This document shows, piece after piece, positions 1 to 64,000 of a stretch of DNA of 64,000 nucleotides. The stretch is from Synergistales bacterium (lineage in GTDB: Bacteria; Synergistota; Synergistia; Synergistales; JAFGMB01): the NCBI GenBank assembly GCA_963666205.1, contig OY762654.1, positions 2,016,001-2,080,000 of the forward strand, given 5' to 3'. Positions within the stretch are counted from its first letter, which is position 1; the number at the start of each line of letters is the position of its first letter. The notes under the pieces are model-generated. The model was not told the DNA's origin, did not search any database, and saw only the letters and a program-made list of their open reading frames with translations. Position numbers and translations under genes: made by a program.

Positions 1-655
1 AGCGGCTGAGGAAGTAAGCAGGGAAATGAAAAACAAGGCCCTCTACAAGGCCTGTGATATAACAGATCCCAACCAGATCAGGGATCTAGTTGCCACCACA
101 GCTAACGAGCTGGGCCCTGTATCTGTCCTTGTAAATAATGCCGGAGGACCTCCTGCCGGAAGCTTTGACAGCTTTGGGGACGAAGCCTGGCAGAGTGCAT
201 TTGAACTTAATCTCCTCAGTTATGTCCGTACCATAAGGGAGGTCATTCCCTTTATGAAAGAGCAGGGGTGGGGAAGAATAGTCAATTCAACATCCACCTC
301 CGTAAGGCAGGTAATTGAAAATCTCATTCTTTCAAACACCTTCAGGCTTGGAGTGATAGGACTGACCAAGACTCTTTCGCAGGAGCTTGCCCCCTGCAAC
401 ATACTCATAAATGCCATCGGACCAGGCAGATTCGACACGGACAGGATAAGGCAGCTGGACAAAGCTCTTGCTGAAAAAAACAATCTGTCTGTGGAGGAAG
501 TTGCAAAAACTTCCCTGAGCCGTATTCCCCTCGGGCGCTATGGAGATCCTGTTGAATATGGGAAACTTGCAGTATTTCTATGCTCAGAGGCGAATACCTA
601 TATTACCGGCCAGACCATAATGGCCGATGGAGGAATGACCAGAGCCGTGCCCTAG
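1..655 (+). CDS. Short-chain dehydrogenase/reductase (3-oxoacyl-ACP reductase-like), 5' truncated by window edge
   Basis: Frame is open from position 2 (AAEEVSREMKNK...). It has the VNNAGGPP, GRIVNSTS and YITGQTIMADGG SDR motifs. The catalytic YxxxK position reads SNTFR (atypical SDR subgroup). Confidence 0.85.
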   Translation, partial: AAEEVSREMKNKALYKACDITDPNQIRDLVATTANELGPVSVLVNNAGGPPAGSFDSFGDEAWQSAFELNLLSYVRTIREVIPFMKEQGWGRIVNSTSTSVRQVIENLILSNTFRLGVIGLTKTLSQELAPCNILINAIGPGRFDTDRIRQLDKALAEKNNLSVEEVAKTSLSRIPLGRYGDPVEYGKLAVFLCSEANTYITGQTIMADGGMTRAVP

Positions 656-704
656 GGAGTCCCATTCTCATATAACCAAAGAGGTGTATAACTGGGAAAA
701 TATA

Positions 705-736
705 TCCCTGTCCCTGTCCCTGCCCCTGTCCCCTGT
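705..736. repeat. Short tandem repeat of (T/C)CCCTG units
   Basis: Sequence reads tccctg tccctg tccctg cccctg tcccctg. Confidence 0.7.
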
Positions 737-853
737 TCAGAGATAATTCCATTGTATTGACAAGATCGGCCAGAATTTTATCGCGAAAAACATCTACAGA
801 TATTATCTGTTATGGAATTTCGGTGGATGTTTTTCGCGTAAATAGTCTAAACA

Positions 854-899
854 TTGACAAATATTCTCCTGATATTTAATATATGGGAGAATTATCTCC
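854..899 (+). promoter_or_regulatory. Sigma70-type promoter with downstream palindromic operator
   Basis: TTGACA (854-859), 17-nt spacer, TAATAT (877-882). Palindrome GGAGA-ATTA-TCTCC at 886-899 lies before the RBS. Confidence 0.6.
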
Positions 900-912
900 A
901 AAGGGGTGTCCT

Positions 913-1803
913 ATGGATATTATTTCAAAACAGGATCTGACCCGGTTCATCTCAGAACATTCATCAGCCCTGACATCCAGGCAGAGGGATCTGGTGGATT
1001 TCATTCAGAAAAACCTTAACCGCACGGCCTTTATGAATTCCCTTGAAATTGCCAGAGAGGGCAATGTAAGCAATTCTACAGTGATCCGTCTGGCCCACAG
1101 GCTTGGATTTTCCGGTTTTCCCGAGTTCCAGAGTTTTCTGCAGGGTGTTGTTCAGGGTCAGCTTCACTCCCTGCAGAGATATGAGGGATCCGGCAAGACG
1201 GGGAAAGATGTAATCCTTTCCAGCAGGGTCCTGTCCCTTGAACACCATGTTCTGGCTGAGATGGAGCAAAGGCTCTCCGAAGAGGCTCTTCAGAAGGCTG
1301 TTGATCTCCTGGAACATAGCAGGCATATATTTGTGGCAGGATTTCTTGCCAATGCCTGTCTTGCAGAGTATATGGCCTATTTTCTCGGTATTATGCGCGA
1401 GAACGTACGTCTATTGCGGTCTATGGACAGCAATACCTTCAGCGATATCAAGGATGGAGAAAAGAATGCAGTGGCTGTTATTTACAGTTTTCCCCGCTAT
1501 CCTTCGAGAACCCAGACATTGACAGAAGCTCTGAAAAAGAGAGGTATTACTGTTATCGGAATCACCGATGGTCCCCTTTCCCCCCTCGCACCCCTTGCAG
1601 ATATCCTTCTTGAGGCACCCATGAAGTTCATTTCATTCATTGACCCCTGTGCCGGGGCCTTTGCTCTGACACATTATCTGCTTACTTCTCTTTACCTTCG
1701 AGATCCTTTAAAGATGAGGGAAAGACTGGCGGAATTCGAAGACTTTTCCTCTACAGAAGATCTTTTTGTGAGAAAAGACCTGGACATTGTCCGGCTACTT
1801 TAG
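913..1803 (+). CDS. RpiR/MurR family transcriptional regulator (HTH + SIS)
   Basis: SNSTVIRLAHRLGFSGFPEFQ HTH motif and a SIS domain (FPRYP, ITDGPLSPLA). Start moved from 883 to the ATG at 913, which follows the RBS AAGGGGTG. Confidence 0.9.
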   Translation: MDIISKQDLTRFISEHSSALTSRQRDLVDFIQKNLNRTAFMNSLEIAREGNVSNSTVIRLAHRLGFSGFPEFQSFLQGVVQGQLHSLQRYEGSGKTGKDVILSSRVLSLEHHVLAEMEQRLSEEALQKAVDLLEHSRHIFVAGFLANACLAEYMAYFLGIMRENVRLLRSMDSNTFSDIKDGEKNAVAVIYSFPRYPSRTQTLTEALKKRGITVIGITDGPLSPLAPLADILLEAPMKFISFIDPCAGAFALTHYLLTSLYLRDPLKMRERLAEFEDFSSTEDLFVRKDLDIVRLL

Positions 1804-1849
1804 CCATTAAGAAGGGTGGAAGTAATACAAATAGAAGGAGGTATGTTTC

Positions 1850-2833
1850 ATGGAATTGCTGTGCATCTCGGAAGCCCAGATAGAATCACTGGGTATTTCT
1901 GTAGCAGAAGTTATGGAAGTTGTCGAAAAGGGCTTTGTTTTTAAAGGTGAGGGGAAGATGGAACTGCCCGCCAAGATCGGCATTCATCCCCGCCATGACT
2001 GTTTTATCCATGCTATGCCCTGCTGGGTGGGCGGTGATGTGGATGCGGCAGGGATCAAATGGGTCGCCGGTTACCCCATCAACCAGGCTAAAGGGCTTCC
2101 TTATATCACGGGAGTCTTGTGTCTGAACGATTCCGAAACGGGCTTTGTGAAGGCAATTATGGATGCCAACTGGATCACGGCCTGGAGGACCGGGGCAGCT
2201 ACGGGCGTCTGTGCTAAATATATGGCTGACCCCGATTCAGAAGTTATCGCCGTAGTAGGGCTTGGGGTTCAGGGTTGGACGAATACCATGGCCCTGCTGG
2301 AGGCTCTTCCCAAGGTCAGGGAGATCCGTGTATATGACAAATTCCCTGAGCAGGTCGCAAAGTACGAGAGCAGGGTAAAACCAGGCATAGGTAAAGCACG
2401 AATAGTTCCCTGCACCGACGTGAAGGAGACGGTTAAGGGTGCTGATGTGGTAGTAACATGTACACCTATAGTGGCCGACCCTGAGCGTTTTGTCAGGTCT
2501 GAATGGCTTAAGGAGGATGTACTTACCGTTGCAGTCGATTACGACTCAGCCTTTGATGCGGATGTAATGACCGGTGCGACTTCTTTCGTCTGTGACGACA
2601 TGAACCAGTATCTATGGACCCAGGAGCAGGGAGTCTATTTCCAGAAGGGATATCCGAAAAAGGAACAGATCCTGGGAGATATGGGTCATCTCTGTGCTGG
2701 TATCAGAAAATCTGCTCCAAAGGGTCGCCGTGCCGCTGTGCTCATGGGTATAGCAAGTCACGATATGATGACAGCCAACCTGATCTATAAAAAGGCCCTG
2801 GAGAAGGGCATCGGAGGTAAAGTCGAGATCTGA
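1850..2833 (+). CDS. Ornithine cyclodeaminase/mu-crystallin family protein (paralogue 1)
   Basis: HAMP, GIKWVAGYP, ITAWRTGA, GLGVQG Rossmann and MGIASHD motifs. Strong RBS AGGAGG. Confidence 0.9.
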   Translation: MELLCISEAQIESLGISVAEVMEVVEKGFVFKGEGKMELPAKIGIHPRHDCFIHAMPCWVGGDVDAAGIKWVAGYPINQAKGLPYITGVLCLNDSETGFVKAIMDANWITAWRTGAATGVCAKYMADPDSEVIAVVGLGVQGWTNTMALLEALPKVREIRVYDKFPEQVAKYESRVKPGIGKARIVPCTDVKETVKGADVVVTCTPIVADPERFVRSEWLKEDVLTVAVDYDSAFDADVMTGATSFVCDDMNQYLWTQEQGVYFQKGYPKKEQILGDMGHLCAGIRKSAPKGRRAAVLMGIASHDMMTANLIYKKALEKGIGGKVEI

Positions 2834-2860
2834 TCTCCGATAAGGATAGAAAATATTAAA

Positions 2861-2899
2861 AGGGGGAGAAACCGCTTATGGGGTTTCTCCCCCCTCTTT
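2861..2899 (+). terminator. Intrinsic terminator hairpin between convergent genes
   Basis: GGGGGAGAAACC / GGTTTCTCCCCC stem. Confidence 0.7.
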
Positions 2900-3033
2900 G
2901 TGCTGGAGGTTCAGTGGGTATATAGGTCTGCTGGAAGGATGATCTCCCCGGATACCTCTGATCTAAACCATGAGTTTTGTTATATCACCCGCCGGCAAAA
3001 CCCTGATGTATATTTCAATCCAGAATATTTCCG

Positions 3034-3927
3034 TCAGAGGGAAATATCGTAATCAACGAGAAGCGGAGCCAGTTTATCCAGTTTTCTGGTGGCATCGGCT
3101 TTTTTCTGTCTGCCTATTTCGACCACAAGGGCATCTATAACAGTCATAAGAGAGACAGTGGAGTAATGGCTGGTATTCTGAGGGCAGAGAAGGAGTTCTG
3201 TAGCCATTGGAGCAGCAGGACTTGACAGGCTGTTTGTTATAAGGACAGTAGGTATTCCGTTTTCCCAGGCAAATTTCACAGCTCCAATGGTCCTTTTGGT
3301 ATAGTGAGGGCTGCCTGCCATTAGGGCAACGAGAATATCGTTTTTTGACATATCCATCATGACATCAAGCATATTATCTGTTCCCGAAGAATCCACAAGG
3401 AAAATATCAGGCAGGAACTGATGGAGGAGAGCATGAAAATAGGTAGCCAGCCCTTTGGTAGATCTTAATCCTATTATGTAAATCCTTCTTGCGGATGAAA
3501 TAAGTTCCACAGCTCTGGGGAAAGTGTCGGAAAGATGACGACTTCTCAGGCTTTTAAGATTCTGTATATTCTCCTCTATTACCTGATCCAGGATATTGAC
3601 CTGTTCCTTATCGGCAAAAGTGTCTCTCAGCCTGTCCAGGGGTGGAATGCTGGCACTGTACAGGACTCTTTTCAGCTCTTCCTTAATTGCTGTAAAATTT
3701 TTGTACCCAAGACTGGAGGCTATCCTTAGAACTGTAGCGATACTGGTTTCGGTCTCTTTTGCTATCTCTTCAGCTGTAAGAAAAGCAGCCTGCTGGTAGT
3801 TATTAAGTATCCATTCACAGATTACTCGCTGTTGTGACGGTAGATTATTCTTAGCTGTCCTTAACTGCTGAAATATTCCTCCGGTGAAATCACCTGGACT
3901 CTTTTTGCTCTGTTGTTTTTGTCCCAC
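3034..3927 (-). CDS. RpiR/MurR family transcriptional regulator
   Basis: SIATVLRIASSLGYKNF HTH motif and a SIS domain (IIGLRS, ITNSLSSP). Divergent from the TRAP operon. Confidence 0.9.
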   Translation of the reverse strand: MGQKQQSKKSPGDFTGGIFQQLRTAKNNLPSQQRVICEWILNNYQQAAFLTAEEIAKETETSIATVLRIASSLGYKNFTAIKEELKRVLYSASIPPLDRLRDTFADKEQVNILDQVIEENIQNLKSLRSRHLSDTFPRAVELISSARRIYIIGLRSTKGLATYFHALLHQFLPDIFLVDSSGTDNMLDVMMDMSKNDILVALMAGSPHYTKRTIGAVKFAWENGIPTVLITNSLSSPAAPMATELLLCPQNTSHYSTVSLMTVIDALVVEIGRQKKADATRKLDKLAPLLVDYDISL

Positions 3928-3943
3928 TGGAGAGCCCCCCTTT

Positions 3944-4035
3944 TGTAATTATTTTACACTATTCTTATTGTATAAAAAATACAATTATGTTCATGATTTC
4001 ACTTAATTGACAACTATTCCTGTGAAAAGTATATT
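3944..4035. promoter_or_regulatory. Two RpiR/HexR-like palindromic operators plus the promoter of the TRAP operon
   Basis: TGTAA-N5-TTACA (3944-3958) and TGTAT-N5-ATACA (3969-3983). TTGACA (4007-4012)-N17-TATATT (4030-4035) on +. Confidence 0.6.
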
Positions 4036-4222
4036 CAACCTATGATATCTTTCATATCATTTCCATGAAATATGCAATGTCTATATATCAATATAAATGA
4101 AAGTATGCAAAATCACTCTCTCTTGCTGATGTCAAGTCTGAATATTGAAGATGTTATTGCAATAATGGCACCAAAGGAACATTCATTGGATAAAAAATCA
4201 AAAAACAGGAGGAATAGGCGGA

Positions 4223-5170
4223 ATGAAAAAAGTTGCAGTAGTTATGCTCGTTGTAACATTGATCGCTTTTGCGGGAATAGCGGGTGCTGTTGAGAGGCTA
4301 TCTCTTGCCACAGGTGGAACAGCTGGAACGTATTATCCCATCGGTTCAGGAATTGCTTCCATTATCTCAAAACATGCTGATGGTATAGAGATAACAGCCG
4401 AATCAACAGGTGCTTCTGTTGCAAATCTCAAGATGTTAAGGGCTCATAAGATTGACATGATGCTTGGTGCATCAAACACCTCATGGGGTGGCTATAACGG
4501 TCATGCTCCCTTCGATGATAATGCTGTCAAGAACATCAGGGGGATCGCCTGTCTTTACCCGGAAGTCTTCCAGTTCATAACCCTTAAGGATTCTGGAATA
4601 AAGACGATTTATGACCTGAAGGGCAAAAAGGTTGCCCTGGGTGCTGCGGGGAGTGGTACGGAGAGAACAAGTAAAATGGTCTTTGAAGCCCACGGGATGT
4701 CCTATGAAGACTTCGATGAACAGTTCCTCAATTTTGGAGAAGCTGTAACCGCACTCAAGGACAGGATCATTGATTGTGCTGTAGTAGGTTCTGGAGCCCC
4801 AACATCAGCTGTTGTAGATGCCACTGCTACTCTTGATATCACTTTTGTAACCCTCGACCAGAAGGCTATGGAAGTTTTCTGTGCAGACAGACCTTATCTT
4901 GCCATGATGGTTCTTCCAGCAGGAACATATAAAGGGCAGGATCAGGATGTTCCTGTAGTAGCTAGTCCCGCCATATTCAGTGCCAACGACGAAATGAGCG
5001 AAGACCTTGTTTACAGGATCACGAAAGCTCTCTGGGAAAATATCGACGAACTTGCTTCTGTTCATGCCCAGGGAAAGAATGTGAAGCTTGAAACTGCACT
5101 GAGTGCGATGTCAGTCCCTCTTCACCCGGGTGCTGAGAAATATTACAAAGAAGTTGGACTTTTGAAATAG
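4223..5170 (+). CDS. TAXI family TRAP transporter solute-binding subunit
   Basis: Signal peptide. ATGGTAGTYYPIG, STGASVAN, GAAGSGTE and VPLHPGAEKYYKE TAXI motifs. Confidence 0.93.
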   Translation: MKKVAVVMLVVTLIAFAGIAGAVERLSLATGGTAGTYYPIGSGIASIISKHADGIEITAESTGASVANLKMLRAHKIDMMLGASNTSWGGYNGHAPFDDNAVKNIRGIACLYPEVFQFITLKDSGIKTIYDLKGKKVALGAAGSGTERTSKMVFEAHGMSYEDFDEQFLNFGEAVTALKDRIIDCAVVGSGAPTSAVVDATATLDITFVTLDQKAMEVFCADRPYLAMMVLPAGTYKGQDQDVPVVASPAIFSANDEMSEDLVYRITKALWENIDELASVHAQGKNVKLETALSAMSVPLHPGAEKYYKEVGLLK

Positions 5171-5179
5171 TTCTTTCGC

Positions 5180-5213
5180 AACCAGGAGGTGTCGAAAAAG
5201 ACACCTCCTGGTT
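5180..5213 (+). other. 14-bp stem-loop after the binding-protein gene (mRNA stabiliser or partial terminator)
   Basis: AACCAGGAGGTGTC / GACACCTCCTGGTT with no strong U-tract. Confidence 0.6.
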
Positions 5214-5244
5214 CATATTATTTGAACAATAGGACGGTTTTATC

Positions 5245-5766
5245 TTGAAACGAATCTTTCTCGGTCTGGGGATATTTTTCATTTTTCTTCTATGGTTATC
5301 CAGGCCCGTTCTTTTTATAGAAGTGAAAAACTTCAATACAGGTCAGATCCTTTATCGCAGGCATGTTGAGCCTGGTTACACTTTTGCTACCCTTATAAAA
5401 CATTCTGTTCACCTTACACCAGTGTATGAATACTACAGAATAGAGGGGGATGGAAAGATCGTTATTACAGGTACCAGATTTCAGGATCTGGGATGGGGAG
5501 TACCAAGTACTTTTGATTATGATTTCAAATTTGAAAATGATTTTATGGTCATTGAAAACATCAACAGACCCATTGAATTTGTTCCCTACAGGATCAGTTA
5601 TATAGCCTGTCCGCACCTGCTTCTCGATGACTGTGAAAGAGATATAGACCTGGTCAAGCTTTTTGAAAACTGGGACCGAATTGATATTTACGCTAAAAAA
5701 GAGCCTTATATTTCTTATATTTCAAGAGGTGAAATCGATGTTTTTCCGAAAAAAGAAGCAAGATGA
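5245..5766 (+). CDS. DUF1850-type accessory protein of TAXI-TRAP systems
   Basis: N-terminal TM segment. HSVHLTPVYEYY and FQDLGWGVP motifs. Located between the TAXI and permease genes. Confidence 0.8.
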   Translation: MKRIFLGLGIFFIFLLWLSRPVLFIEVKNFNTGQILYRRHVEPGYTFATLIKHSVHLTPVYEYYRIEGDGKIVITGTRFQDLGWGVPSTFDYDFKFENDFMVIENINRPIEFVPYRISYIACPHLLLDDCERDIDLVKLFENWDRIDIYAKKEPYISYISRGEIDVFPKKEAR

Positions 5767-7699
5767 AAATCTTTCAGCAGAAGAGAAACTTCAGCTGCTG
5801 AATGAAAAATTTGAAAAAAAGAGGGATCTATCTGGTATGGCGGCCAGGTTTTGCACTATCCTTGCTGTTCTTATGTCCCTTTTCCACCTGTATGCTTCCG
5901 GGATCCACATGCTTCCCCAGGCTCAGCATCGTGCCATACATCTGGCTTTTGCCCTTGCCCTTACCTTCCTTGTATATCCGGCAGTTAACAGCCAGAAGAA
6001 GAAAGTTCCCCTTTTTGACGTGGCGGCAATTGTTTTCTGCCTTTTCGTCGGGGGCTATCTGGTAGTGGATTATATGAACCTGGTAATGAGAGCCGGAGAT
6101 CCATTGATGCGGGATCTTGTGCTGGGCGGCATAACCCTTTTTCTGGTCCTTGAAGCTACAAGGAGGACCATGGGATGGCCTCTTGTAATAGTAGCTCTAT
6201 CTTTTCTTTCCTATGCCCTTTTTGGCCATCTTATCCCCGGTTCACTGGGACACAGGGAATATGATCTTTCCCGTATCATAGAGCATCTCTTCCTTACAAG
6301 TGAAGGTATTTACGGAGTTTGTATCTATGTGACTGCAACATTTGTTTTCATGTTCATCCTTCTGGGGGCCTTCCTTAATGTTACGGGTGGAGCTCAGTCA
6401 TTCATAGATCTGGCTTTTGCGCTTACTGGAAAATACAGGGGAGGTCCAGCAAAGGCGGCGGTTGTCGCCAGTGGCCTCATGGGAACCATTTCCGGAAGCT
6501 CCTTTGCCAATGTTGCGGGAACAGGAACCTTCACCATTCCACTGATGAAGAGTGTCGGTTATAAAAATGAATTTGCTGGCGGTGTAGAAGCAGCGGCTTC
6601 TTCAGGAGGACAGATAATGCCTCCCATAATGGGTGCAGCTGCCTTTATCATGGCTGAGATGACAGGTGTTCCCTATGGGAAGTTGATAATACATGCTGCG
6701 ATACCTGCAATACTTTATTATGTTTCAGTGTTTCTGATGGTTGATATTGAGGCGGCAAAGCTGGGTCTGAGCGGAATTTCCAAAGACAAGCTTCCAAGAA
6801 TTCTTACGGTCCTTAAGGATGGAGGATTTCTTCTTCTGGCACCCTTAAGTATCGTTTATATGCTGCTGGCAGGCTATTCGCCGATCAAGGCTTCTTATGT
6901 GGCAGTCCTGATGGTTATAGTGGCTTCTTTCATGCGAAAGGCCACAAGAATGAACCTCAAGAGATTTGTAGAGGCTCTCGAATTAGGTGCCAAGGGAGCA
7001 TTGGGTGTTATAGCAGCCTGTGCAGTAGCTGGAATCATTGTCGGTTGTGTTACCCTTACAGGACTGGGACTCAAGTTTGCCGATCTTATCGTCACTCTTG
7101 CCCATGGACAGCTGTATCCTGCTCTTTTCCTTACAATGCTTGCTTCCATAATAATGGGTATGGGTATGCCTACAACGGCTCTTTATATCATTCTTGGTTC
7201 CATGGTTGCTCCTGCCCTTGTGAAAATGAATGTACCCATAGTAGCGGCCCATCTTTTCATCTTTTATTTCGGATGTATGGCATCAGTTACTCCACCGGTC
7301 GCCCTCAGCTCTTACCTGGCAGCAGCCATAGCCAAGGCAGATTCAGTAAAGACTGCACTTAATGGCCTTAAACTTGCTTCATCGGCCTTTATCCTGCCCT
7401 TCATTTTTGCCCTTTCTCCACAGCTTCTTCTTATAAATACCACCCCATTGAAGGCTGTAATGGTAACAGGAAGTGCGATCCTTGGAGTAGTGGCTCTTGC
7501 CTCCTGCCTGGAAAATTACCTCTTTGGAGAATTAAAGATCTACCAGAGGGGGTTAGTTGGAGTAGCTGCATTGACCCTGATGTTTCCCGGCTGGTCTACT
7601 GACATTGTCGGTCTGGGAATAATTATTGCCATATCTGTCGTTAATGCTGTATCTAACAGAAAAAAGACTCCGGATCTCAAAACGGAGTTTGAAGGATAA
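5738..7699 (+). CDS. TRAP transporter fused 4TM/12TM permease
   Basis: GGPAKAAVVASG, AASSGGQIMPPIMGAAAFIMAE and GMGMPTTA motifs. Start placed at the ATG at 5738, after RBS GAGGTG. Confidence 0.93.
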   Translation: MFFRKKKQDENLSAEEKLQLLNEKFEKKRDLSGMAARFCTILAVLMSLFHLYASGIHMLPQAQHRAIHLAFALALTFLVYPAVNSQKKKVPLFDVAAIVFCLFVGGYLVVDYMNLVMRAGDPLMRDLVLGGITLFLVLEATRRTMGWPLVIVALSFLSYALFGHLIPGSLGHREYDLSRIIEHLFLTSEGIYGVCIYVTATFVFMFILLGAFLNVTGGAQSFIDLAFALTGKYRGGPAKAAVVASGLMGTISGSSFANVAGTGTFTIPLMKSVGYKNEFAGGVEAAASSGGQIMPPIMGAAAFIMAEMTGVPYGKLIIHAAIPAILYYVSVFLMVDIEAAKLGLSGISKDKLPRILTVLKDGGFLLLAPLSIVYMLLAGYSPIKASYVAVLMVIVASFMRKATRMNLKRFVEALELGAKGALGVIAACAVAGIIVGCVTLTGLGLKFADLIVTLAHGQLYPALFLTMLASIIMGMGMPTTALYIILGSMVAPALVKMNVPIVAAHLFIFYFGCMASVTPPVALSSYLAAAIAKADSVKTALNGLKLASSAFILPFIFALSPQLLLINTTPLKAVMVTGSAILGVVALASCLENYLFGELKIYQRGLVGVAALTLMFPGWSTDIVGLGIIIAISVVNAVSNRKKTPDLKTEFEG

Positions 7700-8827
7700 A
7701 TGGAACGGAGCGTGAACTTTTTGAACAGGAATATAGCCATACTAGGCGCCGGTAACGGCGGTGTCAGCATAGGAGCCTTTCTTTCCCTCAAGGGGTGTAA
7801 TGTAAATCTTTACGACAAGTTCCCGAAGGCCCTGGAGGATATAAAGAAAGCTGGAGGAGTGGAACTCAAGGGGGTTTCCCTTACAGGTTTTGCAGAATTC
7901 AACAGGATCACCGATAACCTGGCAGAGGCCATTGAAGACTGCAGAGTGATAATGATAGTCACTCCTGCCTTTGCCCATAAGGAACTTGCCGAGAAATGTG
8001 CTCCTTATCTGACTTCCGGTCAGCACGTTATCCTGAATCCAGGAAGAACAGCCGGGGCAATAGAGTTCTACAGAACTGTGAAAACAACGAATCCTCATGC
8101 TGATTTTATTGTGGCAGAGGCTCAAACTCTGATCTATGCATGTCGAAGAAGCGGCCCGGCAGAAACGACCATTTTCAAGGTGAAGAAGGATGTTACCCTT
8201 GCAGCTCTTCCAGCCACAAAGACGCAAGAAGTACTGGCAGACATGAATGAGTTCTACCCGGAGTTTACACCTGCGGAAAATGTTCTCGAAACCAGCGTTC
8301 TCAACATTGGTTCGATATTTCATCCTGCTCCTGCAATACTCAATATTGCCCGCATAGAGGCAAAGGAGGATTTTGAATATTACATGGAGGGTATCTCTCC
8401 ATGTGTAAGTAATGTACTTGAGAAGATCGATTCTGAAAGAATCGAAATAGCAAAAGCCCTGGGGGTCAAGACCTTAAGCGTCAAGGAATGGCTTGAAGAT
8501 GCTTACGAAGTTAAGTTCCAGGAATCAGATTCCATTTACGATGCTGTTCAGAAAGTACAAGGGTATCGGGGTATAGCTGCTCCAAAGAATACCCATGCAA
8601 GATATATTACAGAGGATGTTCCCATGAGCCTTGTACCTCTGGCAGAAATTGGCCATTTTCTGGGGATATACACTCCTGCCATGGATACTTTGATAAATCT
8701 GGCTAATATTCTTCATAAGACCGATTACCGGGAAAAGGGAAGGACTCTCAAGTCGCTGGGTATTGAAGGTGTAAGCGTAGAGGATCTGAAAAAATTTGTT
8801 GACCAGGGAATAGAACTTCCAAAATAA
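7700..8827 (+). CDS. NAD/NADP octopine/nopaline (opine) dehydrogenase family protein
   Basis: GAGNGG Rossmann, LNPGRTAGA, AEAQTLIYACR, NIGSIFHP and RYITEDVP motifs. Confidence 0.9.
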   Translation: MERSVNFLNRNIAILGAGNGGVSIGAFLSLKGCNVNLYDKFPKALEDIKKAGGVELKGVSLTGFAEFNRITDNLAEAIEDCRVIMIVTPAFAHKELAEKCAPYLTSGQHVILNPGRTAGAIEFYRTVKTTNPHADFIVAEAQTLIYACRRSGPAETTIFKVKKDVTLAALPATKTQEVLADMNEFYPEFTPAENVLETSVLNIGSIFHPAPAILNIARIEAKEDFEYYMEGISPCVSNVLEKIDSERIEIAKALGVKTLSVKEWLEDAYEVKFQESDSIYDAVQKVQGYRGIAAPKNTHARYITEDVPMSLVPLAEIGHFLGIYTPAMDTLINLANILHKTDYREKGRTLKSLGIEGVSVEDLKKFVDQGIELPK

Positions 8828-8845
8828 TACAATTTTTTGATCATC

Positions 8846-8879
8846 GGGGACATCTTTTTAACGGGTGTCCCTTTTTTTT
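8846..8879 (+). terminator. Intrinsic terminator or attenuator inside the cluster
   Basis: GGGACATC...GGTGTCCC followed by T8. Confidence 0.6.
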
Positions 8880-8896
8880 GGAAAGGAGAGGTTTAA

Positions 8897-9955
8897 ATGA
8901 ATGCAGAAAGAATCGAAATAACTTATTTATCTCAGGAAGACTTTCTCAAGGGTGGATGCTTTGATATCAGGCTTACCATGAATTCCGTTGAAAAAGGACT
9001 CCTGGCATTTCAGAAGGGGGAGGTTCTTTTCCCTGACAAGATAGTGCAGATATTCAATGAGGACACCCAGGAAAGGATAAACTGCCTGCCGGCAACTCTT
9101 TTGCCCGAAAAGATATGCGGTGTAAAGTGGGTTTCCGTATTCCCGCCAAATCCTCAGAAATATGGTGTCCAGAATCTTTCCGCTCTGGTTGTCCTGTCCG
9201 AGATAGAGAAGGGTTTTCCCATTGCGGTAATGGATGGAACCCTTGCATCCAATATGAGAGTGGCTTCGGTCGGTGCTACGGCAGCAAAATATCTTGCAAG
9301 AAAAGATTCGGAGAGCATCGGCTTTATCGGTGCTGGAGAACAGTCGAAAATGCACCTTGTAGGAATGAAGACCGTTTTCCCGGGGCTGAAGGAATGTAGG
9401 GTTGCAGCTAAATATGAAGGAGAAGAAGATCGTTTTATTCAGGAAATGAGCACTATATTTCCGGGCATGACCTTTATCGCAGGACATACTGATCTTAAGA
9501 CAGCCATGGAAGGGGCCGATATCCTGGTAACCGGGACGAGTGCCCAGGCTCCTCTTCTTAAAGCTGAATGGATGAAACCGGGCGCTTTTTACAGCCATAT
9601 AGGTGGATGGGAAGATGAATATGCTGTAGCAGAACAGTGCCAGAAAATTGTCTGTGACAGTTGGGAAACGGTAAAACATCGGACCCAGACCCTCAGCAGG
9701 ATGTACAAAGACGGAAAACTTGAAGACAGAGATATCTATGCAGATCTGGTGGACCTCGTTGCCGGTAAAAAAGCTGGAAGGGAATCTGATGATGAAAGAA
9801 TTTATTTCAATGCAGTAGGCCTTTCTTATCTTGATGTCACTATCGCCCATGACATGTTCCTGAGGGCTCTTGAAGCAGGAGTTGGTACTAAACTTCCTCT
9901 GCAGGAAAGGTCTGTTTTCAGTCATGAAGATCTTGGCAGCTTTATTCGGTTATAA
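8897..9955 (+). CDS. Ornithine cyclodeaminase/mu-crystallin family protein (paralogue 2)
   Basis: RINCLPA, GVKWVSVFPPNP, MDGTLASNMR, GAGEQS and NAVGLSYLD motifs. Confidence 0.9.
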   Translation: MNAERIEITYLSQEDFLKGGCFDIRLTMNSVEKGLLAFQKGEVLFPDKIVQIFNEDTQERINCLPATLLPEKICGVKWVSVFPPNPQKYGVQNLSALVVLSEIEKGFPIAVMDGTLASNMRVASVGATAAKYLARKDSESIGFIGAGEQSKMHLVGMKTVFPGLKECRVAAKYEGEEDRFIQEMSTIFPGMTFIAGHTDLKTAMEGADILVTGTSAQAPLLKAEWMKPGAFYSHIGGWEDEYAVAEQCQKIVCDSWETVKHRTQTLSRMYKDGKLEDRDIYADLVDLVAGKKAGRESDDERIYFNAVGLSYLDVTIAHDMFLRALEAGVGTKLPLQERSVFSHEDLGSFIRL

Positions 9956-9973
9956 CTAGGGAGCTGATATTTA

Positions 9974-11008
9974 ATGGATGGCAGGAAAGCCCGGTTTCTT
10001 TATCTAAGCCAGAAGGAAGTTATTGAATGCGGAGGCCTCGATATGGCTATGGTCCTCGACAAGGTTGAAGAAGTGCTCAGCCTCAGGGATAAGGGAGAAA
10101 CTTCAATGCCCGACAAGATATCCCTGCAATGGAAAGACTGTGACATTAACTCCAGGATCAATGCCATGCCGGGATTTGTTGGTGGAAACTGCAATACAGG
10201 TGGTATCAAGTGGATAGGAAGCAAACCTGAAAACCCTTCAAAATATGGTCTGCCAAGAGCTTCAGCTCTTACAATACTTAATGATCCGGAAACAGCACTT
10301 CCAATCTGTATTATGGACGGGACCTTGATCAGTGCCATGAGAACAGGTGCAGTTACTGGAGTAGGTGCCCGTTATCTGGCCCGTAAAAATTCCAGTTCTG
10401 TAGCTCTTATAGGAGCCGGCACTCAGAACCATACCCAGCTGAAGGCTATTCTTACGGCTATCCCGAATATTAAAGAAGTCAGGATCTGCGATCTTTCATT
10501 TCAAAAGGTTGAGGAATTCATCCGTTATGAAAAACGAGAGAATCCGGAACTCGTCTTCAAGGGAACTACCGAAGCCCGGGAGGCTATTGATGGGGCCGAT
10601 ATTATAGTGAGTGCTACCACAACGGTCAAACCTATTGTCAAGGCGGAATGGATAAAGGAGGGTGCCTATATTTCCAACGTCGGAAATTATGAGTATGAAT
10701 ATGATGTTGTGAGAAAGTCCAGCAAAGTTCTTGCGGATAACTGGCAGGCGGTCATCCATCGTGAGCATCAGACAGCAGCAATTATGTTTCTGAATGGAGA
10801 GATTCAGAAACAGGATCTTTACGGTGAACTTGGAGAAGTCATAAATGGTAAAAAACCGGGTCGTGAGAACGACTCGGAGATCATTTTCTTCAGTCCCATA
10901 GGCATGGGGATAGAAGATATTATCGTGGCAAAGGAAATATATGACAGATCAAGATCCATGGGAATAGGTACATGGCTTACCCTCTGGGATGAGCCTTACT
11001 GGGTCTAG
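9974..11008 (+). CDS. Ornithine cyclodeaminase family protein, SbnB-like (paralogue 3)
   Basis: RINAMPG, IKWIGSKPENPSKYGLPRASALTILNDPET, ISAMRTGA and PIGMGIED motifs. Confidence 0.88.
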   Translation: MDGRKARFLYLSQKEVIECGGLDMAMVLDKVEEVLSLRDKGETSMPDKISLQWKDCDINSRINAMPGFVGGNCNTGGIKWIGSKPENPSKYGLPRASALTILNDPETALPICIMDGTLISAMRTGAVTGVGARYLARKNSSSVALIGAGTQNHTQLKAILTAIPNIKEVRICDLSFQKVEEFIRYEKRENPELVFKGTTEAREAIDGADIIVSATTTVKPIVKAEWIKEGAYISNVGNYEYEYDVVRKSSKVLADNWQAVIHREHQTAAIMFLNGEIQKQDLYGELGEVINGKKPGRENDSEIIFFSPIGMGIEDIIVAKEIYDRSRSMGIGTWLTLWDEPYWV

Positions 11009-11037
11009 GCTTTTTGTAGCGGAAGGTCGTGTGATTT

Positions 11038-12159
11038 TTGAAGATTACAGGAATGGAAGTTCTGCAGATCAGTGTCCCTCTCGTTCATAAATATACCCTT
11101 TCCAGGGTCATAGGTTCCAAGGAAAAGACAGAATGTATTCTTCTTAAGGTGACTACCGATGAAGGAATAGCAGGTCTTGGAGAAGCTGATCCCCATGTGC
11201 CGTTTACTGAAGAATCCGTGGAAAGTATTACCTCTTGTATATTGAAGTATCTTGCACCGGTCGTTATAGGAAAAGATCCGGGGGATATTGACGGTATAAA
11301 CTCACTGATGGAGAATGCTGTCAAACTAAACCTTATGGCCAAGGGTGCAATAGATATGGCCTGCTATGATATTGTCGGAAAATCAAAAGGGCACGCTGTT
11401 CATGAATTTATTGGAGGCCTTCAGAGACAGAGCATACCCCTTGTCTGGTCAGTGGGCAATGAGCTTCCTCCGAAGACCCTTGAAGATGTACAAACTGTTT
11501 ATGACCAGGGGTACAGAACGGTAATGATCAAGACCGGCCATTTTGAACCGGAGACAGATATTGAAAGAATAAGACTTGTAAGGGAATCATGGCCTGATCT
11601 GAAAATTATTGTAGATGTAAACCAGGGCTGGGATGTTGAAACAGCGATAGCTGCTGGCCGCAGGATGGAGAGCCTTAATATCGAATTCTTTGAACAGCCC
11701 GTTCCTTATTGGGATATAGAGGGTTTGGCCAGGATCAGAAAAGCAATATCCATTCCTCTTTCTGTAGATGAGTCCCTCCTTACCATACATGATGCACACA
11801 GAATCATCCAGGAGGGCGCTGCGGATATTTTCAGCGTCAAAGTTTCGAAGAACGGTGGAATTACCAGGTCAAGAGCATTGATCGAACTGGCAGCTGAAAA
11901 CGGAATGAAATGCTGGATGAATTCCATGCTGGAAGAAGGCATTACCCAGGCTGCAAGTCTGCAGTTGGGACTCAGCTCAGCCAACCTTCTTGATATGGGA
12001 CATGCATATTTTTCACCCCTCAGGATTGCGGAGGATATCTCTACCTACTCGGAGAATATCAGGAACGTGGAGATATTTCCTTCCGGGAAACCTGGACTTG
12101 GTGTAGATCTCAAAGAGGATGTTGTAAGGAAATACCTTGTCAGTCAATATCATTATTGA
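11038..12159 (+). CDS. Mandelate racemase/muconate lactonizing enzyme family (enolase superfamily)
   Basis: TDEGIAGLGE, IDMACYDI, metal ligands in VDVNQ/EQP/VDES, and a PGLG C-terminal motif. Confidence 0.88.
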   Translation: MKITGMEVLQISVPLVHKYTLSRVIGSKEKTECILLKVTTDEGIAGLGEADPHVPFTEESVESITSCILKYLAPVVIGKDPGDIDGINSLMENAVKLNLMAKGAIDMACYDIVGKSKGHAVHEFIGGLQRQSIPLVWSVGNELPPKTLEDVQTVYDQGYRTVMIKTGHFEPETDIERIRLVRESWPDLKIIVDVNQGWDVETAIAAGRRMESLNIEFFEQPVPYWDIEGLARIRKAISIPLSVDESLLTIHDAHRIIQEGAADIFSVKVSKNGGITRSRALIELAAENGMKCWMNSMLEEGITQAASLQLGLSSANLLDMGHAYFSPLRIAEDISTYSENIRNVEIFPSGKPGLGVDLKEDVVRKYLVSQYHY

Positions 12160-12221
12160 TTTGATATATATCTGGTAACTATTGTAAGTCTTTGCAAATT
12201 CAATATAGTTGATTTTGTTTC

Positions 12222-12253
12222 AGGTGGAGGACAAAAAGTCTCCACCTTTTTTA
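12222..12253 (+). terminator. Intrinsic terminator
   Basis: AGGTGGAG...CTCCACCT followed by a T-run. Confidence 0.7.
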
Positions 12254-12396
12254 TTTTTTTAAATTTATGATCTCTCCTCTGAATATCATTGAAAAAAGAA
12301 TTTTCTAAAAGGCTCTTGCCATGAAAGAAATATGTGACAAAATTCACCTATGCTTGAACCGCATGCAGAATACTATATACAATAGGAGGTCATGAG

Positions 12397-13470
12397 ATGA
12401 AAGCAGCCATGTGGTATGGACGTAAAGATGTTAGAGTCATAGAGACAGAAGAGCCTTCACCCGTAAAGGGAGAAGTTAAGGTAAAGGTCAAATGGTGCGG
12501 TATCTGCGGGTCTGATCTTCATGAGTTTCTTGGCGGACCCATTTTTATTCCTGTGGATCAGCCCCATCCCCTGAGTGGAGAAAAAGCACCTGTAATAATG
12601 GGTCATGAATTTTCCGGAGAAGTTGTTGAGGTAGGAGAAGGTGTGGATGCTTTCAAGCCCGGGGACAGGGTCATAGTGGAACCAATTCGTGCCTGTGGCA
12701 AATGCCCTGCCTGCAGGGAGGGCAAATACAACATATGCGCTCAGTTGGGTTTCCACGGACTTTGTGGTCATGGAGGCGGTTTTGCAGATTACACAACCTT
12801 CCCTGCTGAGTTCGTTCACAAGATCCCTGATGAACTCTCCTACGAAAAAGCAGCTCTTGTTGAACCCCTTGCGGTGGCTGTCCAGTCACTTCGTCAGGGG
12901 AGCTTCCAGATAGGAATGGATGCCCTTGTCCTTGGTGCCGGTCCTATAGGGCTTGCCACCGTGGCGTCCCTCAGGGCTGCGGGAGCCAGGACCATTTTTG
13001 TTATGCAGCGCAAGTCCATAAGGCAGGAATATGCCAAAATGAGCGGTGCCGACTATGTCCTGGATCCCAACGAAGGGGATGTAGTGGAAGAGATAAAAAG
13101 ACTTACAGGCGGAGAGGGTGTCCATGTAAGTTTCGAGGCGACCGGTTCAGAAGTGGGGCTTAACATGGCCATTGACGCTCTTCGTTTTTCTGGAACAGCA
13201 GTTATTACAAGTATCTGGGAGCATCCCATATCAGTGGACCCCAACAAGCTGGTATTCCAGGAAAAGAAAATGGTGGGATCCCTCTGTTACCGCGACCTTT
13301 TCCCGGCAGCCATCAAGATGCTTGCAGATGGCAGCGTAAAGGGAGATGAATGGATCACCAGAAAGATCCACCTGGAAAATATAGTAGAGGATGGTTTCGG
13401 GACCCTTACCGGACCTGACAAGAAAGCCCAGGTCAAGATCCTCGTAACACCAGAATCAGACCTGCTTTAG
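12397..13470 (+). CDS. Zn-dependent 2,3-butanediol dehydrogenase-like alcohol dehydrogenase
   Basis: CGICGSDLHE, GHEFSGEV, structural Zn site CxxCxxC...C, and GAGPIG. MKAAMWYG start is typical of BdhA-like proteins. Confidence 0.85.
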   Translation: MKAAMWYGRKDVRVIETEEPSPVKGEVKVKVKWCGICGSDLHEFLGGPIFIPVDQPHPLSGEKAPVIMGHEFSGEVVEVGEGVDAFKPGDRVIVEPIRACGKCPACREGKYNICAQLGFHGLCGHGGGFADYTTFPAEFVHKIPDELSYEKAALVEPLAVAVQSLRQGSFQIGMDALVLGAGPIGLATVASLRAAGARTIFVMQRKSIRQEYAKMSGADYVLDPNEGDVVEEIKRLTGGEGVHVSFEATGSEVGLNMAIDALRFSGTAVITSIWEHPISVDPNKLVFQEKKMVGSLCYRDLFPAAIKMLADGSVKGDEWITRKIHLENIVEDGFGTLTGPDKKAQVKILVTPESDLL

Positions 13471-13503
13471 AATAGATTCTTTTCATACCTTCTTCTCCTT
13501 ATT

Positions 13504-13538
13504 ACCGGGCCGCCTCAAAAGCGGCCCGGTCTTCTTTT
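13504..13538 (+). terminator. Intrinsic terminator
   Basis: ACCGGGCCGC / GCGGCCCGGT stem plus a T-rich tail. Confidence 0.75.
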
Positions 13539-13703
13539 GTTCCACTTTTGTAACAATGAAGTTTGTTTCAGATGAATGATAAAGATTTTCAGCATATAAC
13601 TTGCTTTATTGATTATTCACATCTCGTTATAATTATCTAAATTTCCCCAAATTATTTAGAGTTCAGATAGTGTATTTCTTTACCCTTCGAAGGAGGTATA
13701 TCC

Positions 13704-15553
13704 ATGATGAGAGACAAGAAGTTACTATGGTCCTTTTTATTTTCTGCTTTTTTGGTTTTCATGTTGGCTTTGTACTGCTTCTGCCTTTGCGAGTGCTCCA
13801 CCAACTGGGGAGATGTGAAATGGAACCATCAGATATCGTGCCTCGGTACTCTGTTTGGCGATCCCGGTTACTATTCTTCTCCTGATGGTGCTGAAACACG
13901 AGACTGGAATTTACCAGTGGTAAGAGGAACTTACCCCGATCCAGGTTATATTGTCGATGGAGCCTTCTCCTGATCATAGCCGGTTACACTTTTGATGCAC
14001 TGATCATAATCAGGACAACCGAGTTTAACCGGGGATCTTGACGGAACTGCCTGGTATAGCGGTGGCGATGAGATCGATCTCGTCTTTGTAAAGGATGAGG
14101 AGACATTGGGCGATTTCAGTGCCTCCTTTGATGTTCCGATTTTTCAAGGCCTTTACAATGGCCAATCTTGTGATTCCTAGCTTTCAGCTGGGACTTTACC
14201 CAGGAAGAAGCAAGGTTAATGACAGGAGTTCTACACGCGCCAAGATATGAATTCCCCCCTGTATTGACTGGAGATACTGCCAGTTGTGACATTGGAGTAG
14301 ATTCTGCTCGAATGAAACACCTTACCTTCGATATTTTTGTTGGCGTAAATCCGGTGAGGATATGCAATATGCCCGCTCTCTTTGGTCCTGTTACTTCCAC
14401 ATGAACTGTGATCATTGACCTGGGGCCTGGTTTTTCTTCGATTATGATGACAAGCCTCGGTGTTATCTATGCTAATTTCTGGAATGAGCCAGTAGTTATG
14501 GAATTATCCTCTGTATCACAGGGCCTTGAAGAGTCTCCAATGTACCGTACTTTGCGCACCGGATCTATACGGTGACGGTCCTCCTGCCATGGTGGTACCA
14601 GTCCTTGATGCAGATTATGTAATTGATCCCGGCTCTTGCCCTTGAAGGCTATACCTTTCGTATATGTATGAGGTAAGCAGAGAAGATTCATTCACTCGAT
14701 ATTAAGTTTACAGATGGCAGTGTTACCCATCTTTCCTGGTTGTGGTGCTGATCCCTGATTTATCAAGATGAACACAGTCCCAACGCTGCAGGGTTTTGCC
14801 GGAATGTATCCTCCCACATCTGCTGATCTTAATGCTCAAATCACTTGACGACAAGATCTTTAGAAGTCCTTAGTGTCGGATAATTTTGGCCCTTCAAGTT
14901 AAACTAGAGGATTTTAACATTGACAGTAATGCTTCTTCAGATGGGTGCAGTTTATCGGTCTGGTATCCATGGATATCAACATACCCTTCCAGGCTGATGT
15001 TATGAAGGCCAAATCGTAGCTGTACCAATGTGGGATTAAGGATCGGTATCCCCGGAAGAAACATCGAAGCAGTATGATCCTGACCTTGATTCAGACCATT
15101 GAATCGGCAGAATTGGGTGAGAATCCTACAGAAGAAGAACTGGAAGCAGTTAGTACGTAAATATCTTCTCATTCACCAAGGAATGGAGCACGGGAGAAAC
15201 TGCCCAGATCCGGATTGAGCGACGAGGAATTTGCAAGGATGCGGTGGATATCTTTCTTCGAAATACCATGGTGAGGGTGACGTCAGAGGAACATAATCTT
15301 ACGAGCTCACTCTGCTTATTGTTAATGGCGGAGAGCGCCGGAATGAGGTAGATTCTGCGACCGCAAATGGCCGGACTTACATTGTAATTTACGATGGAAA
15401 TCTGGATCTATCAGGTTCGCCGATCCCATCAAAATTGTTGCTGCCTACGAAGAAGATACATCCAGTTCAAGTGGCGGCGGATGTTCGGCTATTAGTCTTG
15501 TCCCTGCCGCAGGCCTGTTACTTCTGCCTCTGTTAATGCTTTTGAAGAAATAA
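13704..15553 (+). pseudogene. Multiply frameshifted Synergist-CTERM sorting-domain surface protein
   Basis: RBS AAGGAGGT and a signal-peptide-like start at 13704. Protein-like segments continue in alternating frames. The last segment (15422-15553) reads DPIKIVAAYEEDTSSSSGGGCSAISLVPAAGLLLLPLLMLLKK*. Confidence 0.8.
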
Positions 15554-15577
15554 CACAGATCAATTCCAGTTTGCCTG

Positions 15578-15606
15578 AAAGAGCGGGGAATTCCCCGCTC
15601 TTTTTT
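15578..15606 (+). terminator. Intrinsic terminator
   Basis: AAAGAGCGGGG / CCCCGCTCTTT stem plus a T-run. Confidence 0.75.
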
Positions 15607-15736
15607 AGTAGCTTCAAATTCTTTTGCTGTTGCCCCCATACCTTAAAACGTGCTAAAGTATTGCATGAATGAATTATAAAGTGTCATGATGTGGTTTTTC
15701 AAGCTTTTTAATATATCCTCCGGAAAGGTGAAAAAA

Positions 15737-16882
15737 ATGCATACCATCCCTTTTACCAGGCCCTATATCTCTGGTAATGAACAGGAATACATAGGTCGGT
15801 TATTCAACGACGGGATTTTTGCTGGAAATGGTACTTTTTCCAGGCAGGCAGAAGATATTCTTCTGGAACTGACAGGAGCCAGGGGGGTATTCCTGACTTC
15901 CTCCGGTACTGCAGCTCTTGAGCTCATGTGTATGACCGCCGGTCTTAAACCTGGAGATGAGGTCATTCTACCCTCTTTTACCTATCCTTCCACGGCCAAT
16001 GCAATACTCAGGGTAGGTGCAGTTCCTGTATTCGTGGACATCCGAAGAGATACCTTCAATCTGGACCAGGAGCTCATAGAAAAAGCCATCTCGGAAAAGA
16101 CTAAAGCAGTAATGCCCGTCCACTACGCCGGCGTTTCATGTGATATGGAGTTCATTCGGGATCTTGCAGATAAATACCATCTTCTTGTCCTGGAAGATGC
16201 GGCTCAGGCTATAGATGCGTACCATTATTCTTCCCACCTGGGTACCTTGGGACATATGGGTGCTTTGAGTTTTCATGAGACCAAGAATATCCATTCCGGT
16301 CAGGGAGGGGCACTGCTCATAAATGAAGAAGAGATGATCCACCAGGCAGAGATCATTTTTGATCATGGTACTAACCGCAGACAGTTCCTGAGAGGGGAAT
16401 CGGATTCTTATTCCTGGAAGGATTCCGGCTCTTCCTTTTCCATGTCCGAGATAACTGCGGCCTTTCTTTCTGCCCAGCTTGAATCGGTTTCATCGGTTAC
16501 TGAAGAGAGAAGAAATATCTGGCATCTTTATCATGAGGTCTTTGCAAAATATGAAGAAGAGGGTTTTCTTCGAAGACCGGTCATTCCGGAATACTGTAAA
16601 CACAATGGACATTGTTATCCTCTGCTTTTCCCATCTCTGGAAATTCGGGAGAATATCCGCCATGGGTTGTCCGAAAAAGGAATTATGGCCCATTTTCACT
16701 ATGTTCCTCTCCACTCATCAGCCATGGGCAGAAGGATCTCCAGGTGGGGGGCCGATCTTCCAAATACAGACCATGTTTTCCGTTGTCTTCTGAGGATGCC
16801 CCTTTACAGCGGCCTTGATATTGATGAATGCCTCGAGCGTATCGAAGAGCTGTTTTCAGCAGGATTTTTTGGGGGAAAATGA
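15737..16882 (+). CDS. rffA: dTDP-4-amino-4,6-dideoxyhexose transaminase (WecE/RffA-like, DegT family)
   Basis: TSSGTAALE, PVHYAGVSCDM, EDAAQA, SFHETKN (PLP lysine) and FHYVPLHSS motifs. Start placed at MHTIPF. Confidence 0.85.
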   Translation: MHTIPFTRPYISGNEQEYIGRLFNDGIFAGNGTFSRQAEDILLELTGARGVFLTSSGTAALELMCMTAGLKPGDEVILPSFTYPSTANAILRVGAVPVFVDIRRDTFNLDQELIEKAISEKTKAVMPVHYAGVSCDMEFIRDLADKYHLLVLEDAAQAIDAYHYSSHLGTLGHMGALSFHETKNIHSGQGGALLINEEEMIHQAEIIFDHGTNRRQFLRGESDSYSWKDSGSSFSMSEITAAFLSAQLESVSSVTEERRNIWHLYHEVFAKYEEEGFLRRPVIPEYCKHNGHCYPLLFPSLEIRENIRHGLSEKGIMAHFHYVPLHSSAMGRRISRWGADLPNTDHVFRCLLRMPLYSGLDIDECLERIEELFSAGFFGGK

Positions 16883-17587
16883 ATGATCAGGAACTCTGTA
16901 GCCATCCTTCAGTCGAATTATATTCCCTGGAAGGGAAATTTCGACATGATCAACATGGTGGATGAATACGTTATTCTGGATGATGTCCAGTACACTAAAA
17001 GGGATTGGCGGAATCGTAACCGCATTGTTACTAAAGATGGAATTAAATGGTTAACAATACCGGTAAGGAATATATCCTTTCATCAGAAGATAATGGATAC
17101 GGAGATCGTATCAGATGAATGGGCAGAAAAACACTGGAAACTTCTGGAACAGAGCTATAAAGGGGCTCCATTTTTTTCTGAACTGGGATCCTGTATAAAA
17201 GAAATGTATGAAAAAGCTTCCGGAGAAAATTCTCTCAGCAGGATAAATTATATTTTCCTTCAGGGGATCTGCGGTCTTCTCGACATCGTCACGGATATCC
17301 AATGGTCCACATGTTATCATCCGGAAGGTATGAAAAGCGACAGGATCCTTGATATATGTGTAAAAGCCAAAGCAGATGAATATCTTTCCGGCCCGGCTGC
17401 CCGGAACTATCTTGATGTGAATGCTTTTGAAAAAAGGGGTATAGCTGTTAAATGGATGTCCTACGATGGATATCCTGAGTACGGTCAGCTCCATGGTCAT
17501 CCCTTTTCTCACAATGTGAGTATTATTGACCTGCTTTTCTGTACCGGTGTGGGAGGGGCAAGGCGGAATATGTTATCGTTCTCTTAA
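16883..17587 (+). CDS. WbqC family protein
   Basis: AILQSNYIPWKG, DDVQYTKRDWRNRNRI, YLSGPAARNYL and SIIDLLF motifs. Confidence 0.9.
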   Translation: MIRNSVAILQSNYIPWKGNFDMINMVDEYVILDDVQYTKRDWRNRNRIVTKDGIKWLTIPVRNISFHQKIMDTEIVSDEWAEKHWKLLEQSYKGAPFFSELGSCIKEMYEKASGENSLSRINYIFLQGICGLLDIVTDIQWSTCYHPEGMKSDRILDICVKAKADEYLSGPAARNYLDVNAFEKRGIAVKWMSYDGYPEYGQLHGHPFSHNVSIIDLLFCTGVGGARRNMLSFS

Positions 17588-17630
17588 CTGCAGGTTTTAT
17601 GGTGAGATGCTGATTACTGGAGGAGCGGTT

Positions 17631-18302
17631 ATGAAAAAGGCGAAAAAGGACATTATCCTTTATGGAATTGGAATAATGGCTCACTATGTAACAAGGGTCA
17701 TAGAAAAACATAACCTTTTCAATATCGTGTCATACACAGCTGACGAAGAGTATATTGACAGAAGGGAATTTCTGGGTAAACCCATTGTTCCCTTCGAGAA
17801 AGTCGGGGACCTTTTTCCTCCCGATAAATTTCTCATGCTCCTTCTCATAGGATATAAACGAATGCGGGACAGGAAAAAAATGTTTCTCAAGGCTAAAGAG
17901 AAGGGTTATTCCCTTCCTAACTGTATAGCGGGAAATGTCAATTATTTTGATGACCTTATTCTCGGAGAGAACAACATAATATTCAGCGGGACCTATATAG
18001 GGGTCGGTTCTACCATAGGCAATAACAATATCATCCGCCCCAATGTATATCTTGGCCATAATGTTTCCATGGGTGATCATTGCTATATCTCACCTGGATG
18101 CAATATTGGCGGAGGCTGTATTATTGAGGACATGTCCTTCATAGGACTTGGGAGTAACATTACCGATGGATTGAGAATATCGAGAGAAAATCTTATAGGG
18201 GCTGGAAGCCTTGTCCTGAAAGATACAGATCCTTTCGGCAGATATATTGGAAGTCCAGCTGTCAGGAAGAGCAGCCATGAGGAAGAGGGAATAAACTTCT
18301 GA
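17631..18302 (+). CDS. Hexapeptide-repeat sugar acyltransferase (NeuD/PglD-like)
   Basis: N-terminal Rossmann-like part, left-handed beta-helix repeats (IGNNNII, LGHNVSMG, IGAGSLV) and YIGSPA. RBS GGAGGAG precedes 17631. Confidence 0.85.
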   Translation: MKKAKKDIILYGIGIMAHYVTRVIEKHNLFNIVSYTADEEYIDRREFLGKPIVPFEKVGDLFPPDKFLMLLLIGYKRMRDRKKMFLKAKEKGYSLPNCIAGNVNYFDDLILGENNIIFSGTYIGVGSTIGNNNIIRPNVYLGHNVSMGDHCYISPGCNIGGGCIIEDMSFIGLGSNITDGLRISRENLIGAGSLVLKDTDPFGRYIGSPAVRKSSHEEEGINF

Positions 18303-18327
18303 ATCCTTAAATAAGGGAGGCAGGAAG

Positions 18328-19188
18328 ATGACAGAGTTGATAGTGAATTTTACTCCAACCGGTATGATCCCGACAAAGGAAATGACATCGCATGTTCCCG
18401 TTTCAACGGATGAGATCGTGGAAGATGTACATGAAGCCTATGAACTTGGTATCACCATGGTCCATCTTCATGCCCGTGACCCGAAAGACGGAACCCCTAC
18501 ATGGTTCCCGGATATATATGCGGATATCATAGGAAGAATAAGATACTTCGCCCCGGATCTTATAATCTGTGCTTCCCTCAGTGGCCGTATCTTTCATGAT
18601 CTTGAAAAAAGAGCAGCTGTACTTGATCTCGACGGTGACTTGAAGCCAGATATGGGAAGCCTTACGCTTAGTTCCCTCAATTTCAACAGGCAGGCCAGTG
18701 TGAATTCACCTGAAGTGATCATGGGCCTGGCTTCACGCATGAAAGAGAGAAAGATCAAACCTGAGCTGGAAGCTTTTGATGCAGGTATGATAAATTATTC
18801 GAAATATCTTCTAAAGAAGGGTCTTCTTTCTCCACCCCATTATTTTAACCTTATCCTGGGCAATGTCGCCTGTGCACAGGCAGACCTCCTCCATGCCGGT
18901 CTCCTTATCAGGGATCTCCCGCCACAGAGTTACTGGTCACTGGGAGGTATTGGAGATCAGCAGATAGTAATGAATTCTGTTGCCATCTCAATAGGGGGTG
19001 GAGTAAGGGTGGGTCTCGAGGATAATTACTGGTTCGATTCGGGGAGAACAAAACTGGCCAGGAATATAGATCTTCTGCAGAGGATAAATGTTATAGCCCA
19101 GGCCAACGAAAGAAATATTATGAAGCCTGCGACTCTGAGAGAAAAGCTCGGATTAAAACCTGGCCATGGAGAATATGGGACTTTATGA
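18328..19188 (+). CDS. Beta-keto acid cleavage enzyme family (Kce/DUF849)
   Basis: NFTPTG, VHLHARD, PDMGSL, KPELEAFD and VRVGLEDN motifs. Confidence 0.9.
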   Translation: MTELIVNFTPTGMIPTKEMTSHVPVSTDEIVEDVHEAYELGITMVHLHARDPKDGTPTWFPDIYADIIGRIRYFAPDLIICASLSGRIFHDLEKRAAVLDLDGDLKPDMGSLTLSSLNFNRQASVNSPEVIMGLASRMKERKIKPELEAFDAGMINYSKYLLKKGLLSPPHYFNLILGNVACAQADLLHAGLLIRDLPPQSYWSLGGIGDQQIVMNSVAISIGGGVRVGLEDNYWFDSGRTKLARNIDLLQRINVIAQANERNIMKPATLREKLGLKPGHGEYGTL

Positions 19189-19203
19189 TCGAGGGATCAA
19201 TTG

Positions 19204-20235
19204 ATGAATACTGAAAAATGCTCTCCTCAAATTTCAATAGTTATACCTGTCTTTAACAGTGCTGAATCCCTGAAAGTACTGGTAGAAAAGATATCCTCTG
19301 TTATGGAAGATCGGTTGGGTTCCACATATGAGATCCTTTTTGTGGATGACTGCTCTCCTAATGAGCATACCTGGGAGATAATCCAAAGCCTTGCAGATAC
19401 AAAAGCGGAAGTTAAAGGGATAAGACTCCGGAAAAATGTCGGTCAGCATCAGGCTACCTTCTGCGGATTCTCCCTTGCATCCGGAGGCACTATCATAACC
19501 ATGGATGACGATCTGCAGCATGATCCTGGAGATATCCCCTTCCTTCTTGAATGCTCCGGGGCAGATGCGGTTATTGCAGTCTTTAAGAGTAAAAAACAGG
19601 GTTTATTCAGAAATATTACAAGCAGGATAAAGGAGTTTTTCGATACTGCCATTCTTAAAAAGCCATCAGACATTAAACTGACGTCGTCTTTCAGGGTCAT
19701 TAAAAAAGAGATCGTCAGGGAGATACTGAAAGTCCATACATCATTTCCCCTTGTGGGATCTCTTATCTGGTCTGTTACGGACAACATCGTCAACATTCCC
19801 CTTGACCATCATCCCCGTCATAGCGGGAAAAGCGGATATTCTTTTTTCAGAAGGCTGACATTATTCTCTAATCTTGTTTTTAATCACTCATCCCTGATCC
19901 TCAGGTTCATGTCAAAGCTGGGTATTCTTACAGCTTTTGCCGGGATCACTTTCGGTATTATCCTTGCAGGGAGGAAGATATTGTTTGGCAATGTGGCCCA
20001 GGGCTGGACTTCTCTGGAGGTCACTATCCTTGTATTAGGTGGTCTTATCCTTCTCTCCCTTGGTGTAATAGGGGAGTATCTATACAGAATACTTACGGCG
20101 GTGGAAATCCGGCCCCGTTATGTAATAGATTCTACGATCAATATAGATAAATTGCAGGAAGATAAGGAGCTTGGGAAGGATAACGTTTCTATTCCTGTAT
20201 TTGAAGCCTCCGAGGGCATAAAAAGGGGCCAATAG
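19204..20235 (+). CDS. GT2 polyprenyl-phosphate glycosyltransferase (ArnC/GtrB-like)
   Basis: ISIVIPVFN, VDDCSP, NVGQHQA, MDDDLQHDP, two C-terminal TM helices and IGEYL.RI. Confidence 0.9.
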   Translation: MNTEKCSPQISIVIPVFNSAESLKVLVEKISSVMEDRLGSTYEILFVDDCSPNEHTWEIIQSLADTKAEVKGIRLRKNVGQHQATFCGFSLASGGTIITMDDDLQHDPGDIPFLLECSGADAVIAVFKSKKQGLFRNITSRIKEFFDTAILKKPSDIKLTSSFRVIKKEIVREILKVHTSFPLVGSLIWSVTDNIVNIPLDHHPRHSGKSGYSFFRRLTLFSNLVFNHSSLILRFMSKLGILTAFAGITFGIILAGRKILFGNVAQGWTSLEVTILVLGGLILLSLGVIGEYLYRILTAVEIRPRYVIDSTINIDKLQEDKELGKDNVSIPVFEASEGIKRGQ

Positions 20236-20239
20236 AAAG

Positions 20240-20584
20240 ATGAAAGGAAAGGGTCTTTACGATCATTTAACTTTACAGATAGCTTATTTTATTTTCTCCC
20301 TGGCTGTCCTGAGCATGAAATATGCTTCAACCTTTGCTTTCGGCTCAGTTTCTTTCCTGAAATATTATCTTCTCTCCCTTCTCTTAATGGCCAGTTATGC
20401 TTTTTTCTGGCAGAAAGTCCTGGCCATTTATCCGCTTACCAGGGCTTATTCATGGAAATCCCTGGTATTCCTCTGGGTTTTTATTTTCTCAATTTTCCTT
20501 TTCAATGAATCGGTAACCTGGAAGAATATTGCCGGGGCACTTCTTATTGTTTCGGGAGCCATAATGGTGAACTCAAGTGAATAA
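20240..20584 (+). CDS. Small 4-TM SMR/EamA-like protein (ArnE/ArnF-type flippase subunit)
   Basis: 114 aa and hydrophobic. YPLTRAYS and FNESVT motifs. Confidence 0.75.
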   Translation: MKGKGLYDHLTLQIAYFIFSLAVLSMKYASTFAFGSVSFLKYYLLSLLLMASYAFFWQKVLAIYPLTRAYSWKSLVFLWVFIFSIFLFNESVTWKNIAGALLIVSGAIMVNSSE

Positions 20585-20912
20585 ATACTATATTTTCTTT
20601 CTTTCGGGAGTTCTTGTTTCATCTCTCGCCCAGATCATATTGAAAAAAAGTGCGGTCAGAAAATACTCTACGGTTTCAGGAAGATATCTGAACCCGGGAG
20701 TGTTTTCAGGTTATTTCATCTTATTCTGTGTAACCCTGCTTACGGCATTTGCCTACAGGGGTATACCTTTGAAGGCGGGTCCAGTCCTTCAGTCCTCAGG
20801 TTATATATTCATAGCCCTTCTTAGCAGGTTCCTCCTTGGAGAAAAACTCTCCTTAAGTCAGTGGAAGGGTATCTTTCTTATAATCACAGGTATTATCGTT
20901 TTTCACTTATAG
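20577..20912 (+). CDS. Small 4-TM SMR/EamA-like protein (ArnE/ArnF-type flippase subunit)
   Basis: 111 aa and hydrophobic. AQIILKKSA and LLGEKLS motifs. Overlaps the partner gene. Confidence 0.75.
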   Translation: MNKYYIFFLSGVLVSSLAQIILKKSAVRKYSTVSGRYLNPGVFSGYFILFCVTLLTAFAYRGIPLKAGPVLQSSGYIFIALLSRFLLGEKLSLSQWKGIFLIITGIIVFHL

Positions 20913-20921
20913 GAGGTATTC

Positions 20922-22691
20922 ATGAAGCCTTTACATCCTGAACCAGTTTACAGTAAATCAAACCTTTTTCTGAAGATCCTTATATTGGTCTGGCCTTTTC
21001 TTTTTATATGGCAGGGCGTAGATCTTACGGACACAGGATATCTCCTCTCAGGAGGGCAGCAGGTTTTTGTCGAGCCTCAGAATGTTCAGTTCAGCTATCT
21101 CCTTTCATTTGTTATCACGGGTATCTGGAGTCGTATTACAGCGTCCCTTGGATTGATGGGAGCCTATCTCGGGGGGGCCTTTCTTTACATCCTTACAGCT
21201 TTTTGTGTTTACAGGACTTTACGAAAACAGATGCCGGAAAGGATCCTGCTGTTGGGACTGCTTCTGGCCGTTATGATCCCCAATCTCATGAGATATATTA
21301 ATTACAACAACCTCACATCACTTTTCTTTGTCCTGGGGTCGGCTGTATTAATCAAGGCTTTCACCAGCCATAGAGAGTTCGATTACTTCCTTGCAGGGAT
21401 CATTTTCGGATCAAGCTTTTATCTTCGTCTGCCCAACCTGGTTTCCATTTCTCTGTCTTTAGTCATAGTGGCAGGACATTATCTCAATGGATCAGCCTGG
21501 AAAGACATTCTGAAAGGCTCTCTGTTTTTTATTTCAGGTTTTATTTCTGCTTTGATAGTGCCCTTTATGATCCTTCACATCTGGGGCCTGTCGGATCATT
21601 ATTTTGAGACATTTCAGCGCCTGTTGAGTTTTATGACAGATTCCTCCTCCCATCATTCAGGGGAAGGGCTGATACGTAAAGTGATCCTCGATTTTGACAG
21701 GACCTTTGCTGCGTTTTTTAAAAGTTTCATTATCCTTGCCATCCTGGCAAAAATAAACGATATCTTCCAGAGCCGCATCCTGCGTACAATTACCATAGTC
21801 CTTTCTCTTGCCGTTGTTTTCCTGATCGGATCAGGTTTTATAGGTAAGACGGCAGCTTATCATTACTATATTCTTGGCTTTATCGAATTTATGCTTCTCC
21901 TGCAGGTCCTGGGATTCACATCATCAGAGGGAGAGATCCGTTTTGCCAGTCTCTTGGCTTTTATGGTCATGATGTTCGGCATGGCCGGCTCCAACACTGG
22001 ACTGAGTGCCGCCCGTTATAACCTGTGGCTTGCTCTTCCTTTAAGCCTTCACGGTCTGTTTACCTTAAAAGGATTATATTTGTGCGAATTTCTCAACGTG
22101 GAGAAAGGAGTAAAAGTTCAGAATGGTGGGATATCACTGTTCAGCGAAAAGGGGATGAAAATGACAAGGAAAATCATCTCCATTTCCATGGCCCTGTTTT
22201 TCCTTATTCTGTGTTATCGTTTCAGTTATAAGGATTCAGAACAGAGATACCTGCTGCGTTACAATATCGACCACCCTAAGATGCAGTATGTCTTTACCAC
22301 CCGTGAAAGAGCTGAGGTAATGACAGAAGCGCTGAATGAGATCTCTAAATATGTTCTGCCAGGGGACTACCTCCTGGCATATAATTATGTACCTCTTTTC
22401 TATTACCTCACAGATACAAGACCCTATGTGTATCATTCCTGGCCGGAGATGTATTCTCCTGAACAGCTGATAGATAAACTTAAACAGGCTATCGCAGAGA
22501 GACATGGCCTTCCCCCTGTGATCAGGGCAAAGTATCCACCCCTTAACGATTCCTGGCCGGAGAAACATTTATCAGGCAGGGGGTCAGTCAGACATCACCA
22601 GGTCTTTGATGAATTTCTGAAACAGGGTAAATATCTACAGGTGTGGGAAAACGAGTTTTTCCAGATCCTTCTGCCGCCGTCGTCATGGTAG
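20922..22691 (+). CDS. Polytopic membrane protein, probable GT-C fold glycosyltransferase
   Basis: About 12 TM segments, an acidic GVDLTDTGY loop after the first helix, and a soluble C-terminal domain. Last gene of the GT2/flippase operon. Confidence 0.6.
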   Translation: MKPLHPEPVYSKSNLFLKILILVWPFLFIWQGVDLTDTGYLLSGGQQVFVEPQNVQFSYLLSFVITGIWSRITASLGLMGAYLGGAFLYILTAFCVYRTLRKQMPERILLLGLLLAVMIPNLMRYINYNNLTSLFFVLGSAVLIKAFTSHREFDYFLAGIIFGSSFYLRLPNLVSISLSLVIVAGHYLNGSAWKDILKGSLFFISGFISALIVPFMILHIWGLSDHYFETFQRLLSFMTDSSSHHSGEGLIRKVILDFDRTFAAFFKSFIILAILAKINDIFQSRILRTITIVLSLAVVFLIGSGFIGKTAAYHYYILGFIEFMLLLQVLGFTSSEGEIRFASLLAFMVMMFGMAGSNTGLSAARYNLWLALPLSLHGLFTLKGLYLCEFLNVEKGVKVQNGGISLFSEKGMKMTRKIISISMALFFLILCYRFSYKDSEQRYLLRYNIDHPKMQYVFTTRERAEVMTEALNEISKYVLPGDYLLAYNYVPLFYYLTDTRPYVYHSWPEMYSPEQLIDKLKQAIAERHGLPPVIRAKYPPLNDSWPEKHLSGRGSVRHHQVFDEFLKQGKYLQVWENEFFQILLPPSSW

Positions 22692-22763
22692 TGTGACGAT
22701 GGAAAGATTCTCTTATTCTGCTTAAGAATAGAGTCAGGAGAGGAAGAAAATATTCAGGGCGAT

Positions 22764-23633
22764 CTATTGCAGAAGTTCGATCAGGTATTTCCCATAACTG
22801 TTTCTGGAGAGAGGTCCTGCAAGTTTCTGCAGTTGTTCCCTGTTGATGAAACCCTTGTGAAAGGCTATTTCTTCAGGGCAGGAAACCATGAGTCCCTGCC
22901 TCTTCTGGATGACCTGTATGAAGTTCGATGCTTCCAGAAGGCTTTCATGGGTTCCTGTATCCAGCCAGGCAAAACCTCTCCCGAGGAGTTCGGTATGTAA
23001 TTCCTCTTTTTCCATGTAGAGCCTGTTAAGATCTGTAATCTCAAGTTCTCCCCGTTTTGAAGGTTTCAGGGTCTCAGCAAGTTCCACCACCTGTTCATCA
23101 TAGAAGTATAAACCCACGAGGGCATAGTTTGATCTTGGATGAAGGGGTTTTTCCTCCATGCTTATGACCTTTCCGGAACTGTCGAACTCAACAACTCCAT
23201 ATCTTTCAGGGTCTTTGACAGGATATCCGAATACGGTTGCTCCCTTATTCTGCCTGACCGCTTTTTCAAGAACTCCGCTGAAACCACTTCCGTAAAAGAT
23301 ATTGTCACCCAGTACAAGGGCACATCCTTGTCCTGAGATGAAGTCTTTCCCGATTATGAAGGCCTGGGGAAGTCCGTCAGGTTCTTTCTGTATGGCATAG
23401 GATATGGAAAGCCCCCACTGGGATCCGTCTCCAAGAAGCTGAACAAAGTCAGCTTTGTCCCGGGGCGTTGTTATGATAAGGATATTTCTGATACCGGCAA
23501 GCATCAATGTGCTCAAAGAGTAATAGATCATAGGTTTGTCATAAACCGGCATGAGCTGTTTGCTTACCGGAATGGTCAGAGGGTAGAGTCTTGTGCCGTA
23601 TCCTCCAGCCAGTATGATCCCCTTTTCTATCAT
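22764..23633 (-). CDS. rfbA: Glucose-1-phosphate thymidylyltransferase
   Basis: [39 protein letters not shown] and [11 protein letters not shown] motifs. Confidence 0.95.
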
Positions 23634-23650
23634 GGTATCAGTCCTTTCAT

Positions 23651-24715
23651 TCAGTATTTCCGTTCCCCGAGTCCGAGCCTTTCCATCCCATATTTACCCT
23701 TTGTAACTCCATTTATCCAGGACCTGTTTTCAAGATACCACCTGACAGTTTTTTCAAGGCCCGACTGAAAAGTCTCCCTGGGTTCCCAGCCTGTCTGTTT
23801 TCTTATTTTCCCGGAGTCCATGGCATATCTTCTATCGTGGCCAGGCCTGTCACCTACAAAATCTATGAGTTTTCTGAAGTCTTTGATCACCGGGTCGGGT
23901 TTCAATTTATTCAACAGATCGCATATATTCTCCACTACTTCCAGGTTGGATCTTTCGCAGTTACCCCCGATGTTATAGTTTTCGCCGGGTGTTCCCCTGG
24001 AAAGTACCGAGACCAGTGCCCTGCAGTGATCTTCAACGAAAAGCCAGTCTCTGATATTGGCTCCGTCACCATATACAGGTAATTTCTCTGACCTGAGAAT
24101 TTTCTCGATCATAAGGGGAATGAGTTTTTCCGGAAACTGAAAGGGGCCATAGTTGTTTGAGGAATTGGTTATTATTCCAGGCAGTCCATAGGTTGCATGG
24201 TATGCCCGTACCAGGTGATCAGAAGAGGCTTTTGATGCAGAATAAGGGGATCCCGGGGCATAGGGAGTGGTTTCTGTAAAATAACCTTCCTTACCCAGGG
24301 AACCGTAAACTTCGTCTGTTGAAACATGTAGAAATCTGAACCTGCGTTTATCTTCTTCAGAGAGGAAATTCCAGTAGTATCGTGTAGCTTCAAGGAGTTG
24401 AAAGGTGCCAGAGATATTAGTGTTTATGAAGTCTGCCGGATCATCTATGGATCGGTCCACATGGGTTTCTGCTGCAAGGTTTATCACGGCCCTGGGGGTA
24501 TATTTTTTTAAAAGGCTGGAAACGAGTGTACTATCCCCGATATCCCCCCTGACGAAGAGATGTCTCTCATGGCCAATTACATCGGAAAGTGAATCCATAT
24601 TCCCTGCATAGGTAAGTTTATCGAGGTTGATCACATTCCTTGATTCATGTAAAAGAAGATATTTTACCAGGTTGCTTCCTATAAAACCCGCTCCGCCTGT
24701 AACAAGGATAGTCAT
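23651..24715 (-). CDS. rfbB: dTDP-glucose 4,6-dehydratase
   Basis: [35 protein letters not shown] and [10 protein letters not shown] motifs. Start placed at MTILV. Confidence 0.95.
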
Positions 24716-24892
24716 GGCAGTCTCTCCGGATCTGAATTTTCCTTCTCTCTTATGAAGTGTACTTGAATTTGAATATTTATCCAAGCAATAGATATTCCTT
24801 TTTCTTAAACGCAAAAAGGGGAATTCCGGATTTCATCTTTCTCTGGAATCTTCAAGGGTTTCTGTTGCTGCTGTTCCCTTGATTATATCTTT

Positions 24893-24946
24893 CTTAATAT
24901 TTCTTAACACTCTTGAACCGCATCTTAACAGACCAGGATATATACT
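24893..24946 (+). promoter_or_regulatory. Periodic CTTAA-type direct repeats upstream of a -10 (OmpR/PhoB-family site candidate)
   Basis: CTTAAT 24893, CTTAAC 24903, CTTGAA 24912, CTTAAC 24924, then TATACT 24941-24946. Confidence 0.5.
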
Positions 24947-24995
24947 GCTTTCAAGATGTGAATGAGATAGTAAACATTGCACATGGAGGTTCTGC

Positions 24996-26258
24996 ATGAA
25001 AAAGGTCTTATCGCTATTTATTACAGTTTTAATGTTCGTGCCCTCTCTTGCAGGGGCAGTGGAAATTGAGGAAGGACAGAGTCTGACCCTGGAACAATGT
25101 ATGGAGATCGCCCTCGAGATGCATCCGGATCTCCGGGGGGCAAAAGCCCGGATCGATGCCAGAGAAAGCGTCGTATCACAAGTCAGGACAGCCTGGAAAC
25201 CGGAGGTGGGTCTTTCCAGCAGTTATAACAGGCGTTCAGTAACTGATGATGGATACGACAGGTATTCCAGCAGCGTAAGTGTTTCTCAGCTTATAAGCGA
25301 TGGTGGGAAGACCAGGAGCCAGGTGAATGTGGCTGAAATAGATCTCCAGTCATCCGGATATGACTATGATGACATGGTCCAGGCCCTGATTTTTGATGTG
25401 AAGGATACTTATTTTGCTCTTCTCAGGGCAAATAAAGAAGAGGAAGTGGTTCAGGAAGCAGTGAAGATGTATGAACACCATCTGGAACAGGCCCGGGGAT
25501 ATTATGAGGTGGGAAGGGTTTCCAGATATGATGTGACCACTGCAGAAGTGGATCTCAGCAATGCAAGACTGAACCTTATCAGGGCAAAGACCTCTGTCAA
25601 AACGGCCAGGTCAGGTCTTAACAATGCCCTTGGTTATCCGGATGCACCCCTGTTCTCAATAGAAGACATGCTGACCTATGAGAAGATCGAACTTACCAGG
25701 GAAAAAGCTCTTGCAATGGCCTTCGATATGAGGCCTGACCTGAAGTCCCTGGAAGCAAAGAAAAGGGCCTCGGAAGAATCTGTTCTGCTTGCTGCAAGAT
25801 CCAATTCTCCAACCTTGTCTGCAACTGCAGGATATTCCTGGGGGGATGATGATTTTACTGGAGATGAAGAACTCTATGTCGGGATCTCCCTGAATGTATC
25901 TCTTTATGATGGAGGTCTGGCGAAGGAAAAAATAAGGGGAGCCCGGGCAGATCTTGCAGGAAAAGAGGCGGATCTTCAAGGCCTTGAACAGGATGTGATC
26001 CTGGAAGTGGAAAAGGCTTACCTGGAAGTAGAGGATTCAGAACAGGCCATTCTCACCGCAGACAAAATTGTTCAGCAGGCCAGGGAAAATCTGGATCTTG
26101 CCAACGGAAGATATGAGGTGGGAGTCGGTTCGCCTATTGAAGTAACGGATGCTACAGAAAATTATATCAATGCAAGGAATACATATTACACCGCTCTTTA
26201 CGATTATCGATCAGCCCTTGCGGCTCTGGAGAAAGCAATTGGAGGTAAGGTGAAATGA
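24996..26258 (+). CDS. TolC family outer membrane efflux protein
   Basis: Signal peptide, LTLEQCMEIALE.HP, RYEVGVGSPIEV and terminal LEKAIG. Confidence 0.9.
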   Translation: MKKVLSLFITVLMFVPSLAGAVEIEEGQSLTLEQCMEIALEMHPDLRGAKARIDARESVVSQVRTAWKPEVGLSSSYNRRSVTDDGYDRYSSSVSVSQLISDGGKTRSQVNVAEIDLQSSGYDYDDMVQALIFDVKDTYFALLRANKEEEVVQEAVKMYEHHLEQARGYYEVGRVSRYDVTTAEVDLSNARLNLIRAKTSVKTARSGLNNALGYPDAPLFSIEDMLTYEKIELTREKALAMAFDMRPDLKSLEAKKRASEESVLLAARSNSPTLSATAGYSWGDDDFTGDEELYVGISLNVSLYDGGLAKEKIRGARADLAGKEADLQGLEQDVILEVEKAYLEVEDSEQAILTADKIVQQARENLDLANGRYEVGVGSPIEVTDATENYINARNTYYTALYDYRSALAALEKAIGGKVK

Positions 26259-27499
26259 AGAAGATATTCCTGTCCCTTCTGGTAATCGTTTTCGGAGTAG
26301 GAGGGTTCCTGTTTTTTTACGGTAATAAGGGTAATTCCATTACAGTGGATAACACAACGGTTACAAAGGGAGATATCATAAAGGCCGTATCCGCTACTGG
26401 AACCCTTGAAGCAGTTAACACTGTCAATATTGGAGCCCAGGTTTCAGGCACAATAAAAAATATTTATGTTGACTATAATTCCACGGTTAAAAAGGGAGAC
26501 CTTCTTGCCGAGATAGATCCATCCCTCCTGTCTGCAAGGGTCAGGCAATCCAGGGCTGATGTTATGGCTGCAAAGGCAAATATACAGGAAGCACAGTCCA
26601 GTGTTAAGAATGCAAAAAAGACCAGGGATCGTAACAAAGAGCTTTTTGTGAGGGATCTCATAGCAGAGAGCGAACTTGATTCAGCCCAGACAGACTATGA
26701 AACAGCCATGGCAAAGCTGAATTCAGCCAAAGCTAATCTTGCCCAGGCTGAGGCAGACCTTGAATATGATGAAACCACCCTTGGTTATACAAAGATAATT
26801 TCTCCAATAAATGGTGTTGTTACAGACAGGGCAATAGATGAAGGACAGACGGTCAATTCCAGTCAGTCAGCACCCACTCTTTTCACTATAGCTGAAGATC
26901 TTGCCAGGATGCAGGTAGAGGCTGATATAGATGAGGCTGATATCGGCCAGATCAGAAAGGCTCAGGCTGTAGAATTCACCGTAGATGCCTATCCGGACCT
27001 GTCCTTTAACGGAGAAGTTGATGAGATAAGACTTGCACCTAATACTGAAGGGAATGTGGTAACCTACACCGTTATAGTGAAGGTTCATAACCCTGACCTG
27101 AAGCTTATGCCTGGAATGACTGCTAATGTTTCCATAATTTCCCAAAAACGGGAGGGAGTTTTCAGGGTTGCCAATTCGGCATTCAAATTTAAACCAGTAA
27201 CAAGTCTGATGGAGATGCCAGAAAGTCCTGGTGCAGCGGAGGGAGCCCAGCCCGGAAAGCAGGGACGGAGGCGGGAAGGTGCAGAGGTTGTCCGAAATGG
27301 TTCCGGTACCCCCAGGACCCTCTGGATCTACGAAAACGGAAAACTGAAGCCTCTTCCTGTAAAGACAGGTATCTCAGACGGTATGTATACTGAAATCTCA
27401 GGCGAACTTACCGAAGGTCTTGAAGTTGTTGTCAGCATATCTGGTGCTGACGATTCAAAAAAAGGAGGTTCTCCCTTTGGCTTTGGTCCTCGTAGATGA
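26255..27499 (+). CDS. Efflux periplasmic adaptor (MacA-like)
   Basis: SATGTLEAVNTVNIGAQVSG, ISPINGVV, IDEADIG and LMPGMTANV motifs. Confidence 0.9.
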   Translation: MKKIFLSLLVIVFGVGGFLFFYGNKGNSITVDNTTVTKGDIIKAVSATGTLEAVNTVNIGAQVSGTIKNIYVDYNSTVKKGDLLAEIDPSLLSARVRQSRADVMAAKANIQEAQSSVKNAKKTRDRNKELFVRDLIAESELDSAQTDYETAMAKLNSAKANLAQAEADLEYDETTLGYTKIISPINGVVTDRAIDEGQTVNSSQSAPTLFTIAEDLARMQVEADIDEADIGQIRKAQAVEFTVDAYPDLSFNGEVDEIRLAPNTEGNVVTYTVIVKVHNPDLKLMPGMTANVSIISQKREGVFRVANSAFKFKPVTSLMEMPESPGAAEGAQPGKQGRRREGAEVVRNGSGTPRTLWIYENGKLKPLPVKTGISDGMYTEISGELTEGLEVVVSISGADDSKKGGSPFGFGPRR

Positions 27500-28166
27500 T
27501 ATTCACAAGAGCTATTGCCTTGGTGATGTACAGGTCCATGCTCTGCAGGGGGTCAGTTTCTCCATAGGAGAAGGAGAGTTTGTCTCCATAATGGGGGCTT
27601 CGGGCTCTGGTAAATCTACCCTTATGAATATTATAGGCTGCCTGGATATTCCCAGCAAAGGTAAGTATATCCTGAACGGAGAGGACGTAAGCAGGCTTGG
27701 ATCAGATCAGCTTGCGGATATCAGGAAGAATACCATAGGATTTGTATTTCAGGGATTTAATCTTCTTCCAAAGATGTCAGCCCTTGAAAATGTGGAACTT
27801 CCCATGCTCTACAAAGGAGTTGGAGCTAAAAAACGGAGGGAAGGAGCCATGGAGGCTCTTAAAAAAGTTGATCTGGAGGATAGGGCAGAACACCAGCCCC
27901 ATCAGCTTTCAGGAGGACAGCAGCAGAGGGTGGCAATCGCCAGGGCTCTGGCAAACGATGCTCCCATTATCCTTGCAGATGAGCCAACGGGAAACCTGGA
28001 CAGCCATACAAGTGAAGAGGTTATGAAACTCTTTGTACGTCTCAATGAAGAGACAGGAAAAACGATAATCCAGGTCACCCATGAACCCGACATGGCACAT
28101 TTCGGCAGGCGGATCTTGACTTTCCGTGATGGAAGAATGTTAAGGGATGAAAAGGTGAGAACATAA
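27477..28166 (+). CDS. ABC transporter ATP-binding protein (MacB/LolD-like)
   Basis: GASGSGKST, LSGGQQQRV and ILADEPTGNLD motifs. TTG start at 27477 after AGGAGG. Confidence 0.9.
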   Translation: MALVLVDDIHKSYCLGDVQVHALQGVSFSIGEGEFVSIMGASGSGKSTLMNIIGCLDIPSKGKYILNGEDVSRLGSDQLADIRKNTIGFVFQGFNLLPKMSALENVELPMLYKGVGAKKRREGAMEALKKVDLEDRAEHQPHQLSGGQQQRVAIARALANDAPIILADEPTGNLDSHTSEEVMKLFVRLNEETGKTIIQVTHEPDMAHFGRRILTFRDGRMLRDEKVRT

Positions 28167-29392
28167 TGATGAGTATTGTCGAAACATCCAGGATATCCTT
28201 TCGTGCACTCAGGGCGAACAAAACCCGTTCTGCTCTCACCATGCTTGGAATAGTCATAGGAGTCATGGCCGTCATCATTATGTTCGCAGTGGGGACTGGT
28301 GCTAACAGACAGATAAGCCAGCAGTTCGCGAGCCTTGGTACTAATATCCTGATGGTAAGACCAGGGGCTGACAGGGGACCTGGCGGAGGTTCAAGAAATA
28401 CAGTTAATACCCTTGTTGTCGAAGATGCCTATTCCATTATGGAGAATTGCAGTGCAGTAGCGTATGCAGCACCCGTTTATGGCGGAAATGCCCAGACCGT
28501 TTACGGAAATACCAATTACCCGGCCAAAGTCACTGGTACAACCCTGGATTATTTTGCCATCCAGGACTGGGAACTGGTCTCTGGAAGAGTCTTTACTGAA
28601 CAGGATGTCCGAAGTGCCACAAAGGTCTGTGTGATAGGTCAGACTATTGTTGAAGAACTTTTTGGAGGAGAAGATCCTCTGGGAAAGATCATTCGTGTTA
28701 AAAAGATCCCCATGGTGGTGATCGGGGTCCTTGAAGAATTGGGTGACAGTCCAAGGGGAGATGATCAGGATAATGTTGTGATCGTTCCCGTATCAACGGC
28801 TCAGAGGAGGATGTTCAGTCCACCCAGACCTGATAGTGTTTCCATGATATCCGTCAAGGCGATAGACGAGACCCATCTCGATATTGCCCAGAAACAGATA
28901 GAGGATCTTCTTGCCCTTCGCCATAGGATCAGACCAGGACAGGATAACGATTTTTCTGTCAGAAATCTTACCCAGTTCGTAGAATCCGCTAAAAGTGCGA
29001 CGACCGTCATGACCATGCTTCTTACCGCAGTTGCTGGAGTTTCCCTGCTTGTAGGCGGGATAGGAATAATGAACATAATGCTTGTTTCCGTAACAGAGAG
29101 AACGAGAGAAATAGGTATAAGAATGGCTGTTGGTGCAAAGAGTTCGGATATAAGACTTCAGTTTCTGGTAGAGGCCCTGACCCTTTCCCTTCTTGGTGGA
29201 ATGATCGGGATAGTTCTCGGGGTCGGCGGGGCGCAGTTTATCTCGACAGGATTTGGCTGGGCTACCGAGGTGTCTCTAATGTCTGTTCTTCTCTCTTTTG
29301 GGTTTTCCGGTTTCGTGGGTATATTTTTCGGTTATTACCCCGCCTGGAAGGCTTCTCTTCTGAACCCCATCGATGCCTTGCGGTACGAATAG
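28166..29392 (+). CDS. ABC transporter permease (MacB-like)
   Basis: RSALTMLGIVIG, GGIGIMNIMLVSVTERTREIGIR and PIDALRYE motifs. Confidence 0.92.
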   Translation: MMSIVETSRISFRALRANKTRSALTMLGIVIGVMAVIIMFAVGTGANRQISQQFASLGTNILMVRPGADRGPGGGSRNTVNTLVVEDAYSIMENCSAVAYAAPVYGGNAQTVYGNTNYPAKVTGTTLDYFAIQDWELVSGRVFTEQDVRSATKVCVIGQTIVEELFGGEDPLGKIIRVKKIPMVVIGVLEELGDSPRGDDQDNVVIVPVSTAQRRMFSPPRPDSVSMISVKAIDETHLDIAQKQIEDLLALRHRIRPGQDNDFSVRNLTQFVESAKSATTVMTMLLTAVAGVSLLVGGIGIMNIMLVSVTERTREIGIRMAVGAKSSDIRLQFLVEALTLSLLGGMIGIVLGVGGAQFISTGFGWATEVSLMSVLLSFGFSGFVGIFFGYYPAWKASLLNPIDALRYE

Positions 29393-29458
29393 ATCTTCCT
29401 GTTTAGTATTTCCTTTAAAAGATGCAGGGTAAGCTCATCGGGAGGTTTTCTTGCCCTG

Positions 29459-29511
29459 CTTTACATTTCTTTACAAGTCTTGACAGCATCTTTAGATAAA
29501 AAAGATATCCT
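29459..29511 (+). promoter_or_regulatory. Four periodic CTTTACA-like direct repeats upstream of a -10
   Basis: CTTTACA 29459, CTTTACA 29469, CTTGACA 29479, CTTTAGA 29490, then TATCCT 29506-29511. Confidence 0.55.
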
Positions 29512-29564
29512 TGTATTCGAGAGAAAAAATGAATTTTGAAACCCCAAAAAAGAGGTGAACCGTT

Positions 29565-30239
29565 ATGAAAATGAAGATACTCTTCGTAATACTATTGGGT
29601 ATAACCCTTGTATTTCCTGTTCTATCTCCCGGTTATGCCGGTCCCAAACAGGGGAAGCCCGAATATGAGAAACGGGAGGATAAACGGGAAGACCGCCATG
29701 AGGATCGCCTTGAAGAAATTGTCGTACGGGAAGTGGTAAGGGGATTGGTTAGGGTACTTACAGCACCTGACAGGCCTTATGGAGAAAGGGTAATAATCGT
29801 AGATAATTCTCAGAAGAAAAAAGTTATTGAAAATAAAGATCGCGTGGTTGTCCTGGTAGCCGATGATGATTTCCAGATCGAAGTTGACGAAGGGACAGAA
29901 GTGGTCAATATAAACAGGGGAACAAAGGTTGAGGTCGAAGAAGGAACCCAGATCATCGTAGCAGGAGATAATAGGGAAATAGAGATAGAAGAGGGAGCAA
30001 CACTTCTTGTCGTAAGGGACTATCCTGCGATAATACCCAGATCTTCTCCGGTGATGGTTAGAGTTGTAACTGTAAGATCCAGGCCCGTGGTTTTAAGGCG
30101 CCCTGTCAGGTTTATACATGTTTATCGTAATTATGAATGTCGCGACTATCATCGTTACGACAGGGTAGTGATCAGGCCAAAGGTCAAAATACAGCATAAT
30201 AATAAGGTGAAAGTTAAACATTATAAAGTTTATTACTGA
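29565..30239 (+). CDS. Secreted hypothetical protein with internal beta-strand repeats
   Basis: RBS GAGGTG, signal peptide, and three (I/V)E(V/I)(D/E)EG repeats. Confidence 0.75.
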   Translation: MKMKILFVILLGITLVFPVLSPGYAGPKQGKPEYEKREDKREDRHEDRLEEIVVREVVRGLVRVLTAPDRPYGERVIIVDNSQKKKVIENKDRVVVLVADDDFQIEVDEGTEVVNINRGTKVEVEEGTQIIVAGDNREIEIEEGATLLVVRDYPAIIPRSSPVMVRVVTVRSRPVVLRRPVRFIHVYRNYECRDYHRYDRVVIRPKVKIQHNNKVKVKHYKVYY

Positions 30240-30397
30240 TCTGGAGGATGATCCATAAGGTTTCTGCTGATTTTCCAGTGTTTCTTGATTCAATCTTCAG
30301 ATTAAACCGGAAATATTAAATTACCTCCCTGAAAGTTGCTGATAATGTGATTTTAGTATATGCGACTTTCTTCTCTCATTTCACAACATCCTCATTA

Positions 30398-30429
30398 AAG
30401 GAGGGGACCTTTTAAAGGGTCCCCTCCTT
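30398..30429. terminator. Hairpin between convergent genes (likely bidirectional terminator)
   Basis: AAGGAGGGGACC / GGTCCCCTCCTT stem. Confidence 0.7.
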
Positions 30430-30461
30430 CTGCATCTATTTATTATTCAGTCAGCCCTTCA

Positions 30462-31391
30462 CTATCCCTGGCAGCAGGAACTGTCTTTCCTGCCGACGCT
30501 GCTTGCGGCGAGGTGGCTCATGACATGAAGTCCGTAGGACTCCATGTCTCTGGCAACCGAGACGGTTTTGAGAAGATCTACACCGGTATTGACCCCTATC
30601 CTGTCAAGGAAGTTGACAAGATCTTCAGTAGCTGCGTTCCCTGCTGCACCTGGAGCAAACGGGCATCCTCCAAGACCGCCAGCAGCGGAGTCAAAACAGT
30701 TGAATCCAAGATGTAAGGCTGCCATTGTGTTTACCATTGCCATTCCATGGGTATCGTGTAGATGAAGGTAGAAGGGATAGTCCCCGTATTTCTCCCTTAC
30801 CAGGGAGAGGGTCCTTGTCACTTCGGCCGGGTCTGCTGTTCCGATGGTATCAGCCAGAGTTACGCCCTGAACTCCAATTTCAAATATGGCATCGAGAACT
30901 TTTGTTACCACTTCAGGAGCAACGGCTCCATCAAAGGGACATTCAAAGGCGGTAGCCACGGAAACGCAGAGTTTTGTATCTCCCTTTATTGCGGCGACTC
31001 TTCTGAGCTCCTCCAGGGATTCTTCCACGGTCCTCCGGGTATTTGCCCTGTTGTGGGCCTCACTTGCGGACAGCACGAAGTTGATCCAGTCAGGATCTGT
31101 TTTGAGGGCATTCTCGGCACCTCTGAGGTTAGGTATGAGTACTACGGATTCGACCTTGCCCTTCCATTTCCTGTTGAACTCTTTCATTACTTCAGATGCA
31201 TCTGCTAACTGGGGAATGGCTTTAGGGCTCACAAAGGAAGTGACTTCCATTATGGATACACCTGTTTCAGCAAGGGCATCTATGAATTTCACCTTATCTT
31301 CTGTAGGTATAAATTCTTTAACACTCTGGAAACCGTCCCTGGGGCAAACCTCACGAACAGTTACTGAGCGCGGTATCTGCATGTCCATCAT
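30462..31391 (-). CDS. Hydroxymethylglutaryl-CoA lyase family (DRE-TIM metallolyase)
   Basis: EVCPRDGFQ, LADTIG, HLHDTHG and GGLGGCPFAPGAAGN motifs. Confidence 0.9.
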   Translation of the reverse strand: MMDMQIPRSVTVREVCPRDGFQSVKEFIPTEDKVKFIDALAETGVSIMEVTSFVSPKAIPQLADASEVMKEFNRKWKGKVESVVLIPNLRGAENALKTDPDWINFVLSASEAHNRANTRRTVEESLEELRRVAAIKGDTKLCVSVATAFECPFDGAVAPEVVTKVLDAIFEIGVQGVTLADTIGTADPAEVTRTLSLVREKYGDYPFYLHLHDTHGMAMVNTMAALHLGFNCFDSAAGGLGGCPFAPGAAGNAATEDLVNFLDRIGVNTGVDLLKTVSVARDMESYGLHVMSHLAASSVGRKDSSCCQG

Positions 31392-32587
31392 CAGAGAACA
31401 CCTTCTCCTTCAAGTTCTTTGACCTTTTCCGCGTCGAGGCCGAGAAGTTCGCCAAGGATTTCGACATTATGCTGTCCAAGAAGGGGAGCGGGAGTCCTGA
31501 CTGAAGCCGGGGTATCGGAAAGCTTGATATGGCTTCCGGTTACGGTGAGGTCTCCAGCAACAGGATGATGGGTATTGACGAACATTTCCCTGGCTTCGGC
31601 TATATGAGGATCCTTTACGATCTTATCGATGGTCATTATGGGGGCGCAGGGTACACCTGCTTTATTTACAAGGTCAAGGACTTCCTCCACGGTACGTTCC
31701 ATGGTCCATTCTTCAATAATGGCTTTGAGTTCTTCGTGTCTTTCTATCCGATCCTGAACTTTGATGTATTCCGGGGCTTCTGCAAGCTCTGGTTTTCCCA
31801 TGGCTGCGCAAAAATTCTGCCATAGTTTGTCGTTCCCTGCTCCAATTACAAGGCTGCCATCGGAAGCCCTGAAGGAATCGTAGGGATAGGTGGATTCATA
31901 TCGGTTGCCTATCCTCTGGGGAACCCTTCCTTCTACAAGGTAGATCATATTGATGATCTCGAGGCTGGCGACAGCGGAATCTACAAGGGCCACATCCACC
32001 TTCTGTCCCACACCGTTAAGATTTCTTGAATTTACAGCAGCTAGAATTCCGATGGCGCAGGAAAGTCCTGCCAGAACATCTCCCATTGCAGTTCCGGTGC
32101 GGGTGGGCTCTCCGCCCGGCCACCCTGTAGTGCTCATGAGTCCGCTCATAGCCTGAGCAATAATGTCATAGCCCGGCCGCATCTTATAGGGGCCGGTATG
32201 TCCGAATCCTGAAATGGCGGCATAAATGATGCCAGGATTTACTTTCTTCAGATCTTCATAACCGATACCCAGTTTTTCCATTGTCCCTGGCCGGAAATTT
32301 TCTGTCACGATATCCGCTTTCTTGACCATTTCCAGGAAGAGTTCCTTACCCCTTGGATCTTTAAGATTCAGGGTCATTCCTCTTTTATTCCTGTTGAGGT
32401 TCATGTAGTAGGCACTTTCACCATTTTTGAAGGGGCCCATTGCCCGGGTATCATCGCCTTTGCCAGCCTGTTCGATCTTGATAACATCGGCACCCATATC
32501 AGCAAGCATCATAGTACAGAAGGGACCTGCCAATACCCTTGTAAGATCCAGTACCTTAAGATTTGTTAGTGCACCCTTTAGCGCCAT
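31391..32587 (-). CDS. CaiB/BaiF family III CoA transferase
   Basis: LDLTRVLAGPFCTMMLADMGADVIKIE, LNRNKR, ENFRPG, GYD and APLLGQH motifs. Confidence 0.92.
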   Translation of the reverse strand: MALKGALTNLKVLDLTRVLAGPFCTMMLADMGADVIKIEQAGKGDDTRAMGPFKNGESAYYMNLNRNKRGMTLNLKDPRGKELFLEMVKKADIVTENFRPGTMEKLGIGYEDLKKVNPGIIYAAISGFGHTGPYKMRPGYDIIAQAMSGLMSTTGWPGGEPTRTGTAMGDVLAGLSCAIGILAAVNSRNLNGVGQKVDVALVDSAVASLEIINMIYLVEGRVPQRIGNRYESTYPYDSFRASDGSLVIGAGNDKLWQNFCAAMGKPELAEAPEYIKVQDRIERHEELKAIIEEWTMERTVEEVLDLVNKAGVPCAPIMTIDKIVKDPHIAEAREMFVNTHHPVAGDLTVTGSHIKLSDTPASVRTPAPLLGQHNVEILGELLGLDAEKVKELEGEGVL

Positions 32588-32696
32588 CAATTTCCACACC
32601 CTTTCATGTAATTGTTACGATGATCAATCTTCATTTAAAAGATCACCGGAAGCTCCCTAAGCATCCGGAATAGAACTATTTCACCCTGTATTTTAT

Positions 32697-33392
32697 TTAC
32701 CCTGTTCGTGCAGATGTTGACCCCTGCTCCTTTTCAACCCTTCTTACAAAATAACTGTAATGTCTTTCTGACCGGAGTTTCTCGAGGTCCCCCTCCTCCA
32801 GGCAGTCCAGGATATTGTAATGAAGTCTTACCGTTTCGGTCAGTTCTTCCAGTTTCTCCAAATGTCGGATAAGAACGAACTGCATCTGGCAGTAAACACT
32901 GGAAAGTATTTTTGTTGTCCATTCTCTTCCTGAAAGTTCTGCGAGTGACATATGAAATTCCAGGTCTTTTTCACTGAAGTCTACTATTTTCGAATCCCTG
33001 TCCCTTTCGCTTTGACATATTGCCATAAGTTCGTCCAGCATGGATGCGAGACGGTCTCTTGCAGCGGGTGAAAAGAGCTTTTTTTCGATGATCCTATGGA
33101 AAATGGAGTTTTCAAGAGTTATTCGGAGTTCGTATAATTCCTCTATTTCAAGGGGAGAGAATTCCCTTATCTGGACACCCTTTCGGGGAATAGTTTTCAC
33201 AAGCCCGAAGGATTCGAGCTGCTTAAGGGCTTCTCTCACTGGAGCCCTGCTTATGTTAAGATCTTTGGCCAGCTCTCCTTCCCGAAGGAAGTCACCTTCC
33301 TTGAATTTAGTAGAAAGCATGAGCTGATGTTTCAGGTAATCGGTAACCTTGCTGGTGATGGTCTGATATTCGGGAAAGGTATTTTCTGCCAT
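32697..33392 (-). CDS. GntR (FCD) family transcriptional regulator
   Basis: LAKDLNISRAPVREAL HTH and DLEFH FCD motif. Confidence 0.9.
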   Translation of the reverse strand: MAENTFPEYQTITSKVTDYLKHQLMLSTKFKEGDFLREGELAKDLNISRAPVREALKQLESFGLVKTIPRKGVQIREFSPLEIEELYELRITLENSIFHRIIEKKLFSPAARDRLASMLDELMAICQSERDRDSKIVDFSEKDLEFHMSLAELSGREWTTKILSSVYCQMQFVLIRHLEKLEELTETVRLHYNILDCLEEGDLEKLRSERHYSYFVRRVEKEQGSTSARTG

Positions 33393-33416
33393 TGGAAGAC
33401 CTCCCGGGGAGTTTTA

Positions 33417-33475
33417 GTCGCCAGTATTTAGTCGACCGTCGACCAAAATTATATATCTATATTCTTTAATGTCAA
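33417..33475 (-). promoter_or_regulatory. Consensus sigma70 promoter with tandem GTCGAC operator
   Basis: Minus-strand TTGACA (33475-33470)-N16-TATAAT (33453-33448). GTCGAC-C-GTCGAC at 33431-33443 and GTCGCC at 33417-33422. Confidence 0.65.
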
Positions 33476-33668
33476 TGGATGGAAGAGAGAACTTTGTATC
33501 TATGAATGTACAAAAAGACGTCATTTCAGCGTAGGAGGAGATAATGTCCTGTGCCATTTCAGGGAAATAATTGACATGGCCTATCTATCAATGGGCATAC
33601 GGGTATCCTCAACTGCTGGTTTTATTTTTTTAATAAACAGGTAGAATATTATTCTTTAAGTTAACCTT

Positions 33669-34187
33669 TTGCTTTTTCTGAATGTTTCAAACATGCTTTA
33701 CGAAATATATCCATGGGGTAATACACTGGAGAAGTTCATTCTGACGGGGACAGAGATCAGGGAGACCCTTGAGATATCGGCTTCTGCTCTGAAGAGTTCG
33801 TCGGATAACTACGATCCTGCGGAGCGGACTCCTTCGGGCGGTTTTCTTCAGGTCTCAGGACTTCATGTCGTCTATGATCTTGAAAAACAACCTGCATTGA
33901 TCGATAACAATTCCAGAATACTCAGGGCAGGGAACAGGGTTGAGAGAGTCGAGGTGTTTGCTTCCGATGGGGAATGGGTACCGTTGAGTTCAGATGAGGA
34001 ATATACTGTGACCACTAACAGCTGGACTGGAAGCGGTGGAGACAAACACTATATCTTTGGAAATAAGAATGGACACGATACCCACATTAAAGACGTGCAG
34101 GGACTGGTGGAGTACATTGTTAGCGTCGAGAACGTTATGGATGTTTCCGTTGACGGAAGGATCACCCTGAAGGAGACCGGAAAGTAG
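33669..34187 (+). pseudogene. 5'-nucleotidase C-terminal domain fragment (N-terminally truncated)
   Basis: YEIYPWGNTL, LTG.EIRETLE, GGFLQVSGL, YTVTTNSWTGSGGD and DGRI motifs. No catalytic domain, signal peptide or RBS upstream. Confidence 0.7.
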
Positions 34188-34204
34188 ACACGGTAGAAAA
34201 AAGT

Positions 34205-35347
34205 CTACCCATTATCCTTTTTCAGGATACTTCCGATCCACCAGGCGCCTATGAGAGCGGTCAGAGGAACGGTCATAAGTAATCCGGCGGTACCGGCAAG
34301 TCCTCTTACTAGTTCTGCTGATATCAGGGGATCGTTGAGGACACTCCATAAAACCGGTACATGATAGGTAATTAAAAGGGAAATGACCAGGGAACTTCCG
34401 AAATAGGCAAGTATCAGGGTGTTGATCATGCTTCCAAGGATATCCTGACCAACGCTGAGTCCAGCCTGTAAAAGTCTTAAAGTGGATATTTCAGGGTCGT
34501 AGTCGTACATTTCAGCCATGGTTGAAGTTACCGATATGGATACGTCGAGAACAGCACCTATGGCACCAATTATCACCGAGGCAAGAAGGATACCTTTCAT
34601 TGAAATGTCTGGAAGGATGCTTGCCAGCAGGGTTCCACCCTCAACTTCTATCCCCGTAAGCTGCCACAGGTATATGGAGAGCCATCCGAGCAGGGACGCC
34701 GCGGTAGCTCCGCCTACGGCTCCAAGAAAGGCTATAGGCCAGTATTGCTTTTTCTTGAGAACCAGGGCCACGGTTAGAGCAGATATTCCCGCAACGGAAC
34801 AAATAGCTACTACCAGTGGAGAATGTCCTCCAAGCATCATGGGAAGGGCCCACTTAGTGAGGACAGCCAATGAAAGCACAAGACCAAGGATGGCCCTTGT
34901 CCCGTCCACTCCGCTGAGAGCGCATATTGCCAGGGCTAAGGTTACGACGAAGGCACACACCAGGGGAAAACGGAACCTGTCACTGACCGAGAAGAAAGAG
35001 CTGCCGTCATCGAAGCGGTCAACAGTCAGAATATATTTTCTTCCCCTGACAAATTCCAGTTGACTGTTTACCAGATGCTCCACGGTTACAGGAAAGGTCT
35101 CTCCCTGGTTTTCACCGGTGAGAAAGGATACCACCAGTTTATACTGTTCTGTTTCCCATCCAGGTTCATCTGGTTCATCCTCAGCCATTTTTTCTGTTTT
35201 TTCATAGCCCTGAAGGGTTACCAGCCAGCTGTCTTCGTAATCCCATGTAGAGATGATCCAGTTTTCTGCCAGCTTTGCCGAGGTAAACCCTGCCGTAAGT
35301 AACAGGAAGAGCAGTATTAGAGCCCTTGATTTTCTATTTAGCTTCAT
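34205..35347 (-). CDS. YibE/F family membrane protein
   Basis: IGAIGAVLDVSISV, GQDILGSMINTLILAYFGSSL and GLLMTVPLTA motifs. Confidence 0.88.
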   Translation of the reverse strand: MKLNRKSRALILLFLLLTAGFTSAKLAENWIISTWDYEDSWLVTLQGYEKTEKMAEDEPDEPGWETEQYKLVVSFLTGENQGETFPVTVEHLVNSQLEFVRGRKYILTVDRFDDGSSFFSVSDRFRFPLVCAFVVTLALAICALSGVDGTRAILGLVLSLAVLTKWALPMMLGGHSPLVVAICSVAGISALTVALVLKKKQYWPIAFLGAVGGATAASLLGWLSIYLWQLTGIEVEGGTLLASILPDISMKGILLASVIIGAIGAVLDVSISVTSTMAEMYDYDPEISTLRLLQAGLSVGQDILGSMINTLILAYFGSSLVISLLITYHVPVLWSVLNDPLISAELVRGLAGTAGLLMTVPLTALIGAWWIGSILKKDNG

Positions 35348-35534
35348 AGGTGTATTACCTGCCTTTTCCGATCCTTTTCAATGATCCAGAATAAAATTCT
35401 AGCAGATGGTTCCATTTTTGTGACAAATGGTTACAATATTATATATCGAGTTAGCTGTTTAAAGTCATTCGATATTCTTGCGAAGTTTTACATTCGAGAT
35501 GTAAAGAACTATCCATACTATAGGGGGGATAATC

Positions 35535-36359
35535 TTGAAGAAAAGAATTTTATTGCAAAGATCGGGTGTTCTGGTTTGCGCAGTTATTCTGCTTACGATG
35601 ATATGGACACCTGTCCTGGCGCAGGAATATAGCGCAAAGGACCTGAACGAACAGTTGGTGATGGGTACCCTGTGGTACCAGCGCTCGGCCGAAATGAGGG
35701 CTCTTTCATACCAGGCCTTTAACATGGCGAGGCTGGTTTTCGATCTTGATCTGCAGAAGGGACCATCTTCAAAAACCAGGGCTGTGGTGGTCGATATAGA
35801 CGAAACCGTTCTTGACAATAGCCCTTACGAGGCAGGTCTGGTGGGGATGGATTACGGATACCCCAAAGGGTGGGATGAATGGATCTATGCGGCCCGGGCA
35901 GAAGCACTTCCAGGAGCAGTCGAATTTCTTCGCTATGTCCGGGAAAAGGGGGGAGATGTATATTACATCTCCAACAGAAAGGACAAATTTCACGATGCCA
36001 CCGTCAGAAACCTCAGGAAGCTTGGTTTTCCCCAGGTTGATGAGGAACACCTTCTCCTTAGAACATCTACATCTGACAAGGCCCCCAGGAGAAACAGGGT
36101 TACCTCGGATCACAACATAATCATCCTTATGGGTGATAACCTTAACGATTTTGATAATATCTTCAGTGGAAAAGCCATGGATGTCAGAATGGCAGCGGTA
36201 GATCTGATGAAAGAACACTTCGGATCGAATTTCATAGTCCTTCCTAATCCCATGTACGGTGACTGGGAAGGTGCTGCCTATAATTACAACTGGGGACTTA
36301 ATGATAAGGAAAAAAGCGACACCAGGAAGAAAGCCCTTATAACCTGGAACCTGCCATAA
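35535..36359 (+). CDS. Class C acid phosphatase / 5'-nucleotidase, e(P4) family
   Basis: VDIDETVLDNSPY, YISNR, MGDNLNDF and LPNPMYGDWE motifs. Signal peptide present. Confidence 0.92.
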   Translation: MKKRILLQRSGVLVCAVILLTMIWTPVLAQEYSAKDLNEQLVMGTLWYQRSAEMRALSYQAFNMARLVFDLDLQKGPSSKTRAVVVDIDETVLDNSPYEAGLVGMDYGYPKGWDEWIYAARAEALPGAVEFLRYVREKGGDVYYISNRKDKFHDATVRNLRKLGFPQVDEEHLLLRTSTSDKAPRRNRVTSDHNIIILMGDNLNDFDNIFSGKAMDVRMAAVDLMKEHFGSNFIVLPNPMYGDWEGAAYNYNWGLNDKEKSDTRKKALITWNLP

Positions 36360-36371
36360 TGTTTTTCATAA

Positions 36372-36396
36372 GGGCCGAGGGAGAGTCCTTCGGCCC
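36372..36396 (+). terminator. Stem-loop after the phosphatase gene
   Basis: GGGCCGAGGGA / TCCTTCGGCCC stem. Confidence 0.5.
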
Positions 36397-36532
36397 GGCC
36401 CTCTCCAGGTTCAATTGTCCCTTATGGATCATACAATAAGGGTGAACTTTACTTCAGTAAATGTTATGATTGATTAAGGTAGATAATCACAGAGCTGGTC
36501 TACACCTTTAGTAATGAAGGAGGTCTTTCAAG

Positions 36533-37531
36533 TTGATCAGAAAAACAGGAGTTCTGCTCTTAGCGGTAATGCTGTTAGTCTCATTTGCAGGTTCTGCATT
36601 TTCCAAAGATATAAAGGCGGCCATGGTAACGGATGTCGGGGGCATAAACGACCAGTCATTCAACCAGTCAGCCTGGGCCGGGATGGAGAGAGCCAGGGAT
36701 GAACTGGGAATTGAAGTGGTCTACATGGAGTCAAACCAGGAAGCGGATTATGCTCCAAACCTGGAGACCCTTTATGACCAGGAAAATGACCTGATCTGGG
36801 GAATAGGTTTCATGATGGGGGATAAGGTCCGGGAAGCAGCAGAGATCAATCCTGAACAGAAGTATGCCTGTATAGACATGTTCTATCAGGATCCTCCGGA
36901 GAACCTTGTCGGGGTTAACTTCAAGGAACAGGAATGTTCCTTCCTTGTGGGATATATTGCAGGGAAGATGACGAAGGTTAACAAGGTTGGTTTTGTGGGT
37001 GGAATGGATTTTGATGTTATCCATCGCTTCCACTACGGTTTCATGGCAGGAGTAAAAACAGCCAACCCGGAGTGTGAAGTCCTTGTCCAGTATGCCGGAG
37101 CCTTTGATGATGTCACCAAAGGGAAATCCATTGCTAACCAGATGTATCAGAAAGGAGCAGATATCGTTTTCCATGCAGCCGGATTTACCGGAACCGGCGT
37201 CATTGAAGCTGCAAAGGAAAATAAAAGATATGCCATTGGAGTGGATATGGATCAGAATTTCCTGGCTCCAGACAATGTAATAACCTCTGCTGTCAAAAGA
37301 GTCGATAATGGTATTTTTAACGTGACCAGAGATCTTAAGGAAGGCAGATTTGCCGGCGGGGGAAACGTGGTTTACGGTCTTGCTGAGGGTGGGGTAGATA
37401 TTGCTCCTACCTCTGACAAACATGTTCCAAAGGCTATCCTGGATGAAGTGGCCCTTCTGAAGAAGAATGTAATTTCCGGAAAGGTAAAGGTTCCCGCGAA
37501 CAAGGCTGAGTATGAGGAGCTTTTTAAGTAG
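36533..37531 (+). CDS. BMP family nucleoside ABC transporter substrate-binding protein
   Basis: TDVGGINDQSFNQSAW, ADIVFHAAG, AIGVDMDQ and TSAVKRVD motifs. Confidence 0.92.
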   Translation: MIRKTGVLLLAVMLLVSFAGSAFSKDIKAAMVTDVGGINDQSFNQSAWAGMERARDELGIEVVYMESNQEADYAPNLETLYDQENDLIWGIGFMMGDKVREAAEINPEQKYACIDMFYQDPPENLVGVNFKEQECSFLVGYIAGKMTKVNKVGFVGGMDFDVIHRFHYGFMAGVKTANPECEVLVQYAGAFDDVTKGKSIANQMYQKGADIVFHAAGFTGTGVIEAAKENKRYAIGVDMDQNFLAPDNVITSAVKRVDNGIFNVTRDLKEGRFAGGGNVVYGLAEGGVDIAPTSDKHVPKAILDEVALLKKNVISGKVKVPANKAEYEELFK

Positions 37532-37613
37532 AAAATAGCAGGTAATAGCAGGAGGGACAGTTCATCTTTAACAGAGCTGTCCCTCTTTACATTTCCATAG
37601 TGGGGGTACTCCA

Positions 37614-39152
37614 TTGGCGGATGTTGATTTTCCTGATATAACCGTTGAAATGCGTGCCATTGTCAAGAAGTTTGGAAACCTTGTGGCCAATGACCATATA
37701 GATCTTACTGTACATAAAGGCGAGGTTCATGCCCTTCTTGGAGAAAATGGTGCCGGCAAGACAACTCTGATGAACGTTCTTTATGGACTATATCAGCCTA
37801 ACAGCGGAGAGATCTTTATCAAAGGCGATAAGGTAGAGGTCGCAAATCCGAATATAGCCATTTCTCGTGGAATAGGTATGGTCCATCAGCATTTCATGCT
37901 TATCCCTCCCTTTACTGTGACTCAGAACATCATACTCGGAAAGGAAACTTCGGGTCCCTTCGGTATTCTTGATATTCAGAAAGCAGCAGAGGAAGTAAGG
38001 GCCATTTCGGAACAATATGACCTGTATGTAGATCCCTGCCAGAAGATCGAGGATATTTCAGTAGGGATGCAGCAGAGAGTGGAGATCCTCAAAGCCCTTT
38101 ACAGGAATGCAGATATCCTTATTCTCGATGAGCCTACCGCAGTTCTGACCCCCCAGGAAATAAGGGAGCTCATCAAGATCATTCGCAATCTCACATGCCA
38201 GGGAAAAACTGTTATCCTTATTACCCATAAACTCAGAGAGATCAAACAGGCCGCCGATTACTGTACCATTATCAGGCGGGGGAAAAGGGTCGATACGGTG
38301 GAGGTTGAGAAGACCACGGAGCAGGAACTCGCTTCCATGATGGTGGGCCGTTCTGTGAGCTTCTCTGTAAAAAAAGAAGCCCGTATCCCCGGAGAAGCTA
38401 TCCTGCAGGTAAAAGATCTTGTGGTAAGGGATAACAGGAACCTTAAGGCTGTTGACGGACTTTCCCTGGAGGTTAGAAAGGGTGAGATACTTGGACTGGC
38501 AGGGGTGGACGGTAATGGCCAGACAGAACTGGTGGAAGCTCTCATAGGACTGCGCAGAGTGGAATCAGGTGGTATCTTTGTCCATAAAAGAGATGTCACT
38601 AACATGGATCCAAGAAAAATAATCGACAGTAAAGTATGCACTATCCCCGAAGATAGACAGAAAAGGGGTTTGGTGAGTGATTTTACAGTGGAGGAGAATA
38701 TTATCCTCGAAAACTTTGACAGAAAACCCTTCTCAAGCGGAGGGGTTCTTAATTTTCAGGCTATAAGGGATTATGCCGGGAAATTGATAGATACATTCCA
38801 GATAAGTCCCCCTGATGGAACTGTCAGGGCCGGGACCCTTTCAGGAGGTAACCAGCAGAAAGTAATAATAGCCAGGGAAGTGTCAAATGATCCGGACCTT
38901 CTCATAGCATCCCAGCCGACCCGTGGTCTTGATGTCGGTGCCATAGAGTATGTTCACAGTTCTCTGGTGGCCCAGAGGGATAAAGATAAGGCCGTTCTGC
39001 TTATATCGCTGGAACTGGATGAAATAATGGACCTTTCAGACAGGATAGCTGTTATCTATGAAGGGAAGATCGTTGGGATCGTAGATGGACTGGACGCGGA
39101 TGAGAATACCCTTGGTCTTATGATGGCAGGCGGAGGTCAGGAGAATGGGTAA
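37614..39152 (+). CDS. Nucleoside ABC transporter ATP-binding protein (CUT2, double ATPase domain)
   Basis: GENGAGKTT, GMVHQHFML, LDEPTAVLTPQE, LSGGNQQK and PTRGLDVGA motifs. Confidence 0.92.
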   Translation: MADVDFPDITVEMRAIVKKFGNLVANDHIDLTVHKGEVHALLGENGAGKTTLMNVLYGLYQPNSGEIFIKGDKVEVANPNIAISRGIGMVHQHFMLIPPFTVTQNIILGKETSGPFGILDIQKAAEEVRAISEQYDLYVDPCQKIEDISVGMQQRVEILKALYRNADILILDEPTAVLTPQEIRELIKIIRNLTCQGKTVILITHKLREIKQAADYCTIIRRGKRVDTVEVEKTTEQELASMMVGRSVSFSVKKEARIPGEAILQVKDLVVRDNRNLKAVDGLSLEVRKGEILGLAGVDGNGQTELVEALIGLRRVESGGIFVHKRDVTNMDPRKIIDSKVCTIPEDRQKRGLVSDFTVEENIILENFDRKPFSSGGVLNFQAIRDYAGKLIDTFQISPPDGTVRAGTLSGGNQQKVIIAREVSNDPDLLIASQPTRGLDVGAIEYVHSSLVAQRDKDKAVLLISLELDEIMDLSDRIAVIYEGKIVGIVDGLDADENTLGLMMAGGGQENG

Positions 39153-40269
39153 ATTCATAAAACGACTGTTCAGCGGAACCATAGGGGTTACCATCTTTTC
39201 CATAGTAATAGCCTTTATTATGGGTGGTGTCATCCTTCTTCTTGCAGGATACAATCCTGTTCAGGTTTACATGGTAATGATAGAGGGTGTTTTCGGAAAG
39301 CCCAAAAATATGGCCTGGTCGGTCATAAAGGCCACACCCCTTATCATCACGGGACTTTCGGTAGCCTTTGCCTTTCGAACGGGGTTATTCAATATCGGTG
39401 CTGAGGGTCAGTTCATTGTGGGTTCTACTGTAGCCGCGCTTTTTGGATATTACCTTAATCTGCCGCCCATTATTCACATACCCCTTGTCTTCGTAGCTGG
39501 TACTCTTGCGGGTGGATGCTGGGGTTCCATAGCCGGTTACCTGAAGGCCCGGTTCGGGATACATGAAGTTATTTCCACAATAATGCTTAACTGGATAGCC
39601 CTTTACGGGCACAACTATGTTGTAGGGATGCCCGGTTTTGCACGAAGGACGAATATTTCCTGTGATATCCAGGATTCAGCGTGTATAACACTTTTTAAAA
39701 ACTGGAAGTTTTCCGAAGCTGGAAGGACCTGGTTCGGAGCACATCCGATTCTGAGGGATATCTTCAAGACTCCTCTTAATTCAGGTTTCCTGGTGGCAGT
39801 CCTTCTCGTTATCCTTGTCTGGTATATCCTTAACAGGACTACCCTGGGATATCGGTTGAGGGCAGTAGGTTTCAATAAGGATGCGGCAGAGTTCGGCGGT
39901 ATAAATGTAAAAAAGAGCATAGTACTTTCCATGTTCATTGCTGGAATGCTCGGAGGTGCAGCTGGTGCTCTCCAGGTAATGGGAGTGGCCAGAAATATTT
40001 CGACCCTTGCGGCAATGGAGGGATACGGATTCGACGGCATAGCCATTGCACTAATCGGCAACAATTCAGCCTTCGGATGTCTTTTTGCCGGACTGCTCTT
40101 CGGAGCTCTTAAATTCGGAGGGGCCAGGATCCAGTCTCCCCCTGTCAGGGCTCCCATGGAAATAATCAACATAATGATAGGAACAATTGTATTTTTTATT
40201 GCCATTCCAAGGCTCATAAGAATGATCATAATATGGAGGGACAGGAGGAAAGGTGATGGCGATGCTTAA
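39145..40269 (+). CDS. Nucleoside ABC transporter permease
   Basis: GLFNIGAEGQ, HEVISTIMLN and GYGFDGIAIAL motifs. Confidence 0.9.
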   Translation: MGKFIKRLFSGTIGVTIFSIVIAFIMGGVILLLAGYNPVQVYMVMIEGVFGKPKNMAWSVIKATPLIITGLSVAFAFRTGLFNIGAEGQFIVGSTVAALFGYYLNLPPIIHIPLVFVAGTLAGGCWGSIAGYLKARFGIHEVISTIMLNWIALYGHNYVVGMPGFARRTNISCDIQDSACITLFKNWKFSEAGRTWFGAHPILRDIFKTPLNSGFLVAVLLVILVWYILNRTTLGYRLRAVGFNKDAAEFGGINVKKSIVLSMFIAGMLGGAAGALQVMGVARNISTLAAMEGYGFDGIAIALIGNNSAFGCLFAGLLFGALKFGGARIQSPPVRAPMEIINIMIGTIVFFIAIPRLIRMIIIWRDRRKGDGDA

Positions 40270-41194
40270 TTCCCTCGGTTTTATCCTTGGGACCACCCTT
40301 ATGTATGCTACACCCCTCCTTTTTACTTCACTTGGCGGGGTTATGTCGGAAAATTCCGGTGTCGTGAACATAGGCCTTGAAGGGATGATGACCTTCGGTG
40401 CTTTTGCTGGGGCGACAGTAGGCTATTATTCCGGGAATCCCTGGCTGGGATTCCTGGCGGGCGGTTTTGCCTCCGGGTTCCTGGGATTCCTCCATGCCCT
40501 GGCATGTGTTACCTTTGCAGCAAACCAGGTGGTTTCGGGGATAGCCATAAATTTCCTTGGTCCGGGTCTGGCCCTTTTCCTGAGCCGCAAATTCTTTGAT
40601 GGGGCTACCATGACCTATAACCTTCCCATAGAGATGAAGATGCCGAAGTATTTCAATAACATGCTTCCTGAGGGGACATTTGCAAGGCAGGTCCTTAACC
40701 AGGATATTTCAGTATTTATGGCCTTTGCCCTCGTTCTCCTTATCTGGTTCGTCCTCTACAGGACCAAGCTGGGGCTGCGTATAAGAGCAGTGGGAGAACA
40801 CCCGAAGGCGGCAGATACGCTGGGAGTTAATGTTTCCAGGATCCGATATCTCTGTGTTATTCTCTCTGGAGTCTTTGCAGGTTTTGGGGGAGCTTCCATG
40901 AGTCTGGCGGTGGCTTCCAATTTTTTCCAGACTCTAATATCAGGTCAGGGTTTTATTGCCCTGGCAGCTATGATCTTCGGGAAATGGAAGCCCCATGGTG
41001 CAATGGTTGCCTGCCTTATTTTCGGCTGTGCCCAGGCTATGACAATATTTATCGGTGGAACAGGTCTCAGGATCCCGCAGGAGTTCCTTTCCATGGCTCC
41101 CTATATTCTAACCCTGGTTATTCTTATGGGATTCGTTGGAAGAGCTGTCGCACCTGCTTCAGACGGTATTCCCTATATCAAGGATGAAAGCTGA
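40253..41194 (+). CDS. Nucleoside ABC transporter permease
   Basis: [25 protein letters not shown] and [13 protein letters not shown] motifs. Confidence 0.9.
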
Positions 41195-41205
41195 GGTTTC
41201 CGGTT

Positions 41206-42534
41206 ATGAGAATGTATGACGTCATAATGAAAAAAAGAGAGGGTGGAGAACTCTCCACAGAGGAAATAAATTTCTTTATACAGGGTTATACAAAGGGAGA
41301 TATACCGGATTACCAGGTCTCTGCCCTTATGATGGCCATTTACTTCAGGGGGATGAATAAAAGGGAAACAGCTGACCTCACCATGGCTATGGTAAACAGC
41401 GGCCAGGTTATGAAGCTTGCCTCTATAGAAGGGAAAAAGGTTGATAAACACAGTACTGGAGGGGTAGGGGACAAGACATCCCTCGTCCTGACAGCAATGG
41501 TGGCCGCAGCAGGAGTTCCGGTGGCAAAAATGTCCGGCCGCGGTCTTGGCCATACGGGAGGCACAATAGATAAGCTTGAATCTTTCCCCGGTTTCACTGT
41601 GACCATGACTCCAGAAAAATTTCTTGATAATGTGAGGGAACATGGAATAGCGATCGGTGGACAGACCTCCGATCTTGCTCCGGCGGATAAAAAACTTTAT
41701 GCACTCAGGGATGTTACCGCAACAGTAGATAATCTTTCCTTAATAGCCAGCAGCATAATGAGCAAAAAGATAGCAGGAGGAGCCGATGCAATTGTCCTTG
41801 ACGTCAAGACAGGAAGCGGAGCCTTTATGAAGGAGCTGGATAGCTCCTTTGCCCTTGCCCGTGAGATGGTTGATATAGGTTGTAACGTGGGTAGGGATAC
41901 CGTGGCTGTGGTGACAGATATGGATCAGCCCCTGGGTTTCGCGGTTGGCAATATCCTTGAAGTCAGGGAAGCCATTGAGACGCTGCATGGCAATGGTCCC
42001 TCTGATCTTACCCGGCTTTGTATGACCCTGGGTTCGCACATGCTGGTTCTCGGAGGACTTGCTTCGAAGACAGATGAAGCATGGTCTGTACTGGAGGAGA
42101 TAATATCTTCAGGAAAGGGGCTTGCCAAACTCAAAGAATTTGTAAAGGCCCAGGGAGGAGATCCAGCTCCGGTGGATGATCCTTCCCTTTTCCCTGGTGC
42201 CCGTTTAATAAACGATCTTACAGCAGTAAAGTCAGGTTACGTTAAACGGTTAAGGGCAGATCTCATAGGAAAAGCTTCCCTGATCCTCGGAGCTGGAAGA
42301 GAAACAAAGGAGAGTACCATAGATCTCATGGTTGGTATGGTCCTGCACAAAAAGATCGGAGATCATGTAACGAAAAATGAATCTCTTGCAACAGTCTATG
42401 CCAATGATGAAAAAAGAATGAAAGAAGCTTTACCCATTATCCGGGAGGCATTTTGTATTGTTCCGGAAAAGGTAGAGCCTGATATCCTGATCAAGGGAAC
42501 AGTACATAAGAATTCGGAAGAAAGATTCCAGTAA
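41206..42534 (+). CDS. pdp: Pyrimidine-nucleoside phosphorylase
   Basis: [30 protein letters not shown] and [11 protein letters not shown] motifs. Confidence 0.95.
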
Positions 42535-42550
42535 AAGGAGCAGATAAGCC

Positions 42551-43204
42551 ATGGATATCAATCAGTATATCGATCATACTCTTCTCAAGGCGGATGCAAC
42601 TGAGGAGCAGGTAAAGAAACTCTGCCAGGAGGCCAGGGAATACAAATTTGCTTCGGTATGTGTCAACCCCTGCCATACGGAGCTGGTCAAGGAAGAGCTC
42701 AAGGGTTCTGATGTCAGAACATGTATTGTAGTCGGATTTCCCCTGGGTGCCAATATGCCGGAAGTCAAGGCTTTTGAAGCCATGAAAGCTGTAGAGAAGG
42801 GCGCATCCGAGATCGATATGGTAATGAATATAGGTGCTCTCAAGGAAGGAGATCTCAGCCTTGTCAGGAGGGACGTAAGATCACTGGTTCAGACAGTTGG
42901 CGAGTGGGCTACCGTCAAAGTGATCATAGAATGCTGTCTTCTGACCGATGATGAAAAGAAAAAAGCGTGTGAGATAGCTGTGGAATCAGGGGCTCATTAT
43001 GTGAAGACATCCACGGGGTTCAGTTCCGGCGGTGCTACAGTGGAAGATGTAAGGCTTATGAAAGAAACCGTTGGAGATAAAGCAAAGATAAAGGCTGCCG
43101 GAGGAATTCGGACCCTCGGTCAGGTTCTTGCCATGATAGAAGCAGGTGCGGACAGGATAGGAGCGAGTGCCGGAGTTTCAATTATGAAAGAATTCAGCCG
43201 GTAG
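42551..43204 (+). CDS. deoC: Deoxyribose-phosphate aldolase
   Basis: IDHTLLK, VGFPLGA, EIDMVMN, VKTSTGF and KAAGGIR motifs. Confidence 0.95.
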
Positions 43205-43236
43205 TTCCTGCATAAGCCTTTGCTAAGGGTAACGCA

Positions 43237-43268
43237 CAAAGATCGGGAAGCTTGCTTCCCGATCTTTG
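43237..43268 (+). terminator. Terminator-like hairpin
   Basis: CAAAGATCGGGAAG / CTTCCCGATCTTTG stem. Confidence 0.7.
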
Positions 43269-43342
43269 CTTATGCAGAAGGAAAATATTGTAAAAAGGAT
43301 TACAGTATGGTCAGCAAGTTTATAACATGGAGGTAGTGAGAG

Positions 43343-43795
43343 ATGAAGAGATATATAGTAGCAGTTGTTCTGGTAGCTTTAGTGCTTGCCGCGGGCGCAG
43401 CATTTGCCCATGGTGACATGTGGAATAGGGGTCACGGCGGAAACAGCTGTCCAGGAGGCAGGGCCCTTCCATTCATGGGGCAGGGAGGTTCAGGAACGTA
43501 TGGTTCCCAGGGAGATGTGGATCATCACATGAGGACGGAAGGACATTGGCATGGATATTCCAATCGGGGTAGAGGATGGAACAATTCAAGGTTTCCCAGG
43601 GAAATAACTGATAAAATGACCGAAATACAGAAACTCCAGCTGGATATGAGAAGGGAAATGCTGGAAGAAAAGCCTGACATTGAACTTCTAAGGGAACTTC
43701 ACGGAAAAATGCAGAAAATTCGAAATGAGATGGCTGACTGGCATTTCAATCAATATCTTGAAAGCCTCAATGAAAGGGAAACATCCAAACAGTAA
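43343..43795 (+). CDS. Periplasmic Spy/CpxP/ZraP-like protein
   Basis: Signal peptide (AAFA|HG), Gly/His-rich N-region, and a helical C-region with PD.E.LREL...MQKIR. Confidence 0.6.
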   Translation: MKRYIVAVVLVALVLAAGAAFAHGDMWNRGHGGNSCPGGRALPFMGQGGSGTYGSQGDVDHHMRTEGHWHGYSNRGRGWNNSRFPREITDKMTEIQKLQLDMRREMLEEKPDIELLRELHGKMQKIRNEMADWHFNQYLESLNERETSKQ

Positions 43796-43816
43796 AAACA
43801 CAATAGCCTCATAGTT

Positions 43817-43850
43817 GGACCCGGATCCAGCTGGGTCCGGGTTCTTTTCT
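43817..43850 (+). terminator. Intrinsic terminator
   Basis: GGACCCGGATCC / GGGTCCGGGTTC stem plus a T-rich tail. Confidence 0.65.
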
Positions 43851-44055
43851 TATCACAAATGGATGATTTGCATATTCTTGTTGACAAACATGCTAACCAT
43901 GATAAGCTCTCTGGAACTTTGTAAAATAATCAGCATGTAAGGATCTTCTGAGCATACCATTATATGGCATGCTTGCACCTCAATAGATGGGTCTCACCCA
44001 TTGCAGCGGGGCGGGGCCCCCATTTTATTTTTTACTTTTGCGGGGGAATTTTGTT

Positions 44056-44979
44056 ATGGACCAGAAGGGCAGTTTTTCTTATGTAGATCTTGTGCTAGTT
44101 GTTAACGGTTTTATCTGGGGTATTAACCCTCCTATAATGAAGGTAGGTCTTCAGTATTTTCCTCCGAGTACCTATAACATGGTCCGCCTGTTCTTTGCCC
44201 TTCTTCTTTCCCTGTTCCTTGTATGGAAATACAATACAGGGAAAAAAGTTGAACCTCAGGATCGAAAGAAACTTCTCATAATAGGTTTTCTTGGATTTAC
44301 CATTTTTCAGGTATGTTTTGCCTATGGAGTAAAGATGACCACCGCGGGAAACGCTTCTCTGATCCTCAGTCTGGTCCCAATAAGTGTGGCGGCCATAAGC
44401 TGGTTTGCAATGGGTGAAAGGATCCGTCCTGCCACTCTCCTGGGTATTCTTTTTTCAGTGGTGGGAGTTGCATTTATCGTAGCCGGTTCTGGCAATGGGA
44501 TAAGCCTTAAAAGCAGGGACTTTCTTGGGGTGATCCTTATAATTGGCGCCCAGATATCCTTCGCTTTTTACATGGTCTATTCCAGGCCCTTTCTTCAGAA
44601 ATATTCCCTTCATCAGGTAACTGCATGGATCATCAGTTCAGCATGTGTTGTTTTTCTTGGTCTTTCGTATAAAGAACTTATCAATCTTGACTGGTCATCC
44701 ATTCCACTTTCTGCCTGGGTCAGCGCCCTCTATTCGGGTACCTTCGCACTTTGTGTCGGAAATATTCTGTGGAGCTGGGGCATAAAAAGACTTGGAAGTA
44801 CCAGGACAGCTATCTATAACAACCTTCCCCCTGTTTTTTCGATCCTTACAGGCTGTCTCTTCCTTGGAGAACCCTTTGGTCTGCTCCAGACTGCAGGTGC
44901 ACTGCTTATTTTTACAGGTCTGTATGCCAGTCGCCTTAAATTTGAATGGAATACAACTTTATTGAAAAGACAGCAGTAA
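44056..44979 (+). CDS. DMT/EamA family transporter
   Basis: About 10 TM segments with two EamA repeats (IWG.N, TTAGNASLI, FLGEPF). Confidence 0.88.
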   Translation: MDQKGSFSYVDLVLVVNGFIWGINPPIMKVGLQYFPPSTYNMVRLFFALLLSLFLVWKYNTGKKVEPQDRKKLLIIGFLGFTIFQVCFAYGVKMTTAGNASLILSLVPISVAAISWFAMGERIRPATLLGILFSVVGVAFIVAGSGNGISLKSRDFLGVILIIGAQISFAFYMVYSRPFLQKYSLHQVTAWIISSACVVFLGLSYKELINLDWSSIPLSAWVSALYSGTFALCVGNILWSWGIKRLGSTRTAIYNNLPPVFSILTGCLFLGEPFGLLQTAGALLIFTGLYASRLKFEWNTTLLKRQQ

Positions 44980-45129
44980 AATTCTGTTCAGGCATCTTTT
45001 CCTATTTTATCATACAGCATATGTTCTGGTGATTGACAGTAACCATTACTCCCTTTAGTCTTTTAGTGATATATGATTTTATGAATTTCCAGGTCTCTGG
45101 TTTCGGCCGTCAATGAAGGGAGATAACCC

Positions 45130-46735
45130 ATGCGTAGATCTTTCCTGTTCGATACCGTCATAAAAAATGCCCGAATAGTTGATGGCGCCCGTACACCCTG
45201 GTTTCGCGGAGATGTGGGAATACAGAACGGCAGAATATCCTTTGTAGGAAATCTAAGGGATTACCGGGCCGTTGAAACCATTGATGCCCATGGGAGGATC
45301 CTTTCCCCGGGTTTTATTGATATACATACCCACTGCGATTTCAGTTTTTTTTCAGATCCATGCCTTTTCTCCAAAGTTCTTCAGGGAGTGACCACGATCG
45401 CCATAGGACAGTGCGGCATTAGCCCCGCACCCATATTTCCCGACAAGATCCCTCTCCTTGACAGCTATTCGGGTTTCATACAGGGAGGGACTGATCCTCT
45501 CTGGTCATGGAGAACCTTTGGGGAATGGCTTTCCACCCTTGAATCGTTACGGCCTGGTGTTAACGTTTTTTCCTTTGTCGGCCATGGAACTATAAGGCTT
45601 AATGTAATGGGTTTCGAAAATCGTACCCCTTCTGATTCAGAGTTACAGCAGATGAAGGCCCTGCTTCACCATTCCATGGAAGAAGGTGCCTTTGGAATGA
45701 GCAGCGGGCTGATCTACCCTCCGGGGGTCTATACAACCCCGGAAGAACTTATGGAAGTTGCTGAACCACTGAAGGAATACCGTGGACTTTACCTTTCCCA
45801 TATTAGAAACGAATCTTCTGGAATGCTTGATTCAGTAGCCGAAACGATAAAATTGTCCGAGCATGTAAAGATCCCGGTCCAGATACACCATTTGAAGGTT
45901 TGTGGCAGGCCTAACTGGGGATTGGTGGACAAAGCTCTTGATATGATTGAGGAGGCCCGCAGCCGAGGTATTGATATCACTGCCGATATGTATCCATACA
46001 TTGCTACAAGTACCACCCTGAGGACCATTCTTCCTCCCTGGGTTCAGGAGGATGGAATTGACGGCATTGTACGTTTACTGGAAAACACAGACAGCAGGGA
46101 TCAAATAGTTCAGGAGATCCTTTCGGGCGGACAAGTGGAAAACATCATTCGTAACTGCAACGGGCCCGAGAATATCCTAATCCTTGATACGCCGCAGACA
46201 CCTCAAATGGAGGGTAAAACACTGCGGGAAGCATCGAAAATAATGGGGCTCAGGCCTGTAGAAACTGCCCTTGAGATAATTTCAAGAAACAGAGGAAGTG
46301 ATACCTGTTGTTTCTTCGAAATGTGCGAAAAGGACGTGGTTTCGGTCCTTTCCCATCCTCTTACCATGATAGGTTCAGATTCGAGTCCCTCCGGCTCGGG
46401 GGGCGAAGTGTCATCCCCGGACCAATGGTACCTTCTCCCGAATTCTTAATAAATATGTAAGGCAAGAAAAGATTCTTTCCCTGGAGGATGCTGTCTGGAA
46501 AATGACAGGGTTTCCGGCCACCAGGGCAGGATTATCGACGAAGGGTTTTGTAAAAGAGGGTATGGATGCCGATCTTATCCTTTTCGATCCGGAATCAGTA
46601 AAGGAAAATGCCGATTTTACCAACCCTGAAAATTATTCCGAAGGAATAGACGAGATGTTTATTAATGGCAGAAGGGTGGTCAGGGAAGGAGTTCCCACAG
46701 GAGTGAGGGCTGGGAAGATCCTTCGCAGACAATAG
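45130..46735 (+). pseudogene. N-acyl-D-amino-acid deacylase (D-aminoacylase family) interrupted by a +1 frameshift
   Basis: PGFIDIHTHCD, SSGLIYPPG, SHIRNE and GSDS motifs in one frame. AKCHPRTNGTFSRIL...KMTGFPA...DADLILFDP continues in the next frame after the G6 run at 46398-46403. Confidence 0.85.
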
Positions 46736-46857
46736 GCCCAGCTTCCTGTTTTCAGTTAAAAGACAGGCTTGACGAAAATCGAATTATGGTTACACTGAAC
46801 ATTGGTCATTCATGAAATGTTGAAAATCCAGGAATGATCCAATCGAATATTTTATGG

Positions 46858-46995
46858 TAGCAGGATAAGGAAGCCGGTGAAAATCCGGCACAGCCCCGCT
46901 ACGGTAAGGATGACAAAGCGCTCAAATTGCCACTGGGAAGAAACCTGGGAAGGCGAGTGTGGAGGATGAATCCGAGTCCGGATACTTATCTGTTA
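46858..46995 (+). ncRNA. Cobalamin riboswitch
   Basis: AAGGAAGCCGGTGAAAATCCGGCACAGCCCCGCTACGGTAA, GCCACTGGG...GGGAAGGC and GAGTCCGGATAC cores. Lies directly upstream of a TonB-dependent receptor/ABC operon. Confidence 0.88.
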
Positions 46996-47046
46996 ACGTG
47001 CAAGAAACTTTTCACGAGGGTTGGAAAGTGCTTTTTTTGTTACTTG

Positions 47047-47079
47047 AAAGGCAGACCTGGTGAGGTCTGCCTTTTCTTT
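47047..47079 (+). terminator. Leader terminator (riboswitch expression platform)
   Basis: 12-bp stem AAAGGCAGACCT / AGGTCTGCCTTT plus a T-rich tail before the receptor RBS. Confidence 0.75.
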
Positions 47080-47135
47080 ATCCAGGTAGCATCAATAGCC
47101 CTTCCTGTTTGTAATTTTCTTATTTCCAAGGAGGA

Positions 47136-49013
47136 GTGAATGTGTTTAGAAAGTCTTTGTTCGTTATCCTGATTATTTCCATGGTTATTGTTGCAGGAAG
47201 TGTTTCTCCAGTCACGGCAGAGGATGTCGTTACTGTCGAAAAGGAAGTGGTTACCGGCTCCAGGATATATACAGATCTTGCCGAAGTGCCCGCAGCGACC
47301 TACGTACTAGACAGGGAAACTATCGAAAAGAGCGGGGCATCCGGATTAAGTGAACTGCTTTCACAGATTCCCGGTATTTCTACCAGGAGCCGTGCAGGAA
47401 ACACACAGGGAGAATTCGTAGAGATGCGTGGATTAACAACGGAAATGCTTATCCTCGTTGATGGGATCCCCTATTACAGAACAAGCCACGTGGCTGGTGC
47501 AGCGGCAGTTGACCTGAGATCACTTCCCATAGAGAACATTGATCGTATCGAAGTTGTAAAGGGAGCAGGATCATCTGTTTATGGTTCAATGGCTGCTGCG
47601 GGTGTAATAAATATAGTTACAGGAAGATCTGACCAGACCCAGGCCAGTGTAATTGCAGAAGGGGGAAGTAATGAATGGAAAAGAGGTTCTTTTCAGGCCT
47701 CAATCGCCGGGGATATGATAAATGGGAGAGTCTGGTACTCACACAAGGAAGAAGGAGAATCTCCTCTGCTTTCCTATTCCGGTGCAGCGGGTGAATTTGA
47801 AAACAGAAATCTTGACTATGAAAATGATTCGGGAGGTTTTTCTCTAAATAGCGGGTCATGGGAAATATCTGCCGTGTGGGGTAGCTATTCTTCAGAATGG
47901 ACTTATGGTAACGATCCCGAAGAACAGGAGAATGACTTCTCCCGTTACATTCTTAAATACCAGGAAGGCAACAATCGCTTTCTCCTGTATCTTGATGACC
48001 AGGAACAGGATGTCTTTCAGTACGGAAGCTGGACCAATGTGGATGATCAGGCCTGGGGAGCTGAATATTCCCGTAATACCTTCTGGAAAGAAGCGTTGAT
48101 ATCCTGGGGGATAGCCTACAGGAACGAGCAAATGACCTACGACCTTGATGCATGGTTCATAAACTATGACAGATCAAGAACTAATTACGCACCCTTCGCG
48201 GAAGTCTCAATTCCTGTTGGAGATCTTGTCATGGACCTCGGGCTCAGATACGAGAACTGGGATCAGAATGATGCCGATGATTATCAGGAACTGATACCGC
48301 ACATCTCTTTCAGTTATCAGACCATCGGCGGAAGCCTCTGGTATCTTTCTGCAGGCCGCTTTTTCGCCATGCCGAGTCTGTATGAACTTTCATATTTCGA
48401 CAACTGGATCGCAACGGAGCCTAATTTATCTCTCGAGCCTGAGGACGGCTGGAGTTACGAAATGGGATTCAAGGGAAGAAATGAAAAGGGCAGCTGGAAT
48501 GTGGGACTTTTTTATCTGGAAATGGATAACAGGATAGATATTCTTCCGGATTACTCCCAATATGTTAACCTTGCAGAATTCAGGTCCTGGGGAATAGAAT
48601 CATCGAGGAGCTGGAGGATCTCACCTCTCTGGGAGTTTGCCCTTGGAATTACATGGATGGAGGCAGAAGAAAAGGAAACTTCAGAAAGCTCCTGGATAAA
48701 AGGCGGTACTCCCAAGTGGGATATGAATGCAGCCCTGGCCTATAAGAAAGGACCATTCTCCGGGAAACTGCAGTTGAATTATCTGGGAGACAGGGAAGAT
48801 GAAAGGGAAGGAATAGGTTCTCTTTCCCAGGAAGATGTAGTTACGGTGGATGCATTGATGCAATGGGAAACTGATGCAGGCATCTTCATCCTTTCGGGCT
48901 ACAACATTCTGGATGAGGAATATTACCTGCAGGATTATACAAGTTGGGGGACTACCACCCGGTATTACGGCCAGGAAGCAAGATATTATGTTACCTGGAA
49001 ATATAAATTCTGA
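47136..49013 (+). CDS. btuB: TonB-dependent receptor, BtuB-like (cobalamin)
   Basis: Signal peptide, VVTGSR, plug motifs LILVDGIP and IDRIEVVKGAGSSVYG...GVINIVT, and a C-terminal Phe. Under the cobalamin riboswitch. Confidence 0.8.
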   Translation: MNVFRKSLFVILIISMVIVAGSVSPVTAEDVVTVEKEVVTGSRIYTDLAEVPAATYVLDRETIEKSGASGLSELLSQIPGISTRSRAGNTQGEFVEMRGLTTEMLILVDGIPYYRTSHVAGAAAVDLRSLPIENIDRIEVVKGAGSSVYGSMAAAGVINIVTGRSDQTQASVIAEGGSNEWKRGSFQASIAGDMINGRVWYSHKEEGESPLLSYSGAAGEFENRNLDYENDSGGFSLNSGSWEISAVWGSYSSEWTYGNDPEEQENDFSRYILKYQEGNNRFLLYLDDQEQDVFQYGSWTNVDDQAWGAEYSRNTFWKEALISWGIAYRNEQMTYDLDAWFINYDRSRTNYAPFAEVSIPVGDLVMDLGLRYENWDQNDADDYQELIPHISFSYQTIGGSLWYLSAGRFFAMPSLYELSYFDNWIATEPNLSLEPEDGWSYEMGFKGRNEKGSWNVGLFYLEMDNRIDILPDYSQYVNLAEFRSWGIESSRSWRISPLWEFALGITWMEAEEKETSESSWIKGGTPKWDMNAALAYKKGPFSGKLQLNYLGDREDEREGIGSLSQEDVVTVDALMQWETDAGIFILSGYNILDEEYYLQDYTSWGTTTRYYGQEARYYVTWKYKF

Positions 49014-49065
49014 AATTAAGGTGAAAAGAACTTAAAGAGCTTTTTCCGGAAGGAATGTCATTTTT

Positions 49066-50193
49066 TTGAAATTTATTAAAAAGTATCTGGTCTTTACTGC
49101 CCTGGTTCTTGTATGTCTGTTTTTAACTCTTGATACTGGTCCGGCCCTTTCTCTGGAGGGCCGGCTCTCCATTGAGCATGCACAGGGTTTCGATGTGGAG
49201 TATCACGAAGGGTACATTATTCTTACTGTTTACGAACCATGGCCGGGTGCCGCGGAAACGATCCGGTACGTACTGCTGGAAAGGGGTAAGACTCCTCCCG
49301 ATGGTTTCAGGGAAGAAAATATAATAGAAACACCCCTTCAAAGCTGCGTTTCCACCACGACTGTCAACCTTGTCTTTATGAAAGAACTGGGTGTTCTTGC
49401 TACGCTTATCGGTCAGGGTGGTAAAAGATATGTCTACGACCCGTCTCCCTCCGTGGAAGACCTTCCTGAGATCGGTACCGGGGCCGATCTTGACCTGGAA
49501 AAGCTTCTCGAGCTCTCTCCCGAGGTGATCTTTGCCTATTCCTATTCTTCTTCAGAGAGAGATGTTCTGCACCAGTTGCAGAGAATGGGCCTGAAAGTGG
49601 TCCTTATGAGTGAGTATCTTGAAAATTCTCCCCTCGGAAGAGCAGAGTGGGTCAAGTTCCTTTCATTCTTCTTTGATAGAACTTCCGAAGCAGAAAAGAT
49701 CTTCCATCGGGTAAGTCAAAGATATGACGAATTGGCTGATATGGGGAGATCTATGGACAAAAAACCTGTTATCTTCTCAAATATGGCCTATAACGGGGTC
49801 TGGTATGTGCCTGGTGGGGGCAACTGGGTAGCACAGCTTTTCAGAGATGCCGGTGGGGAGTATCCGTGGTCTGGAGATCCTTCAGAAGGAAGCCTTGCCC
49901 TGGATCTCGAGACAGTGCTTATGAATGCTTCAAATGCAGATATCTGGCTTAATCCCGGTGGATGTAATACTCTTGAGGAACTGAAGAAAATAGATGACAG
50001 ATATGGTCTGTTCAAAGCCTTCAGGACAGGAGAAATATATACCCCTGCCAGGAGAGTGGATCTTCGCGGAGGGAACGACTATCATCAAAGGGGAGTATTG
50101 CATCCCGAAGAGATACTGGAAGATCTGCTGGCCATCATGCATCCCGGACTCTTTCCGGAATATAAAATGATGTATTATAAAAAACTGGATTGA
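49066..50193 (+). CDS. Cobalamin/iron-chelate ABC substrate-binding protein (BtuF-like)
   Basis: DLEKLLELSPEVI, EYLENSPLGRAEWVKF and HPE.ILEDL..I.HP motifs. Confidence 0.85.
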   Translation: MKFIKKYLVFTALVLVCLFLTLDTGPALSLEGRLSIEHAQGFDVEYHEGYIILTVYEPWPGAAETIRYVLLERGKTPPDGFREENIIETPLQSCVSTTTVNLVFMKELGVLATLIGQGGKRYVYDPSPSVEDLPEIGTGADLDLEKLLELSPEVIFAYSYSSSERDVLHQLQRMGLKVVLMSEYLENSPLGRAEWVKFLSFFFDRTSEAEKIFHRVSQRYDELADMGRSMDKKPVIFSNMAYNGVWYVPGGGNWVAQLFRDAGGEYPWSGDPSEGSLALDLETVLMNASNADIWLNPGGCNTLEELKKIDDRYGLFKAFRTGEIYTPARRVDLRGGNDYHQRGVLHPEEILEDLLAIMHPGLFPEYKMMYYKKLD

Positions 50194-51293
50194 CAGTATT
50201 TTCAGAAAGGTCAGGCCAAATGGCTCAGTATAATATAAGTATGTATAGTGCAACAAACAATAGAAGAACTAAATTCCTTTTCACTGGATTTGGCATTGTC
50301 ATGTTTTTTCTCTTTATTCTTGGGCTTTCTCATGGATCGGTAAGAATACCGTCAAGAGAAGTTTTTATTATTCTTACAGGTGGAGAAGGGAATAACCCTG
50401 TCTGGACGGACATAGTTCTTAACCTGAGGCTTCCCAGGATCCTGGCAGCTATGCTGGGCGGGAGTGCCCTGGGTATTGGAGGACTGCTTATGCAGACCCT
50501 TTTCCTCAATCCCCTTGCCGGCCCATTTGTCCTTGGAATAAATGCCGGAGCAAGCCTGGGTGTTGCCCTGGTGATACTCCTTTCAGGAATAGCAGGATTC
50601 AGTTCTTTTCTTTCTGGTATTGGCATGCTGGCTGAGATGGGTATGGTCATCGCGGCCACTCTAGGCTCAGCTCTGGTGATCATAATGGTATTGATACTGG
50701 CAAGAAGAATAGCCAGCAAAACAGTCCTGCTTCTTATAGGGATCATGTTCGGTTATGCCGTAAGCGCTCTTGTGAGTGTCCTTATCCACTTCAGCATGGC
50801 GGAAAGGGTGCAGTCGTTTCTTGCGTGGACCTTTGGGAGTTTTTCAACTGTTTCATGGAAGGAATTGAAGGTAATGATACCCGTTATTACAATTTCCCTG
50901 GCACTGACCTTTCCGCTGGGAAAGGATCTCAATGTATTGCTTATGGGTGAAACCTATGCTTCAAGCATGGGAGTGGCTGCCAGAAAAGTGAAGAATTCAG
51001 TCATTCTTTTAACAGCCCTTCTGGCCGCTACTGTTACCGCATTCTGCGGCCCCGTCGCATTCCTGGGAATAGCAGTCCCCCATCTGGCCAGAAACATAGC
51101 CCGAACCGGCGATCATCGGGTGCTTATACCTATGTGTATTCTACTCGGTTCAATAGTCGCTCTCCTGTCAGACCTGATAGCTCATTTCCCCGGTCAGGGA
51201 GTAGTCCTTCCCCTTAATGCAGTGACCTCGTTAATTGGTGCTCCGGTTGTGATCTGGGTTATAACGAGGTATCAGCATGTGGGGAGGTCCTGA
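50190..51293 (+). CDS. FecCD/BtuC family ABC permease
   Basis: LRLPRI, MQTLFLNPLAGPFVLGINAGA and AFCGPVAFLGIAVPH motifs. Exact start uncertain (50190 or 50220). Confidence 0.9.
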   Translation: MTVFSERSGQMAQYNISMYSATNNRRTKFLFTGFGIVMFFLFILGLSHGSVRIPSREVFIILTGGEGNNPVWTDIVLNLRLPRILAAMLGGSALGIGGLLMQTLFLNPLAGPFVLGINAGASLGVALVILLSGIAGFSSFLSGIGMLAEMGMVIAATLGSALVIIMVLILARRIASKTVLLLIGIMFGYAVSALVSVLIHFSMAERVQSFLAWTFGSFSTVSWKELKVMIPVITISLALTFPLGKDLNVLLMGETYASSMGVAARKVKNSVILLTALLAATVTAFCGPVAFLGIAVPHLARNIARTGDHRVLIPMCILLGSIVALLSDLIAHFPGQGVVLPLNAVTSLIGAPVVIWVITRYQHVGRS

Positions 51294-51294
51294 C

Positions 51295-52311
51295 GTGAAA
51301 GAAGAATTGCTTCTAAGAACAGAAGGTCTGAATATCGGTTATAAAAAAGGGTCTAAGTCACAGACTATCATTGCCACCGGTCTGAAACTTGAGGTTTTCA
51401 GAGGAGAGCTTGTCTGTCTTGTGGGACCTAATGGAGTGGGGAAGTCCACCCTTCTTCGGACCCTTGCCGGTCTGCATGATCCCCTTGGGGGGAGAATTCT
51501 CCTGAGGGAAAGGGATATCAGTTCCATATCCTCTCTCGAAATGGCCAGGATACAGGGACTTGTCCTCACTGAAAAAATAGAAATGGAAGGATTCAATGTT
51601 TTCGACATGGTTAGCCTTGGCCGATTTCCCCACACTGACTGGAAGGGTTCCCTCAAATGTGAAGATCACCGGATAATTGCAGAGTCCCTTCAGATGGTTC
51701 GGGGAGAGAACTTTGCGGAAAGAAAGATCAATGAATTAAGCGATGGTGAGCGCCAGAAAGTGATGATAGCCCGTGCCCTTGCCCAGGAACCTGAACTGAT
51801 CCTTCTGGATGAACCTACTTCCTTTCTCGATCTTTTGAGAAAGGTGGAGATCGTACGTATAATGAGGGATCTGGCCCGGAAACAGAATAAGGCTGTGGTT
51901 ATGGCTTTGCACGACATACCCCTTGCCCTCCAGTATGCCGATAGACTGTGGCTTTTTGAACAGACAGGAAATATCCTGGATGGAGCACCGGAGGATCTGG
52001 TTTTATCAGGGAAGATAGTAGAGACCTTTTCCTCAGATCCATTGATCTTTGATCCGGTTACGGGAAGTTACCCCTTCTATGGAGATCAGAATAAACAGAT
52101 CTTACTTAAAGGGGACGGTCTTACTGGATTATGGACAAGAAAAGCTCTGGAAAAGGAAGGATATTCAGTAACTGATCAATATCTTTCCGGGGTGCCCTTG
52201 CTGGAAATAACCAATAGAAATAATTCCCGGCAATGGCATCTGTCACAGGGGTCCAGGAATGAGAGCTATTACTGTATTTATGATATGCTCAGGGGCCTCA
52301 GAGATTTATAG
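51295..52311 (+). CDS. BtuD/FepC-like ABC ATP-binding protein
   Basis: GPNGVGKST, LSDGERQKV and LLDEPTSFLD motifs. GTG start after GGGGAGG. Confidence 0.9.
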   Translation: MKEELLLRTEGLNIGYKKGSKSQTIIATGLKLEVFRGELVCLVGPNGVGKSTLLRTLAGLHDPLGGRILLRERDISSISSLEMARIQGLVLTEKIEMEGFNVFDMVSLGRFPHTDWKGSLKCEDHRIIAESLQMVRGENFAERKINELSDGERQKVMIARALAQEPELILLDEPTSFLDLLRKVEIVRIMRDLARKQNKAVVMALHDIPLALQYADRLWLFEQTGNILDGAPEDLVLSGKIVETFSSDPLIFDPVTGSYPFYGDQNKQILLKGDGLTGLWTRKALEKEGYSVTDQYLSGVPLLEITNRNNSRQWHLSQGSRNESYYCIYDMLRGLRDL

Positions 52312-53118
52312 TTACTGATCTTCAAGCCTGAAGATCACGGGTATTCTGACTTTTGCCTTTGATGGATAACTGAAAGTCCATTTCCTGACAGCGTCGACTG
52401 CCGAGCTATCCAGTCTTGGGAAGCTGCTGGAGCTCTCAACCATAACTTCAACTACCTGTCCATTGTCGATCTCAAGAAGTAAAATAACCTCACCTTCTTC
52501 CCTTCTTAACCGGGATGTTCGAGGATAGGAAGGTTTGACCCTCCTTATCACACCCGCTTTTTCTGCATCCAGGACCAGGGGCAGAACCAGCTTTTCCTGT
52601 TCCTGATCAGAGGCTCCCGAAAACTCAGCAATTTCTCCCTGAATTGTATTTCCAGTCACTTTTTCCCGGGATTCAAGGCCTTCAACCGGTACGTTCCCGA
52701 CTTGAGATTCTGTCGGAGCAGGATCTTCAGTCTGTTCTTTCTTTTGCTCCTGTTCAGGTTTTTGAGGAACCTTTTCCTTTACCGGTTCCAGATTTTTATT
52801 GGGTTTTTTCAAGGGAGTAGTCTCATTAACATTCTTGTTTGTGTCAGCTGTTTCTGTTTCTGGAACTGGTTCCAGGTTTGCTGCAGCATCAAAGAAGTTC
52901 TTTTTCGAAACCTCGGAAACCTCATAAGGCAGTGAAATTTCGTTGAAAGTACTTTTCTTATCAGAAGGATTCCCTGATTTAGCCAGGTTTACCAGCGCTA
53001 TTGCTGTGGACTGAACACCAGGGGGCTCCGGTTTGTAAAAAGAATGCAGGCCTAAAAAATAAAGTACTGTTGCATGAAGCAGGATACTTATCAGAAGAGC
53101 AGATACTATTCTTTTCAA
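52312..53118 (-). CDS. tonB: Energy transducer TonB
   Basis: TM anchor with S-x3-H (ISILLHA), Pro/Glu/Lys-rich linker, and PSYP...EEGEV...SSSFPRLD..AV..W.F C-terminal domain. Confidence 0.88.
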   Translation of the reverse strand: MKRIVSALLISILLHATVLYFLGLHSFYKPEPPGVQSTAIALVNLAKSGNPSDKKSTFNEISLPYEVSEVSKKNFFDAAANLEPVPETETADTNKNVNETTPLKKPNKNLEPVKEKVPQKPEQEQKKEQTEDPAPTESQVGNVPVEGLESREKVTGNTIQGEIAEFSGASDQEQEKLVLPLVLDAEKAGVIRRVKPSYPRTSRLRREEGEVILLLEIDNGQVVEVMVESSSSFPRLDSSAVDAVRKWTFSYPSKAKVRIPVIFRLEDQ

Positions 53119-53507
53119 GGTGAGGTGTTACCTCCCAGGGCCAGGCTGACCTTATCCACACCTCTTGCCCTTATATCATCAAGAAGTGAAGCAATGGTTC
53201 CATAGGAGGTATCAGTATCCCCTGCAATGAGGATATCCTTATTGTTCCTGCTTGATTCTTCAGCCAGAGATAAAACCTCATCCCGTGTCACCGGGGCGTT
53301 TCCAACGGCAAAATTACCTTCAGGGTCTACAGATATCACTACAGGAGAACCTGTTATTGATGTCCCTTTTCCTGAAGGGAGGTCTATAACAAGCTGACTT
53401 CGAACAAAAGAAGTGGTAAGAACAAAAAATATTATAAGAATGAAGAGGACATCTATAAGAGGAGTTAGTTCGATATCAGGAAAAGCTCTCCTTCGTGAAC
53501 TTCTCAT
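53115..53507 (-). CDS. exbD: Biopolymer transport protein ExbD
   Basis: IELTPLIDVLFILIIFF and I.GD...YG motifs. Confidence 0.9.
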   Translation of the reverse strand: MRSSRRRAFPDIELTPLIDVLFILIIFFVLTTSFVRSQLVIDLPSGKGTSITGSPVVISVDPEGNFAVGNAPVTRDEVLSLAEESSRNNKDILIAGDTDTSYGTIASLLDDIRARGVDKVSLALGGNTSP

Positions 53508-54154
53508 TTTCCGGATGCCTCTACGGCTGGACCTGATTCTGACATTAGATGTCCGGATCTCAGAATATGTTCCCTGAGCAGAAAGTCTGCACCCCGATTG
53601 AGGGTTTCTTCCTGATTATCCACTTTTGAGCTGAGAAATGTATAACACAGTATAACGGGGACAGCAACGGAAAGACCTGCAACAGTAGTGAAAAGGGCTT
53701 TCCAGATCCCGCCTGCAAGGGCTACCATTGGAGCTTCCGAGTCCCCCGTAAGATTTCTGAATATTTCTATCATGCCCAGAACTGTTCCAAGAAGACCCAG
53801 AAGGGGAGTTACCCTGGCGATCGTTCCAAGGAGATTGAGTCCCTTTTCCCATCGAAAGATCTCTCTTCGTACTTCCTGTTCCAGAAGCATCTTCATTGCC
53901 TCATGATCTACTTTCCAGTGGGTGATCCCTGCCCTGAATAGTCTGTGAAGGGAACTGGTTCCCCCATTAACTATATGAGTAGCCTGTTCGGCATTGTTGT
54001 TATAAATAGCCTCACATAGGCTGAGTTCTATTTTTTCCGGGTTTACCGTTGATTTTGTAAAGAAAAGAAGCCTCTCCAGAACTATGGTTGCAGCAAGTAC
54101 AGAGAGAAAGGCTATTATCCACATAATAGGACCGCCAGTATGCATTATCTCCAA
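53504..54154 (-). CDS. exbB: MotA/TolQ/ExbB proton channel
   Basis: GGPIMW, PLLGLLGTVLGMI and GGIWKALFTTVAGL.VA motifs. Confidence 0.9.
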   Translation of the reverse strand: MEIMHTGGPIMWIIAFLSVLAATIVLERLLFFTKSTVNPEKIELSLCEAIYNNNAEQATHIVNGGTSSLHRLFRAGITHWKVDHEAMKMLLEQEVRREIFRWEKGLNLLGTIARVTPLLGLLGTVLGMIEIFRNLTGDSEAPMVALAGGIWKALFTTVAGLSVAVPVILCYTFLSSKVDNQEETLNRGADFLLREHILRSGHLMSESGPAVEASGK

Positions 54155-54253
54155 TTATCTCACCTCAAGGTCTGCCTTCTGTTCTTACAGAAGGGCTTTT
54201 CATAGTTTATTTGTAAAGCCCTTCTATATCAAGTCATTCATGAAAAGCCCCGG

Positions 54254-54283
54254 TTATCCTGTGTGACTTTATCCTGTGTGACT
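54254..54283. repeat. Perfect 15-bp tandem duplication
   Basis: TTATCCTGTGTGACT occurs twice (54254-54268 and 54269-54283). Confidence 0.85.
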
Positions 54284-54486
54284 GCCCGGTAATAATACAG
54301 AATAGAGCTGTTTCCCCTTTAAAATGGAACAAAAGTCCCGGTAAGGAAGGTCCATAAGACTCATGTCTTTTATTCCCTGGGGAATATCTCCTTTTCCTTC
54401 TAATGTTTAGAATTAAGGCAGGAGTAATATGGTTTATTGATTACAGACGGAATACCCTGATCTATCTTTTCTATGGAGGTTAGAGA

Positions 54487-55527
54487 ATGAAATTAGAGTA
54501 CGGAGCAGGAAAAAGAAAGGGATTTACCCTTGTTGAGATCCTTATAGTGGTAATAATCATAGGGATTCTTGCTGGAGCCCTGATGCTGGCTCTGGGTTCA
54601 TCCACTGATAAGGCGGAAGCAACAAAAATTGCCCAGGATATGAAAACCTTATCAAAGGCTGTCCTTTCATCCTTTGCAGATAATGGTGACTGGCCAACTG
54701 GTACATCTGAGCTTGAAAAATATCTTGACAGGTCTATCTGTGAACTTGGACGTGTATGTTACGGTCTCGAGAATTTAGAAGATGCCCTTTACGTAAAAGC
54801 CTCCCTGGGAGAGGAAATATCGGTAACGGTAAAGGACAGGCTTTCAGCAATGGCCCGTGGAACTGGTTTCACCCAATGGTCAGGAGAAACCATGGAGGTA
54901 TATCAGAATGGAGACAGCCTTTATTTACTGGTAAGGCGGTCTATCCTCTCAGGCGGCAATAATAATGCACTTTTTTCAGTAGATTTTCGCTCTCCTGAAG
55001 ACCTGGAGCTATTTACGAAGATATATGGATCTTCCTCCAGGTACTGGAACATAGAGGAAGGTCATCTCACTAGTGATCCTGGTAGTGGAGAGATGAGATA
55101 TAGTTTCGGGGATATTTCGTGGGAGGATTATATCCTCAATGTAACTGCTTCTTATGGTCAGTCAAGCTCTGCGGGGTATGGAATTTACTACAGGGCTGAT
55201 GGAGAGAAGAACATAACAGGATATATCTTTCAGTATGATCCAGGCCTTGGAAACGATTTTGTTATCAGAGAAGTTCTCAATGGCAGAGAAAGTTCTCCTA
55301 TCCAGAGGGTCGATATGAAAACTGTAATGGGAGAGGGTTTCCAGATCTTCGATACAACCCATGATATAAGGATTTCAGTTGAGGGTGACCATCATGTTGT
55401 CACTGTAGATGGAGTAGAGGTTTTCAACTTTGTGGACGATACATTTAACCAGGGTTCAGCTGGTCTGCGAACCTGGGGAACCGGTGGAGTTGCAACCTTT
55501 GATGAGATCAGCGTAGAAAACAAATAA
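54487..55527 (+). CDS. Type IV prepilin-like protein with a C-terminal beta-sandwich (DUF1080/ConA-like) domain
   Basis: RKG|FTLVE cleavage/methylation site and a hydrophobic helix. C-domain reads WEDY.LNV, GYGIYYR, GY.FQ, H.I.I.V.G, GSAGLR.W and FD.I.V. Confidence 0.8.
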   Translation: MKLEYGAGKRKGFTLVEILIVVIIIGILAGALMLALGSSTDKAEATKIAQDMKTLSKAVLSSFADNGDWPTGTSELEKYLDRSICELGRVCYGLENLEDALYVKASLGEEISVTVKDRLSAMARGTGFTQWSGETMEVYQNGDSLYLLVRRSILSGGNNNALFSVDFRSPEDLELFTKIYGSSSRYWNIEEGHLTSDPGSGEMRYSFGDISWEDYILNVTASYGQSSSAGYGIYYRADGEKNITGYIFQYDPGLGNDFVIREVLNGRESSPIQRVDMKTVMGEGFQIFDTTHDIRISVEGDHHVVTVDGVEVFNFVDDTFNQGSAGLRTWGTGGVATFDEISVENK

Positions 55528-55558
55528 AACCTTCCCGGAAGATGTTGGTTGGAAGGGT

Positions 55559-56164
55559 CTAGAAAAGTTTATAACAGAGTGGAACCAGCATTGGCATAGC
55601 GACTGTGATAAGGACTCCAGAGACGAAGGCGGCTATTGCCATCTGTTTCCCGGTACTTTTGATGATAAATGGAAGTGCTGTATCCATTGCGGTTGCTCCT
55701 GCAATACCTATTGCACCGTTCTTTCCGAAGACAGCCACGAAAAGAGGCATGGCAGTCATTACCAGGAGTTCCCTGAGTAAATTTGAAATAAAGGCAATAG
55801 TTGCGGCCTCCGGGCCGGCAAGCTGTTTGAGCATGATTGTGGTAAGACTATAATAGCCGCTACCAACTGATGCGGCAGCAGAAACTCCAGTAGGCAGTCC
55901 CACTAGAATACCAGTAATTATTCCTCCAATAAGACTTCCAAGGACTGAAACTATTGGAATGATAAAGGCTTTGTGTCCCATGTTGCGAATATTGGCCCAT
56001 AGTTTCTGATCTTTTCCCATGTCCATTCCTATGACAAAACAGAGCAGGATCACAAATCCTTTTATCAGACTGTTTGTCGTATCCAGTAGCTCTCCAGGTA
56101 TTATACCGGAAATACCAATTATGACTCCTGTGATTAACAGTACGAATGGTGTAATAATGGACAT
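55559..56164 (-). CDS. LysO/DUF340 family exporter, C-terminal part
   Basis: GSGYYSLT, AFISNLLRE and GATAMDTALP motifs. Confidence 0.85.
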   Translation of the reverse strand: MSIITPFVLLITGVIIGISGIIPGELLDTTNSLIKGFVILLCFVIGMDMGKDQKLWANIRNMGHKAFIIPIVSVLGSLIGGIITGILVGLPTGVSAAASVGSGYYSLTTIMLKQLAGPEAATIAFISNLLRELLVMTAMPLFVAVFGKNGAIGIAGATAMDTALPFIIKSTGKQMAIAAFVSGVLITVAMPMLVPLCYKLF

Positions 56165-56168
56165 ACTC

Positions 56169-56435
56169 TTATCCTTTCTTCAGGACAAGTAGACATAAAA
56201 TTCCGCTTCCTGCAATAGTACCCATGGAAAGTAAAACAGCTTTAAACCCGATAACACCGATATTAGAAAGAATTGCGCGGTATGTACCTACTTCCAGTCC
56301 TACAAAGAGAAGAAGTCCATATATGATAAACATCAGTATTCTGTCCAGGGATAAAGTTATGCTTACTGGAAGTTTCCCAGACCGTCCAAGAGCTATCCCT
56401 AACAGGAGAAACGCCATGAAAATAAGAATGTCCAA
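56169..56435 (-). CDS. LysO family transporter, small N-terminal partner
   Basis: 88 aa with 3 TM segments. LLLFVGLEVG and GTIAGS motifs. Immediately upstream of the DUF340 gene. Confidence 0.75.
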   Translation of the reverse strand: MDILIFMAFLLLGIALGRSGKLPVSITLSLDRILMFIIYGLLLFVGLEVGTYRAILSNIGVIGFKAVLLSMGTIAGSGILCLLVLKKG

Positions 56436-56711
56436 AATAGATACCTCACTTTTTATGTTTTGCTGGAAATAGGAGTTTTCGCACTCTCAGGATAACCCAG
56501 TCTGCTTTTCTCCATGAGTTTTTGCATGAAAATGGTTTCCACAACGCCTTAATCATAATGGCTTTGTCTTTTGTGGTAAAGAAAGGTGGGTATACTGGCT
56601 TCTATCCATAAGAAGAAGTTTTAAAACCCAGGTATTCTTATTATGTAAAGCAGTAAAATCTCTCAAGACGGACAAGAAGGAGCTTTGGGGGGAGTTGAAG
56701 TCCACAAAAAA

Positions 56712-56860
56712 GCCTTTAAAGGTAGCCCGGCTGGCCTGACTGACGATTTACTAATTCCAAACAGGTCTCACTCTCGTAAAACCTCCTAGCCGTAAATCCG
56801 TTTTAGTCCCGTGGCTTTGCGTCGCCGCCTTTTGGCGGTTCTGCCCTTTACTTTAAAGGT
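56712..56860 (-). ncRNA. c-di-GMP-I (GEMM-I) riboswitch with an extended distal stem
   Basis: Minus strand reads AAAGGGCAGAACCGCC-AAAA-GGCGGCGACGCAAAGCCACGGGACTAA...GGCCAGCCGGGCTACC, closed by CCTTTAAAG/CTTTAAAGG. Confidence 0.8.
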
Positions 56861-56866
56861 GAACTA

Positions 56867-56895
56867 ATTATACATATGCTATGGCAAATTGGCAA
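56867..56895 (-). promoter_or_regulatory. Sigma70 promoter of the riboswitch transcript
   Basis: TTGCCA (56895-56890)-N17-TATAAT (56872-56867). The predicted start (~56860) coincides with the 5' arm of the closing stem. Confidence 0.65.
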
Positions 56896-57426
56896 ATTGG
56901 TAAATCGCGGATAAACCTTAAGAAAGGAAAATAATCCCTTTTTTTAGTAACTTGCTCCCCTGAAAATAATATTGCTGACATTTTAGTTGAAAAGGAAAGG
57001 TTTACGGATGCAGAAAATTCATTTTCATGCCAGGTATGTGATCCTTCTGCGTCTCATATATAATCTATGGAGACTTTTATCAGGTACTTTTCCTCCAGGA
57101 TTCTGGATATATTCCTGACTATATTCCTTCGAATCTCTATTTCTTCAGGAAGGGTCGGGTCCTGATGAGCTTTGTTGATCCTGCTGTCTGCCACAAAGTG
57201 GTAATGTTGTTTTAAGGTTACTCCTTCAATGTAAGAGGATGGATTATAGGAATATTTTGCAGGATCGCAATTTCAAGTCCCTATAAGGTTTTTATCCTGT
57301 TAGCATAGGGTAAAACCTATCAGAAGTATTGAAAATAATAATCACGAGCTATTGATAATTAACTATTGTTAACATTATAATGCATGAAGGGAAATTTGTT
57401 AGGAATAAATCTCTCCGGGGAGGAAG

Positions 57427-57780
57427 ATGCTCATGTCAGAACAGAAAAAAGAACTCCTTATTATCTGGACAAGTAAAGACATTGATGTAGCCATGAATAT
57501 GGTGTTTATGTATGCTAAAAATTCAAAACTCAAACAATGGTGGGATGAGGTTTCTCTTCTTATATGGGGACCTTCTGCTTTTGCTATGGCAAATGATACT
57601 GAACTTCAGGAATATCTGAAGGATTTGCAGGCAGTGGGAGTAAAGGTCCTGGCATGCCGAAAATGTGCTGAAAATTATGGAGTTGCTGAAAAACTGGAAA
57701 AGCTGGAAATAGATGTTTTTTATGCAGGCCAGTTCCTTTCAGAGTGGATACAGGAAGATAAAAAAGTTATTACCTTTTAG
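57427..57780 (+). CDS. DsrE family protein
   Basis: IIWTS, MVFMYA.NS, V.LLIWGPS and ACRKCAENYGV motifs. Confidence 0.8.
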   Translation: MLMSEQKKELLIIWTSKDIDVAMNMVFMYAKNSKLKQWWDEVSLLIWGPSAFAMANDTELQEYLKDLQAVGVKVLACRKCAENYGVAEKLEKLEIDVFYAGQFLSEWIQEDKKVITF

Positions 57781-57809
57781 ACTGTCTGATGGTCCATGTC
57801 GTTGTTTAT

Positions 57810-57846
57810 GAAAAGGTGGTTTCCGTAATTGAGGAACCACCTTTTC
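57810..57846 (+). terminator. Intrinsic terminator
   Basis: GAAAAGGTGGTT / AACCACCTTTTC stem. Confidence 0.7.
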
Positions 57847-58423
57847 TATTTTCGATTTAAAACTTGCGAGGTTCTCTGACGATCGGATCGTGCCGGCTAT
57901 ATGCTGTTAAGTCCGGAATCTCGGGAAAAGTGATAGATCCTTTTATCTGGATGGTATCTTCTCCAGTTCCATATCAGGGCCAAAGTTCATGTGGCAAAAC
58001 ATGACCAGGATGGTGTCATGAAAAACAGGAGTTTTTTCCCTGTTATTCTCTGGTAAAATAAGTACCAGAATAACATTTCCTTTCTTTTGTAATAAGCCAT
58101 TTCCTTCACTCATTAACTATTAAAAATAACAGAAAAATATTACCATTTCTCTTCAGCTGTATCAGGGGCATTACATCCTCATAATTCTGAAAAAGTTGAA
58201 TTTAAAATGAAAAGAATATGTTTTAACGGTAAAAGGTTCTTTCATTAAATATTTTCGAAAAATACCATTATAAAGAACCGTCGATCGGGCTTCCTCATCA
58301 AGGCGAGATTCAAATTGTCCTTGACTCCCTGAAGAGTCAGTAAAACACATGCATCTGTATGGACTCGGTCAGGACCCGGGCATAAAAATCGCGTTCCTGC
58401 AGAACAGAGGCTGAAAGAGTTGG

Positions 58424-59140
58424 ATGGTGCAGAACATGAAGAGTTTTTCTGTCAAGTGGTGGGAAAATATGTGGAATTCAAAAGTGGATAATCCGTGCTG
58501 CAGGGAAATGAGGGTGAAAATCAAGGGGTGGTCTTTCTCCCGTTTATTGCGTTTGCAAAGGCGTACCTGGCAGGTTCATATTGAAGGTCAGGAGCGTCTG
58601 GATCGATTGTATGCTGAAAGGAAGCGATTTTTGTTTTGCTTCTGGCATGGGAAATACGTGCAGATATTTCCTCTGCTGGAAGGTTACGATGTATGTGTTA
58701 TAACCAACCGGTCAGAGCGGGGAAATGTTATCGCTGAAGTCAGCCGGAATCTGGGTTATCAGAGCACCCAGATTCCGGACCAGCCACGCCGTGGATCTCT
58801 TGAACTTATGAAAAAAGAATTGATCGCGGCTCAGGCGGGAGGAATAGCTGTCGATGGCCCGTTGGGTCCACGTCATCGTGTAAAAAGCGGCGTGATAAGG
58901 ATTGCTTCAGCGGCAGGATTTGATATTCTACCTATTTCGGTGGATAGTCGAAGGAAAATAGTATTTGAAAAACGATGGGACCGTATGGAGATCCCCCTGC
59001 TCTTCACAAAGGTCTGTCTGGTCATTGGTGAAACCATTAAAATACCGCCCGGACTTCGTTCTCCACAGCTTCAGGACCTGACAGAGGATCTTGCAGAAAC
59101 CATGTTAAAGCTGGACAAGAAGGCCGAGAACATGATCTGA
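58424..59140 (+). CDS. DUF374 / lysophospholipid acyltransferase-like protein
   Basis: FCFWHG, S.RG.VIA, IAVDGPLGP, VKSG and WDRMEIPL.F motifs. Start uncertain (possibly 58508). Confidence 0.8.
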   Translation: MVQNMKSFSVKWWENMWNSKVDNPCCREMRVKIKGWSFSRLLRLQRRTWQVHIEGQERLDRLYAERKRFLFCFWHGKYVQIFPLLEGYDVCVITNRSERGNVIAEVSRNLGYQSTQIPDQPRRGSLELMKKELIAAQAGGIAVDGPLGPRHRVKSGVIRIASAAGFDILPISVDSRRKIVFEKRWDRMEIPLLFTKVCLVIGETIKIPPGLRSPQLQDLTEDLAETMLKLDKKAENMI

Positions 59141-59402
59141 AAGAGGGGGGACAAAAAAGGATACATTGGGGACTGTGGATCGATGATGAAACTTTTTTGA
59201 TAAACTTCCTGGAAAAGTCATGGTCTGGAACCTGCTATCCCTTGTGTTGTGTAATCTTTTTTGCTCCAGCGTTTTACTCGATTATTTTAACCATGGGGAA
59301 TAGGCCCGTTGCTTTTTGTCTGGATATTGTTGACGATAGATAGGGGGTGATAGGCATTGCCATTATCCAAAGGGAGATCTTCGCCGTAAAGATGGTCCGA
59401 GA

Positions 59403-61616
59403 ATGAACCGTAAAAAGAGACTGAAACTGCTCCTGACCTGTATTGTGCTGCTTATGGTTGTACTTGTCGGCTATAAGATATATTTATTTGTTTATGAAGC
59501 AGATTACGAGGCGCTCAATGCAGAAAATATCGATCAGATCGCATTGCGCCTCCAGGGTCAAGACTCATTCAGCTTTGCTGTTGTAGGCAATGTTGAGAAT
59601 TCCATGAAGATTTTCGAGAAACGCTTTGTTCCCCTGATCAAAGACAAAAATGCCGATTTTATGATATCTGTTGGAAACGCCGTCTCTGATGGTGATGAAA
59701 GCAAATATAGATTGCTTCACCGTGGATTTAAAAAACTGGGGATCCCATACATTCTGGCCATCGGCCAAAATGAGGTCAAAGATTCTGGCACGATTAAATT
59801 CTACCGTCATTTCGGGCCCCTTTTCTTTTCCTTCCATCTCGCTGATTCATATTTTATTTTCCTTGATTCAACCGGACAGACATCGTGGAAATGGCAGGAA
59901 AGATGGCTGAAAGATGAATTGGAGCTGGCCAGGAGGTATTCATATCGATTTGTGGTCTTAAACCAGTGTCTGTTAACATTACCTGGTTTTGACCCGGATG
60001 ATGCCGGATATATTGTGGATGAAAACCGCAGCATTTTTTTGCAGGGGTTATTTTCCCGGAACCGTGTGACGGCCGTTTTTTCAAGCGGTTACCCTGGTTA
60101 CCATGAAAAAATAGTACAGGGAGTGAGGTATATCGTATCGGGTGGTGGAGGCGGATTGCTTCTGGGGCAGACTAAAGAGCCTTACCAGTTTGTCAGGGTC
60201 ATAGTGGGGCAGGATCAGGTAACATATGAAAATATGGCTATCTCCCACCGGCTGGGTCCATTTCTCTATAAACTGGAAACGCTGAAGCTTTTTCTCCACT
60301 CATTTTTCTATATGAGTCTTTTTAACTTTCTGGTTACTCTGAGTATTATCAGTCTCTTTGCACTGAAGCTGTATTCACTGCTCATTCGCCAGGAGCATTT
60401 TTACCGTGACTTCAGTATTGATGAAAAGGTGCTCTCCAAAGAACCGCTGCGCGTGGCCATGTTTACGAATAATTATCTTCCCTTTACGGGAGGAGTACCT
60501 ATTTCCGTAGACCGTCTCTATAGAGGGCTTGTTGGCAACGGTACAAAGGTGAAACTCTTTGCCCCCCTCTATCCGCAACAGTGTTCTGCCACCGGGGATG
60601 ATGACAGGGTATTCCGATGTCCTGTCCTTTTTCATACCCGCATGGAAAATTTTCCGATTTCCAATATTTTTTCCCGAAAGATCGAAGCAGAGTTCAAAAC
60701 CTTTGACTGCGACCTGGTACATGTCCACCATCCTTTCTGGCTTGGTAAGAAAGGGATGCAGCTTGCCAGGAAACGAGGCATACCGGTGGTTTTTACCTAC
60801 CACACCAGGCTGGAACGCTATACCCATTACATTCCTCTGCCGGGTACTATTCTGAAAAACCTGATTGCCCATCTCCTGATCAAACACTTTGCCAACAGGT
60901 GCGATGCCATTATCACCCCCACAGCCTCTACAGAGGAATACCTGCGGAACCTCGGAGTCAGCGCCCTGATCGAAACAATTCCAACCGGTATAAACATGGA
61001 GGATTATAAACGATGGTCTCACCATCAGGTTCAGGCTCTGCGAAGTCGGTATGCCGCCCCGCGAGGTCGACTTCTGATAAGCGTTTCACGAATGGCACTG
61101 GAAAAAAATCTTGATTTTATGATCGATGGGCTGGTTAAAGTTAAAAACAGGACTCACTCAACTTTTAAATGCATCCTGATAGGGGATGGACCGGAGAAAG
61201 AGCGACTGGAGAAAAAAGTTGCCGATCTTGGTATGGATGACTGGATCGTCTTTACCGGATATATGGCTCCGCACGAAGTTGCCCTGTGTTACCTTGCTGC
61301 CGATCTTTTCGTTTTTGCCTCGACTTCCGAAACACAGGGAATGGTTCTGCTGGAAGCAATGGCCGGGGGATGTCCCGTTGTGGCGGTTCGTGCCAGCGGG
61401 GTCTACGATGTGGTGAAAGATGGATACAATGGCTTCAAGGTTGCCGAAAGCACTGATAACTGGGCAGAGGCAGTCGCAAATCTTTTAGAGGATGACAAAC
61501 AGCGGTCCATTATGTCTGAAAATAGCCAGATATTTGCCAGGGATTATTCCATGAAAAAAACCATAGCAAAGATTTCAAGACTTTATCGGAGGGTAGTGAT
61601 CCTCGGTCGATCATAA
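59403..61616 (+). CDS. Fusion of a degenerate calcineurin-like metallophosphoesterase domain, a TM helix and a GT4 glycosyltransferase (diacylglycerol glucosyltransferase-like)
   Basis: GT4 motifs FTNNYLP.TGGV, HVHHPFWLG, TYHT and FASTSETQGMVLLEAM. The N-terminal half has phosphoesterase-like spacing (LDS, QERWLKDEL, YIVSGGGG). Confidence 0.85.
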   Translation: MNRKKRLKLLLTCIVLLMVVLVGYKIYLFVYEADYEALNAENIDQIALRLQGQDSFSFAVVGNVENSMKIFEKRFVPLIKDKNADFMISVGNAVSDGDESKYRLLHRGFKKLGIPYILAIGQNEVKDSGTIKFYRHFGPLFFSFHLADSYFIFLDSTGQTSWKWQERWLKDELELARRYSYRFVVLNQCLLTLPGFDPDDAGYIVDENRSIFLQGLFSRNRVTAVFSSGYPGYHEKIVQGVRYIVSGGGGGLLLGQTKEPYQFVRVIVGQDQVTYENMAISHRLGPFLYKLETLKLFLHSFFYMSLFNFLVTLSIISLFALKLYSLLIRQEHFYRDFSIDEKVLSKEPLRVAMFTNNYLPFTGGVPISVDRLYRGLVGNGTKVKLFAPLYPQQCSATGDDDRVFRCPVLFHTRMENFPISNIFSRKIEAEFKTFDCDLVHVHHPFWLGKKGMQLARKRGIPVVFTYHTRLERYTHYIPLPGTILKNLIAHLLIKHFANRCDAIITPTASTEEYLRNLGVSALIETIPTGINMEDYKRWSHHQVQALRSRYAAPRGRLLISVSRMALEKNLDFMIDGLVKVKNRTHSTFKCILIGDGPEKERLEKKVADLGMDDWIVFTGYMAPHEVALCYLAADLFVFASTSETQGMVLLEAMAGGCPVVAVRASGVYDVVKDGYNGFKVAESTDNWAEAVANLLEDDKQRSIMSENSQIFARDYSMKKTIAKISRLYRRVVILGRS

Positions 61617-61668
61617 AACCATTGATCACCGGTCCTGTTCTGGATCTCCGATACGGCTAAGGTCCTGT

Positions 61669-62418
61669 TTAACCGATAAGATCCCTCTCCATGTTTCCTT
61701 CCCACCCGAGTTCGGTTAGAACCTGTATAAAGATACTGTCCAGAGGTGCTCTTATGATTAGCCTTTCATTATTCCATGGATGGGTAAAAGAAATTTCCAC
61801 CGCTGCAAGCAGAAGCCTGTGGCAATCGAAATGTTCTCTGAAGAATCTGTTGTATTCTCCCTTGCCATATTTTACGTCACCTATTATGGGATGAGAGATG
61901 TGTTTCATGTGTCTTCTTATCTGTCTTCTTCTTCCAGTATGTGGAATGATCTCCACCAGGCTGTAACGGGAAGTGGGAAATCTGTTGACCTGGTATGGAA
62001 GTTCCACCTGGTCCAGCCTCCGGTATTCGGTTACCGCAGACTCCAGTTCAAGATCTTCTTTTTTCCTAGGGTTGACTATGCCATCATAGATCTCCCTGAG
62101 GGGGTGATCTATGATGGCACTTTCTTCTGTATATCCTCGAACAACAGCCAGATACTTTTTTATGATCTGCCCGGTTCTGAAAAACTCACTTATTATTGTT
62201 GCGCTGTCCTTGTCAAGTGCAAAGAGGAGGACCCCGCTTGTAGGCTTATCCAGGCGATGAAGGGGATATATGTAGCATCCCATCATATCTCTTACCATCT
62301 GCAGGGCGAACATTGTTTCATGAACATCCAGCCGGGTACGATGAACCAGTAGACCTGCCGGTTTGTTCACTGCCACTATATATTTGTCCTGGTACAGGAT
62401 CGGAAGAGTATCCTTCAT
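61669..62418 (-). CDS. truC: RluA-family pseudouridine synthase, TruC-like
   Basis: VNKPAGLLVHRT, HRLDKPTSGVLLFAL, IDHPL, RYSLVEI.P.TGR..QIRRH and HPIIGD.KYG motifs. Confidence 0.75.
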   Translation of the reverse strand: MKDTLPILYQDKYIVAVNKPAGLLVHRTRLDVHETMFALQMVRDMMGCYIYPLHRLDKPTSGVLLFALDKDSATIISEFFRTGQIIKKYLAVVRGYTEESAIIDHPLREIYDGIVNPRKKEDLELESAVTEYRRLDQVELPYQVNRFPTSRYSLVEIIPHTGRRRQIRRHMKHISHPIIGDVKYGKGEYNRFFREHFDCHRLLLAAVEISFTHPWNNERLIIRAPLDSIFIQVLTELGWEGNMERDLIG

Positions 62419-62682
62419 AATCTGTTTCTCCTTTGTTTTCCTGGACTAAATCATAACAGAGACCGCAAAAATTATCTGAAAGATCCGAAATGTGGATAGT
62501 GTCTTCTCTATTTATATCGGTGGACTGGTCACCTTCTCTTTATGATCGGATTATTCTGATTGAAGTTAGAAAATCCATTTGCATCATGGGGACTATTAAT
62601 TATTTTTCTTATCGTTGAAAGATTTTACAGTGTCTGGTGTTTTCCCTTTATTGACAAGTATCTGTGCTCTATTGATCCGGAT

Positions 62683-62715
62683 CTTAAGCTTTTCTTAAGG
62701 TTTGCCGGGTATCCT
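62683..62715 (+). promoter_or_regulatory. PmrA/BasR-type direct repeat box and -10 upstream of the arnT-like gene
   Basis: CTTAAG (62683-62688)-N5-CTTAAG (62694-62699), then TATCCT at 62710-62715. Confidence 0.6.
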
Positions 62716-62776
62716 TTCTTGTGGGAAGAGTATCAGAGTAAGTCTTTCTTTCATGTTTTGCGATCGAGAGGTTTTT

Positions 62777-64000
62777 ATGATGTTAAAACAGGGAATTTTC
62801 AACACCCGATTTGAAAAAATATTAATTGCCCTTATCCTCCTTACCCTTGGAGTATACCTGTTAACCCTGGGCTCCCACAGCCTTATTGATCCGGATGAGG
62901 GCAGATATGCTGAAGTAGCAAGGGAAATGATCGAAACCGGGGATTACATAACTCCTCATCTCAACTATGTTAAGTTTTTTGATAAGCCGGCTCTTCCTTA
63001 CTGGATGACTGCCATTGCTTTTCGTGTCTTTGGGGTGAATGCTTTTGCAGCCAGATTTAGTCCGGGGATACTTGCACTGATGGGTATGTTCACCCTCTAT
63101 CGGCTTTCTTCCAGGATCTACAACAGGCGGGCAGGTCTTATAACAGCCCTTGTTGCAGGAACATCCTTTCTATATTTTATTATTTCCCACATAACCATAA
63201 CCGATATGCCCCTTGCCTTTTTTGTAACCCTTTCTCTTGCAGGATTTTATATCGGATATCTTGAAAAGAGCAGATATTACCTGCTTTTTTATTGTGGGAT
63301 GGCTTTGGCTCTGCTCTCAAAAGGTCTTATAGGAATAATTTTCCCCTGCGGAATTGTTTTCTGGTGGATCCTTCTTACAAGAAAGTGGCGGATCTTCAGA
63401 GCACTATTTTCATTAAGAGGAATACTGATTTTCCTTGTAATAGCTTTGCCCTGGTTTATCGCCGTAAGTCTGGGAAATCCTGATTTTTTTCACTATTTTT
63501 TTATCCGTCAGCATTTTATCCGTTACCTTACAAATGCGGATAATCGCTATGAGCCCTTCTGGTTCTTTATCCCCATTATCATAGTGGGATTTATCCCCTG
63601 GACAGGATTTTTATTTGTTTCTCTGAAAGAGGAACTGTCTACTTTATGGAAAAATAAACCAGAAGAGAAGGAGGGGGAGCTTTTTCTTCTCCTCTGGTTT
63701 GTCCTTATATTCCTTTTCTTTTCCATGTCCGGATCAAAACTTGTGCCATATATAATTCCTGTTTTTTCACCTCTGGCAGTACTCCTGGGAGGTCAGATAG
63801 ACAGGATGCTACAGGATCTGGATTTTAAAAGGACAAGGACGGTTCTTGTCTTGAATGCCACGTTTCTCTTATTCTTCGCTGCCCTGATGTTAATTTTGCC
63901 TTTTATACAGAATGACTATTCATTGCAGAAGACCCTGCCCGTAAGCCTCTCCATTTCTCTGGCTTTTGTTGCCGGGGTGGTTGTTATTTTTTATTTTTAC
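62777..64000 (+). CDS. ArnT/PMT-family lipid-carrier-dependent glycosyltransferase, 3' truncated by window edge
   Basis: Absent from the ORF track because it has no stop in the window. Read by hand: MMLKQGIF...DPDEGRYAEVAREMIETGDYITPHLNYVKFFDKPALPYW, with SKG and SGSKLVPYIIP later. RBS GAGAGG. Confidence 0.88.
   Translation, partial: MMLKQGIFNTRFEKILIALILLTLGVYLLTLGSHSLIDPDEGRYAEVAREMIETGDYITPHLNYVKFFDKPALPYWMTAIAFRVFGVNAFAARFSPGILALMGMFTLYRLSSRIYNRRAGLITALVAGTSFLYFIISHITITDMPLAFFVTLSLAGFYIGYLEKSRYYLLFYCGMALALLSKGLIGIIFPCGIVFWWILLTRKWRIFRALFSLRGILIFLVIALPWFIAVSLGNPDFFHYFFIRQHFIRYLTNADNRYEPFWFFIPIIIVGFIPWTGFLFVSLKEELSTLWKNKPEEKEGELFLLLWFVLIFLFFSMSGSKLVPYIIPVFSPLAVLLGGQIDRMLQDLDFKRTRTVLVLNATFLLFFAALMLILPFIQNDYSLQKTLPVSLSISLAFVAGVVVIFYFY

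Follow-up and report, generated by a model that had tools for sequence, protein, structure and literature searches.

A BKACE-family enzyme in an amino-sugar operon of a Synergistales bacterium as a candidate supplier of a non-standard acyl-CoA for the neighbouring N-acyltransferase

Bacillus anthracis makes anthrose through the operon antABCD, in which an enzyme forms an unusual acyl-CoA for a hexapeptide N-acyltransferase, and the acyl group goes on a dTDP-4-amino-4,6-dideoxyhexose produced by a DegT-type aminotransferase. The Arn pathway (ArnB, ArnA, ArnC, ArnD, ArnE/F, and ArnT) serves the modification of lipid A. Beta-keto acid cleavage enzymes (BKACE; DUF849) are represented by Kce of Cloacimonas acidaminovorans, which acts in lysine fermentation (PDB 2Y7D-G), and the first-pass annotation of the DNA analysed here had called them mostly catabolic; this fits most characterised members but not BsfD, a BKACE homologue with a biosynthetic and non-canonical role in the formation of flavophos (2,4-dioxopentylphosphonate) in Burkholderia, as given in the accessible part of the source (bioRxiv 10.64898/2026.01.15.699783). 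According to the accessible text on PdKce, E171 is the essential catalytic base, R254 is the catalytic Arg and the active site has one entry channel that is occupied by acetyl-CoA (PMC11961710). The canonical Tyr of the family (Kce Tyr145, PdKce Tyr173) is thought to contact the CoA sulfur; the available portion of the BsfD study names two enzymes with Phe at this position, BsfD, which performs no retro-Claisen step and releases no acyl-CoA, and RaKce, whose reaction it gives as undetermined; sorbitol and betaine improved the solubility of relatives (bioRxiv 10.64898/2026.01.15.699783). We found no description of a BKACE-acyltransferase pairing in the literature searched, and none of the DUF849 papers retrieved concerned glycans by title or abstract.

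The window, that is, the whole stretch of 64,000 nucleotides that was analysed, carries an open frame of 286 amino acids at 18328-19188 on the + strand that matches PF05853 end to end (Pfam, E 5.2e-76, 256 bits vs a cut-off of 24.8; positions 2-274 of the 274 in the profile are covered by residues 4-276), and a genome search identified it as the single BKACE copy of the 2.95-Mb genome. The gene belongs to an operon with the order DegT-WbqC-AcT-BKACE-GT2-ArnE/F-like-GT-C, where AcT is the acyltransferase, and rmlA and rmlB lie just downstream on the opposite strand, converging on the operon end:

15686..16882, + strand: DegT/WecE-type dTDP-4-keto-6-deoxyhexose 4-aminotransferase (Pfam DegT, E 7.7e-85)
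16883..17587, + strand: WbqC-family protein, 234 aa (Pfam WbqC, E 1.1e-72)
17526..18302, + strand: hexapeptide-repeat sugar N-acyltransferase of the NeuD/PglB/VioB family (Pfam Hexapep; TIGR03570)
18328..19188, + strand: BKACE/DUF849 enzyme of the GGGV / Phe150 subfamily, 286 aa (Pfam PF05853)
19201..20235 (probable ATG 19204), + strand: ArnC/GtrB-like GT2 polyprenyl-phosphate glycosyltransferase (Pfam GT2)
20240-20584 and 20577-20912, + strand: two small EamA/SMR-like membrane proteins, candidate ArnE/ArnF-like flippase pair (weak EamA)
20922..22691, + strand: 589-aa membrane protein, candidate GT-C (ArnT/PMT-like) transferase, weak assignment (PMT_2)
22764-23633, - strand: rmlA (TIGR01207, 484 bits, above the cut-off)
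23651-24814, - strand: rmlB (TIGR01181, 485 bits, above the cut-off)

The initial reading had placed the DUF849 gene 25 bp after the acyltransferase and 15 bp before the GT2 gene on the same strand, and both distances were recovered. The acyltransferase frame ends at 18302 and the ribosome-binding site AAGGGAGG stands immediately 5' of the BKACE ATG at 18328, while the BKACE stop codon occupies 19186-19188 and is followed by two candidate starts of the GT2 gene, ATG 19204, with GAGGGA before it and a gap of 15 bp, and TTG 19201, with a gap of 12 bp. All three genes lie on the + strand, and no terminator-like site was found at the AcT-BKACE or the BKACE-GT2 junction. In addition, RNA-library contigs from two studies cover the operon and span the WbqC-AcT-BKACE and BKACE-GT2 junctions, a weak indication given possible DNA carry-over; these contigs are uninformative on transcript, strand or level, and their uncovered stretches (e.g., 21999-22472) carry no meaning.

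The neighbouring genes outline a pathway for an amino sugar. RmlA and RmlB yield dTDP-4-keto-6-deoxyglucose, and the aminotransferase exceeds the cut-off of NF008687 (dTDP-4-amino-4,6-dideoxygalactose transaminase; 463 bits vs 375). The acyltransferase matches TIGR03570 below the cut-off (E 2.3e-42, 145 bits vs 160.8) from residue 43 onwards, it probably starts farther downstream than the listed TTG, and its closest solved structures are perosamine N-acetyltransferase 4ea7 (E 7e-19), PglD, QdtC, and VioB 7txp. The AF2 model of the WbqC protein (pLDDT 86) aligned with BshC 4wbd (Z 14.5, 221 residues, rmsd 3.3) and with LysRS-I (Z 11.7) in a VIA-align wide search, while Foldseek returned nothing at E <= 0.001 (top match E 0.018); the protein is predicted to have a BshC / class I aminoacyl-tRNA-synthetase-like fold and might therefore be an ATP-dependent amide ligase. 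The GT2 protein resembles ArnC 9hwj (E 4.9e-41) and GtrB 5ekp (E 1.9e-31) among known structures and scores 161 bits against NF007986, with a cut-off of 529. Assignments are weaker downstream, where the two small membrane proteins (111-114 aa) match EamA (E 1e-5 and 1.6e-7) and, far below the NCBIfam cut-offs, ArnF (E 3.7e-7) and ArnE (E 3.5e-6), and the GT-C candidate reaches PMT_2 only below its cut-off (E 8.4e-5, 23.3 bits vs 26.1) and matches neither an NCBIfam model nor a PDB sequence. Pfam detected no ArnD-like deacylase or deacetylase family among the proteins of the operon, Pfam and NCBIfam detected no catabolic partner genes in it, and an Rfam search of 13400-15800 gave no match. Elsewhere in the genome, two pairs of CoA-transferase subunits are candidates for acetoacetate disposal, and an acetoacetate decarboxylase family was not found.

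The HxH and RVGLEDN motifs reported at first are present as VHLHARD (H46, H48) and GGGVRVGLEDN (residues 223-233). Sequence searches of the PDB retrieved 3no5 (E 9e-37) and Kce 2y7d (E 7e-33), and in the alignment to 2y7d the residues H46, H48, and E231 correspond to Kce H46, H48, and E230, which we take to be the zinc ligands of Kce. Besides, E148 aligns with the catalytic base Glu (PdKce E171, Kce E143) and R227 with the catalytic Arg (PdKce R254, Kce R226). These residues belong to a set that is invariant in 76/76 subfamily sequences (H46, H48, S83, S111, E148, F150, G225, R227, E231, and D232). The first reading had also remarked that the usual third His before RVG is replaced in GGGV, and the Gly does align with Kce His224, a position where 3no5, 3fa5, and 3chv likewise have His and 3lot has Asp; nevertheless, GGGV occurs in all 76 sequences, and on this alignment it is a conserved subfamily signature, with no defect or lost metal ligand. 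The expression "third His" is a misnomer because the position is variable and the Kce ligands are presumably H46, H48, and E230. Phe150 occupies the position of the canonical Tyr in every one of the 76 sequences, and Phe is also found there in 3no5, 3fa5, and 3chv.

Judged from these comparisons, the enzyme is not Kce, because it reaches none of the four NCBIfam cut-offs for BKACE equivalogs or exceptions, including that of the Kce equivalog NF052387 (210 bits vs 382), and because Ile14 (Ile in 74/76 and Leu in 2/76 subfamily members) replaces Kce Glu14, presumably the acidic residue that binds the amino group of the substrate. These two features make a product of the 3-aminobutyryl type, cited at first for lysine fermentation, unlikely. 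Moreover, no lysine-fermentation genes were found among the neighbours of the BKACE gene, all of which are genes for sugar-nucleotide or glycosyl transfer functions.

A species-representative genome collection contains close relatives of this subfamily on at least 349 contig stretches, and metagenome proteins contain thousands of homologues of the BKACE family. Subfamily members share 65-72% identity across 13 phyla, which implies strong constraint, and we regard the subfamily as distinct and horizontally spread. The idea that the WbqC- or sugar-linked members form one clade was not borne out, since in a subfamily tree drawn without a broad outgroup of characterised BKACEs the partner types were clustered but switched several times. 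In another Synergistales family, the gene of a relative with 49% identity has a hexapeptide ORF on one side and a GT2 gene on the other, and DegT is found upstream.

Adjacency to an acyltransferase is not peculiar to this genome. A directly adjacent acyl-transfer gene, encoding a hexapeptide protein, a member of one of four GNAT-type clusters or an NRPS C domain, was present in 57/80 BKACE loci and in 12/13 phyla, counts that are approximate because ORFs were called by a crude longest-ORF heuristic, with locus L039 left out of the set. Acyltransferase clusters made up 53/153 (35%) of the ±1 neighbours vs 8/403 (2%) of the genes at a distance of at least four genes, and homologues of the hexapeptide acyltransferase stood at position -1 on the BKACE strand in 24 loci. 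The remaining 23/80 loci had no directly adjacent acyl-transfer gene, and adjacency was low in Nitrospirota (0/3) and Planctomycetota (5/16), although several Planctomycetota loci carried DegT and a hexapeptide gene at two to three genes from BKACE. Natural fusions join BKACE to PglD_N/Hexapep (P0121 and P0122, 66% identical) and GNAT to BKACE (P0125 and P0129), whereas five BKACE-DegT fusions are compatible with pathway membership but are no specific evidence of donor supply. WbqC was present in 11/80 loci and absent from 69/80; the acyltransferase lies between WbqC and BKACE in ten of the 11, and in L057 WbqC is directly downstream of BKACE. No conserved gene for the synthesis of a beta-keto acid was found near BKACE in the compared neighbourhoods. 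The functional link between BKACE and the N-acyltransferase is well founded, because it draws together the adjacency in 57/80 loci, the fused proteins, and the invariant catalytic residues. The partners have unrelated folds and varied contexts, and their common element would be an acyl-CoA donor. Of the original proposal that the enzyme makes a non-standard acyl-CoA for the acyltransferase or WbqC, the link to the acyltransferase is the part that these data favour, while WbqC as the partner fits few of the loci.

We consider it more probable than not, on the basis of gene context and conserved residues, that the BKACE provides the adjacent N-acyltransferase with a non-standard acyl-CoA. It would be an active zinc-dependent enzyme with a biosynthetic role, starting from acetyl-CoA and a small beta-keto acid taken from general metabolism and yielding acetoacetate and a non-standard acyl-CoA, which the PerB/VioB/PglD-type hexapeptide N-acyltransferase would take as donor. 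In the proposed route, RmlA and RmlB would provide the dTDP-4-keto sugar, the WecE-like aminotransferase would convert it to dTDP-4-amino-4,6-dideoxyhexose, WbqC, as a putative BshC-like ligase, may attach an amino acid first, and the free amine would then be N-acylated with the BKACE-derived acyl group. The ArnC-like GT2 would transfer the sugar to undecaprenyl phosphate, the ArnE/F-like pair would flip the lipid-linked sugar, and the GT-C enzyme would hand it on to an acceptor in the envelope; that the BKACE reaction runs in this direction and serves to supply the donor, that WbqC acts before the acyltransferase, and that the acceptor lies in the envelope are inferred. Since no gene for making a keto acid is conserved nearby, a common metabolite is favoured as the substrate, and candidate examples are oxaloacetate (for oxalyl-CoA), malonate semialdehyde (for formyl-CoA), and a C6 keto acid (for a C4 acyl-CoA). 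The single entry channel filled by acetyl-CoA argues against a bulky sugar-nucleotide substrate.

The main rival to acyl-CoA supply is a non-canonical reaction of the BsfD type, in which C-acetylation would be followed by decarboxylation without a retro-Claisen step, so that a 1,3-dicarbonyl and not an acyl-CoA would result; we judge it unlikely, although it has to be taken seriously. In one version the enzyme would act on a malonamate-type head group pre-installed by the acyltransferase and convert N-malonyl to N-acetoacetyl. The common N-3-hydroxybutanoyl group derives from N-acetoacetyl. As malonyl-CoA occurs universally, the cell could do without a further gene for keto-acid supply, in line with our finding none conserved nearby, and Phe150 is invariant where the canonical enzymes have Tyr. 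The Phe-bearing BsfD forms 2,4-dioxopentylphosphonate in place of phosphonoacetyl-CoA and acetoacetate, but within the accessible text the Phe is not shown to be causal, the BsfD F166Y mutant being insoluble, and an insertion of ~20 residues with Arg91 is a special feature of BsfD itself (bioRxiv 10.64898/2026.01.15.699783). Furthermore, Phe at the Tyr position is shared with the solved relatives 3no5, 3fa5, and 3chv, an acetyl-CoA-filled single channel leaves a sugar-nucleotide-linked substrate hard to accommodate, and partners as different as hexapeptide, GNAT, and NRPS C proteins, with differing acceptors, are easier to reconcile with one small donor used by all than with a common acylated product.

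A free acid might be the useful product instead, with acetoacetate or another acid activated with ATP by WbqC as a BshC-like ligase and attached to the sugar amine. The resemblance of the WbqC model to BshC, MshC, and class I aminoacyl-tRNA synthetases, all formers of acyl-adenylates, agrees with this, as does the WbqC gene in the cassette here and in 10 other loci; the idea is nonetheless improbable, since 69/80 BKACE loci lack WbqC, whereas acyltransferases are the constant partner, and since, with the exception of L057, the acyltransferase separates WbqC from BKACE. Still less probable is that a BKACE of the ordinary catabolic kind, either Kce or some other keto-acid degrader, came to lie in a sugar operon by chance. 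The characterised members considered here mostly serve lysine fermentation or phloroglucinol, deoxyribonate, and aromatic degradation, yet chance placement is contradicted by the adjacency across 12/13 phyla and the acyltransferase fusions, by the status of the gene as the sole BKACE of its genome in an operon without catabolic partners, by the Kce equivalog score of 210 against a cut-off of 382, and by gaps of 25 bp and of 12-15 bp at the two BKACE junctions, neither of which has a terminator-like site. A catalytically dead or purely structural protein, which the change of the His before RVG to Gly might suggest, is scarcely credible. Only this difference from Kce, 3no5, 3fa5, and 3chv speaks for it, but the Gly is invariant in 76/76 sequences together with all catalytic and metal residues, 3lot has Asp at the same position, and the 65-72% identity between phyla indicates purifying selection.

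Many N-acyl groups of bacterial surface sugars have no genetically assigned donors, and a small, conserved, and often fused pair of BKACE and acyltransferase offers a directly testable candidate route to such groups. The identity of the product would give a large and uncharacterised subfamily of BKACEs its annotation, carry a family known mainly from catabolism over into glycan biosynthesis, and tell whether the change from Tyr to Phe marks a different reaction. In the Synergistota, a little-studied phylum, the module is proposed to feed an Arn-like, lipid-linked modification pathway. More tentatively, and as a possibility that we would not yet call likely, the BKACE subfamily and an N-acyltransferase of any fold may constitute a portable two-enzyme module in at least 13 phyla, installing an acyl group for which ordinary metabolism offers no CoA ester; the group may be oxalyl derived from oxaloacetate, formyl derived from malonate semialdehyde, or a C-acetylated or acetoacetyl group formed by BsfD-like chemistry, and it would be placed on surface amino sugars and, by way of the GNAT and NRPS partners, on other amines. 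If true, the module would represent a general route to glycan acyl diversity that has so far gone undescribed.

Compared with the known systems, the enzyme shares with Kce the TIM-barrel BKACE family with a full-length alignment (E 7e-33), the HxH motif, the catalytic Glu (E148 here), the Arg, and the ED pair, and, as expected from sequence, the reaction type in which a beta-keto acid and acetyl-CoA give acetoacetate and an acyl-CoA. It differs in having Ile at Glu14, Phe at Tyr145, and Gly at His224, and in a context of glycan biosynthesis with an acyltransferase as constant partner and no lysine-fermentation genes nearby. With BsfD it has in common a biosynthetic role, proposed in the present case, and the Phe replacing the canonical Tyr, whereas BsfD, as far as the accessible part of the report describes it, uses a phosphonate keto acid, ends its reaction after acetyl transfer, carries the ~20-residue insertion with Arg91, and lies in a phosphonate cluster without an acyltransferase partner (bioRxiv 10.64898/2026.01.15.699783). 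The PDB entry 9zsc, titled 3-keto-5-aminohexanoate cleavage protein and possibly BsfD, matches our enzyme at only E 1e-24. The operon as a whole resembles the Arn pathway in the succession of an aminotransferase, a 4-amino sugar nucleotide, and N-acylation, followed by loading of undecaprenyl phosphate by an ArnC-like GT2 (E 4.9e-41 to ArnC) and then by a small two-protein flippase and a GT-C enzyme, both weakly assigned here; it differs in using a dTDP-6-deoxyhexose and not UDP-L-Ara4N, in acylation by a hexapeptide transferase with BKACE and not by the folate-dependent ArnA, and in the absence of an ArnD-like deacylase from the operon. The anthrose operon antABCD obtains its donor not through a BKACE but through an enoyl-CoA hydratase acting on an intermediate of leucine catabolism, and has its glycan built by ordinary glycosyltransferases, but it shares with the present locus the combination, in one operon, of an enzyme for an unusual acyl-CoA, a hexapeptide N-acyltransferase, and a DegT-type aminotransferase.

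The gene at 18328-19188 (plus strand) is a real, intact and conserved member of an uncharacterised subfamily of beta-keto acid cleavage enzymes (BKACE; DUF849), with a predicted biosynthetic role coupled to acyl transfer. Its open reading frame encodes 286 aa, covered over their whole length by Pfam BKACE PF05853 (E 5.2e-76), carries the motifs VHLHARD and GGGVRVGLEDN, and is the sole PF05853 member in the single-contig 2.95-Mb genome. The ribosome-binding site AAGGGAGG stands immediately 5' of the ATG, 25 bp separate the end of the preceding acyltransferase ORF from the BKACE start, and the GT2 gene begins 12 bp (TTG 19201) or 15 bp (ATG 19204, with GAGGGA ahead) after the stop, which bears out the gene as first described.

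Genes of the operon and its downstream border, in order along the window
Plus strand, first of the series: WecE-type dTDP-sugar 4-aminotransferase (DegT type; NF008687, 463 bits, above cut-off)
16883-17587, plus strand, second of the series: WbqC-family protein
17526-18302, plus strand: hexapeptide N-acyltransferase (nearest solved structures: perosamine N-acetyltransferase PerB, E 7e-19, PglD, QdtC and VioB)
18328-19188, plus strand: BKACE
Plus strand, directly after BKACE: ArnC/GtrB-like GT2 (ArnC, E 4.9e-41)
Plus strand, after the GT2: two small EamA/SMR-like proteins with weak likeness to ArnE and ArnF
Plus strand, last of the series: 589-aa membrane protein (sub-threshold PMT_2 match)
Opposite strand, immediately beyond the operon end and pointing towards it: rmlA and rmlB (both above equivalog cut-offs)

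A terminator scan of 15686-22691 detected no terminator-like site at either BKACE junction, and the weak sites elsewhere in this interval (17 found vs 12.0 ± 3.9 expected from shuffled sequence) represent no excess; a strong terminator lies at 13504-13530, 3' of the upstream ADH gene. Most of the operon is matched at 95-99% identity by RNA-library contigs from two studies (one runs over 15600-19127, others bridge 17385-18725 and 18952-19841), which give a weak hint of its expression, as such contigs reveal neither transcript nor strand and may reflect DNA carry-over. In RNA-library contigs from a related strain, the BKACE gene has one extra nucleotide after 18637 and lacks one at 18642, a compensated shift over two codons. 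Read from the listed TTG, the acyltransferase ORF shares 62 nt with the WbqC gene (17526-17587); since no residue before 43 falls within the family match, translation probably begins at a later codon.

From gene order and identities, the operon looks like an Arn-type pathway, in which an N-acylated dTDP-4-amino-4,6-dideoxyhexose would be loaded on undecaprenyl phosphate, flipped and then passed to an envelope acceptor. Both the flippase and the GT-C are weakly assigned, and the operon lacks an ArnD-like deacylase. Between the strong terminator and the operon lies a 2.2-kb stretch (13531-15685) with no ORF >99 aa and no Rfam match, closed by a perfect 26-nt palindrome (15578-15603); its identity to the related species is just 72%, against 91-96% for the proteins encoded on either side, and it may represent the remains of a gene or else a regulatory or non-coding region. 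Further upstream, 7700-13470 (plus strand) encodes an octopine/nopaline-dehydrogenase-like protein, two ornithine-cyclodeaminase/SbnB-like proteins, an MR/MLE enolase-superfamily enzyme and a Zn-dependent alcohol dehydrogenase, and may specify an imino-acid or opine-type amino-acid pathway. Directly past rmlB, 24996-29392 (plus strand) encodes a TolC-like outer-membrane protein and a MacA-like adaptor, with the MacB-like ABC ATPase and permease as separate genes.

Foldseek found no match at E <= 0.001 for the AF2 model (pLDDT 86) of the WbqC-family protein. A wide VIA-align search aligned it with the bacillithiol synthase BshC (Z 14.5, 221/234 residues, rmsd 3.3), class I LysRS (Z 11.7), GluRS (about 9) and MshC (7.1). 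On this likeness to BshC and class I aminoacyl-tRNA synthetases, the protein is a candidate ATP-dependent ligase, which would join an amino acid or other acid to a sugar amine through an amide. The family takes its name from an O-antigen with an N-acetylglycyl amino sugar, which fits a ligase; such an activity would give a role to a Pfam family of unknown function. Long WbqC relatives either repeat WbqC in tandem or fuse it to GNAT, hexapeptide, DegT, GT2, GT-C or YbhN-type domains.

The query scored under every NCBIfam BKACE equivalog or exception cut-off (210/382 for the 3-keto-5-aminohexanoate cleavage enzyme Kce, 176/350 for the 3-oxoadipate enzyme, 144/430 for the 3,5-dioxohexanoate enzyme). 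Aligned to solved structures, it retains the HxH and ED residues and the catalytic Arg (R227). Kce Glu14, which we take to bind the amino group of the substrate, is replaced by Ile, Kce Tyr145 by Phe, and Kce His224 by Gly. This last residue is the third His, at whose position GGGV had first been remarked on; the position is variable, as 3lot has Asp there, and the Gly is conserved among 76 aligned subfamily sequences, so GGGV, judged from these alignments, is a subfamily signature and not a defect. Invariant or nearly so in the 76 sequences are H46, H48, S83, S111, E148, F150, G225, R227, E231 and D232 and long motifs such as PTGMIPT, GSLTLSS.NFN and GMINY, which indicates strong constraint. 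E148 aligns with the catalytic base Glu (Kce E143, PdKce E171), shown to be essential in PdKce (PMC11961710).

The protein search returned 7,868 matches among 8,000 scored candidates, and the best 120 of the 7,868 were all 66-100% identical, from Synergistales, Bacteroidales, Chloroflexota, Acidobacteriota and others. Within the order, 5/61 genomes had a match (the own genome, 3/4 others of its family and a more distant one at 49%), and therefore the gene is accessory and patchy. A scan of species-representative genomes found at least 349 stretches encoding a relative, of which the best 80 were taken with up to 10 kb each side; the nearest named locus among these belongs to an Acetomicrobium hydrogeniformans MAG (96% protein identity), which makes an Acetomicrobium (Synergistota) the probable source of the window. 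A quick maximum-likelihood tree with 83 rows, built without a characterised BKACE outgroup, placed the 78 unfused sequences in one well-supported group (99) apart from the GNAT and DegT fusions. Partner types required 28 changes vs 56 with shuffled labels, and are thus clustered, yet with several switches. Sugar- and WbqC-linked BKACEs do not form a single clade in this tree; the WbqC cassette occurs in two distinct clades, one of Synergistota (99) and one of Bacteroidota (100).

For the neighbourhoods, ORFs were called by a simple longest-ORF rule, clustered by BLASTP and named by Pfam; one locus (L039) in which the caller missed BKACE was left out, giving 79 loci plus the window. An acyl-transfer gene was directly adjacent in 57/80 loci and 12/13 phyla, hence the pairing is not unique to this genome, and acyltransferase-cluster members numbered 53/153 at ±1 vs 8/403 at four or more genes away. 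The gene at -1, in the same orientation, is a window-type hexapeptide acyltransferase in 24 loci, and a 215-aa protein stands at ±1 in 17; its Pfam GNAT match is sub-threshold (E 0.002), and its AF2 model (pLDDT 87) matches the GNAT structures VipF (E 5.5e-7), PamZ and glucosamine N-acetyltransferase. Acetyltransf_9, Acetyltransf_6 and one more weak GNAT cluster cover further loci. NRPS condensation domains, as C-A-T, C-A-T-TE-TPR or stand-alone C, adjoin BKACE in three (L034:10868-14182, L059:4064-9955, L086:10827-12161), which hints that the same donor may initiate lipopeptide-like products as well; AMP-binding enzymes lie close by in L059 and L086. Counting against a coupling to acyl transfer, no adjacent acyl-transfer gene was seen in 23/80 loci (Nitrospirota 0/3 and Planctomycetota 5/16 with one), and several Planctomycetota loci have DegT and hexapeptide genes 2-3 genes off.

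DegT-type aminotransferases occur in 23 of the 80 loci, and the 49%-identical relative from another Synergistales family is likewise flanked by a hexapeptide ORF on one side and a GT2 gene on the other, with a DegT gene upstream. WbqC, first offered as another possible partner of BKACE, appears in 11 loci (ORF clustering gave 10, and L008 has a copy cut at a contig end), and in 10 of them the acyltransferase stands between the two, which speaks against direct partnership; in L057 WbqC is directly downstream of BKACE. The DegT-WbqC-acyltransferase-BKACE cassette is common to Synergistota and Bacteroidota, the latter in Wzx-type polysaccharide clusters and not in an Arn-like operon. Fusions sought among longer proteins tie BKACE independently to acyl transfer and amino-sugar pathways: two with a C-terminal PglD_N/hexapeptide acyltransferase (66% identical, GGGV and Phe kept), two with an N-terminal GNAT (47-50%), five joining BKACE to a divergent C-terminal DegT-type aminotransferase (47-51%; P0123, P0124, P0126, P0128, P0130) and one with an aldo/keto reductase. 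The composition of P0123 looks very AT-rich.

The folds of the BKACE partners are unrelated and their acceptors differ (sugar nucleotides, GNAT substrates, carrier-bound amino acids); the feature common to them is an acyl-CoA donor. The most economical reading, which we hold to be moderately probable, is that BKACE makes an unusual acyl-CoA for the neighbouring acyltransferase: a small beta-keto acid and acetyl-CoA would give acetoacetate and an acyl-CoA not otherwise present in cells, which the acyltransferase would take as donor. A bulky acylated sugar nucleotide is an unlikely substrate because the BKACE active site has one entry channel, filled by acetyl-CoA (PMC11961710). The main rival, which we regard as rather improbable, is chemistry like that of BsfD, the flavophos BKACE homologue, and it is flagged by Phe150. 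According to bioRxiv 10.64898/2026.01.15.699783, canonical BKACEs have a Tyr near the CoA sulfur, whereas BsfD has Phe and, skipping the retro-Claisen step, transfers the acetyl group and decarboxylates to yield a diketone in place of an acyl-CoA; its authors were unable to prove that Phe causes this chemistry.

If BKACE supplies an acyl-CoA, its keto acid is likely a common metabolite, as no keto-acid-forming gene travels with the pair; that none was conserved nearby in the 80 loci also counts against the supply reading. The genome encodes two CoA-transferase subunit pairs, which could recycle acetoacetate. No link between BKACE/DUF849 and sugar or other N-acyltransferases was found in the literature covered. 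Small products have precedents, none of which is preferred here. ObcA, a relative, acts on oxaloacetate; more than 20 of 124 BKACEs formed formyl-CoA from malonate semialdehyde, and a BKACE of deoxyribonate catabolism yields glyceryl-CoA.
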